Origin: Vicugna vicugna
Lineage: Eukaryota
Direction of reading: 5' to 3'
Length of the DNA stretch: 64,000 bases
Assembly (NCBI GenBank): GCA_013265495.1
Contig: MU057801.1
Coordinates: 3,006,765 to 3,070,764, forward strand
A program made the translations under genes and the position numbers. Of the stretch, positions 1 to 64,000 are shown one piece after another. Under the pieces are notes generated by a model. It saw only the letters and a list, made by a program, of their open reading frames with translations. It did not search any database and had not been told where the DNA came from. Position 1 is the stretch's first letter, and each line of letters starts with the position of its first letter.

Positions 1-720
1 AGCTCCTGCGCCGTGGGAATCTCCTTCAGAGCGCGTCCCCTGCAGGAACGACGCCAGCGGCCGCTCGCAGAGCCCGCCCGGCCGCGCCCCGCGCCCGCCC
101 GCCGGCCGCTGAGCCGAGGCTCCGGAGCGCCGGCCCCGCCGCGCCCACCCCGCCCCCCAGGGTCTCGGGGGTGCGGGCCCCAGACCCGAGGCGGAGCGAG
201 GCGCGGGGCCCTGGCACCAGGTCCGCACTAGCCCACCCTCGGCGCCCGCTCACCTGGGGGCCGGGGCGCCTCCGGTTCCGCCCGCACGCGGACAGGACGA
301 GATCGCCGGGCGGGCGCTCGCCTCCCGGCCGCGTCCCGCCGCCGCTCTTTGTGTCTGGAGGCCCTGGCGCCGCGCTCCTCCCGGTCCGCAGGCGCCGCGC
401 TGCTTGGGGCGCGGGCTGCGGGGCGGGGCCGGGTGGTGGGTGGGGCTGGCGGGCGGGGCCAGAGGCCGCAGGGCCAAGGCAGGGGCGGGGCCGGAGCGGA
501 ATCGGCGTAGGTGGGCCGTACCCGGGGCCACCGTGCGGGAGGCGGGGCGTGGCCGGGGCGGAATGGGCGGGGCCGGGCGGGGACCTGGGGCCCGTGGGGC
601 GCACGGGGCCGGTGGGGCCGCGTGGGAAGAGTGCGGGGTGGCTACTCGAGAGCCGACGGGGTCCCCGCAGACCGGGGTGGGTCTCGGGAAAAGTTTAGAG
701 CCCCAGGGAGTGAACCCTGG
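1..720. promoter_or_regulatory. NINL: CpG island/promoter, probably of NINL (minus strand), with a putative non-coding first exon ending at donor CAG|GTGAGC (exon end 254)
   Basis: Very GC/CpG-rich, with several GC boxes (GGGGCGGGG at about 420, 482, 543, 565) and a consensus minus-strand splice donor at 248-256. Gene identity rests only on the known NINL-NANP tandem arrangement in mammals; no NINL coding sequence is in the window. Confidence 0.6.
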
Positions 721-859
721 GGCTGACCTCGCTGATCTGTGTGAGTGATGCTCCCTTCACAGGTCTTGGCCTGGCATCTTCCTCCGGTAACAACCCCGGG
801 AGGTTGGTCAGGCCATACCCCAATTCGCAGTTGAGACACTTTAGGTTATTGCCTTCCAT

Positions 860-990
860 CATGTATTCAATCAATAAATATTTACTGAGCACCTACTAAT
901 GCCAGGCATTGTCCTAGAGGCTGAGAACAGAGCAGTGACAATGAGCATAGGGAGTTGGCAAAAAAAAATCCCTGCCCCTGGGCGGGGAGA
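860..990 (-). mobile_element. L2 LINE 3' end fragment
   Basis: ttcaatcaataaatatttactgagcacctacta...ccaggcattgtcctagaggctg is the typical antisense L2 tail. Confidence 0.7.
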
Positions 991-3254
991 GTATAGCTAA
1001 ACCAAATACCCCTGTACCTGAAGAAACTGTCTTTCCTACAATACTTACACCCACTGGGTCCTGGGCACCACTGTATCTAAGATGCTTGTGCATCTTAGAT
1101 GGTACATACATGTATGAGATCAGAAACCGTCCACCTCCATCAGTATTCCAGGTACAGTGCACTCTAGGCCTTCCTCTGTACAGTGTTTGGGGGAGCCTGT
1201 GGACAACTGAGAATTTATGGCTTTCTGAGTATACCACTATGAGGAATCTACAGATAAAAAACAGACAAAACATCATTGTTAAATCACTTTTTTAATCTTA
1301 AGAAATATTACTCTAAAACAAAAACATCATTAAGAAAATAATAGGTCATTCCAAGATTTCTTAATATCTTCTGTAACATTCCACTCAGAAGGCAGAAAAT
1401 CACAAAGTTCTTCCCTAAGGAAGGGTGCAAATGGAATGTAATACTGCATTACCACATTGTCTAGAATACAAACTGAAGACGAGGAAACTCAGTTATATCA
1501 TTCCCCCCAGCTCACTTCTGCGGAAGAACGGCAGCTCGACATCCTGGGTGCTCTGAACGCGGCCCACAGCTGTGACCTTGGATCAGTGATCCCGGTGATC
1601 CTCCTCAGTCAGCATTAAGGATGCGCCGTGCTTACACTTGTCCTGTGGCAGGCGTCCTCCGCATCACACTCCGATCCACCACAGAAATCACGCACACAAC
1701 TATTCTTCTGTCACGATCCTCCTACCTAACAATTTTAAACCAGCTAAGGTAGAACTGAGGTCACATAGGCACCGCGCCAGGAAGAGCTACATGGGAACCA
1801 CTCCCTGTTCACAAACATCCAGCTTCAGAGTGACAGCACCCTGGACAGGCAAGGGCACAGTCACATTTTAAAAAAGGAAGAGTGAGAAGTCAACAGGCGT
1901 AAGCACCAGTGGCAGAGAATCCTGCTCTTGGCAGGATGCTTGAAGGAGCCACGGCTGTATGTATCCTAGCAATCTAACATTTTACACTGGTAGTTCCTTA
2001 CACAAAAGTAAAAAAAAAAAAAAAAAAAAAACCCACATAATTTTTTTCCTTAATTAACAGTTTTACTCCAAGTTTGGCTGGTAAAATCATGAGACTTGCT
2101 AGCCTAATGGTCTTGAGAAAATTTTCTAGTTGCAAGATGCCTCACTATGGAGTCATTAATTAGTAGGCTCAAAGCAAACCCTGAATTGGATGAATTTGTG
2201 AAACAATGATGTATTTCCCCAAATTTGAAAAACAGGAGATTGAAGGCGGATGTTAACACCAAACAAAGCCCAGGAGGTGTTAAAATGGCACCCTGGAACT
2301 GGTTCGCAGCAAAACCTAGTTTTCTACTAGTTCTCATCACGTGGTTGAGCTCTTCAGTTAGCAGACGACGGGTAGGGCAGCAGGATTAGCAGCACCAAAC
2401 AATTCCCCTCCGATGTAGCCACAGAAGGGAAAAGACTTCTGGTGCCAAGTGCTGGCTCTCATCCTTAGCAAAGCAGGCCAGTCCCTCAATCCCACTGCGT
2501 GCCTGGGAGAGACAGCAACAGTAGTTCCATGAGAGGCAAAGACTAACAGGAACCTCAAAGCTCACTCAGGAAAGACGTGAAAGTATCATGGAAAAGGAGC
2601 ACCATGCTGCTGATTTTAACAGCTTTTTTACCGGAGGAATTTGTTGGTCATGTCTACAGCATAGGAAATTACCCCCCTGCAAAGGAAATGCAGAAAAATT
2701 AGATTCATAGGAGGGGTATACATTCAGAGTAGGGAAAAATATGGTGCATGTTATAAAAACAGAAAATATGAAAATCATTTCACTATGAAATGTCTGGATT
2801 TGCATGTGACTTGGTATTTATTTCATATTAACCAGATCCAACTGCTCTAATAAATCTCTATCATATATGTTTTAGAATACCTATTTTTTAAAAAAATACA
2901 TTTTCAAGCCAAAACATAAAATCTGTATTTGTGTGTCCATGTATAAGTTATCCTCCCTGGTATCTTCCTGGATCCAAGATGCTAAGAGATTAATAAAATA
3001 ATTTTTTAAAAAATCTCAAGCCACAGATTAACAAATAGACTTCCTCAAGTTTTCTGGATGACACCACTAAAAGTAACTTGTATTAATGCACTCTGAATTT
3101 TCAGGTATAAATACCAGTCAATGGTTGGCTGGCCATTAAATGACAAGTATAATTATTCCAGAACTGGGTCATAGTATATAGAATGCCTTAACTTTTCTTA
3201 GGTGAAGCTCTGTAATTTGACCCTAAAATTCCTAAGCACGCCCCTTTCTGTGCT

Positions 3255-3911
3255 CTAAGCTGACACACTGACTCTGCAGTCTATACTCTGTAAGAGAGCA
3301 GGTAATTCCAGCACAGAAGAAACTATATAATGCGGCATGGGGGATGACTTCAATGGCACTGTTCCATTTCTGTTTATCCAGACCGTTGCTTTCAGCCCGG
3401 CATTGAGGCCTCCTTGAATATCGGTTTCTAGGGTGTCCCCAACCATCACGCAGTCCCCAGGCTGGACTCCCAGAAGATCACACGAGTAATAAAATATGGA
3501 AGGGGCTGGTTTCTCCTCTTCCTGTTCTCCACCTACAACAATAGCATCGAAATAGGACTGACAGGCACAAGCCTCGATCTTCTCCCTCTGTGTCTGTCTT
3601 TCTCCATTTGTTAATAAAAGCAGGCGGACTTCCTTCCGAAGTTCAGTGAGCATGGCTTTGACATCTTCCGCTAGTGTCATATGCTGTAAACGTGTAGATT
3701 TCCACAGGAAATAACATTCTTCGGCCAATTTCCTATTGGCTGCACCACCTTTTGTTTCCTGGATCGCTTCCTCCCAGTGTGAAGTCCTTAGGTCAGTAAT
3801 GCAAGTATTGGAAGGATGGAAACACTCCTTGCTGAGTTTGACCTGAACTTTGTCACAGATGATTTCGGCCTCTTCTTTGTACTGGTATTTTGATTGTAAG
3901 AGCTTTATCAC
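3255..3911 (-). CDS. NANP: N-acylneuraminate-9-phosphatase (HAD family), coding exon 2
   Basis: Acceptor ttag|GTG at 3912/3911. Translation VIKLLQSKY...LLLLTNG...KPAPSIF...MVGDTLETDIQGG contains HAD motifs II-IV. Stop TAG at 3257-3255. Joins exon 1 in phase 0 to give 248 aa. Confidence 0.98.
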   Translation of the reverse strand: MIKLLQSKYQYKEEAEIICDKVQVKLSKECFHPSNTCITDLRTSHWEEAIQETKGGAANRKLAEECYFLWKSTRLQHMTLAEDVKAMLTELRKEVRLLLLTNGERQTQREKIEACACQSYFDAIVVGGEQEEEKPAPSIFYYSCDLLGVQPGDCVMVGDTLETDIQGGLNAGLKATVWINRNGTVPLKSSPMPHYIVSSVLELPALLQSIDCRVSVSA

Positions 3912-4089
3912 CTAAATAAGGGAAAATAACTCCATCAGCATACTCCATGTCTTTAACACTCATGCCCTGAGAAGCTGTGAGGCTACAAACCCAGAGCAGA
4001 GACAGATTTTAACTCCACTCCTCTGTCTTAAAGAAGCTCTATTACCATACCATTTCTGGTGGGAATTCGTCTTAATTTTCCCCCAATTC

Positions 4090-4235
4090 TTTGTTTGTTT
4101 GTTTTTTGGGGGGAAGGTAATTAGGTTTGTGTATGTATGTAGGTACGTATGTATTTATTAATGGAGGCATTGGGGTTTGAACCCAGGATCTCGTGCCTGC
4201 TAAGCTCGCTCTACCAAGGAGCGACATCCTCCCCC
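4090..4235 (-). mobile_element. tRNA-derived SINE (camelid vic-1 type)
   Basis: Reverse complement shows an A-box/B-box tRNA-like head (...cacgagatcctgggttcaaacccc) followed by a simple-repeat tail and a taattaccttcccc body. Confidence 0.85.
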
Positions 4236-4410
4236 TAAACTGGTCTTATTTTTAAAGACTACCAGAGTGAAGATCTCTCAGCCTCTCTAGTCTTTGTCTT
4301 AAGTCTACTGTCTTTCATTCTGGTCATGAACATATAAAAATAAAACGACTTATATTTAGTAAAACATTCAAACTTCCTTTTTTTTTTCTAAAGGTTCCAC
4401 CCTTCTCCTC

Positions 4411-4552
4411 TTTTTATTTATTTTTAAAATTTATTTTGGGAGGAGGTAAGTAGCTTTTTTAAATTTATTTTTTAATGCAGGTACTGACGATTGAACCCAC
4501 GACCTTGTGCGTACTAAGCACACACTCTACCACTGAGCTACACCCTTTCCCC
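4411..4552 (-). mobile_element. tRNA-derived SINE (vic-1 type)
   Basis: Reverse complement reads ggggaaagggtgtagctcagtggtagagtgtgtgcttagtacgcacaaggtcgtgggttcaatcg plus an A-rich tail. Confidence 0.85.
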
Positions 4553-5635
4553 TTTTAAAATGTTTAACAACTAATACTTAGACGCTTCCCAGAAATACCA
4601 CTAGTTCACCTAACCTTTCCTCTCCTTATGTTTTGGAGGCCTAAGTTAACACCATACAAAAGGGGACCCAACGCTATACTTGTAAAAACATGTGTGTGTA
4701 CCTCTAATGGAATCAAGCATGTTCAGTGATTTCAGCAGTTTAATGCCAGTGCTTCTCCCAAACTTAGCTTTCGAGAGTAAAAAACCTCAAGTAGTTCTGA
4801 GTCCCTCTCTTGGCCACACGGGCTCTGGACCCCTTATCACAGCCCCTTTTGTGCTCGCACAGCTCCTTCCTGGTTGTTTGTTAGCAGGTTCTTATCCCCT
4901 TGGCCTGTCTCCTAGCATTTACCAAGACCCTAACTTGGCAGCAGGATGCCCAAGGCTCAAATACATTGTTTCTGATCTTGTCTACACTCTGCAAGGGAGA
5001 TCCCTTTTAGAGATGAGGGACTGGAAGGTCAGGACTGTTAATAACTGGCCCCAGCTGAGGTTTAACCACATACTTGCCTACCTCCAAGGCCGTACGCTTG
5101 CCTTTGCACTACTGGACCAGGCACTGGAGACTGGACATCATGACCCCATCTGGTGGGGAAAATCACCACCGCAAATGCTGGGCTGAGTGCCTTGACAGGC
5201 ACACGAAAAACTGCGGAAATAAGGAGCAATCCTAGGGTCGTCGGGCATGGAAGGCAGAGAAGGCACCTTTAAACCAAGGAGTTACCGAGCCTTGAAGGTG
5301 GAGATGGGAGGAGGTTTGAATCATTCCAGACATAACAACAGCACAACGACAGAACCTGGAATTTTGTGAACTGGGAAAGGCAGCTGAGTTCAGGCACAAT
5401 GGAAGGCATGTGAAGGAGACGCTAAGAGGTGAGGCTGGAGAGGCTGCAGCGGATGCTGCCCCGATTCCCTGGCACGCGCTACCCTACACGTGCCCATGGC
5501 TTCATACCGCATGGACTTGGGCTTCTCTGCCTGAGAACTTCATCTGGCCAAGGGGCACCCATGCATATAGGCTGGAGCCAGAGTATAGCCCTAGAAGCAG
5601 GCCTCAACCAGTTAGAGGCAGAAACTGGTGTACCT

Positions 5636-5866
5636 CCAGTCACAGAGAACAAACTTATGGTTACCAGGGGTAAAGGGAGTGGGAAGGGATAAACTGGGAG
5701 TTTGAAAATTGCATCTCTTGGGGAGTGATGGAAATGTTAGCTATCTTGATTGTGGTGGTGGTTTTGCGGGTGTACACCGCATCTACCAAAATTCACCAAA
5801 TTGTACATTTTAAATATGTGTAGTCTATTGTACAGGAATGATACCACAATAAACATGTTAAAAAAA
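5636..5866 (+). mobile_element. L1 3' end fragment (variant tail)
   Basis: aacaaacttatggttaccagggg...gggataaactgggagtttg, then a tail ending in aataaa and poly-A. A related copy lies at 15352-15660 on the minus strand. Confidence 0.75.
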
Positions 5867-7735
5867 TACTTCTTCCAAGCTTTCAGGATCAAATTTCGAA
5901 AAAAAAGAAAATGAAATGGACATGCCTCTTGGGAGGGTCACGCAAAGCACAAAGCATGTCTGCGTGCTGACTCCCAGCGTTCCCCACTGTTCATACCGTT
6001 CCCTGCTCATTAATACAACCTGTCTGAGATTCCCTCCCTTCCCAGTCTTACTCCGTCACTCCCCTTCCTGGGATCCTACCCTCCGGGAACTACCTGCACT
6101 TGAAGTCCCTGTCTTGGGGACATCTGGAGAAAGGCAACCATGCCAAGCAGATTTTGGATCTTTGCAGATGAGTGCAGTACACTTAACTGGGACTAAAAAT
6201 TGTCTGTTGCTGAAGGAAAGCAGTGAAATAAGTTCAACTGTGTTGCCCTAAACTCTACAGGGAATAAATGAGCTGCTAGTCACGGCAGACACTCTATTCA
6301 CCTCCTGAACAGAGGAACAGCTGAACAGACACATTCTTCCTTCAGAGTATGAGAAGCACGTCACAGGTAAAAGGAACAGTTCTCAGGCTATGTGTGCTGC
6401 TCGGCAAATGTAAGAGTTAAAAAAGGTCCTGCTGGTCCGAGAAAAATGTATCAGCCCTAGGAGTTCTAGACAAAGGTAAAACACTGACACTTGTTGCTTT
6501 TTAAAGTTAAATTTCAATGAACAAATTCAGCTTATTCCATCTTCATAGTGATGTCACCGTCTTTTCTAGCAATGTCAACTGAACTACTCTTGAGGTATGA
6601 CTGCAGGTCACTCTAAAGTCCTTAGCAACACTACTGCCACACAATAAAAGGACACAGGCCTCTAGGACTCCACAGGACTCTTGCTGAAACAGGGCCTGGC
6701 TCAGTTAGTTAGTAAATGAGACTCCCAACAGAGATCCCACTGCCTGTACACCGCAACTGGTGATTCGTTAAGCACATTCTTGGGGCTCTGAAAGAGCAGA
6801 CTGGCTCACCTCAAAGGGGAGACTCTTTGTATAGGCATGGCATATTGCCCCCCCCAAGTTTCAAACCTGTTTCCCAACTTTGCCGTTTTGTCACACAGCG
6901 ACTAGTTACATATTCTTTTAGAATAACAAGCAGCATTTTAGTATCAGTGACATCTTTGGTGGGGGGAGCATTGTGTATCAGTCATTCACATATTACTATT
7001 AGTTCAAACAGAACTAAAGCCTAAGGTGCAAGAGTATATACATGACAGTGAGAACTCCCCAACGTCTGCACTGGGAGAACGGGGTTGTATCTGAACTGGG
7101 GCTGGAGGAAAAAGATCTCGAAGTTAGAGGTATGATGACATTTTCTACTTCAAAACTCTACTTAAGGGTAGAAACACAAAAAAAGGAAACTCTTCTACCT
7201 CTGGCTCTCTGGACCCAGAATTAAATTTAATCCTATCAGTACTAATGCTTAGCTGTGATTTAAGAAGACTTTTTGAGGGCTAGTGTGGGAACCATGTAAC
7301 ATTTTATAGCATATGATTATCATATGAAGTGGCTGAATTCCAAATGACACTAATTTAAAAAGACATGCTCACAAAGCATGACGGCTGCATACAGACTAAC
7401 AATTCAAGTGACGTTTGTTATTTTTAGTTCAAGTCTTTATTTAAAAATCATCTACTCAGTGAGGCCTGATCTGACCAACCTATTTTAAAATTTTAATTTT
7501 CTCCCCTCCATTTTTTCTAATACACTTATAAATATAAGCACGTTTATTATGTTCACTGTCATCCCCACTAGATAGTAAACTCAAAAACACAGAAATCTTT
7601 TTTGCTTTTCTGTAAAAGGCTTCCTAATTTTCTATAGAAGGCTTCCTCTTGAATAGTGACATTGAAAGACAGACCTGAAGAGGGTAGAAAGAAATAACTT
7701 TCCCAGATGATCAAAAAAAAAAAAAAAGTTAGAAC

Positions 7736-9518
7736 TGCCAAAGCATTACTGAAGAAAAAAGAATGAAGCTGGAGGAATAACCCCCCCTAGACTTCAGACA
7801 ATACTACAGAGCTACAGTCATCCATGGTATTGGTACAAAAACAGGCACATGGATCAGTGGAACAGAATAGAGCCCAGAAACAAACCCACAAATTTCTGGT
7901 CAATTAATCTTTGACAAAGGAGGCAAGAACATAATACAATGGAATAAAGACAGTCTCTTCAGCAAACAGTGTTGGGAAAATTGGACAGCTGCATGTAAAT
8001 CAATGAAGTTAGAATACTCCCTCACACCATACACAAAAATAAACTCAAAATGGCTTAAAGACTTAACCATAAGACAAGACACAATAAACCTCCTAGAAGA
8101 AAACATAGACAAAACATTATCTCACATACAAATGCTGTCCTAGTCTACTCAAGCAATAGAAATAGGAGCAAAAATAAACAAATGGGACCTAATTAAACTT
8201 ACAAGCTTTTGCACAGCAAAGGAAACCATAAGCAAAACAACTACCTATGGAATAGAAGAAAATATTTGCAAAAGATGAGACTGACAAGGGCTTGATCTCC
8301 AAAATATATAAACAGCTCATATGACTTAATTAGAAAAAAAAACAAACAACCCAATCCAAAAATGGGCAGAAGACATAAACAAGCAATTCTCCAATGAAGA
8401 CATACAAACGGCCAACGGGCACATGAAAAATGTTCAATGTCGCTAACTATCAGAGAAAAGCAAATGAAAACTACAATGAGGTATCACCTCACACCAGTCA
8501 GAATGGCCATCATTCAAAAGTCCACAAATGACAAATGCTGGAGAGGGTGTGGAGAAAAGGGAACCTTCCTACACTGTTGGTGGAAAACAGATCCAAAAAT
8601 GGGCAGAAGACATAAACAAGCAATTCTCCAATGAAGACATACAAACGGCCAACGGGCACATGAAAAATGTTCAATGTTGCTAACTATCAGAGAAAAGCAA
8701 ATGAAAACTACAATGAGCTATCACCTCACACCAGTCAGAATGGCCATCATTCAAAAGTCCACAAATGACAAATGCTGGAGAGGGTGTGGAGAAAAGAGAA
8801 CCTTCCTACACTGTTGGTGGAAAACAGTACAGAGATTCCTCAAAAGACTAAAAATAGACTTATCATTTGATCCAGCAATCCCACTCCTGGGCATATATCC
8901 AGAGGAACCTTAATTCAAAAAGACACCTGTGCCCCAATGATCATAGCAGCACTATTTACAATAGCCAAGACATGGAAATGAACTAAATGTCCCTCAACAG
9001 CTGACTGGATAAAGAAGTTGTGGTATATTTACATAATGGAATACTACTCAGCCATAAAAACGACAACATAACATCATTTGCAGCAACATGGATGTCCCTG
9101 GAGAATGTCATTCTACGTGAAGTAAGCCAAAAGAGAAAGAAAAATACTATATGAGATTTCTCATATGTGGAATCTAAAAAAACAAAAAAAAAAAGAGAAG
9201 AAAAAGTAGTGAACATAAATACAAAACAGGAATAGACTCATAGACATAGAATACAAACTTCTGGTTGCCGGGGGGAGGGAGGTGGGAAGGGACAGACTGG
9301 GAGTTTGAAATTTGTAGATACTGACAGGTATATATAGAATAGATAAACAAGATTATACTGTACAGCACAGGGAAATATATACAAGATGTCGTAGCTCACA
9401 GTGAAAAAGAATGCAACAATGTATATGTGTATGTTCATGTATGACTGAAAAATTGTGCCCTACACTGGAATTTGACACATTGTAAACCAACTATAACCCA
9501 ATAAAATAAAAATTTTTT
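7736..9518 (+). mobile_element. 5'-truncated L1 (ORF2 3' part + 3'UTR) in the NANP intron, with 13-bp TSD
   Basis: ORF2 C-terminal peptides ([22 protein letters not shown]), an L1 3'UTR, an aataaaataaaa tail, and TSD aaaaagttagaac at 7723-7735 and 9519-9531. Confidence 0.95.
8354..8827 (+). repeat. Tandem duplication, 2 x 237 bp, inside the L1
   Basis: 8354-8590 and 8591-8827 are identical apart from 3 substitutions I could see. Confidence 0.95.
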
Positions 9519-11342
9519 AAAAAGTTAGAACGGATATAAACAATCTGTATGACTCCTCCCCAAGCCGCAGGCAATGGCTGGACCTTTCCCCCTTCCTGCT
9601 TCATAAATCATTCAGATTTAGGAAAGCTGACATGTTACTTTTGAACAGGCCAACATTTATGGGTGTTGTGTTCTTATGTGATAAAGTGATCCTCGTATAG
9701 TTAATTCTGCACATTTCATAGGATATTCATAAAGGAAATGGTAACAGAACCAAGTCTGGAGAAATGGAGAACCATCCACCCAGCATTCATTCAACATTTA
9801 CCATGTTTCAAACATGATGAATAAGACAATTTTTCCCTCTTAAGAGTTTTTCCCTCACTATTTAGTTGTAGGCATCTCAGTTGCAAAAAATAACTGCAAC
9901 ATCCTTTGACAAGTGCATTAAAAGATATCTGAACAAAATACAGAGCTGGTATAAGGGAGGGTGTAAAGACCAGGGAGGAATACCATCTGATTTTTGTTTT
10001 GGAAATTTCACTGTGGTAGGAATGTAGAGGAAAAACTGGATGTGATAAGCCTGGAATCAAGGCAGCAACAGTCTCAATGACAGACACGCCCAGTTTTAAC
10101 TAAGACAAGGTCAGGGTTAGGGGCAGACTGGGTGACAAGGCGGATGGCAGCACAAATCTGAAACACTGGATACTATGTACTTCCCACACATTATATTAAA
10201 CCTAGTTGACAGGGTTACTGAGGACTAATATCACAATTCAAATTTTATAATGAAGATTTGAGACTTTGATGGTTAACTTGTTCAGGTGCTTTGAGCTAGG
10301 TAATGAGAGCTGTGATTCAAACTAAAACGTCTGATTTTAATGCCTAAACTCTTGGTCTATATCAAGAATTCGACTAAAACAAGCATTTAATCACAAAACA
10401 CTGGATGCGGCCTGCCAAGTACATGTAGGTAAACGTGTACTGTCTGCAGTTAGAGATACTGGAGGCAAGACAGCACAGGGTGACGCCCCTGGGGTCAGCA
10501 CCAAAGGCATGGGGATGGAAGGGATGGTCAACAGTGTTTAATGCTTCAGTGAAGCCAGTCAGACAGACTAACGTCCAGTGATTCTGGCAATTTGGTAAGT
10601 GCCTAAGGACGGTGAGTCTACTTCGTTCCAGAGGCAAAAACAAAAGATACATTGTAAAGGATTTGTGAATAAGCAGGAAGTAGAAACATGGAGATAATGG
10701 GTACAGATTTGTCTTCAAACACATGGCTGTCAAGAGAGGTAAAATCTTGTAGCAGAAGGGGCCAAGGGGGGCGTTCTTTTTAAAGTATTGGACAGGTCTG
10801 AACGCGCAGCAGGGGCGGAATGCACCAAGGAAGGGTGAAGACGCTGAGGGTTAGGGAGATAAAAACCTCAGGGTTGGAAGGATTAGTTGCTGAGAGTGGG
10901 TTTTTCCGATCTGATAACCCTCAGTTTTCTCCTTGAAGCTGAAGGCAGAGGAAAGAAAGCAGGGCTGGCTTAGCGGCTCGAAGAGCACAGGAGGTCTGAA
11001 AGAGCACCAGTGGGCGCAGAGGAGAGGCCGCTGCTGAGCAAGCCCCGCGAAGCTCGGACCGGAGCTGAGCGTCCCCTCAGCAACCTCCAGAGGGCCACGC
11101 CCCCGGCAGGGACAGCGGGGGGCTTCCCGCGGAGGAAACTCGAGTCACCAGAAGAAAGGCCTGCCTCCCGGGTCCAGCGAAGACCACCCTCCCACGGTCA
11201 GTCCCGGCAGAACGCCAGGCCTCGCGGAGCGGCCGCCCTCCGTGCGCGGGGGCGACTCTGCCCTCGTGGCAGCTCAGCGACATCCTTCCGGCCGCCCGAG
11301 CGCCGGGCGCGCCGTCAGCCCCCGCCCCCGCTCCGCCCGCGC

Positions 11343-11483
11343 GGGGGGAACCAGGGCCTCCGGGACGGGAGCCCCCACCCCGGGGGGAGCCAGGGCCTCC
11401 GGGACGGGAGCCCCCACCCCGGGGGGAGCCAGGGCCTCCGGGACGAGAGCCCCCACCCCGGGGGGAACCAGGGCCTCCGGGAC
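11343..11483. repeat. GC-rich 39-bp minisatellite, about 3.6 copies, NANP intron 1
   Basis: Unit ggggggaaccagggcctccgggacgggagcccccacccc, visible as 13-aa repeats (GGxQGLRDxSPHP) in the ORF track. Confidence 0.95.
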
Positions 11484-11602
11484 CAAGGGCCTTCGGGAAC
11501 CAGGAGCCCCGGCGCCAAGCAAGCCAACAGGGCAGTGGGCCGGGGCCTGAGGGGTCGAGGGCGCCTGGTACGCCGGAGGGGGCGCGGGAGCCGGGACGTT
11601 AC

Positions 11603-11692
11603 CTCCAACATGCCCTTCCGACTCGCCCCGGCCGTGTCGATGAGCGTGTTGTCCAGGTCGAAGAAGACCGCCCGCACCCGGCTCAGCCCCAT
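11603..11692 (-). CDS. NANP: N-acylneuraminate-9-phosphatase, coding exon 1 (30 codons)
   Basis: MGLSRVRAVFFDLDNTLIDTAGASRKGMLE with HAD motif I (DLDNT). Donor GAG|GTAACG at 11603/11602. Confidence 0.98.
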
Positions 11693-14600
11693 GCCGCCGG
11701 CCGCCGCCCGCGCAGGCGCGATGCGGGCCCACCGGCGTGGGAGACGCGGGCGGAGCCTCGAGGCCGCTCGACCCTTCCGCGCTGTTTCGGGGAACTCCCG
11801 CGAGACGTCTCCCTACCTGAGCGCCGGCGAGCCGCGAGTTCCCGCGAGACTCCGGCATCGCGGTCTCCGGGCGCGCGGGGGCGTCCCGTCGTCGCGGTGC
11901 AAGCGGTTTTCTCAGCCGCTCGTGTGCGGCCGGTGCTCGGAAGTGCGGTCTCTGCCTTCGCGCCTGTCCCCGCTCGTCTCTTTCCTCCTTGTGCCCTCCT
12001 TGGGGGAGGAGGGCGCCAGGCTGCTGGAGAGCGAGTTCCTGGGCCCGGGACGCCCGGGAGGAGACGGAAGAAGCGGCCTCCCGGCCCGGTGGGGGTGTCC
12101 TCGCCCGCGGAGCGGCCGGCGGCGCGGGAGCGTCCGCCCGAGGCCGCGCCTCCGTGGGAGGGTTGCGTTCCGAGCTCGGAACGTGCGGCCCGGCCCGCCG
12201 AGCTCGCGCGGCCGGGGTGTGGAGCCGCGTCGGCGCCGGAGGCGGGCAGCCCGGGTCTGGAGGCCCTCGTTTGGCGGCGGCGCCTGAAGACCAACGTGTG
12301 TCCGCCTCGGCGGCCCTTCCTGAAGCCTCGGTTCCCGGGGGACTCGGTTGCAGCCAGAGGCCGAGGCACCTGGAGAGGCCGGTGACCCTGTGCCTTCTGC
12401 CGTTGGCGGAATCTGGTTCCTGGGCCGGGCCTTGTGTCCTGTCCGCACCGTCTGTGCCAGCGACCCCTGACGTGTGGCGCTGCGGCCGTCCCCAGGGACC
12501 AGGGGTTGCCCGCCCGGTGTAGGAGGGCACAGGCCGAACCTGGCCTGCTCCCTGGTTTTGTTGGGTCAGTGAGCTGAGTGGCTTTTTACTTCTTTTAAAG
12601 TAATGGAAAAAATCAAAGGGAGCGTATTCGTGACACGTGGAAACTAAATGAGATCCAGGTCTTAGGTCCACGGGTAGTTTTGCAGGGGCCCGGGCCCACT
12701 TCATTGACAGATTGTCTTGCTGCCTTTGCCCCACAGTGACAGAGTCGGCACTGAGGCCACGGGGCCTGCAGGGCCGAAAGCAGCGGCTGTCTGGAACTTG
12801 GTGGAAAAGGTCTGCCCGGCCCTGCGGCGCACGCCGACTGCCGGGCTGCTGACGTCCGGCGGGTGTGGATCAGCTGTGTCTGCGGTACCAGGCCGCCTCC
12901 GGCCGCGCGGACTGCAGTGTCCGCGTTTTGGGGCAGAATCACAGTCGACCTCTTTGCTGCTGTGGGAAATAGGCGAATGTCCATTCCTCAGAAGCAGGAC
13001 TCTCTGGTTACCCTGTTGACGTGCAGAGCTCGTCTATCAATATTGGTCGTTTAGATTAGCAGTTAGACGAAAGTCTGAGCGCATTGGTTGGAGTTACTTT
13101 TTTAATTGCCTGAATTGTCAGAATGAGTATTGCATAAAACTGTTTATGGACACATGAAGTTCATAGGATTGGAGCGATTTTCCTCCTTTCTCTTTTTTTG
13201 ATGTGCACATAGAGTTTATTGACCTGGGCGCAAATCCAAAGTCAGGATCCACAGCAATTGCGTGTGTAATCAGTCCTGGTTTGAGGGGTTGGGGTGTTTG
13301 ACAGGGTTCCCTGCGTGACAAGTACTCTAGTCCACCTCTGCTGCTTGCAGGGGGGTGACGGCCAGATACAGTGTGCCGATGACCGTTGTTTCTTCTAGTG
13401 AGATGTCTCCAGGTTTTCGGACGTTGCAGTTAACATTTGTGAACCAGTGAATTTTCCCGTGCACTTTAAGGCAGTGAGATGCACAAGCTTATAGATGGGC
13501 CTCAGGTTATTAAGCGGTCAGCTTGACGGAGTTGACACTAGAGGATGTTTTCACACTTGCAGGAAGCAAGGTCAAAATAAAAGATTAATAATTGTGAGAC
13601 TTGATGAAGGCACACAAGTGAAAACTAAACTACAGCACTTGCTTGTCCCACATTCTGCAGAACGGCACCGCTGCTGTGCAGCTGCTTCCACCCTGCATCC
13701 ACCCTGCCTTTTCCGCCCTGCCCTAGGGAAAGTCTTTTTCAGACCCTTCCCACCCACCTCATGTACAAGTTCATCGCAACTGCATGACTTCAGAAGAGAG
13801 TGCTGGGGGACACACGGAGGGGCCAGTGCCACAGGTGGTAAAAAGAATTTACCAAGAGCAAGAAGTTTAAGAACAAAGGAAAAGGTTAATAGTTGAGCTG
13901 CTGTAGGCAACAGCGGGCCGCATAGGTTCCTGCATGCCCATCGAGTGTGAACGTGCAGGACCTTTTATCAGCGAAGGGGCTGGGGACGCAAAGGGCGGGG
14001 GGAACAGCCTTCTGGCTGGCTGTAAACGAGATGAGGCGCTCTGGTACATGGGAGGATAGTGGACTTACGGCTCCAGGAAGGTGGAGACGTTGGCTGACAC
14101 CAGCAGGGGAGTGGGATTTATGACTCCGAGAAGGAGGAGACGTGGGCAGAGACGAGTCATTTCCATTTCCAGGGTGGTCAGTTCTGCTGAGGCAAACCCC
14201 TGTCAGGAGCTTGTCTTCCACAGAGGGGCAGGCAGACACGCCAGGGCTGGAAGTCGGGGCCGTGTGGCCTCGGCAGGCACCAGCTGTCCTGGCAGAGGTT
14301 TGCCCCGTGGGCTCAAGGTTTTCCCAGGATGGGCCATTGCTTAGCTGACAGGACAAAACAGAAACCACCTGGAGAGAGTCTCGCAGGCCCCACTCCACCT
14401 GCCCAGCTGTCACCAGCTGTCCCCTCCCCTGCCGGACGGCCTTACGTGAGCCGCCCCTGCTGCCTGTGTGGCTGAGCCTTCAGCTGTTTGCTAGATGCCC
14501 CGCTCCTACTTAGGGACATCTTTTCAGCAGTTCTTCCCTCCTCTCTCTGCATCAGCAGCGCCCTCCCACCGTTGGACCCACTCCTCTCACTCACAGCGCT

Positions 14601-14920
14601 GTGCTGAAACTCCTCTGGCAAGTCGCCGGGGGCCTTCGCTTGCTAAATCCAGTAGCCATTCCCTGGGCTCGCCTTCTTGTCCTGTCAGCATCTTCCCATC
14701 TAGCTGGCCCCTTTCTTGTACATATGCTTTGTTCCTTCGCTTTCAGGACACCACACTTCCTTAATTTTCTTTTTTTGCTCCTGACTACTCTTCATAGTCT
14801 CCTTTGCTGATGCCTCATCTCCCTGACTTTCTGGTGTTAGAGGGCCCCAGGGCTGCCTCAGTACACTCACTCCCTCAGAGAATCTCCATTCACTTTCATG
14901 ACTTTAATTACCATTTATAA

Positions 14921-15040
14921 GGGGGTGGGTAGAGCTCAGTGGTAGAGCATGTGCTTAGCACGCGTGAGGTCCTGGGTTCAATCCTCAGTGCTTCCATTAC
15001 AAAACAAATAAACCTACCACCCCCCAATATCCCCCCAAAT
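14921..15040 (+). mobile_element. tRNA-derived SINE (vic-1 type)
   Basis: gggggtgggtagagctcagtggtagagcatgtgcttagcacgcgtgaggtcctgggttcaatcctcag plus tail. Confidence 0.9.
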
Positions 15041-15351
15041 ATCATTTATGTATATGCTGATGACTCATAAAATGCTATCTCCCCTGATCCCTTAGGAATC
15101 ATCTTGGCAGAGAATAGGAAAATAAATAAAGCCATTGACCATTTTAGAGGTGGTCAGTCACACCTGTATTTTAAGAAATGCAAATCCAAACTACAGTAAG
15201 ATGTCATTTTTATATATAGGATAACCAAAAGTTAAATGTCTAAGTTATACATCAATAAAGCTGATTATAAAAACAAAACAAAACACAAAAACAGCTTCTC
15301 TACAACCTGGTCCATCTGATCCCAGGTATGTTACATAAAGTAAAAACAATA

Positions 15352-15660
15352 TTTAACACCTTTATTATAGTACAATTCCTGTACAGTAAACTACACATAT
15401 TTTCTATGTACAATTTGATGAATTTTGATAGATGTATATGCCCATGAAACTACTACCACAATCAAGGTAGCTAACGTTTCTATCACTCCAATCAAGAGTT
15501 GCAAATTTTGAATTCCCAGTTTATCCCTTCCCACCCCCTGTACCCCGTGGTAACCATAAGCTTGTTCTCTATGTCTGTGAGTCTATTTCTGTTTTGTTAG
15601 TAAGTTCATTTGTGACCTTTTTATAGATTCCTATGTGGACATCGCATGGTATTTTTCTCA
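15352..15660 (-). mobile_element. L1 3' end fragment (same variant tail as 5636-5866)
   Basis: Antisense ...ggtaaccataagcttgttctctatgtctgtgagtc..., with the same internal junction as the 5636 copy. Confidence 0.75.
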
Positions 15661-16789
15661 GAAAGTAAAAATTATTTCAACTTACTAACACACTATGTCT
15701 TCCTCTGCAAAATGGAGATTCCAATCCTAACTTACAAGTTGGTTAAGAGGATAAAATATGGCAATAATTGTAAAGCCAGGACCTAGGACAGAACAGTTGT
15801 TCCGTAAATGCTAATTGAATCTTTTTTTTTTTCCCTACAAGACCTGGTCTACACCAGGAATGCATCAGCCTGAGTAAAGTGCTGAGAGAAGGAATGTTGG
15901 GACAATGATGGAGATGTCCTAAATGAGGGCACAAGGTCGGGAATATTCCTCACAAAGACGCTTGGTTATCTGCGAACGAGCTGAGGCTTTGAGCCCCAGA
16001 GGGGACAGTGCAGGTCACAAGATGTCAGACGCAAGCGAAGGACACCCACCATTGTCTGGAGCAGAGAAGGCCTTGTAGGAAGGCAGTAGCTAAGGAGCAC
16101 CCACCGGAGCCGGGCTGTCCTCCCTTTCCCAAGCAGAGTCCTCTCCTGGGCGGGCAAGGGACTGGAGGAGGTAGAGCCAGGGGCTAAGAAAGGGTGTGAC
16201 CCTCAGAATGTCCTTGGAAATTCCCAAGCCTGGGAAATGGCCTCCTCTTTTTTCTTTTTTCAAGTATTAGTCCTGCCAGAGAAGAAAAGAACCATGGGCA
16301 GCTTCCTAAGAATAGACCCAGAGTGTATGTGTAAGATCAGCCTGTCCTGACGTCATACTGACACGGAGCAGAAAGTTCATTCTCTTTGTGCCTCTGGAAT
16401 AATGAGATTTCACTTTCAGTAATATCCAACACGTACGGAACATTAAGTGTACACCTCAGATGGTTCCCGGTGTTATACAAGATTTCCTTATTCAGTCCAC
16501 ACAAGGACCCTATGAAGGAGTTATTTTTCACCCATCTTTTTCAGGTGAGGAAACCAGGCACAGTTTAAATACCTTTCCCAAAGTGATGGCACCCAGGTCT
16601 GCAGTCTCGCTGTGGAGGGCACGCTCTTAACCAGTAGGCGTGGCTGTGACAATTCTCAGTGTGTGTGTACAGGTTGGGGACTTGGGTCAAACCAGATTAG
16701 TTGCAAGGGAATGTGTTACAACTGCTTGATGGATTCATGGGATACATCTGGGTTCTGTTTATGATTGTTCCATAAAATATCAAAGCTGT

Positions 16790-17197
16790 TGTTACTGAAC
16801 CCGTTTTTATGCCTGATGCACAGTGAGGCCAAAAAATACCGAAACGTCGGCGTTTGGAGCAGAGAAAGGTTTATTGCTGGGCTGAGCAAGGAGATCTGGT
16901 GGCTCATGCCCCCAGAACCCCAAACTCCCTGAAGGGTTCCAGCTGAGCAATTTTAAAGGCGGGCTGAGAGGGGAGCGTCCTTGGGTGACCAGCTGTGCAC
17001 AATTCTCTGCATGGCCTTAGGTGCCAGAAGGTCTGGGGGCTGTGTGCCCATGATCGTCCAGTAGTTGATTTCTTCCATTTGATGGTGGGTTTTAGCATGA
17101 GATACTATCATCTGGGTCCTTCAGAGAGGAGCTACAGCAGAGGGCATGAGAGAGGGGTCTGCCCCCAGAAGGCCCCACAGGGTCCTGTGCAGTTACA
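16790..17197 (-). mobile_element. Solo LTR, ERV1-like, 408 bp, with 4-bp TSD
   Basis: TGTTAC...GTTACA termini; TSD CTGT at 16786-16789 and 17198-17201; minus-strand AATAAA (tttatt at about 16870). Confidence 0.85.
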
Positions 17198-17279
17198 CTG
17201 TTACTTGGTGATTAGCCCACAGCCCCAGGGAGATTGGAACAAATGCACCAGCCCCCACTTAAAATACGTGGGCAGACAC

Positions 17280-17520
17280 AGATAGCTGCCTTTTGTATGA
17301 TTTCATTGATAGGGAACGTCCAGGAGAGGTAAAGACACAGAGAGAAAAAGGGGATTGGGGGGTTGTTGGGGGCAGGGGAGGGAGGAAGGGGAGTGTGCGC
17401 TTTAGATTCAGGGTTTTACTTGGAGGAATGAAGTAGTCTGAAACTAGACAGTGGTGATGCTCGCACAGCATTGTGAATGCACTTATTGCTCCTGAATTGC
17501 ACAATTTAAAAGGGAAAAAG
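17280..17520 (+). mobile_element. Old L1M (L1MB-like) 3' end
   Basis: aaactagacagtggtgatgctcgcacagcattgtgaatgcactta...gaattgcacaatttaaaa is a typical L1M 3'UTR end. Confidence 0.75.
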
Positions 17521-17526
17521 TAAATT

Positions 17527-19132
17527 TTTATTGTAAACTTAAAACATAAAAAATAGATGACACCATAAATAACATAAAAGAAAAAGAGGAAATTACAGAG
17601 AACCCAAACAAAAATAATGCCAGGGGAAGGGAAGTAAAGTTCAGGTGTGGGTGTGGGATGATGGTGAGAATTCAGAGATGACGGTGCTGGTGGCTGCAGG
17701 GGCAACTCAGCCTGTGGGGATGGTGATGCCCGAATTGGCTCTGGGTTGCCTAGAGGTGGAGGTGCAGGTGCGGGCACAGGGTCTCCCTGCAGGGCTGGTG
17801 GAATATGGCCCAGCTCTGGGTCTCCTGCAGGAGCAGGCGCAGCCCCTCCTTGCTGGCGTGGTGTTTCCTCATCTCGCTCTGGGTCTCCTGCTGGATCAAA
17901 ATCTTCCTATTTTGGGTCTCTGGCATTTTCCCCTGCCCCTACCTCCTCTGGATCTGTATCTGTTGGAAGTGGAGAGAACTTTAAGTCTAGTGGAAGTGCT
18001 AAAGCTGTGAGAGAGGAAAAATTTACCCACATGCTTCCCTTTCCATGTGCCTTTTCAAGGACAGAAATCTTCCCAGAACTTTCCAGACGAGTCCCACCCA
18101 GGAACTGCCCACAGGATGTGTTCTGTGACCGCGCTCCACCAGATGGGTGGTCTGAGGCCTGTCTTTGCTCTGCTCCCAACAGCAGCCTCTGGGGACTCCC
18201 TGTGTGGCCCAGCCCTCGCCCCTCCCTCACCTACACACATGCACCCAGCCCCGCCCTTCTCACCTTCGGGTTCTGCTGCAGTGGGCTCCAGGTCCTCCAG
18301 CTGACTTACCGGGAGGTGGGCATGGTGCTCCAGGTTGGAGCCAGGTGTGCTGAGCTGCCTGTCAGCCCTGGGCAGGACCCCGGGAGTGGCCTGGGTGGTG
18401 TCTGGGCAGGAGGCCTGCCCTGTTCATCTCTGGGCCATGGTTCTGGGCACCCCTATGTGTCCACACTCACTCGGATCCTGCACTGGCCCTTGGCAGTGTG
18501 GTGCTCCAGCCCCTCACTCGGTGGGGTGGAGTGGGTGTCCCCATCCACCACCAGCTCCTGTCTGATCTGCGGCGTGGGGCTCTGCAATGACAGTGACCGG
18601 CATCCGGCCCGGCCTGGAGGTCTCAGAACCCTGCCTGGCCAGCTTCACTGCTGCTTCTGCCCACTCGACCCTCTGCTGCCAGATCAGGCTCAGACCTCGA
18701 TCTGCCCAGGTAGTCACCCAGGAGGGAAGGGACACAGCCAGAGGGCTTGGGCTCCACCTCGGGCAGAAGGGCCCTGCCCCAGCTCTCCATGTCCCAGCCA
18801 GCCAGCTTTGACCTGGGTTGTGGACATGAGCAGCCCCTCAGGCCTCTGACCCCTCTTCAGCCTTCTCATGCTTGAGGCAGATCTCTCCTCATGACCACCC
18901 CACCTCCACCATCCAGGAAGGGGACGTAGGGCCACCCGGGTGGGATCCGAGTGGTGGCCTGGCCTGGGCAGGCCTGCCCTGGGCCTCCCTGTGTTACTTT
19001 TGGGTCCCTCTGGGCAAACAGCCAAAGGTGTCTGGGGTGAGACCTGACCCCAACATCTGCAGCATTGGAAAGGCCCTCGGTGCAGGCTTTCCTGAGACCA
19101 TGGCCTCAGGATATTGGGACACAACAGAGCAT
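17527..19132 (-). pseudogene. Decayed RALGDS-derived / CDRT15-like spliced gene (exons about 19132-18998, 18581-18471, about 18366-18264, 17959-about 17527)
   Basis: Exon A reads MLCCVPIS*GHGLRKA...SHPRHLWLFAQRDPK|gtaaca. Exon B (111 nt, cag|...|gtgagt) reads SPTPQIRQELVVDG...HHTAKGQCRIR. Exon C reads RQLSTPGSNLEHHAHLPVSQLEDLEPTAAEPE|gtgaga. Exon D is Pro/acidic-rich and ends in a hydrophobic stretch with AATAAA at 17532-17527. In-frame stops at 19108-19106 and 17909-17907. Confidence 0.75.
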
Positions 19133-20034
19133 GTCTGAGTGTCTCCAACCAAGTGAGCTGGGGAGGGGGCTTCTCTAGAAAGGGGGTGCCTGGTGACTAG
19201 GTTCCAAGTTCTGTTGAGCTCTGTTGTCCAGGGAGTGAGGTTGCTTCCTGGGGTCCCCTTACCCAAGCTTCCTCCTTACACAGAGCTCCCCAAGGGCCTT
19301 TCTGGGCGGCTGACTGCTCACCTCCCACCCCGTGCCATGTCCACACACAGTGACACCAAGCCAGCCCACCCCACAGCTGGGGAAGCCTGGGTGCAGCCAG
19401 GGCCGCAGCTCTGAGGACACAGCTGGGTTCAGACTCGGCTCCCCCCACTCAGCAGTGCTGTCACCCTGGACAAGCCACCTGCCTCCCAGGGTCTCCCCAG
19501 TCCCCCATCGGCACTATGGGGGTCATTCTAGTCTGTGCTTCCTAGGGAAGCCATCATGTCTCTAGACCTGTAAACGCCTCCTGCACCTGTCACCCCCACG
19601 GGCTGGCATCACAGGGAGCTCACGCACAGACTCAGCAAAGGAAGGGCCCCACAGAGGGCTGGCGGAGCACAGAGCACACCCCATATAGGCCGGGGTCCGC
19701 CCTGGGGTCTGGGGAAAGTCACTCTCCTTGCCGCCTGCTTCCCAGCTCCCTGTTGCGGGGGTTGAAATTAAACACAACTCTGACATCGTCTGCTTGGGCA
19801 TGCAACCTCCTAGGTCATTCTGTCCTGTCAGATCCAGGCCCAGTACCCCATCTCAGCCTCTGGGGTGGGCTGCCCCACAGTGGCTCCCTGCTTGTTGGCC
19901 TTCTGGTCACACGTCCTTGTGTGACCCCCACAGCCTCCTCTGCAGGGTGGATGGACATTGGGCCCGGGTTCTGACATGTAGACTGACTTGTGAAAATGTG
20001 CGTGACTTCCATTCATTCCAGCTCCAGTGTTCAT

Positions 20035-20225
20035 TCTCTCTCTCTCTCTCTCAGTGCCTCTCTCTCTGTCTGTCTTGCCTCTCTCTGTTTCTCTCTCTCC
20101 CTCTGCCTCTCTGTGTTTCAGTCTGCCTGTCTCTTTCCTGTATGTATGTGTTTGTATGTATATAAATGTGTGTGTGTATATATATATGTGTGTGTGTGTG
20201 TGTGTATATGTATTTATGTGTGTGG
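20035..20225. repeat. Compound microsatellite (CT)n / (TG)n / (TA)n
   Basis: Directly visible. Confidence 0.95.
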
Positions 20226-20999
20226 ATTGTTAGGGCACAGGGCAGGTCACTTCTAAAGATCCCGTAATGACATATTGATTATTTTGAATTCATGTTACTG
20301 AAGAAAAAACACTGAGAGCTGTGCAGGAGCTGGTGGGGTCAGCCCCAAGGACCAGCAGCTGGGGAAGGGATGCACCTGTGGCACTTGAATGCGTCCTGTG
20401 CCCTGCTCTCCCAGAGAGGAGTGTCCGTTCATGCCTTCCCTCCAGGGGGTCCTCTGGGACCCTTGCCTCCTCACATTGCCACCAGAGCTGGTTGTCACCA
20501 GGCTGAAGAGCTGCCCATGTGCTGGTGACCAGTGCTGTCCTGCAGTGTGTGTGTCTGCCAGTGTCCTCACCTGAGAGGCCGAGCATCTCTAACACACACT
20601 GGCCGCCTGCACTGCCTCTCACTGGAACTGCCTGTGTGTGTTCTGTTTCTGTGTAGAACACTGGGTTTCAAGAGGTTTTTGGACCACAGGGGTGTGAAAC
20701 CTTTCTCTGACCTTGAGTCGTGAGGAATCCTTTTTCCAGTGTGGTTTGTCTTTCCAGCTGCCTTTCTTGGCCTTTGTTTATTTTCTGTTTTTGTTTGGTT
20801 TTGTTTTGCCAGAGGAAGAGCTAAGCATCTCCCTTCTGTCTTCTGGCTCTGGTTTCACATGTAGAACAGCAGTGCCTACCCCGAGATTATGCACATGGTT
20901 AGTAAAACAGCCTCGTTTTGTACATCTCATCTTCAATCCATCCGAATTTCCCTTTCAAATAAAAAAATGCTACTTCAAGTAAAAAAAAAATTGTCAGTC

Positions 21000-23890
21000 A
21001 GAAAAGACATTTGGAAACAGTTCAATCTTCAATTTGTTAAGACCTCTTTTGTGGTCTGTAATGTGATTTATCCTGGAGAATCCACGTGTCCTTGAGCAAG
21101 TGCGTCCTGCTGCTGTTGCATGTTTGATGTAATCTGCTTGGTCCATTGGCTCATGGTGCTGTTCAACTCTGCTGTTTCCTTACTGATATCTGTCTGGATG
21201 CCCCATCCGTTATCGGAAGTGGAGCGCTCAAGCCTCCTGCTGTTACTGCATGGCTGTCTGTTTACCCCGTCAGGTCTGCAGATGTCTGTGCTATGTATTT
21301 GGGAGGTCTGGTGTTGGGTGCTTTCTTTTATATTAAAATATTTTATATAATTTTAAAGGATATTTTCCATTTGCATTTACTAAACATTTCTGACTATGTT
21401 CCCCATGTTGTTTACCACGTCCTTGAGCCTGTATTACCACCAGCAGTGTGTTCCCCCAGCTCTCCTACCCCCAGATTTCCCCTCCCTCCCACTGGTGACC
21501 ACTCATTGGTTCTCTATTCGTGAGTCTAATTCTTTTTTGTTACATTCACTGGCTTGTTTTGTTTTTTAGATTTCATGTATAAGTGACATCATACAGCACT
21601 TGTCTCTGTCTGACTTACGTCGCTTAGCACGATGCCCTCCAGGTCCATCCATGCTGCTGCACGTGGCAGAATCCCTGTGTATTTTACGGCTGAGTAGTGT
21701 TTTATTATATATATATATGACATCTCCTTAACCTATTCATCTGTTGATGGACACTTGGGTTGCTTCCATATCTTGGCTATTGTAAATAATGTTGCTGTAG
21801 ACATTGGGGTGCATGTATCTTTTCAAATTAGTGAGTTTTTTTGATATATACCCAGGAATGGAATGTGTGCACGTATATTTATTATCATTATATCTTCCTG
21901 TTAGATAAACCCTTTTATTTTTATACAATTATCCTTTTCATCTCCTGTAGCATTTTTTAAGGTCTGTTTTTTCTCCAAAAGTATAGCCACCCTTGCTCTC
22001 TTGTGGTTACCATTTGCATGAATATCTTTTTCTGTCCCTTGACTTTCAAACGTTGGGTATTCTTAAAGCTAAGATGAGTTTCATACACAGTGTACAGTTG
22101 CAGCCCTTGTTTGGTTCACTTAGTAACTCATTTTCTTTTAACTTGTGAGTTTAATCCATTTAAATTTAAAGTAATCATCAATTGATTATTGCAGGTATAG
22201 TTTTTCTTAATACTTTCGTCTTTTCAGTTGTCAGCTAGGTTAAAACTTCTAAGTGCTCTGCCATCACAGTCTTGACTGTTCTGTATTTCTTGATCTATTT
22301 ACCTCTTCCAGTAAAGTGTATACTTTGTTACGCTTCTGTGTTGTGCTTAGTCCTTTTGTTTCGTCTTGACAAACTCTCTTAGCACTTCTTGCACAGCAGG
22401 ACTAGTGGTAACAAACTCCCACAATTTTTGTTTGTCTGGAAACGTGTATCTCTCATCATTTCACAGGACAATCTTGCCAGCTCTAGTAAACTTGGTTGGC
22501 AGATTTTTTTTCTTTCAGGATTTGGAATATATCATCCCACTCTCTCCTGGCCTTCAAAGTTTCTGCTAAAAATTCTGCTGATGATCTTAATGGAGTTTCG
22601 TTGCATTTGATGAGTTATTTCGCTTCTGCTGTTCTAAAAATTCTCTTTTTAACATTTGACAATTTAATTTTAATGTGCCTCAGTGTAGACCTCTATTACA
22701 CTCAAACTATTTGGGGTCTTTTGGGATCTATAAATCTAGAAGCAATTTTCCTTCCCCTGATTTGGGGAAAATTTAGCCATTATTTCCTTAAATAAGCTTT
22801 CTTCTTTCTCTTCTTCTGGAAGCCCCGTTACCTGTTGTTTTTCTTGACTGTGTCCTATAAGTCCTGCAGGATTTATTCATCCTTTTTACTTTTGCTGCAG
22901 TGAATAGAGCAGTTCAAACAAGCAGTCTTCAAGTCTCCTGATTCTTCTGCTTGGTCAAGTCTGCTGTTGAAGCTCTCTGCTGAATTTTTTGGTGCAGTCG
23001 TTGTATTCTTTGCTCCAGAATTTACGTTTTGGTTATTTTTTATGATTTCTGTCTCTTTGTTGAACTTCACATTGTGATCACGTATTACTTTTATGGTTTT
23101 GTCTAGTTGCCTATCTGCATTCTTTTATAGCTCAATGAGCTTATGTAAGGTGATTATTTTGAAGTCTTTGTCAGGAAATTCATAGATCTCGATTTCTTTG
23201 GGGTCAGATACTGAAACTTTGTTTTGTTTCTTTGGTGTTACCATGTTTCCCTGCTTCTGTGTGATCCTTTTCAGCCTGTGCTGTTGTCTGCAGACTTGGA
23301 GAATAATCACCCCTTCCAGTCTTTACATACTGCCTTTGGAAGGGAACGCCCTTCACCAGACAACCTGGCTAGACATTCTGGGGATCTATCGAATTTTCTC
23401 TACAGACATGAGCCCTCTGCTCCCCCCACCCCCTCCTCGGGGAACTAGTCCTAGGGCTGCGTGCCTTCTCCTAGTCGTGCGGAGCTGTGCAAGGTGCCGA
23501 GAGCTGCCTACTCCTCCTCCCTGGGGCAGTGCCCTCCCAGGCCAGGGCATTATGTGCAAGCACCCCTTCCCTCCCTCCCTTCTGAAGGGCGCATCTTCGG
23601 GTTTTGTGCCTTCTCCCTACTCTACAGAGCTGTGTCGAGTGCCAAGAGTCACCTGCTCCTTTCCATACAGCAATGTAGTAAGATGCCAAGACAGTGGGTT
23701 TGAACCCACTCCTGTCCCTCCCTTCTGAAGGGGCAGTCTCAGGGTGGCACCTTCTCCCAATCTTGCAGAGTCAAGTTACCTGCCGAGATCTTCACTGGCT
23801 GGTGAGGCCTGTGTGTCATCTCTGGGAGGGCGGGTGCAATGGTCTGTGGGAAACTGTGTACACTGGTTGCTGTTATTTTTGTTCCTAGCT
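21000..23890 (-). mobile_element. Old degraded L1 (5'UTR, ORF1 and endonuclease remnants) with a younger L1 3' end nested at about 21330-21870
   Basis: ORF1-like peptides (EIEIYEFPDKDFKII, KFNKETEIIKNNQ, ESFNSRLDQAEE) and antisense L1 3'UTR text (gatggacacttgggttgcttccatatcttggctattg). Confidence 0.8.
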
Positions 23891-23899
23891 GCCTCTCAG

Positions 23900-24610
23900 A
23901 TAATCAAATTGAAAACCAAAGGAGAAGCACAGCTAGCCAAAGAACACCTCCTTAACAGACACAAGGACAGAAATCAGATTCTGAGCAAAAATTAAAATCC
24001 ATTTGCACCATCAAGCCTCCCACACATGTATTCTGTCCTCATGCAGTCAGCCAGATGGGCCCCTGGAGAAAATCCTCACCAAGAGCGCAAATGGCCAGAC
24101 TTTTTTCAGGACCTCATGCTGATTTTCAGAACTTGGCCCAGGTGATGGCTGGTATCCAGGCTTGAGACAACGTATTTGTGAGGCTTTCTCTGCTAAGAAC
24201 AACCAGGCTGAAAGGGAACTGTGTGCTCTGAAGGCGAGAGAAGGCACGCAGAGCCTCAGGAAGGGCCTTTGAGAACATCCCAAAGGCACACACAGGGCTC
24301 CGTACGGACATAGGAATTTTTGATTAGCATCTTCACTGGAAATCTCCTCCTTGATATAAAGAAGCGATTTCAAGATCGTCAGGTTGGGTGCACAGGTCGG
24401 CCTCTTGGCGCTCCCACTAAGGAGGATACGCAAATCTCTCAAGAATTCGAACAGCCACTCTGGCCTCACTAACCTCGTCTGCAGGAAAACAGCGTGGCTC
24501 TAGGAGTGCTCAACGCCCTCCCACCCTCCTTACAGATGTCTCCCGTGCGTCTCCGGTCAGGGCACTGGAGAAAGAACTGTCCTACACTCAAGGAAGAAGA
24601 AACAGTGTAA
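23900..24610 (+). mobile_element. Degenerate ERV1-like gag remnant (capsid/nucleocapsid)
   Basis: Zinc-knuckle half GHWRKNCP at 24560-24583 and an MHR-like QSARWAPGENP at about 24044-24076, with many stops. Confidence 0.5.
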
Positions 24611-24889
24611 ACAGTGACAGCCCTACACCTCTGACAGTAGGAAATATGACCCAGAATCTCTTCTTTAAAAAGTACAAATCTGTAGCTCTCACTAAGCAAG
24701 TAGTATTTCTTATTCCATGTGCCAGAGGCACAATCCAGAGCCTACTATTTCATATAAACAGATGATTTCGTATTACTCAGTACCACTCACTCATGGCTGA
24801 GGTTTAGAGAGAAAGCTGTTACACGGATTTGCATTTGTCTGTATGACTATGTACGCCATCTATTTCAGGGGGAAGTGGGGAATCCACAA

Positions 24890-26770
24890 TGAAGAACCTG
24901 GAAGGGTAGGGGAATATTACTTTTCCTCCCCAACACATGCAATGGCATCCTATTCAGAAATAGAAAGGAATAAACCAAGACTCAATGCGACAGTTGTGAG
25001 TGAGCATTCCACGTGTGCTGCTGCGTGACAGGGTTCAGTCTGCAGGGGCTGCACTCTGCATGACTCAATTTGTGAGACATTCTGGGACAGGTGAAATAGA
25101 GATGGTGCATAGCTCACGGGGTGGGGGTTGGAAATGTTCTGTATGATGCTTTAGTCATGGACATCTGCCACTAAGCATTAGTCTAAATGCATTTTCCCCC
25201 AACAAGTAAATCATATATTCAGCTCTAGTTCTTCATGACATTGGAGTGTCACAGGATGGACTAGAGAATGTGACAATCTAATTCATTCAGGAAGTACAAA
25301 AAGAAGAAATGTATGAAAAAAACTCACTCTTGGTGGCGGGGCAGAAGGCACCTGACCTAATCAGCTACGGGAAAGGACGGAATCTGCAGAACAAACGCAA
25401 ACGCACCGCGCGTAACTGCTGGGCTCGCAAGTTCTGCCCACGGTGGGGGTAGCTGACAATGCTGAAGCTGCTACATCTGGAATCAGGAATGGAGCAAGCC
25501 AAGAATTCAGTAAATGCTAGGTGGTGGATGCCAGGTTTCCTACCGTTGGATGGGAGAGGTACAGACAAGCGATGGGAGAAGGGTGTGCTACTCATGTAAT
25601 AACGGATAAATTATACTTCCTAAATTTTAAAAACCTTTGTGTGTCAAAATGTGTTATCCAGAAAGGGAAAACAGCTCAGGATGGCAGAGACTATTTGCAC
25701 ATGATACACCTGCCAGGAGTGTTTTATATAAACAGATACATCAAGGACGTTCACAAACCATCAACGAGAAGACAGCCCAGCCTTTGAAGTGGGAAGGGAC
25801 TAGGACAGGCCCTTGTGCAGGCGAGAAACATGCATGGTCAACAAGCACTTAGCAGGATGTGTGCCAAGAAAAAGAAAAGAAAACCCACAAGAAGGAATTC
25901 TGTCAAAGAAGGCAGGAGCCACTGGAGAGAACTCCCAACAGCCAGGGCAGGAGCGAGTTCAGCGCCCAGATACTGCGGCGCCGGGCTGTGACCAGAGGCT
26001 CAAAGCAGCCACCTCAGCGGGGGGTCCGCACTGCAAAATAAGTACATACTTTTTTGGCTTTTCTTTCTTTCTTCCTCCTCCTCCTCCTTCTTCTTCATGC
26101 TGAATAGAAATCTTCTCTGTAGAAGAATTCCAAATAGTTGATGTAGACACTCGGCCGTTCGTTAAGGAGGTGGTGCTAACTCCCCTCTCCTGAAGTGTGG
26201 GTGCCACGTAGTGATCTCACAGAGTACAGACTTGAAGGAAAAAGTAACTTCACAGTGGAAGGACTCTGACAATCACTACGTCAGCCAGGAGGGCAAAGTT
26301 AAGCGAGCAGTGGTACGTTGCCTTGATTTGTGTCTCCATGATATAAAGCAATGAGAAGCACTTGATCTCTGTGACCTGCTTCCTTAAAACCCATAGCCCC
26401 ATTCCAATCACAGGAACAGCACCAAGTAATCCCCAATGTGGGCACAGTCTGCAAAACACCTGACTGTTCCTCCTCCACATCGTCTAGGTCGCGGAGAGAA
26501 GGACGATGGGAGAACGTGTCAAAGCCCCAGAGACCCTAAAGTGACATGATGATCACTGCCCTGGGGCCTCCTGGATGGGATCCTAGGACAGAAGGAGGTA
26601 AACGAAGGGAGCCCGAGTAGAATATGGATTTCAGTGAATAGTCAGGTACCACATTGGTCCATTAATTGTGACAATTCTGTAGAAAGCTAGAATGAGAAGT
26701 GACAGTGGAAGTCGAATAAGAACATGCTATTGCGTCAAACTAAATACAGAATAAAAAGGTGATTTCCTAA
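24890..26770 (+). mobile_element. Old L1M (L1MC/ME-like) 3' fragments
   Basis: Typical old L1 3'UTR phrases (gactcaatttgtgagacattctgg, aaaagtaacttcacagtgga, gggatcctaggacagaagga). Confidence 0.6.
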
Positions 26771-27149
26771 TAACACAGGCAAAGTGAACTCTGTAACATG
26801 TGGAAAATACAAGCAGGCCAACTGAACGTCCTGTGACCCTTCCTTCCTGCTAGTTCTCCCCTTGTTTGCCTGGGCTTCCGTCTGGGGTTTCCCTCTCCTG
26901 AAACACAGAAGAAGCAGGGAAGGACTTGTCTGGCAGCCCCCTTAGATCTGACCCCACCTAGTGTCTCCATCGTCCCCAGTCGCGCCCTACCTGCCGGAGG
27001 GAGTCTCAGGAGTGACTGAGGAGATGTGTCAGGACTTTTCTGATGACAAGGGACTAGACACACTTACTCAAGTCAAGTAAATTCGTATTATTGTAAGTGG
27101 TAGAAACATATTAATACTTACAAGAGACAAGCTTAAGAGGGGTTGGAGG

Positions 27150-28750
27150 TTTCAGGTCCAGGGGATCACAGTCTCACACTGTGACCTGGTCCCTCTCCAA
27201 CGGTCAGTGCTGCTAAGTGCCTTTGGCTGACCACATTTACAGGCACAGCCTCTCACCTCCCAGGGCATCCAGCAACTCTGGGATGACACCCACACGATGC
27301 CCGCTCCACTGGGAATGGCATCGCCTTCCCTAGGGTTCCATGAAAACTCACGGCTTTGAATGCTTCTTTCCTGGCTTGGGTAACACCCTCACGCTTGAAA
27401 GGAACACAGCAAGCAGAAGATGAAGAACGGGGCTGCCTAGACGTGGATCATATCAGGCCCATCCCCGAGGTGGGTGGAACGTGGGGTCAGCCTTCGGGAA
27501 CTGGACTGGAAGCAGGTGCGACGTTCCCTAGTGAAAGCTGAGGTGCCGCACTTGGGCAGGAGGATGGACACCGGCTCGGTGAGAGCAGCAGAGCACAGCA
27601 CCGACAGCCCGCTGCACATGCAGACCCTGGCACTAGGTAGGAAGGGGTTCACTCAGGGTCAGGGCTGCAGCCGCCCAGCCAATGCTCTTGTCTCCCCATG
27701 ACAGCAAGAAGTTCCTCCATTTGCTAAAGAGCCAGGTTAATGATGGTGGCAAACTCAAGGCTCCTGCCTCGGACAGCAGGTCCTTGCATCTCAAAGACTG
27801 GCCCGGAGTAGCCCACGGGCCCTTGGAAAGCACATATCCCTCATTCTTGTTCCTGGAAGGTGATAGCCCAGGATTCATGCCTGCACCTGGCCACATTAAT
27901 CACCCAGTCCCAAAGAACAAAATCGCTCATGTTCCCACCCTTTCTCCTTTACAAAATGCAGGGTGGTAAGGAAATTCTTGCTGAATGAAGTACTGGGAGG
28001 CTCAAGGATTATTCAGGACCATGGAGTTCATCAGCAGCAGGCTTCCCAAAGGCCACATGGGTGCATGTGTCTCTCCAAGAGCATGCAGCCCCTGTGAAAC
28101 CTCCCCTGTGAGGCCTGTAGCTCACATACCTTTGGTTCATAATGAGTATGAAAAGTTTGTAACAACTGGAAGGCCCCAAATGTGCAGGGTTATGGTCTGC
28201 TGTATGGTTGTTATGGCCAAGGTCACCCTCAACATCTGGAGGGTTAGTACCCTTCTTGGCAGACTAAGAGGCTGTTGGGGAGGAGACCCCTTTCCCAACC
28301 ACATGGATGTTGGTCATGTAAACATGCCAAGGGACTGTCTGTACTGCTCAGGTCACTGTTCAATTGCTCAGCAGCATGGTCAGCTCAGTAATTGGCCATG
28401 GGGGTTTGACAGGGCCCGTGCTGGCCTGAGCTGGGGAACCACAGATGACTGCCTGGATGGTCAGAGGTCAAGGGCTGTCCTGCATGAGACTTGATTTTCT
28501 GATGCCCACTCAGACGGGACAAACGACTCGTCAGTCCCAAAAGGGTCCGATGAGTCCCCAAGAAGTCAGCCCCTCCCTGCAGGCCAGGTGGCCCCTGCAC
28601 ACAGCCCTGTGTGCATCCGCACGTGTCTTCTGAGTGCCCTGTGCCAGAGCTGTGCTGGAAACTGGGCCTCTCCGAGCAGAATGGGGCCAGCACCACCCTT
28701 TCCAGGTGGGAGGGAGCATAGGGAAAACCCTGCACGACTTCTGGTGCCCT
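27150..28750 (-). mobile_element. Highly degenerate ERV pol remnant (RNase H to integrase)
   Basis: Ordered, frameshifted motifs resembling ERV1 RNase H: SARR..VSSTALAQG, AHRAVC..REGLTS, and AN.*ADHAA at about 28396-28370. Weak, by-eye call. Confidence 0.4.
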
Positions 28751-28968
28751 TCACAACCCTTGACTGAGGCTGAGTTGGGTTTGAAACAGTCAGAAGGACA
28801 GACATTCCACCTTTCTCTCAGAGACCAGGACTTCGAGGACTGGGGGAGAAAAACGACGACACAGCTCACCTGCCTGACTCGTGTGTGACCCTGGGAGAGT
28901 CCTGTCCATCCTGGAGGCCTCAGAGAGGTGGACAGGGAGCCAGGGAATGAGGGTGGGTTATGCTTAGA

Positions 28969-29175
28969 CCTAACCCTAACTCTAACCCCAGCCCCACAAC
29001 CTGTAACCCTAACCACCTAAACCTAACAACTGTACCCTCAACTCTGACACCTAAACCCTAATCCATGACCCTGACCCTTTAACCATCACCCTCTACCCTG
29101 ACCCACCAACCCTGACCATAACCCTAAACACTGACCCCTAAACCAGGCCACTGACTAGGATCTCAGACCTAAACC
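28969..29175 (+). repeat. Degenerate telomere-like (CCCTAA/CCCTGA/CCTAAA)n array, interstitial
   Basis: cctaaccctaactctaacccc...taaccctaaccacctaaacctaac...accctaatccatgaccctgaccc...taaccctaaacactgacccctaaacc. Confidence 0.8.
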
Positions 29176-29179
29176 GTAG

Positions 29180-32100
29180 CAAACTGGTTACTGAGGGACG
29201 ACTCCACAGCCTCTAAAATAAGCTAAGGAAATGAATCTTCATGTCCTTGCATTTAGATGTGGTTTCTTCAGTCTGACATCAAAGCACAAGCCAAGAAAGA
29301 AGAAAACAGATACACTGGATTTTCTCAAAGTTAAAAACGTTATTGCGTCAAAAATGCTATCCAGAAGGTGGAAAGACGGCCTGCAGACTGGAAGAAAACA
29401 TTTGACGTTATGTATCTAATGAGTCCGTCATCCAGAATGTATCAAGAAACTCATCAACAAAAACACAGAAAACGTAATTTTTAAGATGCACAAAGGACTT
29501 GAGCAGACTCTTCTCAAGACAGGACACACAAATGGTCAACAAGGACATGTAAAGATGTCAAACATCAGTAGTCATGGAGATGCAAATTAGCACCATAATG
29601 CAGTACCTCTTCAAACACACTACAATTGTTATAGTGAAGAATAATTTAAAAAGAATGAATGTTTGCAATAATATAGAGCAAATGGAATTTTTAAACACTG
29701 CTTGTGGAAATGTAAAATTGTGCGGCTTATGGGTACAACACTTTTTTGACATTCCCTCAAAAAGCTAAATGTGCAAGTACAACGTGGTTCAGCAACTCCA
29801 CGTCTAGTGATACACAACACAGAACTGGAAACAGATGTTCAAGCAAAAACTTGTACATATGTATTCACAGCAGCACTGCTCACAACAGCCCACAGGTGGA
29901 AACAATTAAAATGTCCGTCGGTGGGTAAATAAATAAGCACAATGCAGGGCCCCCGCAGACTGCCACATGATTCTGCAATAGGAGCAAATAAAGTAAAATA
30001 CTGTAGACACCGGGGTCAGCAATATGGCAGCACCTCAAAAAGTTTCCCCCAGAGCTCACATGGGAGCTGTCAGTCCCACTCAGGGTGCTCACTCAAAATA
30101 CTGGAAAGGAGGGGCTGGAGCCGATGCTTGTCCCCACATCAGTCACAATGACAGAGGTGGAAGCAGCCCAAGTGTCCACCGATGAAAAAGTGAACAAACT
30201 GGATGGGCTATACACACAAAGGAACATCATTCAGCCCTGAAAACTAAGGGGGTGCTGACACGTGCTACAATATGCATGAACCTTGAAGTTACTACGCTAA
30301 GTGATCGCAGTCAGACACAGAGGGACAAGTTCTATGATTCTACTTATGTAAGGATCCAGATGTGTCAGATTCAGAGACAGAAAGAATGTGGTTGTGAGGC
30401 ACTAAGAAGAGTCAGTGCTAAACGGATGCATTTCCACTTGGGGAAAATGAAAAACACTTGGGAGGTGGGCAGTGAGGATACTTTTTATAACTCTGTAGAT
30501 GTAGTTAATGTCACAGAACTGGATATATAAAACCTTTGAAGTGGTAAGTGTTACGTGTTATAATCACAATGGGAAAAGTGAAATCGTGGTGTCTGTTACA
30601 ACCCGGATGAACACTGACAACATCCTAAGGGAAGGAAGCTATACAGGAATGGTCACCAAGATCATATGCTCCTCTTGTGCTTTAAATCCATCTCAAGAGT
30701 TTGAATATGAGGAAAAGTCTCAGTCTGGGTTCTAAGAGAAAAACAACAACAACACTGGATCAGAACAGAAACAGACATTTCCGTACAGCTGGGGGAGCTG
30801 GTGACGGTAGAAGTAGACCTGGGGGTTGGATTATTACAAGAAACTCAAAGAATCTTCACATGGGGTTACGTGCTGGTTCCCTGGGAGAGTGTCCCTCTTT
30901 GGGGTAAAACACACTGGAGTATTTTGTATGAAGTGGCAAACGTGAATACTGTGTACTGCTACTGGAAATTGTCTATACATTTGAAATTACTGGAAAATAA
31001 ATTCATTTTCAAAACAGTCATGACAGTAAAAGGACAGAAACGTAGGAAAGACCTCACACTCAGAGGTGGAGGCCCTGCCCCCCCAGACTGCTCATCGCCC
31101 TCGGAGGGCCTGCAGGGTTTCCAGGGGCCCTGTGGGGAGACGGCATCAGCAGCCAGTGTCTCGGGTGCTATTTGGGACCTGGATGTGGGAGAAACAGTGG
31201 TATTTCCAATTCCAGTTTTCCACATCAAACCACCAAAAAACTGTTAGGAGTAATAAATGAATTCAGTCAAGCTGCAGGATACAAAATCAATACGCAAAGA
31301 TCACTTCTGTTCCTATACACTAATAACGAACCACCAGAGTGAGAAACTAAGAAAACAATCCCACATACAGAAATGTCAAAAGAACAAAATATCTAAAAAT
31401 AAATTGAAACAAAGACATGAAGGAACTGCACACTGAAACTTTTAAACATTGAAGACATTGAAGACACACAAAAAATGGCAAGCTATCCTGTCCTCATGGA
31501 TGTGAAGAACTACTAGTGCTGAAATGCCCATTCCACCCAAAACCTAGACACATTCAGTGCAATTCCTACCAAAATTCCAATGGCATTTTCCACAGAGACC
31601 AAACAAACCACCCTAACATTTGTAAGGAACCACAAAGGACCCCAGACAACCAGGGGAGCCAGAGAAAGGAGAACAGCAGCTGCAGGAAACTCACTCCTGA
31701 CTTCAAACCGTATCATGAAGCTACAGTCACCAAATAGTGTGGAAACGGCACAAAAAGAGGCCCACAGGCCTGAGGAACAGGCGAGAGAGCCCAGGAGCAC
31801 ACCCACCAACAAGCGGTCAGTTAACTGATGACAAAGCTGCCAAGGACCCACACCAGGGAAAGGACAGTTCCCTCGATCAACTGCCTGGAAAACTGCACAT
31901 CACAAGCCAAAGGACACTAGACGTTGTTTGCCCCATCCCCAAAACTAACTAAAACCCAGTTTTTCCACATCAAGCCCTTCCTCTGTTGGGCCCTCTGAAG
32001 ATGGACACTCCACATCCAGACATGCAAAGGAAGCTCCTCTTCAGCTTTTCCTCACCTTCCTCACACCCCGGCAGCACCTCCCAGCCCAACCTGAGGACAC

Positions 32101-34146
32101 GGAGCTCCTCTCAGTGTGGACACAAGCTCCACGTTGTCCCGGAGCCAAATTCTGGGCGGGTCTGGAGGAGATGGGGCTCCAGGCAGCTGAGCAGGGAGCC
32201 CAGTCTGTGGGCAGAACCAGCAGGCGCTGCACTGGGCAGAGAGGTGGGCCCATCCCCCTCTGTTGGCAAACAGGGAAATGGAGCCACACCCACCCACAGT
32301 CCAGTGGAGGCCACGGCGCCTGCTGGCAGCCCTGCTGAACCCACTCAACTGTGAAAATTCAAACTGATGGAAGCAAGTGTCCTACGATTTCTCAAAAAAT
32401 AGCGATTGAACAGTTAGAAATCATATGCAGTGAAATGGAGATGGACACAAACTTTACAAGTTACACCAAAAGGCACTTGAAAGTATCCTTGGATAAATTC
32501 TAAAACAAAACTGTAAAAATTATAGAAGAAAACAGAAGAAAATCTACATGACCATGGGTTTAGTCATGTAGATGATGACCTTTGACTTTCAGCAACACAA
32601 AAAGCCAACGCACAAAAGAAAAAAAAAAAACTAACAACATGTACTTCATCAAATTAAAAATTTCTATTTATTGAAAAACCTTATTCAGAAAACCAAAAGA
32701 CAAGCAACAAATCAGAGGAAAACTATTTGCAAAACACGTATCTGATAAAGGATCTGTCCTCAAGTTATACATGGAGCTATAAAACAAGCCACTCCATTCG
32801 AAATGGGTAAAGATCTGGACAGACACCTGGCAAAGAATGTATACAAATAATAAACAAGTGGACAAAAATATCATCAACATCATACACTATTAGGGAGTTA
32901 CAAATTAAAGGGACAAGACAGCACGACACACTGATTAGAACTGCTAACCTCCCCGCAAGGGGACCACACCCATTACTGGAGGATGGGGAACAACAGCAAC
33001 TTGCCCTCATTGCTGGTGGAACACACAGACAGCCTCCTGAAGTACAGTTGGGAAGTATTTTCCAACGCTAAACAAGTCTCACACCTTGAGATGCATCAAT
33101 CATGCCTCCAGATTTTACACCACGGTTTTGAAAAACTATATCCAAAGAAAAACAAGGATGCTATTGTGCTCAGAAGCCCCACTCCTAGTGTCTAGACCTT
33201 AAAGGATTCAGGATGTCTTCAGTAGGTGACTGTGTAAGCAAATTGGGGGACATCCATGTGAAGGGGAGCACAATAGAACACCCCACAATATGGAATTTAA
33301 AAAACTCCAAAGACCTAAAACTATTTGAAAAATGAAAAACAAGTTTGGTGGCTCACACTTCCCAACTGCAATAGTACACAAGAGTAAATAAAACACTGGG
33401 ACACTGGAATCAAGATATACACAAAGATAAATGGCATTGAATGGTGATCCTAAAAATACGACCACCCATCAATGAGAACTGATTTTAGACAACAATCAAC
33501 AGCATTAAATTGGGAGGAAATGGTGTTTTCAACAAAGGGTGGTAGGCAATAAGCTATCCACATGCAGAGGTGTGAAACTGGACCCTAAAGACTTGAGCAT
33601 CTGCAGATTTTGGCATCCATGGGATGTTATGAAACCAGTCCCCTAGGGATGCTGAGGGATGACAGTGCAAACTCTCCAATAAAACATGGGAGAAATCTTC
33701 ATAACCTTGAAAATAGCAATGATTTCTTGGTCTGATAGCAAAGCACAAGCAACAAAAGGAGAAAAATGAATTTAAAATTAAAAACCTTTGTGCATCAAAA
33801 GATGCAATTCGGAAAGTGAAAAGACAGCCCACACAATGGGAGAAAATATTTCTACATTATATATCTGATGAGTGTTTATCCAGTATGTATCGAGAATTTT
33901 ATAACTCTTCAACAAAGAAAAACAATCCAATTTTAAATATGGCCCAAGAACTTAAATAGACCCTTCTCCACACAAGACACACAAATGGTCCATGAGCAGA
34001 TGAAAAGATATGGTGGAAATGCAAATTAAAACCACAATGCAACAACTACTTCACAAACTCTAAAATGGTTATAATCAAGAAAATTAAAGATAACAAATAT
34101 TAGCAACAATGCAGAGCAATTGGAAACTTTAAACATTACTTGTGTT
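29180..34146 (+). mobile_element. Cluster of old, fragmented L1 ORF2/3' pieces
   Basis: Several successive degraded ORF2 C-terminal and 3'UTR segments (for example gcaggatacaaaatcaata, caattcctaccaaaattccaatggcattttcc, aaaacctttgtgcatcaaaaga). Confidence 0.8.
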
Positions 34147-37100
34147 GGGGAGGAGCCAAGATAGTGGAGTAGAGTGATCCACAGCTCGCTCTCTTCCACA
34201 AATACACGAGGAATTACATCTACAAACCTGCTGAATTGCACAGAACACCTACTGAATTCTGGCAAAGTGTCTCTCATTTTGAAACACAGGAGGAGTCTCA
34301 CAAAAATCTGGTAAGGAAAAAGAAAAAAAGAAAAAAAATTTGGTGCAAGACTGGTCCTGCAGGGAGGGGATGGCATAAAAAGAAAGTCACCCTCACGCTG
34401 GGACACCCCTCTCCAGCTGGGAGGTCAGTGGGGACAGAAGCGGAGCTTCCAAGGTTCGGAGGAGAAAGCGGCAACTGTGTGGCAGACAGAACTGAAGGAA
34501 ACTGACACAGAGGGTCCCTGCGATCCCCGGCCCTAGGCACGAGCCTGCAGGGACAAGCTGGGACTGGCTGCTGGAGATCGGCGAGGAGCCCAGCAGAGGG
34601 CTGGGTCCCACTGCAAAGAGACAGCCTCAGGGGACTGGAGGGCAGTGTGAGCTCTGGCTGGGGGTGAGTGTGGAACAGAACAGCCTGGGAACCCCATAAG
34701 AAAGCACCACTGTTGTGGTGTGTGTGCGCGAGGGGCGCATGTAGCCACACCACAGCTGCTTTCTCTGCTTGGCTCCATTATTGGTGTGTTCTGGTGAGAA
34801 GAGGAATGGGGCTTGACCATAGCCATCACTGCTGTGGATGAAAGCTGAATCCACACCCAGCGGCCCTGCAGCTTCACAGATAAGACTGAGGTTTATTTAC
34901 AGCCCCAAGCAGAGAGGAGGGATTTGCTCTCTCTGGACCCTTTGCAGACCTGTGCCTCTGGGACTAACAGGCAGTGAGCAGAGTTCTGACTATGGCGGGG
35001 GCGAGTATGGGTATTTACAACAGGCTGGTGTATGGTACCATATGTGGAGGCCGGCTGGGGTCTGTGCCAACCCTGTGCTGGACCACAGATTCAGGTGTGT
35101 GACTGTACTTTTGCTATGGTGGGTGCAAGTACCTGACATTGGCAGTTTCTGGGGTTCAGAACCTAGGGGACACCAGAGCAGGTGGCCAAGATTCCTGCAG
35201 CTAAGGTGAGGATAAAGGAAGCATCAACAAAGAGTACTTTGTAAGCCCGCATAACAAGTGACAGACATCACCACAGAGGGCACTTCCCAGGGGACTCCTA
35301 CCCACTCTTCTTCCCAACTGAAGTGCTCCAACCCTGCCTAATACGCACCATAACTCAGAAACAGATTTAAATGAAATCCATAGAGCCAAAGAAATGTAAG
35401 TAAAATGAAGAAGCAGAGGAACCACTCTCAATTAAAAGAACAAGAGAAATCTCCTGAGAGAACAATCAATGGAATAAATCTCAATAGTCTATTAGATCAT
35501 GACTTCAAAAAGGGAATGGTCAACGCAATCAAGGAACTAGAAGAGACTATCACTAGAGATGGAAAATACTTTAAAAAGGAAATTAAAACTAAAGAGAAGA
35601 GCCACTTAAAAACAGAAAACTCAATTGCTGAGCTAAGAGCCGAAATGCAGGCAATCCAAAGCAGACTAGATAACGCCGAGGAACAAATAAGTGTCCTAGA
35701 AGACAGGATGACAGAAATCACCCAATCAGAACTGCAGACAGAAAAGCAAGTAAAAATCAATGAAAGCAATATAAGGAACCTGTGCGATAATATAAAGCAT
35801 GCCAAACTATGCATAATAGGGGTTCCAGAAGGAGAAGAGAGAGAAAAGGGGATTGAAAAGGTATTTGAAGAAATCATGACTGAAAACTTTCCAAACCTAA
35901 AGAAGGAAACAGATGTTCAGGAGGCACAGAGGGTCCCAAAAAAGAAGAACCCAAACAGATACACACCAAGACATATCATAATTGAGATGGCCAAAATTAA
36001 AGATAAAGAAAGGATTCTGAAGGCAGCAAGAGAAAAACAAAAGAGTTATTTACAAAGAAACCCCATAAGGCTTTCAGTGATTTCTCTACACAAATACTAC
36101 TGGCCAGAGGGAGTGGCAAGATACAATCAAAGTCCCGAATGAGAAAAAAACTGTAACCTAGGATACTCTATCAGGCAAGACTATCCTTTAAAACAGAAAG
36201 AGAGATCAAGAATTTCACAAACAAGCAAAAACTAAAAGAATTCAGCCATACTAAACCCATACTAAATGAAATATTGAAAGGGCTACTCTAAATTAAAACA
36301 AAATGGGAAGCTATAGAAATTAGAAAACCATAATTGGAAATGTGGAAACTATAGTGAATTGCAAGGGAATAAACATGAAGATGTAAATAAATAAATAAAA
36401 AAATAAAAATAAAGAATAACAAAATCGTAAAAGGTCAGAGAGGAGAGCAAGAAATATACATTTTTTTCTCTCTCTTCTTTACTATTTTTTTCTTTGTTCT
36501 TTTTAGGATGTGTTTGAGCCTACATGACTATCAACAAAAGCAAGCAGATATAATAAGGGGCTAACATGCCTGAAAAACAAGGTAACCACAAATCAAAACA
36601 TACAATAGGGTCACAAAAACCAAAAGGAAACCAAGCTAATAGAAAATAAAATTATCAAGCCACAAAAAGAAAAACAAAAAGGAAAAGAAAGGAACAAAGG
36701 GGAAACGCCAAATCAACAGGAAAACGAAGTTCAAAATGGCAATAAACACACATCTATCAATAATTACTATAAATGCCAATGTACTAAATGCTCTAATCAA
36801 AACACACAGAATGGCAGAGTGGATAATAAAACTAAAACTTACAATATGTTGCTTACAAGAGACCCAATTTAGAGTGAAAGACACACATAGATTGAAAGTG
36901 AGAGAATGTAAAAAGATATTTCATGGAAATGACAAGAAAGCAGGAGTAGCAATACTCATATCAGACAAAATAGACTTTAAAACAAAGGCCATAAAGAGAG
37001 ATAAAGAAGGACACTATATAATGATCAAAGGAGTGATGCAAAATGAAGATTTTTACACTCCTTAACATATATGCACCCAGTACAGGAACACATAAATATA

Positions 37101-39925
37101 TAAAACAAATAGTAACAGACATAAAGAGAGAACTTGATGGGGATACAATCATAGCATGAGAACTCAACATCACACTAACATCATTGGACAGGTCTTCCAG
37201 ACAGAAAGTCAATAATGCAATGGAGATACTAAATGAAACAATAGAATAGTTGGAACTGGTTGATATTTTCAGGACACTACAACCCTCCAAAACAGAATAT
37301 ACATTCTTTTCAAATGTTTATGGAACTTTCTGTAGGATAGACCAAATACTCAGCCACGAAAGAAACCTCAACAAATTTAAGAGGACAGAAATTATTCCAA
37401 GCATCTTATCTGACAATAATGGCAGGAGACTATAAGTCAACCACAGAAAAACAAATGAGAAAAAAATGACAGCATGGAGACTAAACAACATGCTACTAAA
37501 AAACCAATGGGTCAATGATGGAATCAAAGAAGAAATAAAAAAATACCCTGAGACAAATGACAATGAAAATCCAACCACACAAAATCTATGGCATGCAGCA
37601 AAAACAGTCCTAACAGGGAAGTTCAAAGAGATACAGGCCTTCCTCAAAAAGGGATAAGAATCTCAAATAAACAACTTAACCTATCACCTAGAAGAATTAG
37701 AAAAAGAACAAACAAAACCTAAAGAAAGCAGAAGGAAAGATATATTAAAGATCAGGGAGGAAATAAATAAAACAGAGATTAAAAAACAATAGAAAAAAAT
37801 CAATGAAACCAAGAGTTGGTTTTATGAAAGAGTAAACAAAACTTACAAACCTCTGGCCAGGCTCAACAAGAAGAAAAGAGAAAGTACACAAATAAACAAA
37901 ATAAGAAATGAAAATGGAGAGACTACAACCAACACCACAGAAACACAAAACATCATAAAAGAATACTATGAACACCTATATGGCAATAATTTGGATAACT
38001 CGGAAGAAATGGAGAAGTTTCTAGAAACATACATCCATCAAACATCCATCAAAACTGAATCAAGAATAAACAGATCATATGAACAGACCAATCAGTAGAA
38101 GTGAAATAGAATAAGCAATAAAAAAAAAAGCCTCCCTGCAAACAGAAGTCGAGGATCAGACAGCATCACTGGGGAGTACTACCAAACATACAAAGAAGAG
38201 CACATACCAATCCCTCTCAAACTCTTCCAAAAGATTGAAGAGGAGGGAGTACCCCAAACTCATTCTATGAAGCCATTACCCTGATACTGAAGCCAGACCA
38301 AGACACTACCAAAAAAATAGCTAAAGGCCAATAGTGTTGATGAACATAGATGCAAAAATCCTCAACTAAATAGTAGCAAGCAGAATCTAAAAACACATTA
38401 AAAAGATCATACACTATGATCAAGTTGGATTCATCCCAGGGACAAAGGATGTTTCAACATACATAAATCAATCAAGGTAATACACCACATCAACAAGAGA
38501 AAGGATGAAAATCACATGATCACCTCAATAGATGCAGAAAAAGCATTTAATAAAATTCAACACCAATTTATGATAAAAACTCTCACCAAAGTGGGTATAG
38601 AGGGAACATATCTCAACATAATAAAAACTATATATGACAAACCTACAACCAGCATAATATTCAAGGGTGAAAAGCTGAAAGCCTTTCCTCTAAAATCTGG
38701 AACAAGACAAGGATGCCCACTCTCACATTTCTATTCAATATAGTACTAGAAGTCCTAGCCATAACAATTAGACAGGAAAAATAAAAGTGTTCCAAACTGG
38801 AAGAGAAGAGGTAAAATTATCATTATATGTGGATGACATGATACTATATATAGAAAACCCTAAAAGCTCCACACAAAAACTACTAGAGCTGAGAAAAGAC
38901 TTTGACAAGGTAGCAGGATACAACATTAACATCCATAAGTCAGAGGCATTTCTTTACACTAACAATGAAATATCAGAAAAGGAAAGTAAAGAAACAATCC
39001 CTTTTAAAACTGCATTCAAAAAAGTAAAATATTTAGAAATAAATCTGACCAAGAAAGTTAAAGACTTATATGCAGAGAACTACAAGATGCTAAGGAAATT
39101 AAAGAAGACTTAAAGAAATGGAAAGATATCCCATGTTCTTGGATTGGAAAAATTAATATTGTTAAAATGAGCAAACTACACAAAGCAATCTACAGATTTA
39201 ATGTGATCCCTATCAAATTACCCAGAACATTTTTCACAGAATTAGAACAAATCATAATTAAAATTTATATGGAATCACAAAAGACCCAGAACTGCCCAAA
39301 CATTACTGAAGAAAAAGAACGAAGCTGGAGGAATAACTTTCCCAGACTTCAGAAAATGCTACAGAGCTACAGTAATCAAAACAGCATGATATTGGTACAA
39401 AAACAGACATATGGATCAATGGAACAGAATAGAGAGCCCAGAAATAAATCCACAAACTTTTGGTCAATTAATCTTTGACAAAGGAGGCAAGAACATATAA
39501 TGGAGTAAAGACAGTCTCTTCAGCAAATGGTGCTGGGAAAACTGGACAGCAGTATGTAAATCAGTGAAGCTAGAACACTCCCTCACACCATACACAAAAC
39601 TAAACTCAAAGTGGCTTATAGACTTAAACATAAGACAAGATACTATAAACCTCTTAGAAGAAAACATAGGCAAAACATTATCCAGCATAAATCTCAGCAA
39701 TGTTCTCCTGAGGTAATCTACCCAAACAATAGAAATAGAAGCAAATTTAAACAAATGGAACCTAATTAAAGTTACAAGCTTTTTCACAGCAAAGGAAACC
39801 GTAAGCAAAACAAAAAGACAGCCTACAGAATGGGAGAAAATATTTACAAAAGACGAGACTGACAGGGGCTTAATCTCCAGAATATATAAACAGCTCAAAC
39901 AGCTGAATAAGAAAAAACAAACCCA
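34147..39925 (+). mobile_element. Near full-length L1, 5' part: 5'UTR, ORF1 (35405-36291, frameshifted), ORF2 (from 36736, disrupted)
   Basis: ggggaggagccaagat start; ORF1 MKKQRNHSQLKEQ...IIGVPEGEE...TPRHIII; ORF2 EN (ICCLQET) and RT ([14 protein letters not shown]) motifs with stops and frameshifts. Confidence 0.97.
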
Positions 39926-42900
39926 GAGAAGCAAGATGGCGGAGTAGAAGGACGCTTGTAGCTCACCTTCTCCCACAAATACACCAAAACTCACATCTAC
40001 AGACCCACCCAACCAACCAGAGCACCTGCCAAACTCTGACAGAACATCGCCCTCTTTGAAAGACAAAGATGCCAAAAATCTGGTAGGAGAAAAGGAAAAA
40101 AGAAAGAAGAAAAAGCAAAACAGTGTGGGACTGGTCCTGCAGGGAGGGAACAGCAGAGGAGGACTGGCACTTGTTCGCTGGGTCTCCCCTCTCCGAGAGA
40201 CCAACAAGATGGAGGGGGAGCCTCCGAGGCTCAGATCTGCCCTGAGCATCTCTTGACCAACAGAACTGAGTTAAACAGGCACGAAGAGTCCCAATGACAC
40301 CCAGCCTGAGATGCGAGCCGGCAGCTGGGGCCGGGGCAGGCCGCCCAAGCCAGGTGAAGGACTGAGGCGGCTGCACTGAGGCAGTCTAGGGGACTGCAGG
40401 AGGCTGTGTGCCGTGGCTGGGAGGGGATATGGAGCAGAACCACCTCAGTCCCCCATAAATTGCAAAAAAAGCAAAGCAACACGGCTGGTGTGCCCTGGGG
40501 GGAGGGGTGCCGTAGCCTTTGTCTCCTCAGACCTGTGGAGCCATTACTGGCACTTCTCATGAGAAGAGAGGCAGGGCGCAGCCACAGCTGCCATCTCCTC
40601 CTGTGCACAGCGCCTGGGTGGGGGCGGGGCCAAGGCTGAGGCCTGAATTCGCATCTGGGGCTCCACAACCTCCTAGGCATGATTGAAACTTGTTTACAGC
40701 CCAAGGCAGATAGTATCTTTCTGCCCTGGCACCTCAGAGAACTCGGGCTGCCAAGACAAACACGGAGCTGAGATTTGGCATGGAGCAGGGGCAGGGCTGT
40801 TCTGCGGTCTTCCCTGAGCCCGCCTTTGGAGCACTGACCCGAGGCAGAGCGGGCAGCTGCACAGAGCAGCAGAGCAACCGGCGCTGGGAGAGGGCAGATG
40901 GCCACCTGCCTTCCTGACAGGAACGCAGCACCTGACCACGGTGCTGGGAGGGGGCGCGATCCGCCCACCTGCTTCACCGCATCTGACTCCGCATTGGGAG
41001 GGGGAGTGACCCGCCTGCCCACTGGGTAAGAGCTCAGCACCTGTCCCAGTGTTGGGAGGGGGCGCGATCTGCTAACCGACAGCCACTGGGAGCAGCACAG
41101 ATGAGGGTGCCAACAGGGGGCCTCTGGAAACAGCAAGCTGAGTTCACAAAACAGGGCGAAGACACAAAGACCTCTCAATAAAATCATTAAGAGCACAGCG
41201 TCTCCAGGAGAACTAGATAACTGATACTCCTTAAACCACAGTGCCAGAGAGATATGAGCAATATAAAGAAGCAGAGGAACCACTCCCAATTAAAAGATCA
41301 AGAGAAATCCCCTGAAAGCACAATCAAGGAAATAGGCACTGATGGCCTACTAGATCAAGATTTCAAAAAAAGGAGTGATCAAAGTACTTAAGGAACTAAA
41401 AGAAATAGTGTTTAGAGATATAAAATATGTCAAAAGTGAAATAGAAGCTATAAAGGAGAACCAAGTAGAATTAGTAAACTCATTTGTTGAGATGAGAGCT
41501 GACCCAAAGGCTGTACAAAGCAGGCTAGATAATGCAGAGGAACGAATAAGTGACCTAGAAGACAGGACAACAGGAAGCACTCAATCAGAACAGCTGAGAG
41601 AAAAACAAATAAAAAACAATGAAAACAATATAAGGGACCTATGGGATAATATAAAGTGTGCCAATCTATGCATAATAGGGGTTCCAGAAGGGGAAAAAAG
41701 AACAAAGGGGATTGAAAAAGTATTTGAAGAAATCATGACTGAAAACGTCCCAAACCTAAAGAAAGAATCAGATATCCAAGCACAGGAAGCTCAGAGGGTC
41801 CCAAACAGGAAGAACCCAAACAGACCCACACCAAGACATATCATAATCAAGATGGCCAGAGTCAAAGATAAAGAAATGATCCTAAAGGCAGCAAGAGAAA
41901 AACAAAGAGTGAGTTACAAGGGAACCCCCATAAGGCTCTCAGCTGATTTCTCTGCACAAACACTACAGGCCAGAAGGGAGTGGCAAGATATATTCAAAGT
42001 TCCGAATGAAAAAAGATGCAGCCTAGGATACTTTATTCAGCAAGGCTATCCTTTAGAATAGAAGGAGAGATAAATGACTTCACAGACAAGCAAAAACTGA
42101 AAGAGTTTAGCAACACTAAACCCATGCTAAAAGAAATATTGACAGGTCTACTCTAAATAGAAAAGCAACAGGATGCTACAAAAATGAGAAACTCACAACT
42201 GGAAAGGTGATAACCACCATGAATTCCAAATAGAATAAACACAGAATTGTAAAAGAAGACATCTAAATCATTAAGAGTGGGAGAGGGAAGCAAGGAAAGC
42301 CACTGTGGAAAACAGTATGGAGATTCCTCAAAAGACTAAAAATAAACTTACCATATGATCCAGCTACCCCACTCCTGGGCATATATCTAGAGGGAACTTT
42401 AATTCGAAAAGATACATGCACCCCAATGTTCATAGCAGCACTACTTACAATTGCCAAGACAGGGAAACAACCTAAATGTCCATCAATAGATGACTGGATA
42501 AAGAAATTGTGGCACATTTTAACAAAGGAATACTACTCAGCCATAAAGAAGAATATAATAATGCAATTTGCAGCAACCTGGATAAACCTGGAGAATATTA
42601 TTATAAGAGAAGTATGCCAGAAAGAGAAAGAAAAATTCCATATGATATCACTTACATGTGTAATCTAAAAAAAGACAAACTTATTTACAAAACTGAAACA
42701 GACTCACAGACACAGTAAACAATCTATGGTTACCAGGTGGGTACGGATGTGGAAAGGGATAAACTGGGAGTTTGAGATTTGCAGATACTAATTACTATAT
42801 ATAAAATAGATAAACAACAAGTTTATACTGTATAGCACAGGAAACTATATTTAATATCTTGTGGTAACTTATGGTTAAGAAGAACATGAAAATGAATACA

Positions 42901-42981
42901 TGTATGTTCCTATATGACTGAAGTATTGTGCTACACCAGAAATTGACACAACATTGTAAACTGACTATACTTAAATAAAAA
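39926..42981 (+). mobile_element. Nested L1 with 5'UTR and ORF1 (41254-42156, frameshifted) joined directly to the extreme 3' end; ORF2 almost entirely missing
   Basis: Starts gagaagcaagatggcggag with an intact YY1-type CAAGATGGC. Junction ...gcaaggaaa|gccactgtggaaaacag at about 42298/42299. Ends ctgactatacttaaataaaaa. Confidence 0.93.
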
Positions 42982-42990
42982 TATATTTTT

Positions 42991-43929
42991 AAAAATGGGC
43001 AGAAGACAGACATTTCTTCTAAATAGACATTTCTCCATTGAAGACATACAGACGGTGAACAGGAACATGACAAGATGCTCAGTATCACTAATTATTAGGG
43101 AAATGCAAATCAAAAACTACTATGAGGTTTCACCTGTCACCAGGTAAATGGCCATCATTAAAAAGTCCACAAATGATAAATGCTGCAGAGGATGTGGTGA
43201 AAAGGGAACCCTCCTATACTGTTGGAGGGAATATAAATTGGTGCAGCCACTTTAAAGACAGTATGGAAGTTCCTTTAAAAACTAATAGTTACCATGTGAT
43301 GCAGCAATACTACTCCCGGACGTGTATCTAGAGAAAAACGTAATTCAAAAAGACATCTGCACCCCAGTGTTCACAGCAGCACTATTTACAACAGCCAACA
43401 CATAGAAACAGCCTACATGTCCATTGATAGATGAGTGGATAAAAAAGTTGTGGTAAATTTCTACAATGGAATGCTACCCAACTATAAAATATTATAAAAT
43501 AATATCATTTGCAGCAACATGGATGGACCTGGAGATCATCATTATAAGTGAAGTAAGCCAGACAGAGAAAGAAAATACTACATGATATCACTTAGATGTG
43601 GAATCTTAAAAAAAAAAAAAGATACAAATGAACTTATAGAAACAGACTGACAGACATAGAAAACAAACTTATGATTCCCAGGGGCGAAAGCGAGTGGGAA
43701 AGGATAAATTGGGAATTTGAAATTTGCAGATACTAACTACTATATATAAAATAGATAAACAACAAGTGTATACTGTGCAGCACAGGGAACTATATTCAAT
43801 TTCTTGTGACCTATAATGAAAAAGAACATGGAAACAAATATATGTATACATATGTATGACTTAAGCATTATGCTGTATAGTACAAATTGACACAACATTG
43901 TAACTGACTATATTTCAGTGAAAAAAAAA
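42991..43929 (+). mobile_element. L1 3' part resuming where the 34147 element was interrupted
   Basis: aaaaatgggcagaagac normally follows aaacaaaccca (39925; compare 8341-8372). Ends in 3'UTR and poly-A. Confidence 0.9.
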
Positions 43930-45659
43930 TGAAGATAGAACACAAAATACAATTTGGGGACCTGTGGACATTATGGAAGAACTGGAGAGACCAGCTTCAA
44001 TTGGATTAAGTCAAGAGGCTTCTATTACCTTTCACAGATGGACAGAATGAAGATGCAAAGCAGACGGTAACTGACGTTTGGAGACCACAGAGAAAACGGA
44101 GACGGGTTAGGCTGGGGCCACCACTCAGCGCGTGAGTCCCACGGGCCTCTGGCCTGTGCTTCTGCATTGTATGCCCTACGCCTTGTAATGAACATCTGAG
44201 TTGTACAGAGATGAGAGAGGTTACACCTGCAGACCCTGAATTCACCGTGAAGCCTGTCTAATCCTGCAGGATTCTGAGCACTGCTGGAAGGCTCTCTGCC
44301 ATTTTAATAATAACAGATCTATCACCAATTTATCGAGCATTTGCTGTATAGAAGGCATTTTACATATCGACTGACTGGAACTCTTAAAAATTCTGAAGAA
44401 TTGTTGAGACATTTCACAGGTCAGAAACTTGAGGTTTCTGTCAGGCTGATCCATCCACAGTCATGGTTAAGACATGGTTCAGTGACACTGTCTGCCCTAG
44501 ACACCTAAAACTGGTGAAAAGGACAGCTTTGTTACATGTTCTCAAAATACACAATAACCAGTGAAGAGTCATGACTTTATCTGAGCATGTCCATGGTATT
44601 TCACACCATACCTCATGTGATAATTTTTTCAATAAACATTCATTGTTCTCAGTGTCTGTACATCCCTGATTGTATCTGAAGGGTATAAAAGAGTAGGCAG
44701 AGAAGCAGCAAACAAGGTCTGAGCCGACTGCACACAAAGCCCCTGGCCCAGCACCATCATGTCAACTCCGCACACAGAACTGGCCAGGGAAGCCCCATCG
44801 GAGCTGAGTGTCTGTGAACTTTTACCAAGCAGTGACCTGGAGGAAGTAGAGTGGATTTCCATCAAGAGTCACAGGCCTTGTGGATTCATCCTGGAGAAAG
44901 TTCTTCAGAGACGTGGTGCTAGAAGACACCAGCCGTCTGGTCTCAGTGAGTCTGTCAACAATGACGTCTTTACTCAAGTAACCAGACAAGCTTCCACATG
45001 CCCCAGACCTCAGTCAGCCCCTATTCATGTCTGGTCAAAGCCATGGCAGCTGTCTGAAGGTGTCTGCCTCTAGTTTGTCCCTCACTACACTGGAGCCTTC
45101 CTGATCATAATTCTTGTACTCAGTTCTTCCTTGTGTTCAATCTCTAAGACACAAAATGGTGCTGGAAAATCAGTGCCTATTTCTTTCATGAATGAGTAAG
45201 TGGATTAAAGATTTACTAAGTAAGTGTAACACTCTAAGCATTAAGCTGTGTGAATGAAAGAGTAGACACACACACAGTAGAAAGAGAGACACTTCCCTTT
45301 TCTACACAGAACTTAGATTGTTCTGGTGGAGCTAACATTTATTGGATTGTTTTTGACAAAAAAAAAGTTCAATCAACTGTGGAGTCATCTAGTTCCTTTC
45401 TAGTTGAAAACACTGAGTGTTCTCCACTCTGTGTTTGCTCTTAGTTCTCCTTGCACTGGCAACAGAAGGGTCCCACTGTCTTGTGTTGGAATCAGGGTGA
45501 TCTTCCTGCTCTGGTGAAACCGTGAATGTTTTCAGTTTTCAAGGTGTTTTTCTTCCAGCAGATATTCCTTATGGCTCAGTGCAGACTGAGCAGGAAATAA
45601 AAGTCAACATCCAGCTTCTCTCTGGAAGGAGCTCTGTAAGTCATTCTGATCAAAGATTA

Positions 45660-46400
45660 TTTTGCTTGTAAATTAGCTAAACTCCCTAATTAAAAGATAC
45701 GTAGTAGCTGAGTGGATTAAAAAGCCAAAATCCAGCTGTATGCTGTCTACAAGAATTCATTTTAGATTTATGGACACACATAGGCTGGAAGTGAAGTGAT
45801 GGAAAAAGATATTCCATGAAAATGATGACTAAAACAAAGCAGGAGTGGCTAAACTTCTCCTGCACAAAGTTGGCTTTAAGCCAGAAATGGTCACCAGGGA
45901 CAAAAATGTATTATGCGATAATAACAGTCAACTTATTAGCAAGTTACAACAATTTCAAGCATTTACACACACCTGACATCATCATCTAAGAAGGTAAAGC
46001 AAACAGTGGCAGATCTAACAGGAGAAACTGAGTGCAACACAACAGCAGGCATTTCTATATCTGACCTTCAACCCTGAATAGAACGTTGAGGCAGAAATCA
46101 GTAAACAGTCAGTGGACCTGACCAGCGCTTCAGACAAGCGGACCCAACAGACATACACAGAGCCTTCCGTCTAGCTGCAGAATAACTGGCTCTTTTAAAG
46201 TGACGACAGAATATTCTCCAGGATAGACACACGTTATGTCACAAAAGGCGCCTTACAAATTGAAGAATCTTTTGTGATGTAATGAAATGAAACTAGAAAC
46301 CAAAGCATAAATATAGAAAACCCCACAAATACAAGGAAACTAACACAATCTCAAAAACCACTGGGTCACAGGGGAAATCGAGAGAACTGCTGATTATAAA
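45660..46400 (+). mobile_element. Old L1 ORF2 endonuclease fragment
   Basis: tatgctgtctacaagaattcattttaga...ggaaaaagatattccatg...ttctccaggatagac. Confidence 0.8.
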
Positions 46401-48199
46401 ATCTGAATTTGAGAAGGTATCACTCACCTCTTCTCTCCAAGGGTCTTAGATAAAACTAGACTCACCGCAAGGCAGGCGATATCTGTTATTCATGACTTAT
46501 TAACGGTGACCAATGGCAAATCGTACCCGGGCCTGGAACTTAACGCCTCTCGTGTGAAACATTTTACTAGGTGGTTAAGAGTATTGGTTTTCAAACTGAG
46601 CCCATGTTCTCAGTGTTCTGCGTAGAAGTCAGTGAATGAACTGTGACTGTCTATTGCTCACTGCAGTCTCGGAGGACCCTGAAGCAATGCCCCGCCCTGC
46701 ACGTGACTGAACAGGCTTCGTGCGGACTTGGGGTTAGCAGGTGCAGATTCTCTCACAACGACACACCTCGGATGTCCATTACCAGACGCGTGGACAAAGT
46801 CAGCATCACAAGCCGGTGGCTGCAGGGACTTCTCCACTGAAAGATGGCCCTATTCTGACCCTCCTGTGGCCTGAGGGCTCCCATTTCTTTCTACGTCTCG
46901 GCTTTGATGGTCATACAGCACTGCTTCCCCAGGGTCGCACTCACTCCCACTGGTCTGACAGTAACAGGACCTTCCAATAAGGTTCACATATTTCAGTCCT
47001 TTGAAAATGTCCACAGGACCCTACGTGCTGCTCTATCTACTGCAGTTTTTCTCATCCACATATAGTCAAATTTAAGGAAAAAATATAACTTATACATTGT
47101 TTTCCAGTGTTTAAATGTGAACAAAGTTTACTTACAAAATGAAAACAGGATGGGTTTGTACAATAGGGAAGGTAAGTGTCCTATTTAAAATTGGCAGCCG
47201 TTTTCAGAGGACGCAGTTACTAATCAGAACTATGACACTGAATCCGGGTCAGATCGCTGACCCCTCACCACCCTCCATGCTCCACACTCACAGGAGCGCT
47301 GCTGTTGTCCTCTGTGCCTCCTGCGCCTGCGCTGTGTTCAGCTGACCGCATTCTGACACGTGTGCCAGCACAACTAGACAGTGAGCCTCTGCTTCCTCAG
47401 TCTCCCTCCACTGTGTTCACCAAGTGACTAATGCACATCAGACGCCAACCGGTCGTGAGTGAGGCAACTTTCTCCTGTGCCCAAGGGACTCAGTGAGACA
47501 AAGACAGCCACTCTCATTTCAGCGTAAGGTGGAGACTTTCAACAAAACTGGGAGCTGAGGACAAATACTGGGAAGGAGAGTATTCAGTTTCTGGGCCAAA
47601 AAATCTCAGGAACCTAGGGAAGCATAACCAGAGCCTCTTAAGGCTTTTATTACTTCTTGGTTTTACACAGAAGACTCAGGCCAGTGGAGAAGCCTGCTCA
47701 CTACTGGCAGCAGAGGAAGAGGAAGGGCCTGCTTCTCTGTGACTGCACCGTCAGGATCACAGCTGCCCTCCATCAGGCTCTGGGTTTTCACCCACACAGA
47801 TTTCAAGCACCAAGAAGACACAACTGAACAAGAAGAAAGAAGCCACGACATTTCACAGTTTTCCACAGAAGCCAGGCTCCCCTGCCACGAGTCCCCTAAG
47901 CGTCACCTGGCACTGCACCCTAAGAGGGGCAGGGACCACTTCTCCTCTCCCAGACTCAGCAGTAGTACGGCTTTACATGCTGCTGCTCATACAGAACAAA
48001 AGAAAAAACACAATCAACAGACACAGAAAAGACACTGAACAACTTAGGTGTAGAATGAATGTAACTCAAGGCCACGCTTCAACACATACTCAGCAGCGGA
48101 AGTCCGAAACCCTCCCCCCAGTGTCAGGAGCAATGCAAGGCAGCTCACCTCCTCCGCACACTCAGCACGTTCGCGGGAGCCCTCGCCAGGGCAGTCAGG

Positions 48200-51100
48200 C
48201 GAGGAAGGGATGTGGAAGGCATCAAAGCTGGAAAATAAGAGATGCAATGTCTCTATTTTAAGGTAACATGGTTTTATATACAGAAAGTCCTAAAAACTTC
48301 ACCAAAAACGTGTCAGAACTAATCAACATACTCAGTAAAGTTGTGGAATAAAAATTTAAAGTGCAAAAGTCAGTCGTATTTCTACATACTGAAAATTATC
48401 TGAAAAAGAAAGAAAGCAATTCCATTTATAACAGCATCGAAAACAATAAAATAATAAGGAATAAATTTATCCAAGGGGATAAAAGATCACTACAATACAC
48501 TGATGAAAGAAATGGAACAAGACAGATATAAATGTAAAGTTATCCCTTGTCCGTGGGTTGGAAGAATTAATATTGTTAAAATGTCCCTACTACCCAAAGC
48601 CATTATTGATTTAGTGCAATCCCTACCAAAATCCAGTGGCATTTTTTAAAACTAGGGGAAAAAATACAAAAATGTATAAAGAACCACAAAATACCCTGTA
48701 TATACAATGCTGGAGGTATCACAGTAGCATGGTGCTGTCTTATAAGGAATGCCCAATCGAGTTTTTTTAAGCAGACATGAAAGGATGCTAATAGACCTCA
48801 TAAAAACATATGAATGTAGGTGTTAAGCCCACTGTTAAGGGTAAATATATAGTGAAAATCAGATTCTATAATATTGTAATGGTGATGTGTGACTCACAAC
48901 TCTAGTTTGAAAGCTAAAAAAAAATTACAAAGTAACCATAACTAATTTGTTATTAGATACACAATATAAAAATATGGTAGTTGTGACATCAATATGCCTC
49001 ATGATAACCAGAAAGGAAAAACCTGTGGTCGTCACACAAAGATGATGATAAAGGATCTAAGCGAACCTCTGCAAAGAGTGCCAGGGTCCCAAAGACGACA
49101 GCAAGAAAGCGCGAGGAACCAGGGATTATAAAGCAGACCCAGCATCAACACCAAGGCAGCAGGACGCTGCTCTCTGTCAATGATCACTCTAATGTAAATG
49201 GATTAAATTCCCCAGTGAAAACACTAATAAGTGGATGGACATAAAAACACAATCCAATGCTATGCTGCCTGTAAGAGGCTCACATTGGCTTTAAGAGCAC
49301 ACACAGGCGAGTGAAGGGGTGGAAAAATGTGTGACACAATGGCAACCAAAAGAAAGTGGGGGTAGCTAGTCGTAGACAACACAGGCTTTAAACATGGTCA
49401 AAAGCAACAGAGACAACAATTACATGATGACAGAGGGTCAATCTACCGAGAAGACACAATCGTCAATATTTATGCCCCACACATTGGAGCACTTAAATAT
49501 ATAAATCAAATGCAAATAGAACTAGAAGGAAGTCTACGCAGAAGCACCACTGCAGTCAGGGGCTTCCCACGGCGAACTCCTAACGCGGAGCCGTCACCCA
49601 GAGTTTCGGCAGGAGGGCAGCAGGTGCGAGCAAGCTCTTAGACGAAGTCAGCGGAAGAAGGGGAATGACAAAGGCTGAAGCAGGAATAGATGCAACAGGG
49701 AGCAGAAAGAACAGCAGAGAAAAAACTAAGCGTTGCTTCTTATGAAAGATAAACCAAACTGACAAACATTTAGCTAGACTAACTGAAAAAAGACACAAAT
49801 CAATGAAATTCTACTTTTAAAAAGAATCTTTTTAAGGGAGGTGCTGGGGACTGAACCCAGGACCCCGTGTGTGCTAAGCATGCGCTCTGCCGCTGAGCTA
49901 TTACCTACCCTCCAGGTCAACAAAGTTTTAAATGAAGGAGGAAACACTACAATTGGTACCATAGGAACATAAATAATCACAATAGACTATTATGAAAAAC
50001 TACACGGCAACAAACTGAATAACCGAGATGAAATGGGTCAATTTCTAGAATCATGCAACGTATAAAGAGTGAATCCCGAAGAAATAGAAAATTTGAACAA
50101 TTATGAGTAAGGAGATTGAATCAGTAATTAATAACTGCCCAACACAGAGAATCTCAGGATGAGATGGCTTCCCTGGTGAAGCCTACCAAACATTTACAGA
50201 ATTAATACCAATCCTTATCAAACTCTCAAAAACTCAGAGTGGAGTCAACACCCCTGAACTCATTTCACAAGGCCTCATCGCCCAATACCGTTGCGAGGTG
50301 TGGACACTACAGAAAAAGGAAACTGCAAGCCCGTATCCTTGATGAATGTGGATGTAAAAATGCTTAAACGCTAGCAGACCGAATTCAGCAGCAACTTAAA
50401 AGAACCGTACACCGTGATTAAATAGAATTTATCTGTGGATGCAAGAATGTTTCAATATATGCAAATTAATAAATGATAAATCATATTACAGAATAAAAAT
50501 GCAATTCATATGATCATCTCAGTAGATGCAGAAGTATTTGACAAAACTGAATATCTGTTTATGATAATAATGCTCAACAAATTAGGTATAGAAGGAAAGT
50601 ATCTAGGCTTCCCACTGGGGGGGAAGCCTCATTTATAATTCAAAATAATAAGTTTGTACTCACACACATTTCGGGGCAGAGTGTATACCATGTGAGTGAC
50701 CCAAAAATTCCAAGACAAGAATTTAAGTTAAAGTGGTCCAAGTCAGTATAGCACTCCTGGAAACCTGGCCAAACTAAATGTAAACTCTCTCTGGGGAATG
50801 TACCTTAATCCTAGGACTCTAATCATTCCTAGAGCTAAACCTCCAAGCACCATGGGGTACAAGGTCACTAAACACACAAAGAAACAAGCTGCCATAACCA
50901 TTCAAACCTGCAAAGATTACTGACATTGGAATTTTGTTACATATATAAAATGCGTATGTTTCACTTACTTTTAAAAACAGAAAAGGGGATTTGAAGTATA
51001 GAGAGCAGATTCCCCACAAAGTAACTGTTGGATTAGTATCTGATTTCTCAACAGCAACAATGAAAGCCAGAGACAAAAAATACTATTTTCAGCAGAATAA

Positions 51101-51200
51101 GAGAGAGTAACTGTCAGCTTTAGCCAGCGAAATGATTCTTAAAAAATGAGGGCGAAATAAAGACATTTTCAAACGAAACTGAAGGAGTTTGCTATTACTA
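48200..51200 (+). mobile_element. Fragmented old L1 ORF2/ORF1 pieces
   Basis: Degraded RT, EN and ORF1 C-terminal phrases (gggttggaagaattaatattgttaaaatgtc, gatggcttccctggtgaa, aaatgagggcgaaataaagacatttt). Confidence 0.75.
49829..49913 (-). mobile_element. tRNA-derived SINE (vic-1 type, short form)
   Basis: Antisense gctggggactgaacccaggacccc...ctaagcatgcgctctgccgctgagcta. Confidence 0.85.
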
Positions 51201-51224
51201 GATCCTGTATTTGGACCTATTTCT

Positions 51225-52730
51225 GGATAAGAAGTGACTACAAACCCAGTGGCTTAAAAGAAAACATGTGTTGTCGCACCCAGGTTGGCTGGGTCCTCTG
51301 CTCAGGATCTCACCAGGCTGAAATCCAGGTGTCATTCAGGGCTGCAGTCTCATCTGCGCTCCTGGTCCTCTTCCAAGCTCACCGGTTATTGACAAAATTC
51401 TGCTCCTTGCAACCGCAGAACTGAAGCCTCAACTGCTAGAGGCCACGTGGCCCGCTCCACAACGGGGCAGTGTGCTTCTTCAAGGTGAACAGGAGACTCT
51501 CTGACTTCTGACAAAGCCTGAACCCTTTTCGAGGGCTCACCTGATTAGGTCCGGTCCACCCGAAATAGCCTTTCTTTTTATTAACTCAAAGCCAACTGGT
51601 TTCTTGAGTCTTTACCTGGCCAACCTATTTAAAATTTCAACCCCAGCCCCTCATCACGGTACTCCTTCTTTCCTTTCTTGCTTCTTGTGTGTCCACAGCA
51701 CTCATGACTATGGAATCTTATGACATATTTGTGTTTATTATGTCTCTCACTCTGCTAGAATATACACCCCTTGACTTCATGGATGCTTGTCTATTTTATC
51801 CATCACTGTAGGACAATAACATATACAACAATGTCTTGATCAGCTGACATGCCACAAACACATTTAATTAGTTAATTAATTAAAGGAATTGATGGGTATT
51901 TTACTGTGGGTCAAGAGCACAGATTCTTCATTTTGTTATAACTGCTGCTTTTTTAAAATTCTTGAAGTATAGTCAATTACAATGTGTCAATTTCTGGTGT
52001 AGAGCACAATGTCCCAGTCATGCATATACATACAATATTTGTTTTCATATTCTTTTTCATTAAAGATTATTACAAGATATTGAATATAGTTCCCTGTGCT
52101 CTACAGAAAAAATGTTTCTTACCCATTTTTATATATAGTGGCTACCATTTGGAAATCTCAAACTCCCAAATTTATCCCATCCCACCCCCTTCCCCCTCTC
52201 CACAACCATAACCCTAAGATTGTTTACTGTGTCTGCGAGTCTGTTCCTGTTATGTAGATGAGTTCATCAGTGTCCTCTTTTTTCTTTTTTTAGATTCCAC
52301 ATATGAGTGATATCATATGGTATTTTTCTTTCTCTTTCTGGCTGACTTCACTTAGAATGACGATCTCCAGGTCCTTCCATGTAGCTGCAAAATGCTTATT
52401 TATTTAATGAATGAATTAATGAATGACTCAAACCTTGGAAAGCTTTGAGGAACTCAAACACAGAAAAATGTAACTGAAAGAGGTGAAGAAAACTATGGTA
52501 GACATGAAAAAATACTGTACACACACACACACACACACACACACAGAGCCAAATGGTTCTGGCTTTCATTACATCAGCAAATCCCTTTACCAGATATATA
52601 ACATAATTGCAGGAGTAAACTGCCATCATGTTCAGGAGTTCTTCGCACACTCAGGAGGAGATTTTGGAGAATGTGTACACTAGGGGGTAGGAAACTTGGG
52701 AGCCACCTTAGAAGTCTGTCTACCACAAAT
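51225..52730. mobile_element. MLT1-type MaLR LTR split by L2-like and L1 3' (about 51950-52395, minus) sequence and a (CA)n tract
   Basis: 5' piece cagtggcttaaaag...caccaggctgaaatccaggtgtc; 3' piece ...gggagccaccttagaagtctgtctaccaca. Confidence 0.6.
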
Positions 52731-53985
52731 CCTCATCAAAGAAATTTCTAAGGATATACTTCAAGATAGGAAAATAATCTCAGATAGAAGATCTGAGACA
52801 TAAAAAAGAACAGTGAGCAAAGAAAATATTAAATATATGGGTAAATCTACGCAAATATCAACTGATAAAAATATCAATTTTGTTATTGAAAATAACAAAA
52901 TACCTGATTTATGAAATTAATGAAATAATTAAAATACTGGGTTACAAAAGTATACAAATTCAAAGGGAATGATTAATGTTGAAGAATTCTAAGATCTATG
53001 TACTGTTTAAAAGAAAAATAAAGATATTGATTAAAGATACTGTTAAATTAAACATACAGGTTAAAATTTTTAGACAAACCAATAAAGAACAGAAATAGAC
53101 TGTATACTTTCAAAACAAGAGAGGGAGGTTTAAAATGGAAAAATTACTCCACTGCACCCTAAGATGCTCCTTCCCAGCCTTCTGTCCTCACTCAGGGCCA
53201 GACTGGTCTCACTGTCTGGTGGGTCTCCCAGCTTCTCCCAGCTTCTCCTCCATTTTCCCTCACAGCTATTTCCCCTGTCAAGTTTCTTGTACACCTAATC
53301 CTCAATTAATTGACATTTGCTTCTCATATGATGTCCCTGGATGAACACAAATTCATTTTATAAAATGAATACACCCACGACAGCAAAACCAGACAATGGC
53401 AATGTAAGTAAGGAAAAGGGCAGTATAGCCAGTCTTATTTATGGACGCAGCAAAAAGTTCCAGACGAAAGCATGAGCATACTAAATTTAGCACTGTATAT
53501 GAAAGTAATACTCTGACCAAGTTGGTTTAAAAGCAAGTTTGGTTTCATACTAGAAAATCAATTAAGGTCTCGGAAAAGAAACAAGATTTATCATAGCTGA
53601 AAGGGGAGAAACAAATCTGTTATTATCCCTCGATGGTGTGATGTTCTATGTGGAAAAACTACAGATAACTTATTAGAATTAGAGAACTTAATAAAGTTGT
53701 ATGATACATGATTAATATATGAGTTTTAAAATACCACATGCAATAGCATAAAAAGCAGGGTACCTGGAATTACAGTAAAACTTATGCATGATCTTTATGG
53801 ATAAAATTATTAAAAACTTTATGAAGGTATTAATGAGACTTAAATAGATGTAAGTACACCGTGTTCACGTTCAGGGCCACTCGCTATCATACACACATCG
53901 ATCCTCCCACGTAGATGCAGCGCAATCCCAAAAGGATTTGTTTGTGTGAAATTTGAAAAGCTGATTCCAAAAGTTATGCTGATGA

Positions 53986-54077
53986 GGGAGAGGGTGTGGC
54001 TCAGCGGCATAGAGCGTGCTCAGCATGCACGAGGTCCTAGGTTCAATCCCTAGGACTCCCATTAAAAAAAAAAAAAC
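53986..54077 (+). mobile_element. tRNA-derived SINE (vic-1 type) with TSD
   Basis: gggagagggtgtggctcagcggcatagagcgtgctcagcatgcacgaggtcctaggttcaatccc plus poly-A. TSD aaa(g/c)tt(a/c)tgctgatga at 53970-53985 and 54078-54093. Confidence 0.9.
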
Positions 54078-54119
54078 AAACTTCTGCTGATGAACAAAGA
54101 CCCTAGAAAAGAAGCAGTG

Positions 54120-54590
54120 GGCTCTCACGCCGAGAATTCACCTGCCTTATCACATGACTCAGAGCCTAGTAGAAGCTGGCTCGATAGAAAGATGGAACCA
54201 TTACGGGGCTCTTACCGAACCAGCTGGGACACAACACCCTGAGAAGCTGGGGTGCAGCCCTACAGCACGTGGTGTATGCCTTCGTCCAGAGGACACTACG
54301 TGGTGCTGCCTCCCTGAAGCCAGGACCCGAGAGGCACAGGTGGAAGCCCCCCTTTCCCTGGCGCCCTAATAGCCACCACCGGAAGGACTTTCTCTCCCCG
54401 TCATCACAACGTGGGGCTCGGTAGGTCTGGAGATCCTAGTGCCCAAGCGATGAACACTTCCATCTGAGAACTGACTATAAAGTGGAAGCTGAAACTGCCC
54501 TCAGGCTAAGCTGAGCTCTCATGCACCGGAGCCAACAGGAAGAGGAAGTGGTCATTACACCGAACAAGGTGATTGACTGACCCTTGGAAC
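54120..54590 (+). mobile_element. ERVL internal remnant (integrase C-terminus / dUTPase-like region)
   Basis: Degenerate EAGSIERWN, GLEILVP and KWKLKLPSG, matching the ERVL order EAAGLIERWN...GLEVLVP...NWKLRLPPG. Confidence 0.65.
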
Positions 54591-54668
54591 TGACAAGCAG
54601 AAGGCATAATCTGAGTGAGGGCTGGGAGTCGGGGGAAGGTGGCGAGTCAGGGCGGGGGTCACAGAGGG

Positions 54669-57600
54669 TCAGCTCATCTTGTCTAGATGTGTTAGTCGGG
54701 CTGAAGTATCCCAGAGGCTTTGGGCGACGTGAGGATCTCGGGCAGCTTTAGGGGCAAGAGTCATCACACAGGAACTGCTAGAATGTTTTCCAGAAATGCC
54801 ATGTAGCTCCTTTGCCAAGCTCAGGTAGAGCGCTGGGACTGCACCCTGTCTGCTGTTCTGCAGAGACATGGGGGTGGGGGGGAGGAGGAGGGATAAAAGC
54901 CAGGCAGGCTGTAGCCTGAAGGGACACACTGCGCAGCAGACCCCCTGCCCCAAGCCCTTCAGGCAGAGCCAGATCCTCCCCACCCACCCTAAAGAAGAGG
55001 CTGAGCCAGAAGATGAAACGATGGAACAAGAGAAATTCTTCATGGTCTCCGTGTATACAACGCCAGGGTCCACGGAGCTCACAGTCACACCTGCGAGAGG
55101 GAGAAACAGGTGTAGTGCAAAGCAGAGAGGAGGAAAGGGTTAAACATGGTTCTACAACGTGCGAAAAAGGGAGGACCCTACCAGCCCTGCTGGGTGGAGG
55201 TGACCCGGAAGTCAGGGTTCTGTAACTCACATGAATGGCGATATCCGACCAGGAAGGGGACTTCAGTGCTTGAAACTGTTGGATGAACTTTAGCGGGGAG
55301 CACAGTGGATGGTGTTGGTATTGGAAAGTACTGGGAGAGGGAGTTGTGGGCGATGAGAATTGGAAGAAAGGTTGAAGAGGAGATGTGAAGATGGGGTTGA
55401 GAGAAACAGAGGGCACACAGATGATAAAGGGTGGAGGTAAACAGCTGGCTCGGGGGATACTGGGAATATTTCATGGACAGAATATGTTGGGATGAGATGT
55501 GAAGGACTGAGAGGTGCCTTGGGAGTGGAGGAGTAGGGGCTGCCAGAGGCAAATACCTGTCCCTTGAAGTCTCTGGGCCAGCTTCCCAGCGAATGAGGCC
55601 AAAGGCATTTGCTGCAATCATAGTTCTGGTTGAAGGTCAAAGGTCTGCCAGCCCCCATCAGATGTTCCTCATCAATGTACCCTTTCTCTTCCCGGAAGGA
55701 AGACACATTGGCCACTCGGGCTGCCCCTGCCCGTTGTAGGGTCCCTGGGAGGAGGGAGGACCACACACTTTCAGCGCAAGTCCTGCAGCAGACTCCCCTG
55801 CCCACTCCCCAGCCTGCTTCTTCATGAGACTCCAGGAGAGCAGGCCGCCCACGCAGGCGCCCAGGTGAGGCGCAGGACGGCTGAATGTGGCCTGAGACTG
55901 CATTTCCATCTCAGTTGCTTTCCTCAGGCTTTCTCTCCTGTTTTATTTAGTGTGTCTTTTGTTTTGTTTGGGGGTTTTGTTTTTTGTTTCTTGTGGGGTT
56001 TTTTTTGCCTAAAATAAAAGTGGAGTTTTGCCTTGCTTTTCTTCCACTTGCCAGCTGGAGGTAATGTAATTGATCCTGGTTCATGTTTTTAATCTCAGTG
56101 AGGGCTAAGAGGGGGAAGGAGAGACTGGAAATGCTGTGAAAGCTGTCTTTCACACATTCATACACTCAGTCACTTACTTATTCATCGCGCGACTATCCAT
56201 TAGGCCCCTGGACCCCGGCAGACACAACCTATGGGCTAAGGACATACAGGTGCTAAGTTCAGGGGAAAAGAAACATATGCAGAGATACTTGGAAAAGTGG
56301 GGCTTAAAAAAAACTTTTTAAACTACCTTCAGAAAGAAAGTGTAATTAGTATCAAGAGAACAAGTTAAATCTTAAAAAAAGAAAAAGAAAAAAAGAGTAT
56401 CTAATAAAAAAAAAGTCTGGATTATAGAAAGTGTGAAAAATACTAGCTGTCACGTATGAGTTTGCCTGTTGTTTCAAAATGCTAAAACTGTCTTGAGCCT
56501 ACATTTAAAGGAAGAATCACAAATGAAAAGCTGAGCAGGAGGTATCTAGCCAAAACCTGCTGGAGAGAAAATCATTCTTAAAGAGGACAATGGACCCAAA
56601 CTCGCAGACACAGTGACGTGAAGGCCAAGGGGGCTCGCAGCCGAGCTGGAGGCTGATCTTCATGCAGCAGCATCAGGGCAGGAGCAGAGACATGCACAGG
56701 GGCCTCAGGAGCCCTGGAAGTGGGGCAGCCGGGGAGGCAGAGGGGTGAGGGCAGAGCCCACAGCACAGGCGGTATCTGTGCTGGGTGTGGGCAGCTGAGC
56801 TAGCGCTACTCTACCTTAAAGGGATGGGAAGGGATATTCCAGATAAAGGGAAACAGACGTGCAAAAGCGCAGCCAGAATTAAAAAACAGAGTGGTCCAAG
56901 AGACACAGATCGGCTGGCTGGTGACAAGAGTGTAGGTCTGGGAAAGGCAACGGTGAGGTTCCCAGTCTGCAGACGGACTTGTAAGTGGGGAGAAGCAGCT
57001 TAGTTTTTATGTCTATAAAGCACAGATCACCTTCAAAGACCTGAAGCAAGACAGTGGTATGACGAACGGTGATTTGGTGGCAGGAGGGGAGACAGGAGAG
57101 AAGACAGTTTAAGGAACTGTCATAAGCGAGGCACAGACAGGATGTTGCAGCATAGTGCGCATTTTGGAAAGGGGAAGAAACATATGTACTTGCAAATGTG
57201 CAGAGTCTGGCCTTGCTCTTTCTCCACTTTCCAGGTGGGGCCACTTTAATTGCCCCCCAGGAGGGGGGTGGGCAGCTGCTTCTCAAGGAGAGGAGACTTC
57301 TTCCCTTTCCTTTTATTCCTTTTCTCCTTTTTTCCTGCATACCCTCTTGTACACTTTCATGCTTTCGATTTTGTTCTTTGTATTACCTGGCCAAAAACTA
57401 ACCAGCTTCCTCAGAGGCTATTAGACAACCTGGAAAACATTGTTAGGGAGGATGTGCCTGCCACCCACCCCCACCTCCCCAGGAAGAACCTCCTCAACCC
57501 CAGCAGCCCAGTGACCTCAGGAAGCTTCTGCTGAGACGCCTGACTCCTGGCCGGGCTAGTACGCAGACCTGGGGAAGGAGAGGCGGCCGGTACAGATCTT

Positions 57601-58785
57601 ACACCTTCTTGTATTTGGGGCTGACTGATTCGGTTACCAGCCTCCTAATCCTGGCTGGTGCCAAGTGGGTTCCCCTGCTGTGTCCAGCAAAAGTGTACTG
57701 GGTCATCGTTCAGCAAGCATCTGGGTGCCATGGGAGGCGGTAAGCCACGACAATGCCAGAGGAGTGAAGACACAGGGGCAGCACAGAAGATAAGCACCCA
57801 ACCTTCCTTACCTTGGAGCAGATTTGTGAGCAGAAAGGGTCCAGTGTAGTTGGTGGCAAGGGTGACAGCAAGGCCCTCTGGAGCACGTGTTGTGGGCAAT
57901 CATGGGAGGAGACGAAAACACAGGTGGTGGGTGATGGAATGACAGCCCTGAGGGAGATGGTGTCTGGGGAGGATATAGTGAGGTTCAGTAGAAAAAGCCC
58001 CAGGAGCACGTATGTGCCAACATCGGGGCAGTGAAGTGTGAAGCTACAACTTAAGGTAGGCTTTTTAGGACAGTGTCCGAATTAAGGGTGTTGCCACAGG
58101 ACATGCAGATTAGGCTTAGGGGATGCCTGTTTTGGGGTCCCTGAGCCAGAAAGGAGGCTCCTGAAATGTATTTAGGGGAAGTCAGTCAAGACACACACCG
58201 CAGACTGCAGCATTGTTAACCAGTAGGTGTATCTCTGGATGCTCACGCAGAAGCCACTGAGCAAAGCTCCGGATGGAGGCCATCGAGCTCACGTCCACCT
58301 CACCAAGCAGGAGCTGGCTGCTCTGTGAGGCTGCTCGTATCTGGGCCAGGGCTCGCTGTCCACGCTCACGGCTGTGGCAGGCCAGGATCACACGCGCCCC
58401 GCGGCGGGCCAGCTCCTGGGACACAGCCTTCCCAATGCCTGTGGGAGGGCAGCTTCAGAGAAGGCTGGTCCGGGGAGCGCGGAGAGGGCAGCGGAGCAAG
58501 GGGAGAGACAAGGGTCTGACAGAGGGTGCTGATCCTCCTCTCTGCCCTCCCTGTTGGGGCTGTTGGAGGCTGTGGCCTGTGTGAGGTGACAGGGCAGGAT
58601 GAGCACTCACCGCTCTTGGCCCCAGTCACCACTGCCGTCTTCCCGGTCAGGTCTGTGGAGCAGTGCTGGAGGTCCCAGAGATAACACTTTTGCCAGGTAT
58701 ACACACTTAGTCTAAGCAGGAGGACCACAGTGAGGACAGAGCTGGGCCCCCAGACTGGGGTGCAGAGTAGAAACCACAGTGACAT
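54669..58785 (-). pseudogene. Six-exon RDH11/RDH12/DHRS13-like short-chain dehydrogenase pseudogene (exons 58785-58611, 58438-58199, 57901-57812, 55744-55557, 55090-54988, 54857-54669)
   Basis: N-terminal hydrophobic anchor, TGAKSGIG (TGxxxGxG), LVNNAAV, TNYTGPFLLTNLL, NVSS, catalytic YDCSK, VDPGVV and QSLWDTS. Lesions: exon 3 acceptor is AT instead of AG, exon 4 is 188 nt (one short), exon 5 is 103 nt (one short). Confidence 0.9.
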
Positions 58786-59467
58786 AGCAGAGAATGCTGG
58801 CCTGTCAGTGGAAGGTTGCCCACATAGAAGGTGGGGAGGGACTAGCCAAAGCGAAACGGAGACTAACCAAGAGGTTGGCGTGGAGCAGACCCAAAATTTA
58901 AGGAGGCATTCTCTCTTGGAAGTGTTGGAGCTCCCCGTTTGAACCTGAGAGTGAGTTCCTCCTTTAATTGTTTTCCCTAGTAACCTGACTGCCTCACTCC
59001 AATGCTGGCCCATGTCAAAGGTCAAGAGAGCTGGGACTACCCTGAGCCCTGCATAGGCTCAGATTTGTCTCCACATGAAACTTGGATTTGCGCGCTAAGG
59101 TGAACTGAGAGAGACCCAGGGACTAGAAATCAAATTCCTCATGCCTTGAATCGCTCTGTGCTCATGCAGGGCCATCCCCTTCCTCCCCTACTGGAATGAG
59201 ACTCAATGAACACTCCAAACTGAGACAGACCCCCACTCGCAACTCTTACGTCTGCTCCTTTGCGGACAGATGGCTCTCCAGACTGCCTCTGCTGGGGAGT
59301 CACCTTGGCCCTAAAGCAGGGTCCCCTAAGGGTGGTAATGCACTTATTCCCGGGAGTCAGTGTTCTATCTTCTAGGCCTGCAGGACAACTGCTCCTCTCC
59401 AGTTCCGTGAGCGCACACTTCGAAGAAACTGAAAGGCATGGGGCCAATTGTTAAGGCAACGCGGGTG

Positions 59468-60177
59468 TTTATTTCTGGCAGGCAGACAGAAGGTAGGCGG
59501 GATTCCCACTGCCTGAGGTTCAGGGCCCAGAATGGGGCAGGTGCTTGGAGGGGAGTGATGATATTTGGGGACCTGAGTTTTTTGTTGGCTGTGCCACCGT
59601 CACTTGGGGTTCTGGGGCACCCGTGTGGATGGGACGAGAGGTGCTGTCCTCTTTGTCCTCCTGTTGAGGTTCAGCAGGGCTAAGCAGCTGCTTGGTGGCT
59701 GGGTTCCACGTGCTCGCACCAGGAGCCATCTTCAGCACTTTCGGCAGCAACGTGGGCTTCCTCACCACCTGGGACATGGCCTTGAGAACTCCAGGCACAG
59801 GGTGAGGCCCCTTCTGAAGATCCTGGCTCTCCTGATCCTTGGGGTCCAGGCCCTGCAGGAGTATGCGGGTGCAGCCCACCCACAGCTCACGCAGCAACTG
59901 GGCCTCCCCCTCCCAGCTGCTGGGTCACTAGGAACCCGGCCAGAGTTTGGATCTGGGGCTGCGGGCCACAGTGGGGAGCCCCAGGTGCGTGGTGAGAATG
60001 CAGAGGCTAGGACTGGGGAAGGGCAGCTTCGAAGCGAAGCCTGGTGACGGTAAGCCTAGGTTTCAAGCAGGGAATTGGAGGCTGGGGCTGGGACCCAACT
60101 CTCAGATGGGAACCCCAGGCAGGAGAGGGAAGAAAACTGACGGCGAGATGTGGACACAGGAGACAGAGGACCTAAGG
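59468..60177 (-). pseudogene. C2orf81-like paralog, ancestral last exon: internally deleted, with 4 in-frame stops; poly-A signal retained
   Basis: One frame reads HISPSVFFPLLPGVPI*ELGPSPSLQFPA*NLGLPSPGFASKLPFP...KLWPGS**PSSWEGEAQLLRELW...KHLPHSGP* (end 59520). Minus-strand AATAAA at 59473-59468. Confidence 0.75.
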
Positions 60178-60265
60178 CTGGAGCAGTTCAGAGAGGCCCC
60201 GAAGAGAACAAAGACGTGGCGGGGCGGGAGGTGGGAGGTGAGCAGTAGCTGGGGGCTGGGCTTAC

Positions 60266-60864
<599 letters not shown>

Positions 60865-62559
60865 TCAAGTTGCCTAATAGGAAAGAAAAAACCTTTGAAA
60901 GGGACAGTTTACTAGGAGCCTAGTATGGGACAGATGCCTTCCGGGTGTGTGACCCAGCTAATTCAATTTTCCTAACAGCTCACTAAGCCCATTTTACAGA
61001 CAAAGAAACTTAAACTTGGCAGAAGTCAACCTATACTTGCTTGAGATTAGACTCTGAACCCAGGCTATGTGTGGCTCTAACCACAGAGTCCTTGTTATTT
61101 GCACTAGTTTAAAGTGTTCAAAACTCTTCAGAGTTCAAAGAACTTAAGAAAGATGAGTCAACAAACAGTGCTGGAATTACTGGTGTGTTTAGAGTCTCCT
61201 CCCCTCCCCCAAATCAACTTAGGTCCTCATTTCACAATATACATCTCAATAAATTCCAGCTGAATTAAAGGATAAACACACACACACAAATAAAAGAACA
61301 TAAAAACAAAAAATAAAATGTAGGAAAAGTAGTTTAAATTGTTATATAACCTCTGGGTGAGAGAGAACTACCTAAGCATAAAAGTCATGTAAGAAATGGG
61401 TAGAAAAGTGTATACATATAGGTCAAACTTTCCTGTTATTTTTTTTAAATATTCCGATTTACAAGCTGATAATAGTAATTTCCACTTACTGCCACTTAAA
61501 CCCTATCAGTCATATACATGGATTCAATTGCCACATTTTTTAGTATATGTACGAAAATACTAGAGTATCTTATCCCCATTTTACAGAATTTGCCCAGGAT
61601 CAGAGAGCAAGGAAGTAGTGGAGTCATAATTCGTATGCAGACAGGTCAGACTCCAGAACTTGACTTTCTCCTGCTTCCTAAACAAATACAAATATTTCCA
61701 ACAAATATTAAAAAGGATAAATATCCCCCAAAATACTAAAAATGCACATACAATTTTTTAAAAATTGTAAGACTCCCAAGAACAATAAGCAAAGGACATA
61801 ATATATCATAAAACTGGAACTGTGGATGACAGCATTTGAAAAGACGTGCAACTTTCAAAAATATGAACTCCAGTTTTATAAATATACCAAAAAGCATATT
61901 CTGAAATGAAAATAAAAATATACTCTCTAAAATATTTCCTGTAATGTCATTTATGACAGCAGAATGCTGAAAACATAGATCTAACAAAAAGAGAAAAGAC
62001 GGCTAATTGTGTACGGGCTATGTGATGGAATATTATCCCATGGTTGGAGGTAATCTTTAGGAAGAATTTACAATAGAGTAGTTAAATAGTTATATGTTAA
62101 ATGAAAGAAACAGGATACAAAATTACATCAGGTATGATCTCAGATATGTAAATCAACAGGTGCTGAAGAAAAGGAAAAGCCCAAAATTGTAACAGTGGGA
62201 AAAAATTTCTGTAACAGTGGATGTTTCTTTTCTACACTCCTCTCCATTTTGTAAGGTTTCTACAACGATTTTGTATCCTTTCAGAATCAAGAAAAATCCA
62301 CTGAGAAGGAAAACAAAACCCTAGACCCCCAAACCCATTAACGACACAGGAATTTACTAGCAGACTCTTAGGCGCCTCCTCACTCCCCCACAAGTTTCCC
62401 TGACCCTGATTCCTTCCAAAATTCACCTCCCAACAAAATCTTCCCAAGCCTTTGCCCCCCCACCCCAACCTTACTGCCTCATACATGGTGTTCCCCCAAA
62501 TTCATTCTCCTTCATCCTGAGTTCCCTAAACCTCACGCTGAGCTCAGAACTCCTCAAGC

Positions 62560-63470
62560 CTCGCTGCCCCTCTCTGCCGGCGGGACAGCCCTGGAGGCAA
62601 GCCCGGGGAACGGCCGCAACTCAGCCCCGGCTTGGCCGGAGCAGGGCAGGCAGTGTGGGAGAGGAGGGTCCGTCTCTCCTCCCGAAATTCTCAGAAGGGC
62701 TCATTCCCCTAGCGACTGCTCTCCCTGGGCCTGGCCGCTGCTGGTTGCTGCCTTGAAGCGGGCGACTCAACGTGACAGGCTTCCTACGCGCACCGGCAGC
62801 TCCCAGTCACGGCTCGCTCCTGGGCTCCGCGCCCCCCGCCGAGCCCCGCCCCCGGCTTCCCGGCGCGACGGCGCGTCTGCGTGCGCGCGGCGCAGGCGGG
62901 GCTTCCCGCCCCGGCGCACGGACGCGGCTCCCCCGACCGCCCGAGCGCCCGCGTGGCGGGCGGGCGCCTGCGCTCCGAGCCGGCCCCGGACGCGGCCCCG
63001 GGTCCGAACGGGCGGTCCCCGCTCTGGCGCAGCCTCCGCTGAGCTTCAGCTCACCGAGCCTTTGTCCGCCATGGCCACAGCCGCGGCTCGGATGCCGCAG
63101 CTGCACGGCTTCCTAGTCCCTCCACGGCCGCGCCGGCCTAAGGGCGCTCCGTCGAACGGCGCCCCGTCTAACGGCCGCCCCGGCAGCCGCGCCGCGCACC
63201 GCACTTCCGGGTTGCTGGCCCCACCCACAGCCGTGCGTGCGTGCGTGCGTGCGTGCGTGCATCGTCTCCATAGCGGCGGCGGACGCGGAGGGACGAGGCT
63301 CCTGGAGAAAGGAGGCCGACCTGGGGCGCCCGGTGTGCGCGCTCACCTGGCCCGGGGTCTCGGGCCGCCGAGCGGAGGGAGACAGGGCCTGGGGGCTACC
63401 TTGCTTCATCCCGCCTCGGCTGGGGCTCTTTGGGCCACTGGGACCTGTGCCATCGCCGTGCTTTGAAAAA
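62560..63470. promoter_or_regulatory. CpG island promoter of the C2orf81-like gene, possibly bidirectional; includes a (GTGC)7 microsatellite at 63233-63260
   Basis: High CpG density; ETS site CACTTCCGG at 63202-63210; MYB-like TAACGG at about 63169-63174; X-box-like GTCTCCATAGCGGC at 63264-63277. Confidence 0.75.
63055..63072 (-). CDS. C2orf81-like paralog, coding exon 1 (MADKGS)
   Basis: gccATGG in strong Kozak context, 6 codons, donor TCG|GTGAGC. Joins exon 2 in phase 0 and parallels the MAHEGS start I recall for human C2orf81. Confidence 0.75.
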
Positions 63471-64000
63471 TTGCGTGGGTCTAATACTGACATTTTCTTT
63501 GTTTTTTTCTGTATGAACTGCAAAGACAAGTTTTTAGAAAACTGTATGCCTTAATACTGAAAGTATGAGATGAAAAGACTTCTTGCTTTTCCTAGTGGCA
63601 TAAAGTAACTTCAAATATTTTCTTTTCTTTTCTAGTCTTGGCATCCTTCTTCAGTATGGCATTCTCTATTTTTGGTTGAAACTTCTTTTATTTTCTAAAG
63701 CAGACATTGAAAATTACAGTTGATCTCTTTAAAGAGGCGATTTTCTGATAAAATGACAAGCTACTGCTTATTTGAAAGTATAGTCTGTTTTCACACATTT
63801 AATAAGTATACAAAAATATGGCACTGGTGTTACATTTAGGGTTAGCTTTCCCTTTATGATGCAGTAGCTAATATATGGATGATGTCTGAGTTGGATTATG
63901 TAGTTTGAAACAGACTTTTTTTTTTAAACCTTCAGTAGACATTTTTAAACACTTCACACTTGAATTGGTTTAAACCTAACAAAAAGATTATTTTAAAAAT

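Follow-up and report, generated by a model that had tools for sequence, protein, structure and literature searches.

Four hidden minus-strand segments, here called exons A through D, had been proposed in the initial annotation for part of the window (the whole stretch of 64,000 nucleotides that was analysed). All four are present with GT/AG ends, and the phases fit, the A-B join being phase 0 and the C-D join phase 1. In the direction of transcription, the locus consists of the following features:

19133..19900, minus strand: 5' flank or promoter region, covered by many contigs of DNA run X2 that are 85-99% alike; the duplicated unit includes this flank
18998..19132, minus strand: exon A, 135 nt, with a phase-0 donor, a Met-x-Cys-Cys start and a basic segment, the last two also found in RalGDS-like and CDRT15 proteins
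18935..18997, minus strand: extension of exon A inside the putative intron 1, ~21 codons, part of the coding sequence of CDRT15/CDRT15L2 and of certain RalGDS-like isoforms in bats
18471..18581, minus strand: exon B, 37 codons (111 nt) with phase 0 at either end; its homologue in the alpaca is residues 46-77
18367..18470, minus strand: B-C interval, the presumed junction of a REM deletion, coding in alpaca models
18264..18366, minus strand: exon C, corresponding to the last part of the REM-region exon in RalGDS-like genes, its 3' end in phase 1
17960..18263, minus strand: C-D intron, 304 nt, GT-AG, phase 1
17622..17959, minus strand: exon D, a Pro/Ala/acidic stalk, with homology at its 5' end to the linker exon in RalGDS-like genes
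17533..17621, minus strand: tail segment resembling a transmembrane (TM) helix, T-rich (59% T, 25% GC)
17527..17532, minus strand: AATAAA, a putative poly(A) signal, placed where the alpaca proteins end
17260..17545, minus strand: interspersed repeat, also included in the duplicated unit

Some boundaries call for comment. Logan protein P0003 could be aligned from 19483 into exon A, and the stretches matched by P0005, P0007 and P0012 (described below) reach query residue 65-66, past the exon A donor. Since the CDRT15 and bat matches run on in this way, the first ~60 nt of "intron 1" can be regarded as an optional coding extension, present in Molossus P0012 and absent from P0035. Exons B and C lie only about 100 nt apart, and no clear ancestral acceptor was found at the locus for the 5' boundary of exon C; as an alternative, an in-frame intron of 80 nt is possible, with its acceptor before 18390. 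The stalk encoded by exon D consists of degenerate direct repeats of 39-75 nt (window 17600-17960), and at 17621, where stalk gives way to tail, GC content drops from 59% to 25%.

As it stands, the copy carries at least 5 lesions. Codon 9 of exon A is TGA (19108), the same exon has a pair of compensating indels (about 19072 and 19046), and TAG interrupts exon D 17 codons in (17909). The two nonsense codons and the indel pair had been recognized in the initial annotation, but reading through B-C as a single exon, as in all seven representatives of the alpaca clusters described below, adds a third stop (TAG at 18455) and two +1 shifts (about 18389 and 18373). Likewise, the hydrophobic end of the tail and the AATAAA are both where they had been said to be, but the family stop codon has been lost (it is out of frame), and the reading frame continues without a stop to 17259. 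The copy is a pseudogenised family member that very probably makes no protein. Assembly error was considered as the source of the exon A lesions and was ruled out, because a contig of X2 (a run that may not be independent of the sample that was assembled) spans 18971-19165 with zero differences at depth 47, which places these lesions in the reads. At 17909, contigs 96-97% identical to the window copy, from RNA runs X16 and X18 of a species other than that of the window, have an open codon (AAG in 4/4 and 1/1, respectively), and so the TAG is probably young.

The copy had been described as a dead member of a lineage-expanded family, and the rest of that family can be seen in the alpaca, Vicugna pacos. 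A search with residues 1-150 of the alpaca protein P0006 confirmed 7 of 758 candidates, all of them alpaca, at 82-100% identity. These seven clusters represent 20 sequences on 7 contigs (XP_072821441.1, XP_072796879.1, XP_072816817.1, XP_072807712.1 and kin), and in them residues 1-150 are open. All are gene models, labelled "uncharacterized protein" or, in UniRef, "Skin secretory protein xP2-like"; the latter label appears to fit their composition only. By tblastn, exons A, B, C and D of the window are colinear with the alpaca proteins. Exon C is 66% identical to residues 103-137 of P0006, and exon D plus tail aligns with P0043 (E 3e-31) as far as 17535. Proteins matching exon D come from V. 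pacos only. The models share with the window copy the order A-B-C-D, the C-D join and a homologous TM-like tail. They differ from it in being open, in reading B-C as one exon, in having longer stalks of Pro/Ala repeats and in stopping at the end of the helix. The window copy belongs to a diverged subfamily, about 50-60% identical to the alpaca models and carrying stops and shifts.

According to the initial annotation, the tail would be just T-rich 3'UTR if no paralog anywhere had an open exon D ending in a TM helix. Such paralogs exist. A hydrophobic C-terminal helix (KD 1.85-2.59) is found in 8 of the 18 alpaca sequences scanned (of 20), and since many of the other 10 are probably isoform models or have frameshifted ends, 8/18 should not be taken as a count per locus. 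The idea that the tail is mere 3'UTR was accordingly rejected, the tail being open and terminal in paralogs. In the eight, the helix is the only hydrophobic one and falls among the final ~30 residues; the hydrophobic maximum of the alpaca proteins is C-terminal, and their N-terminus is basic. AlphaFold2 renders P0006 as disordered (mean pLDDT 49) except for a helix at 284-313 (pLDDT 83-96), while the ESM Atlas offers no usable match for P0043 or P0005. Against the alpaca tails, that of the window aligns gaplessly over 39-44 residues (z 12-13 in a shuffle test). The tail of P0046 looks locally frameshifted and is hydrophobic nonetheless. Stalk length evidently varies by repeat number, as an RNA contig repeats a 59-nt piece of exon D (17837 back to 17779) and the alpaca stalks are of unequal length.

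How many copies there are can be judged roughly from X2, in which 746 contigs fall on 2.7 kb of the locus: 56 at 99% identity or more, 141 at 95-99%, 322 at 90-95% and the remaining 227 lower. Depth is 43-48 for exact-match contigs and 882 for one diverged contig. This spread of contigs and depths implies a unit in at least tens of copies. Summed contig depth was rejected as a measure of copy number; it hints at more copies and nothing further. Runs X19 and X20, in which the shares are small, and 18 further runs were set aside as evidence. The tail bin is among those most diverged between copies. In RNA run X16 (labelled reproductive system), 17960 and 18279 are linked within one contig by 14 letters of other sequence. 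This is the spliced C-D junction of a paralog, the length of the gap being exact. The closest exon D contigs in X16 and X18 end at the D acceptor (17961), the point at which spliced forms would part from unspliced ones. Among the joints listed (15 of 28), none is an A-B or B-C joint, and RNA contigs cover introns and flank as well, so coverage is not restricted to exons.

Depth may also say something about how copies diverge. Considering X2 contigs at least 85% alike and leaving out 10 of 30 bins (mixed, repeat or B-C), the median depth was 3,354 over exons vs 23,968 over non-coding sequence (7 vs 13 bins, p 5e-5). The corresponding values were 97 vs 338 in X16 (p 0.014) and 52 vs 94 in X18 (p 0.54). 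As a lead only, this suggests that divergence between copies is greater in exons than in introns, as it is in duplicon families under positive selection; variation in the repeat length of D and fragmentation of contigs could also lower the depth over exons.

A search with exon A reached relatives beyond the camelids. With exon A plus the 21 following codons as the query (the stop given as X), phmmer found 14 matches at E<=1e-3 among 1.84 billion proteins; this signal, like the match of exon D to P0043, is well above chance. They include a CDRT15L2-like protein of Theropithecus (P0005, E 2.2e-6), CDRT15 of Cercocebus (P0007, E 4.1e-5), the alpaca proteins P0006 (E 2.6e-5) and P0010, a Molossus protein from a cluster named RalGDS-like (P0012, E 4.4e-4; 9e-11 by tblastn), Saccopteryx P0011 and a Rhinolophus fragment, P0009. 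Six of the 14 are Logan products without a name; P0014, a protein of 2985 aa at E 1e-3, probably matches by chance. Neither a word-index search with exon A (0/66 candidates confirmed) nor a scan of metagenomes (0/219) added to these, and Pfam has no family for any of the five locus frames or, at E 0.01, for the 14 matches.

The kinship with RalGDS was judged through proxies, namely the RalGDS-like proteins P0032, P0012 and P0047 and an invertebrate RGL (L001), rather than mammalian RALGDS itself. Of these, P0047 (the sole one confirmed of 615 candidates) has a RasGEF domain, with RGL2 as its best PDB match, and a RasGEF_N is weakly discernible in P0012 (E 0.019). Multicopy genes of this type are known from Molossus (XP_036118342.1, KAM7079675.1) and Pipistrellus (A0A7J7VV30). 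Each shuffle test used 2000 shuffles, and the p-values, from 30 tests, are uncorrected. Exon C resembles the end of REM in P0032 (residues 242-271, p 0.001) and P0012 (p 0.0065); taken alone, it gives no significant match to P0047 (p 0.34) or to the invertebrate RGL (p 0.71). Sequence comparison thus supports the derivation of exon C from the RalGDS family that had been proposed. Spliced to the start of D, exon C does better: p 0.0005 with P0032, 0.0005 with P0012 and 0.042 with P0047. The first 16 codons of D by themselves match the start of the linker in P0012 (p 0.009; P0032, 0.11; P0047, 0.82), and P0047 has a Pro/Glu-rich linker between the equivalent of the C/D point and CDC25. Beyond its first ~15 codons, exon D, most of which is low-complexity, has no significant match to RalGDS-like proteins.

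Exon B is harder to place. None of four tests against RalGDS-family proteins was significant (p 0.13 and 0.15, both Molossus, 0.73 and 0.30), and hhalign gave E 0.17. With the Molossus proteins, the alignment falls on the expected exon. RalGDS-like genes have an exon of 35-37 codons before REM, and exon B, of 37 codons, stands at the same place. From position and length, exon B is likely to descend from the pre-REM exon of RalGDS genes. That exon occurs in two to three tandem copies in the bat RalGDS-like proteins P0012 and P0047, which makes it a duplication unit in itself. A comparison of alpaca and bat profiles by hhalign recovers exon A and the start of B only (E 3.7e-5), and in the PDB nothing beyond chance matches emerged for exon B, exon C, P0012 or the profile of the bat proteins.

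The loss of the GEF domains asserted in the initial annotation was borne out. No frame of the locus matches REM (PF00618) in Pfam, neither tblastn nor profile searches find the REM core in the window, and queries with P0047 and L001 for CDC25 RasGEF (PF00617) and RA gave no match better than E 0.3 anywhere in the window. RalGDS-like genes share with the locus exon A (with its optional extension), the REM-end exon and the start of the linker, but they keep a degenerate REM, and P0047 keeps CDC25, whereas the camelid family has neither. Since Molossus members of the RalGDS-like genes also lack CDC25, loss of GEF is evidently common in the duplicon and by itself nothing special. The Ral exchange factors RALGDS and RGL1-3, which consist of REM, CDC25 and RA (all three absent from the locus), are presumed to be the ultimate parent by way of RalGDS-like genes. 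RGL4 is described in the available text of PMC3141262 as the variable member of the RalGDS family, with multicopy expansions unmentioned there. L001 itself was one of 4 confirmed candidates out of 163 in a metagenome scan with a CDC25 piece. It is an intronless RalGDS/RGL coding sequence (217-2447 of a JGI contig) with RasGEF_N, RasGEF and RA, probably an invertebrate mRNA, and is too distant for testing B or C; at the N-terminus it can be aligned to the pre-REM repeat of bats (E 0.001).

A link between the locus and CDRT15 had also been suspected, and it held up. Primate CDRT15 and CDRT15L2 (A0A2K5N3C0; XP_025218684.1) have, like the locus, exon A with its extension (45-46% over 65 aa), followed by a likeness to the end of REM and the linker of RalGDS-like proteins. 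CDRT15 matches the RalGDS-like protein P0031 in two colinear pieces, residues 1-64 (E 8e-9) and residues 53-109 on 281-337 (57 aa, gapless, E 0.011). Shuffle tests of CDRT15 67-124 gave p 0.005 with P0032 and 0.003 with P0047; CDRT15L2 68-125 was significant against 1 of 5 targets. Neither primate protein is significant against C-D of the window (CDRT15 67-124, p 0.15), and by blastp P0005 matches P0043 in the N-terminus alone. The primate proteins lack exon B, the extended A passing straight to the end of REM, whereas the locus keeps B between. In CDRT15L2, a Pro/acidic stalk is accompanied by one hydrophobic helix (KD 2.75), with ~50 residues beyond it; such a helix is absent from CDRT15 (KD 0.88). 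The helix of CDRT15L2 shares with the camelid tail a match of 6 residues (p 0.0625), and no homology is detectable. The best reading is that CDRT15/CDRT15L2 is a sister derivative, formed by a larger deletion that joined an extended A to the end of C. In the literature, the kinship of CDRT15 with RalGDS-like genes was found stated nowhere, nor was anything found on a camelid RalGDS-like family or duplication, though subscription papers and supplements may hold prior descriptions of either. The accessible part of a 2023 paper (PMC10403009) leaves the function of CDRT15 open and contains neither "Ral" nor "transmembrane". In what is available of a rat genome paper (PMC13477028), Ralgdsl11 and Cdrt15l2 are placed about 40 kb apart on chromosome 16, and from their proximity annotators may already have met the link.

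Where might the tail have come from? Both open frames of the three score as TM (2.25 and 2.17). In T-rich DNA of the window, 282 of 673 frame positions (42%) give such a helix, against 2156 of 127,816 overall (positions overlapping). Such helices being common in T-rich DNA, the hydrophobicity of the tail is what its composition would lead one to expect, and alone proves little; as judged from the sequence, a membrane anchor is plausible. The repeat adjoining the tail (17260..17545) is, we assume, the 3' end of an old L1 antisense to the gene, whose poly(A) would presumably read as poly(T) exactly at the position of the tail. A self-search found no match between the repeat and other L1 ends in the window. 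All 13 aligned raw reads of X24 fall within 17200-17654, 9 of them under 90% alike, with a fraction of 0.77 running on into unlike sequence. Given the 59% T, the two hydrophobic frames, the lack of relation to CDRT15L2 and the apparent antisense L1 next door, the tail was probably born de novo. Precedents exist for parts of this: antisense L1 pieces can be exonised and cause premature polyadenylation (PMC2176070, in the part available), and "TM-first" membrane proteins have been proposed to arise de novo from thymine-rich DNA in yeast (PMC7005711, likewise). In the yeast cases, as in the camelid tail, T-rich non-coding DNA supplies the TM helix, but there whole ORFs emerge, while here what remained of an old gene, within a mammalian duplicon, acquired a tail.

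The bat Saccopteryx offers another hydrophobic stretch. P0011 (XP_066089168.1), a RalGDS-like derivative labelled "CABYR-binding protein-like", has exon A, a Pro/Glu stalk and a Phe-rich stretch at about 320-345 (KD 1.96), possibly a third independent anchor. The camelid tail has no detectable homology to the bat helix (p 0.30), and a single shared origin of the camelid, bat and CDRT15L2 helices was rejected (p 0.30, p 0.06).

These observations can be drawn together as follows: the locus would be a pseudogenised member of a camelid multicopy family that stems from the mammalian RalGDS-like duplicon, with the history and the tail-anchored product sketched here (probability about 0.6). In the ancestor, exon A would have been accompanied by a pre-REM exon, by those for REM, by a Pro-rich linker exon and by those for CDC25. 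Loss of most of REM through an internal deletion would have brought B and C to within about 100 nt of each other, and the gene would then have been cut inside or just past the linker exon, beside an antisense L1 end. Read-on into T-rich DNA could have provided about 27 hydrophobic codons, a stop and AATAAA. Intact members would make a disordered cytosolic protein of ~310 aa, devoid of GEF activity and tail-anchored by one C-terminal helix, with Cys-Cys and the basic N-terminus as a probable second, S-acylated contact with the membrane (the Met-x-Cys-Cys start and basic N-terminus resemble what we take to be motifs of the GAP-43 type). Such a protein might act as an acidic spacer or tether of variable length, most likely in reproductive tissue. 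CDRT15 and CDRT15L2 would be primate products of the same duplicon by a different deletion, the helix of CDRT15L2 having arisen separately. Established in all this are the family itself, the homology of exons A and C and of the start of D, the loss of GEF, the lesions, the homology and make-up of the tail and, in RNA, a C-D splice in a paralog; the sequence of events, the assignment to L1, the source of exon B, insertion into the membrane, S-acylation, the tissue and the tethering role are inferences.

The same history might have unfolded with no selected protein function at all, the unit being a passenger spread by segmental duplication, its young copies staying open and its tail a by-product destined for degradation by quality control. 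T-rich composition by itself yields such helices (2/3 of the tail frames score as TM), the apparently frameshifted tail of P0046 is still hydrophobic, 10/18 alpaca models have no tail, the window copy has no fewer than the 5 lesions described and RNA coverage extends beyond exons. Yet the tail, although built of T runs, aligns with alpaca tails without a gap, residues 1-150 have stayed open in seven alpaca clusters (82-100% identity), a C-D junction is spliced in RNA and the indels listed near the 3' end fall past the family stop position (17519-17527; among the matches listed, 12 of 70). Selection-free spread is in our view rather unlikely, if a serious contender.

A product with a function, now decayed in the window copy, is preferred, and two departures from it fare worse. 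The initial annotation had seen an exon-shuffled gene in which D, foreign DNA behind RALGDS exons, replaced the CDC25 domain. Most of D is indeed low in complexity and, past the first ~15 codons, unlike RalGDS-like proteins, but the C-D join is colinear with the end of REM and the linker of P0032 and P0012 (p 0.0005), the first 16 codons of D match the linker start of P0012, and P0047 has a Pro/Glu-rich linker before its CDC25. Since the start of D matches the linker exon that follows C in RalGDS-like proteins, internal deletion and 3' truncation account for the arrangement, and shuffling is quite improbable. It might also be that the window copy is not dead after all, giving rise to a product by skipping of exon A or downstream restart, or else to a non-coding RNA. 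Close copies (96-97%) are indeed represented in the RNA of two runs, where the exon D codon is open and contigs stop at 17961, but those runs come from another species, and the window copy has its stops at codon 9 and 17 codons into D, no stop after the tail and no ATG-led frame of useful length that joins the exons. Survival of this copy is very improbable.

One might go further and regard the RalGDS-like duplicon as a recurrent nursery of mammalian genes, in which the Cys-Cys/basic exon is kept, GEF is deleted and helices are added independently from non-coding DNA: in camelids from the decayed poly(A) of an antisense L1, in primates in CDRT15L2 and perhaps in bats in P0011. Camelids would then have tens or hundreds of copies, with exons outpacing introns in divergence, as in positively selected reproductive families. 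This is tentative, and we would sooner bet against it than for it. Being a pseudogene, the locus is in itself of limited importance. Through it, however, CDRT15/CDRT15L2, an orphan primate gene, gains an origin (and, should the duplicon prove to be a nursery, a parent and a testable topology), and a mislabelled camelid multigene family is exposed. The family also offers a natural mammalian series in which to ask whether T-rich or L1-derived DNA is recruited as a working anchor in the membrane; the idea comes chiefly from studies of yeast.

The surroundings of the locus merit brief description. Downstream of the gene, at about 16830-16960, lies sequence resembling what is presumably the 3' part of an LTR. 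Further on, the minus strand of 3255-11812 carries a HAD phosphatase gene of two exons (Pfam HAD_2, E 5e-21), which we take to be NANP-like. Its intron 1 begins with a tandem repeat of 39 bp present 3.6 times (11342-11483), and an L1-like stretch of its intron contains a tandem duplication of 237 bp (8354-8827), the copies being 98% identical. On the other side of the locus, the minus strand of 57600-60900 carries a DUF4639 (C2orf81-like) gene at 59520-60864 and then a short-chain dehydrogenase gene at about 57650-58700. NANP and C2orf81 reside on different human chromosomes; the RalGDS-like copy and the L1-rich region of 21-55 kb may therefore lie at a synteny breakpoint, or the DUF4639 gene may be a paralog. 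Several L1 copies occupy 35375-43930, and among them are two remnants of ORF1 that are 80% alike, at 35384-36142 (Pfam Transposase_22) and 41354-42061.
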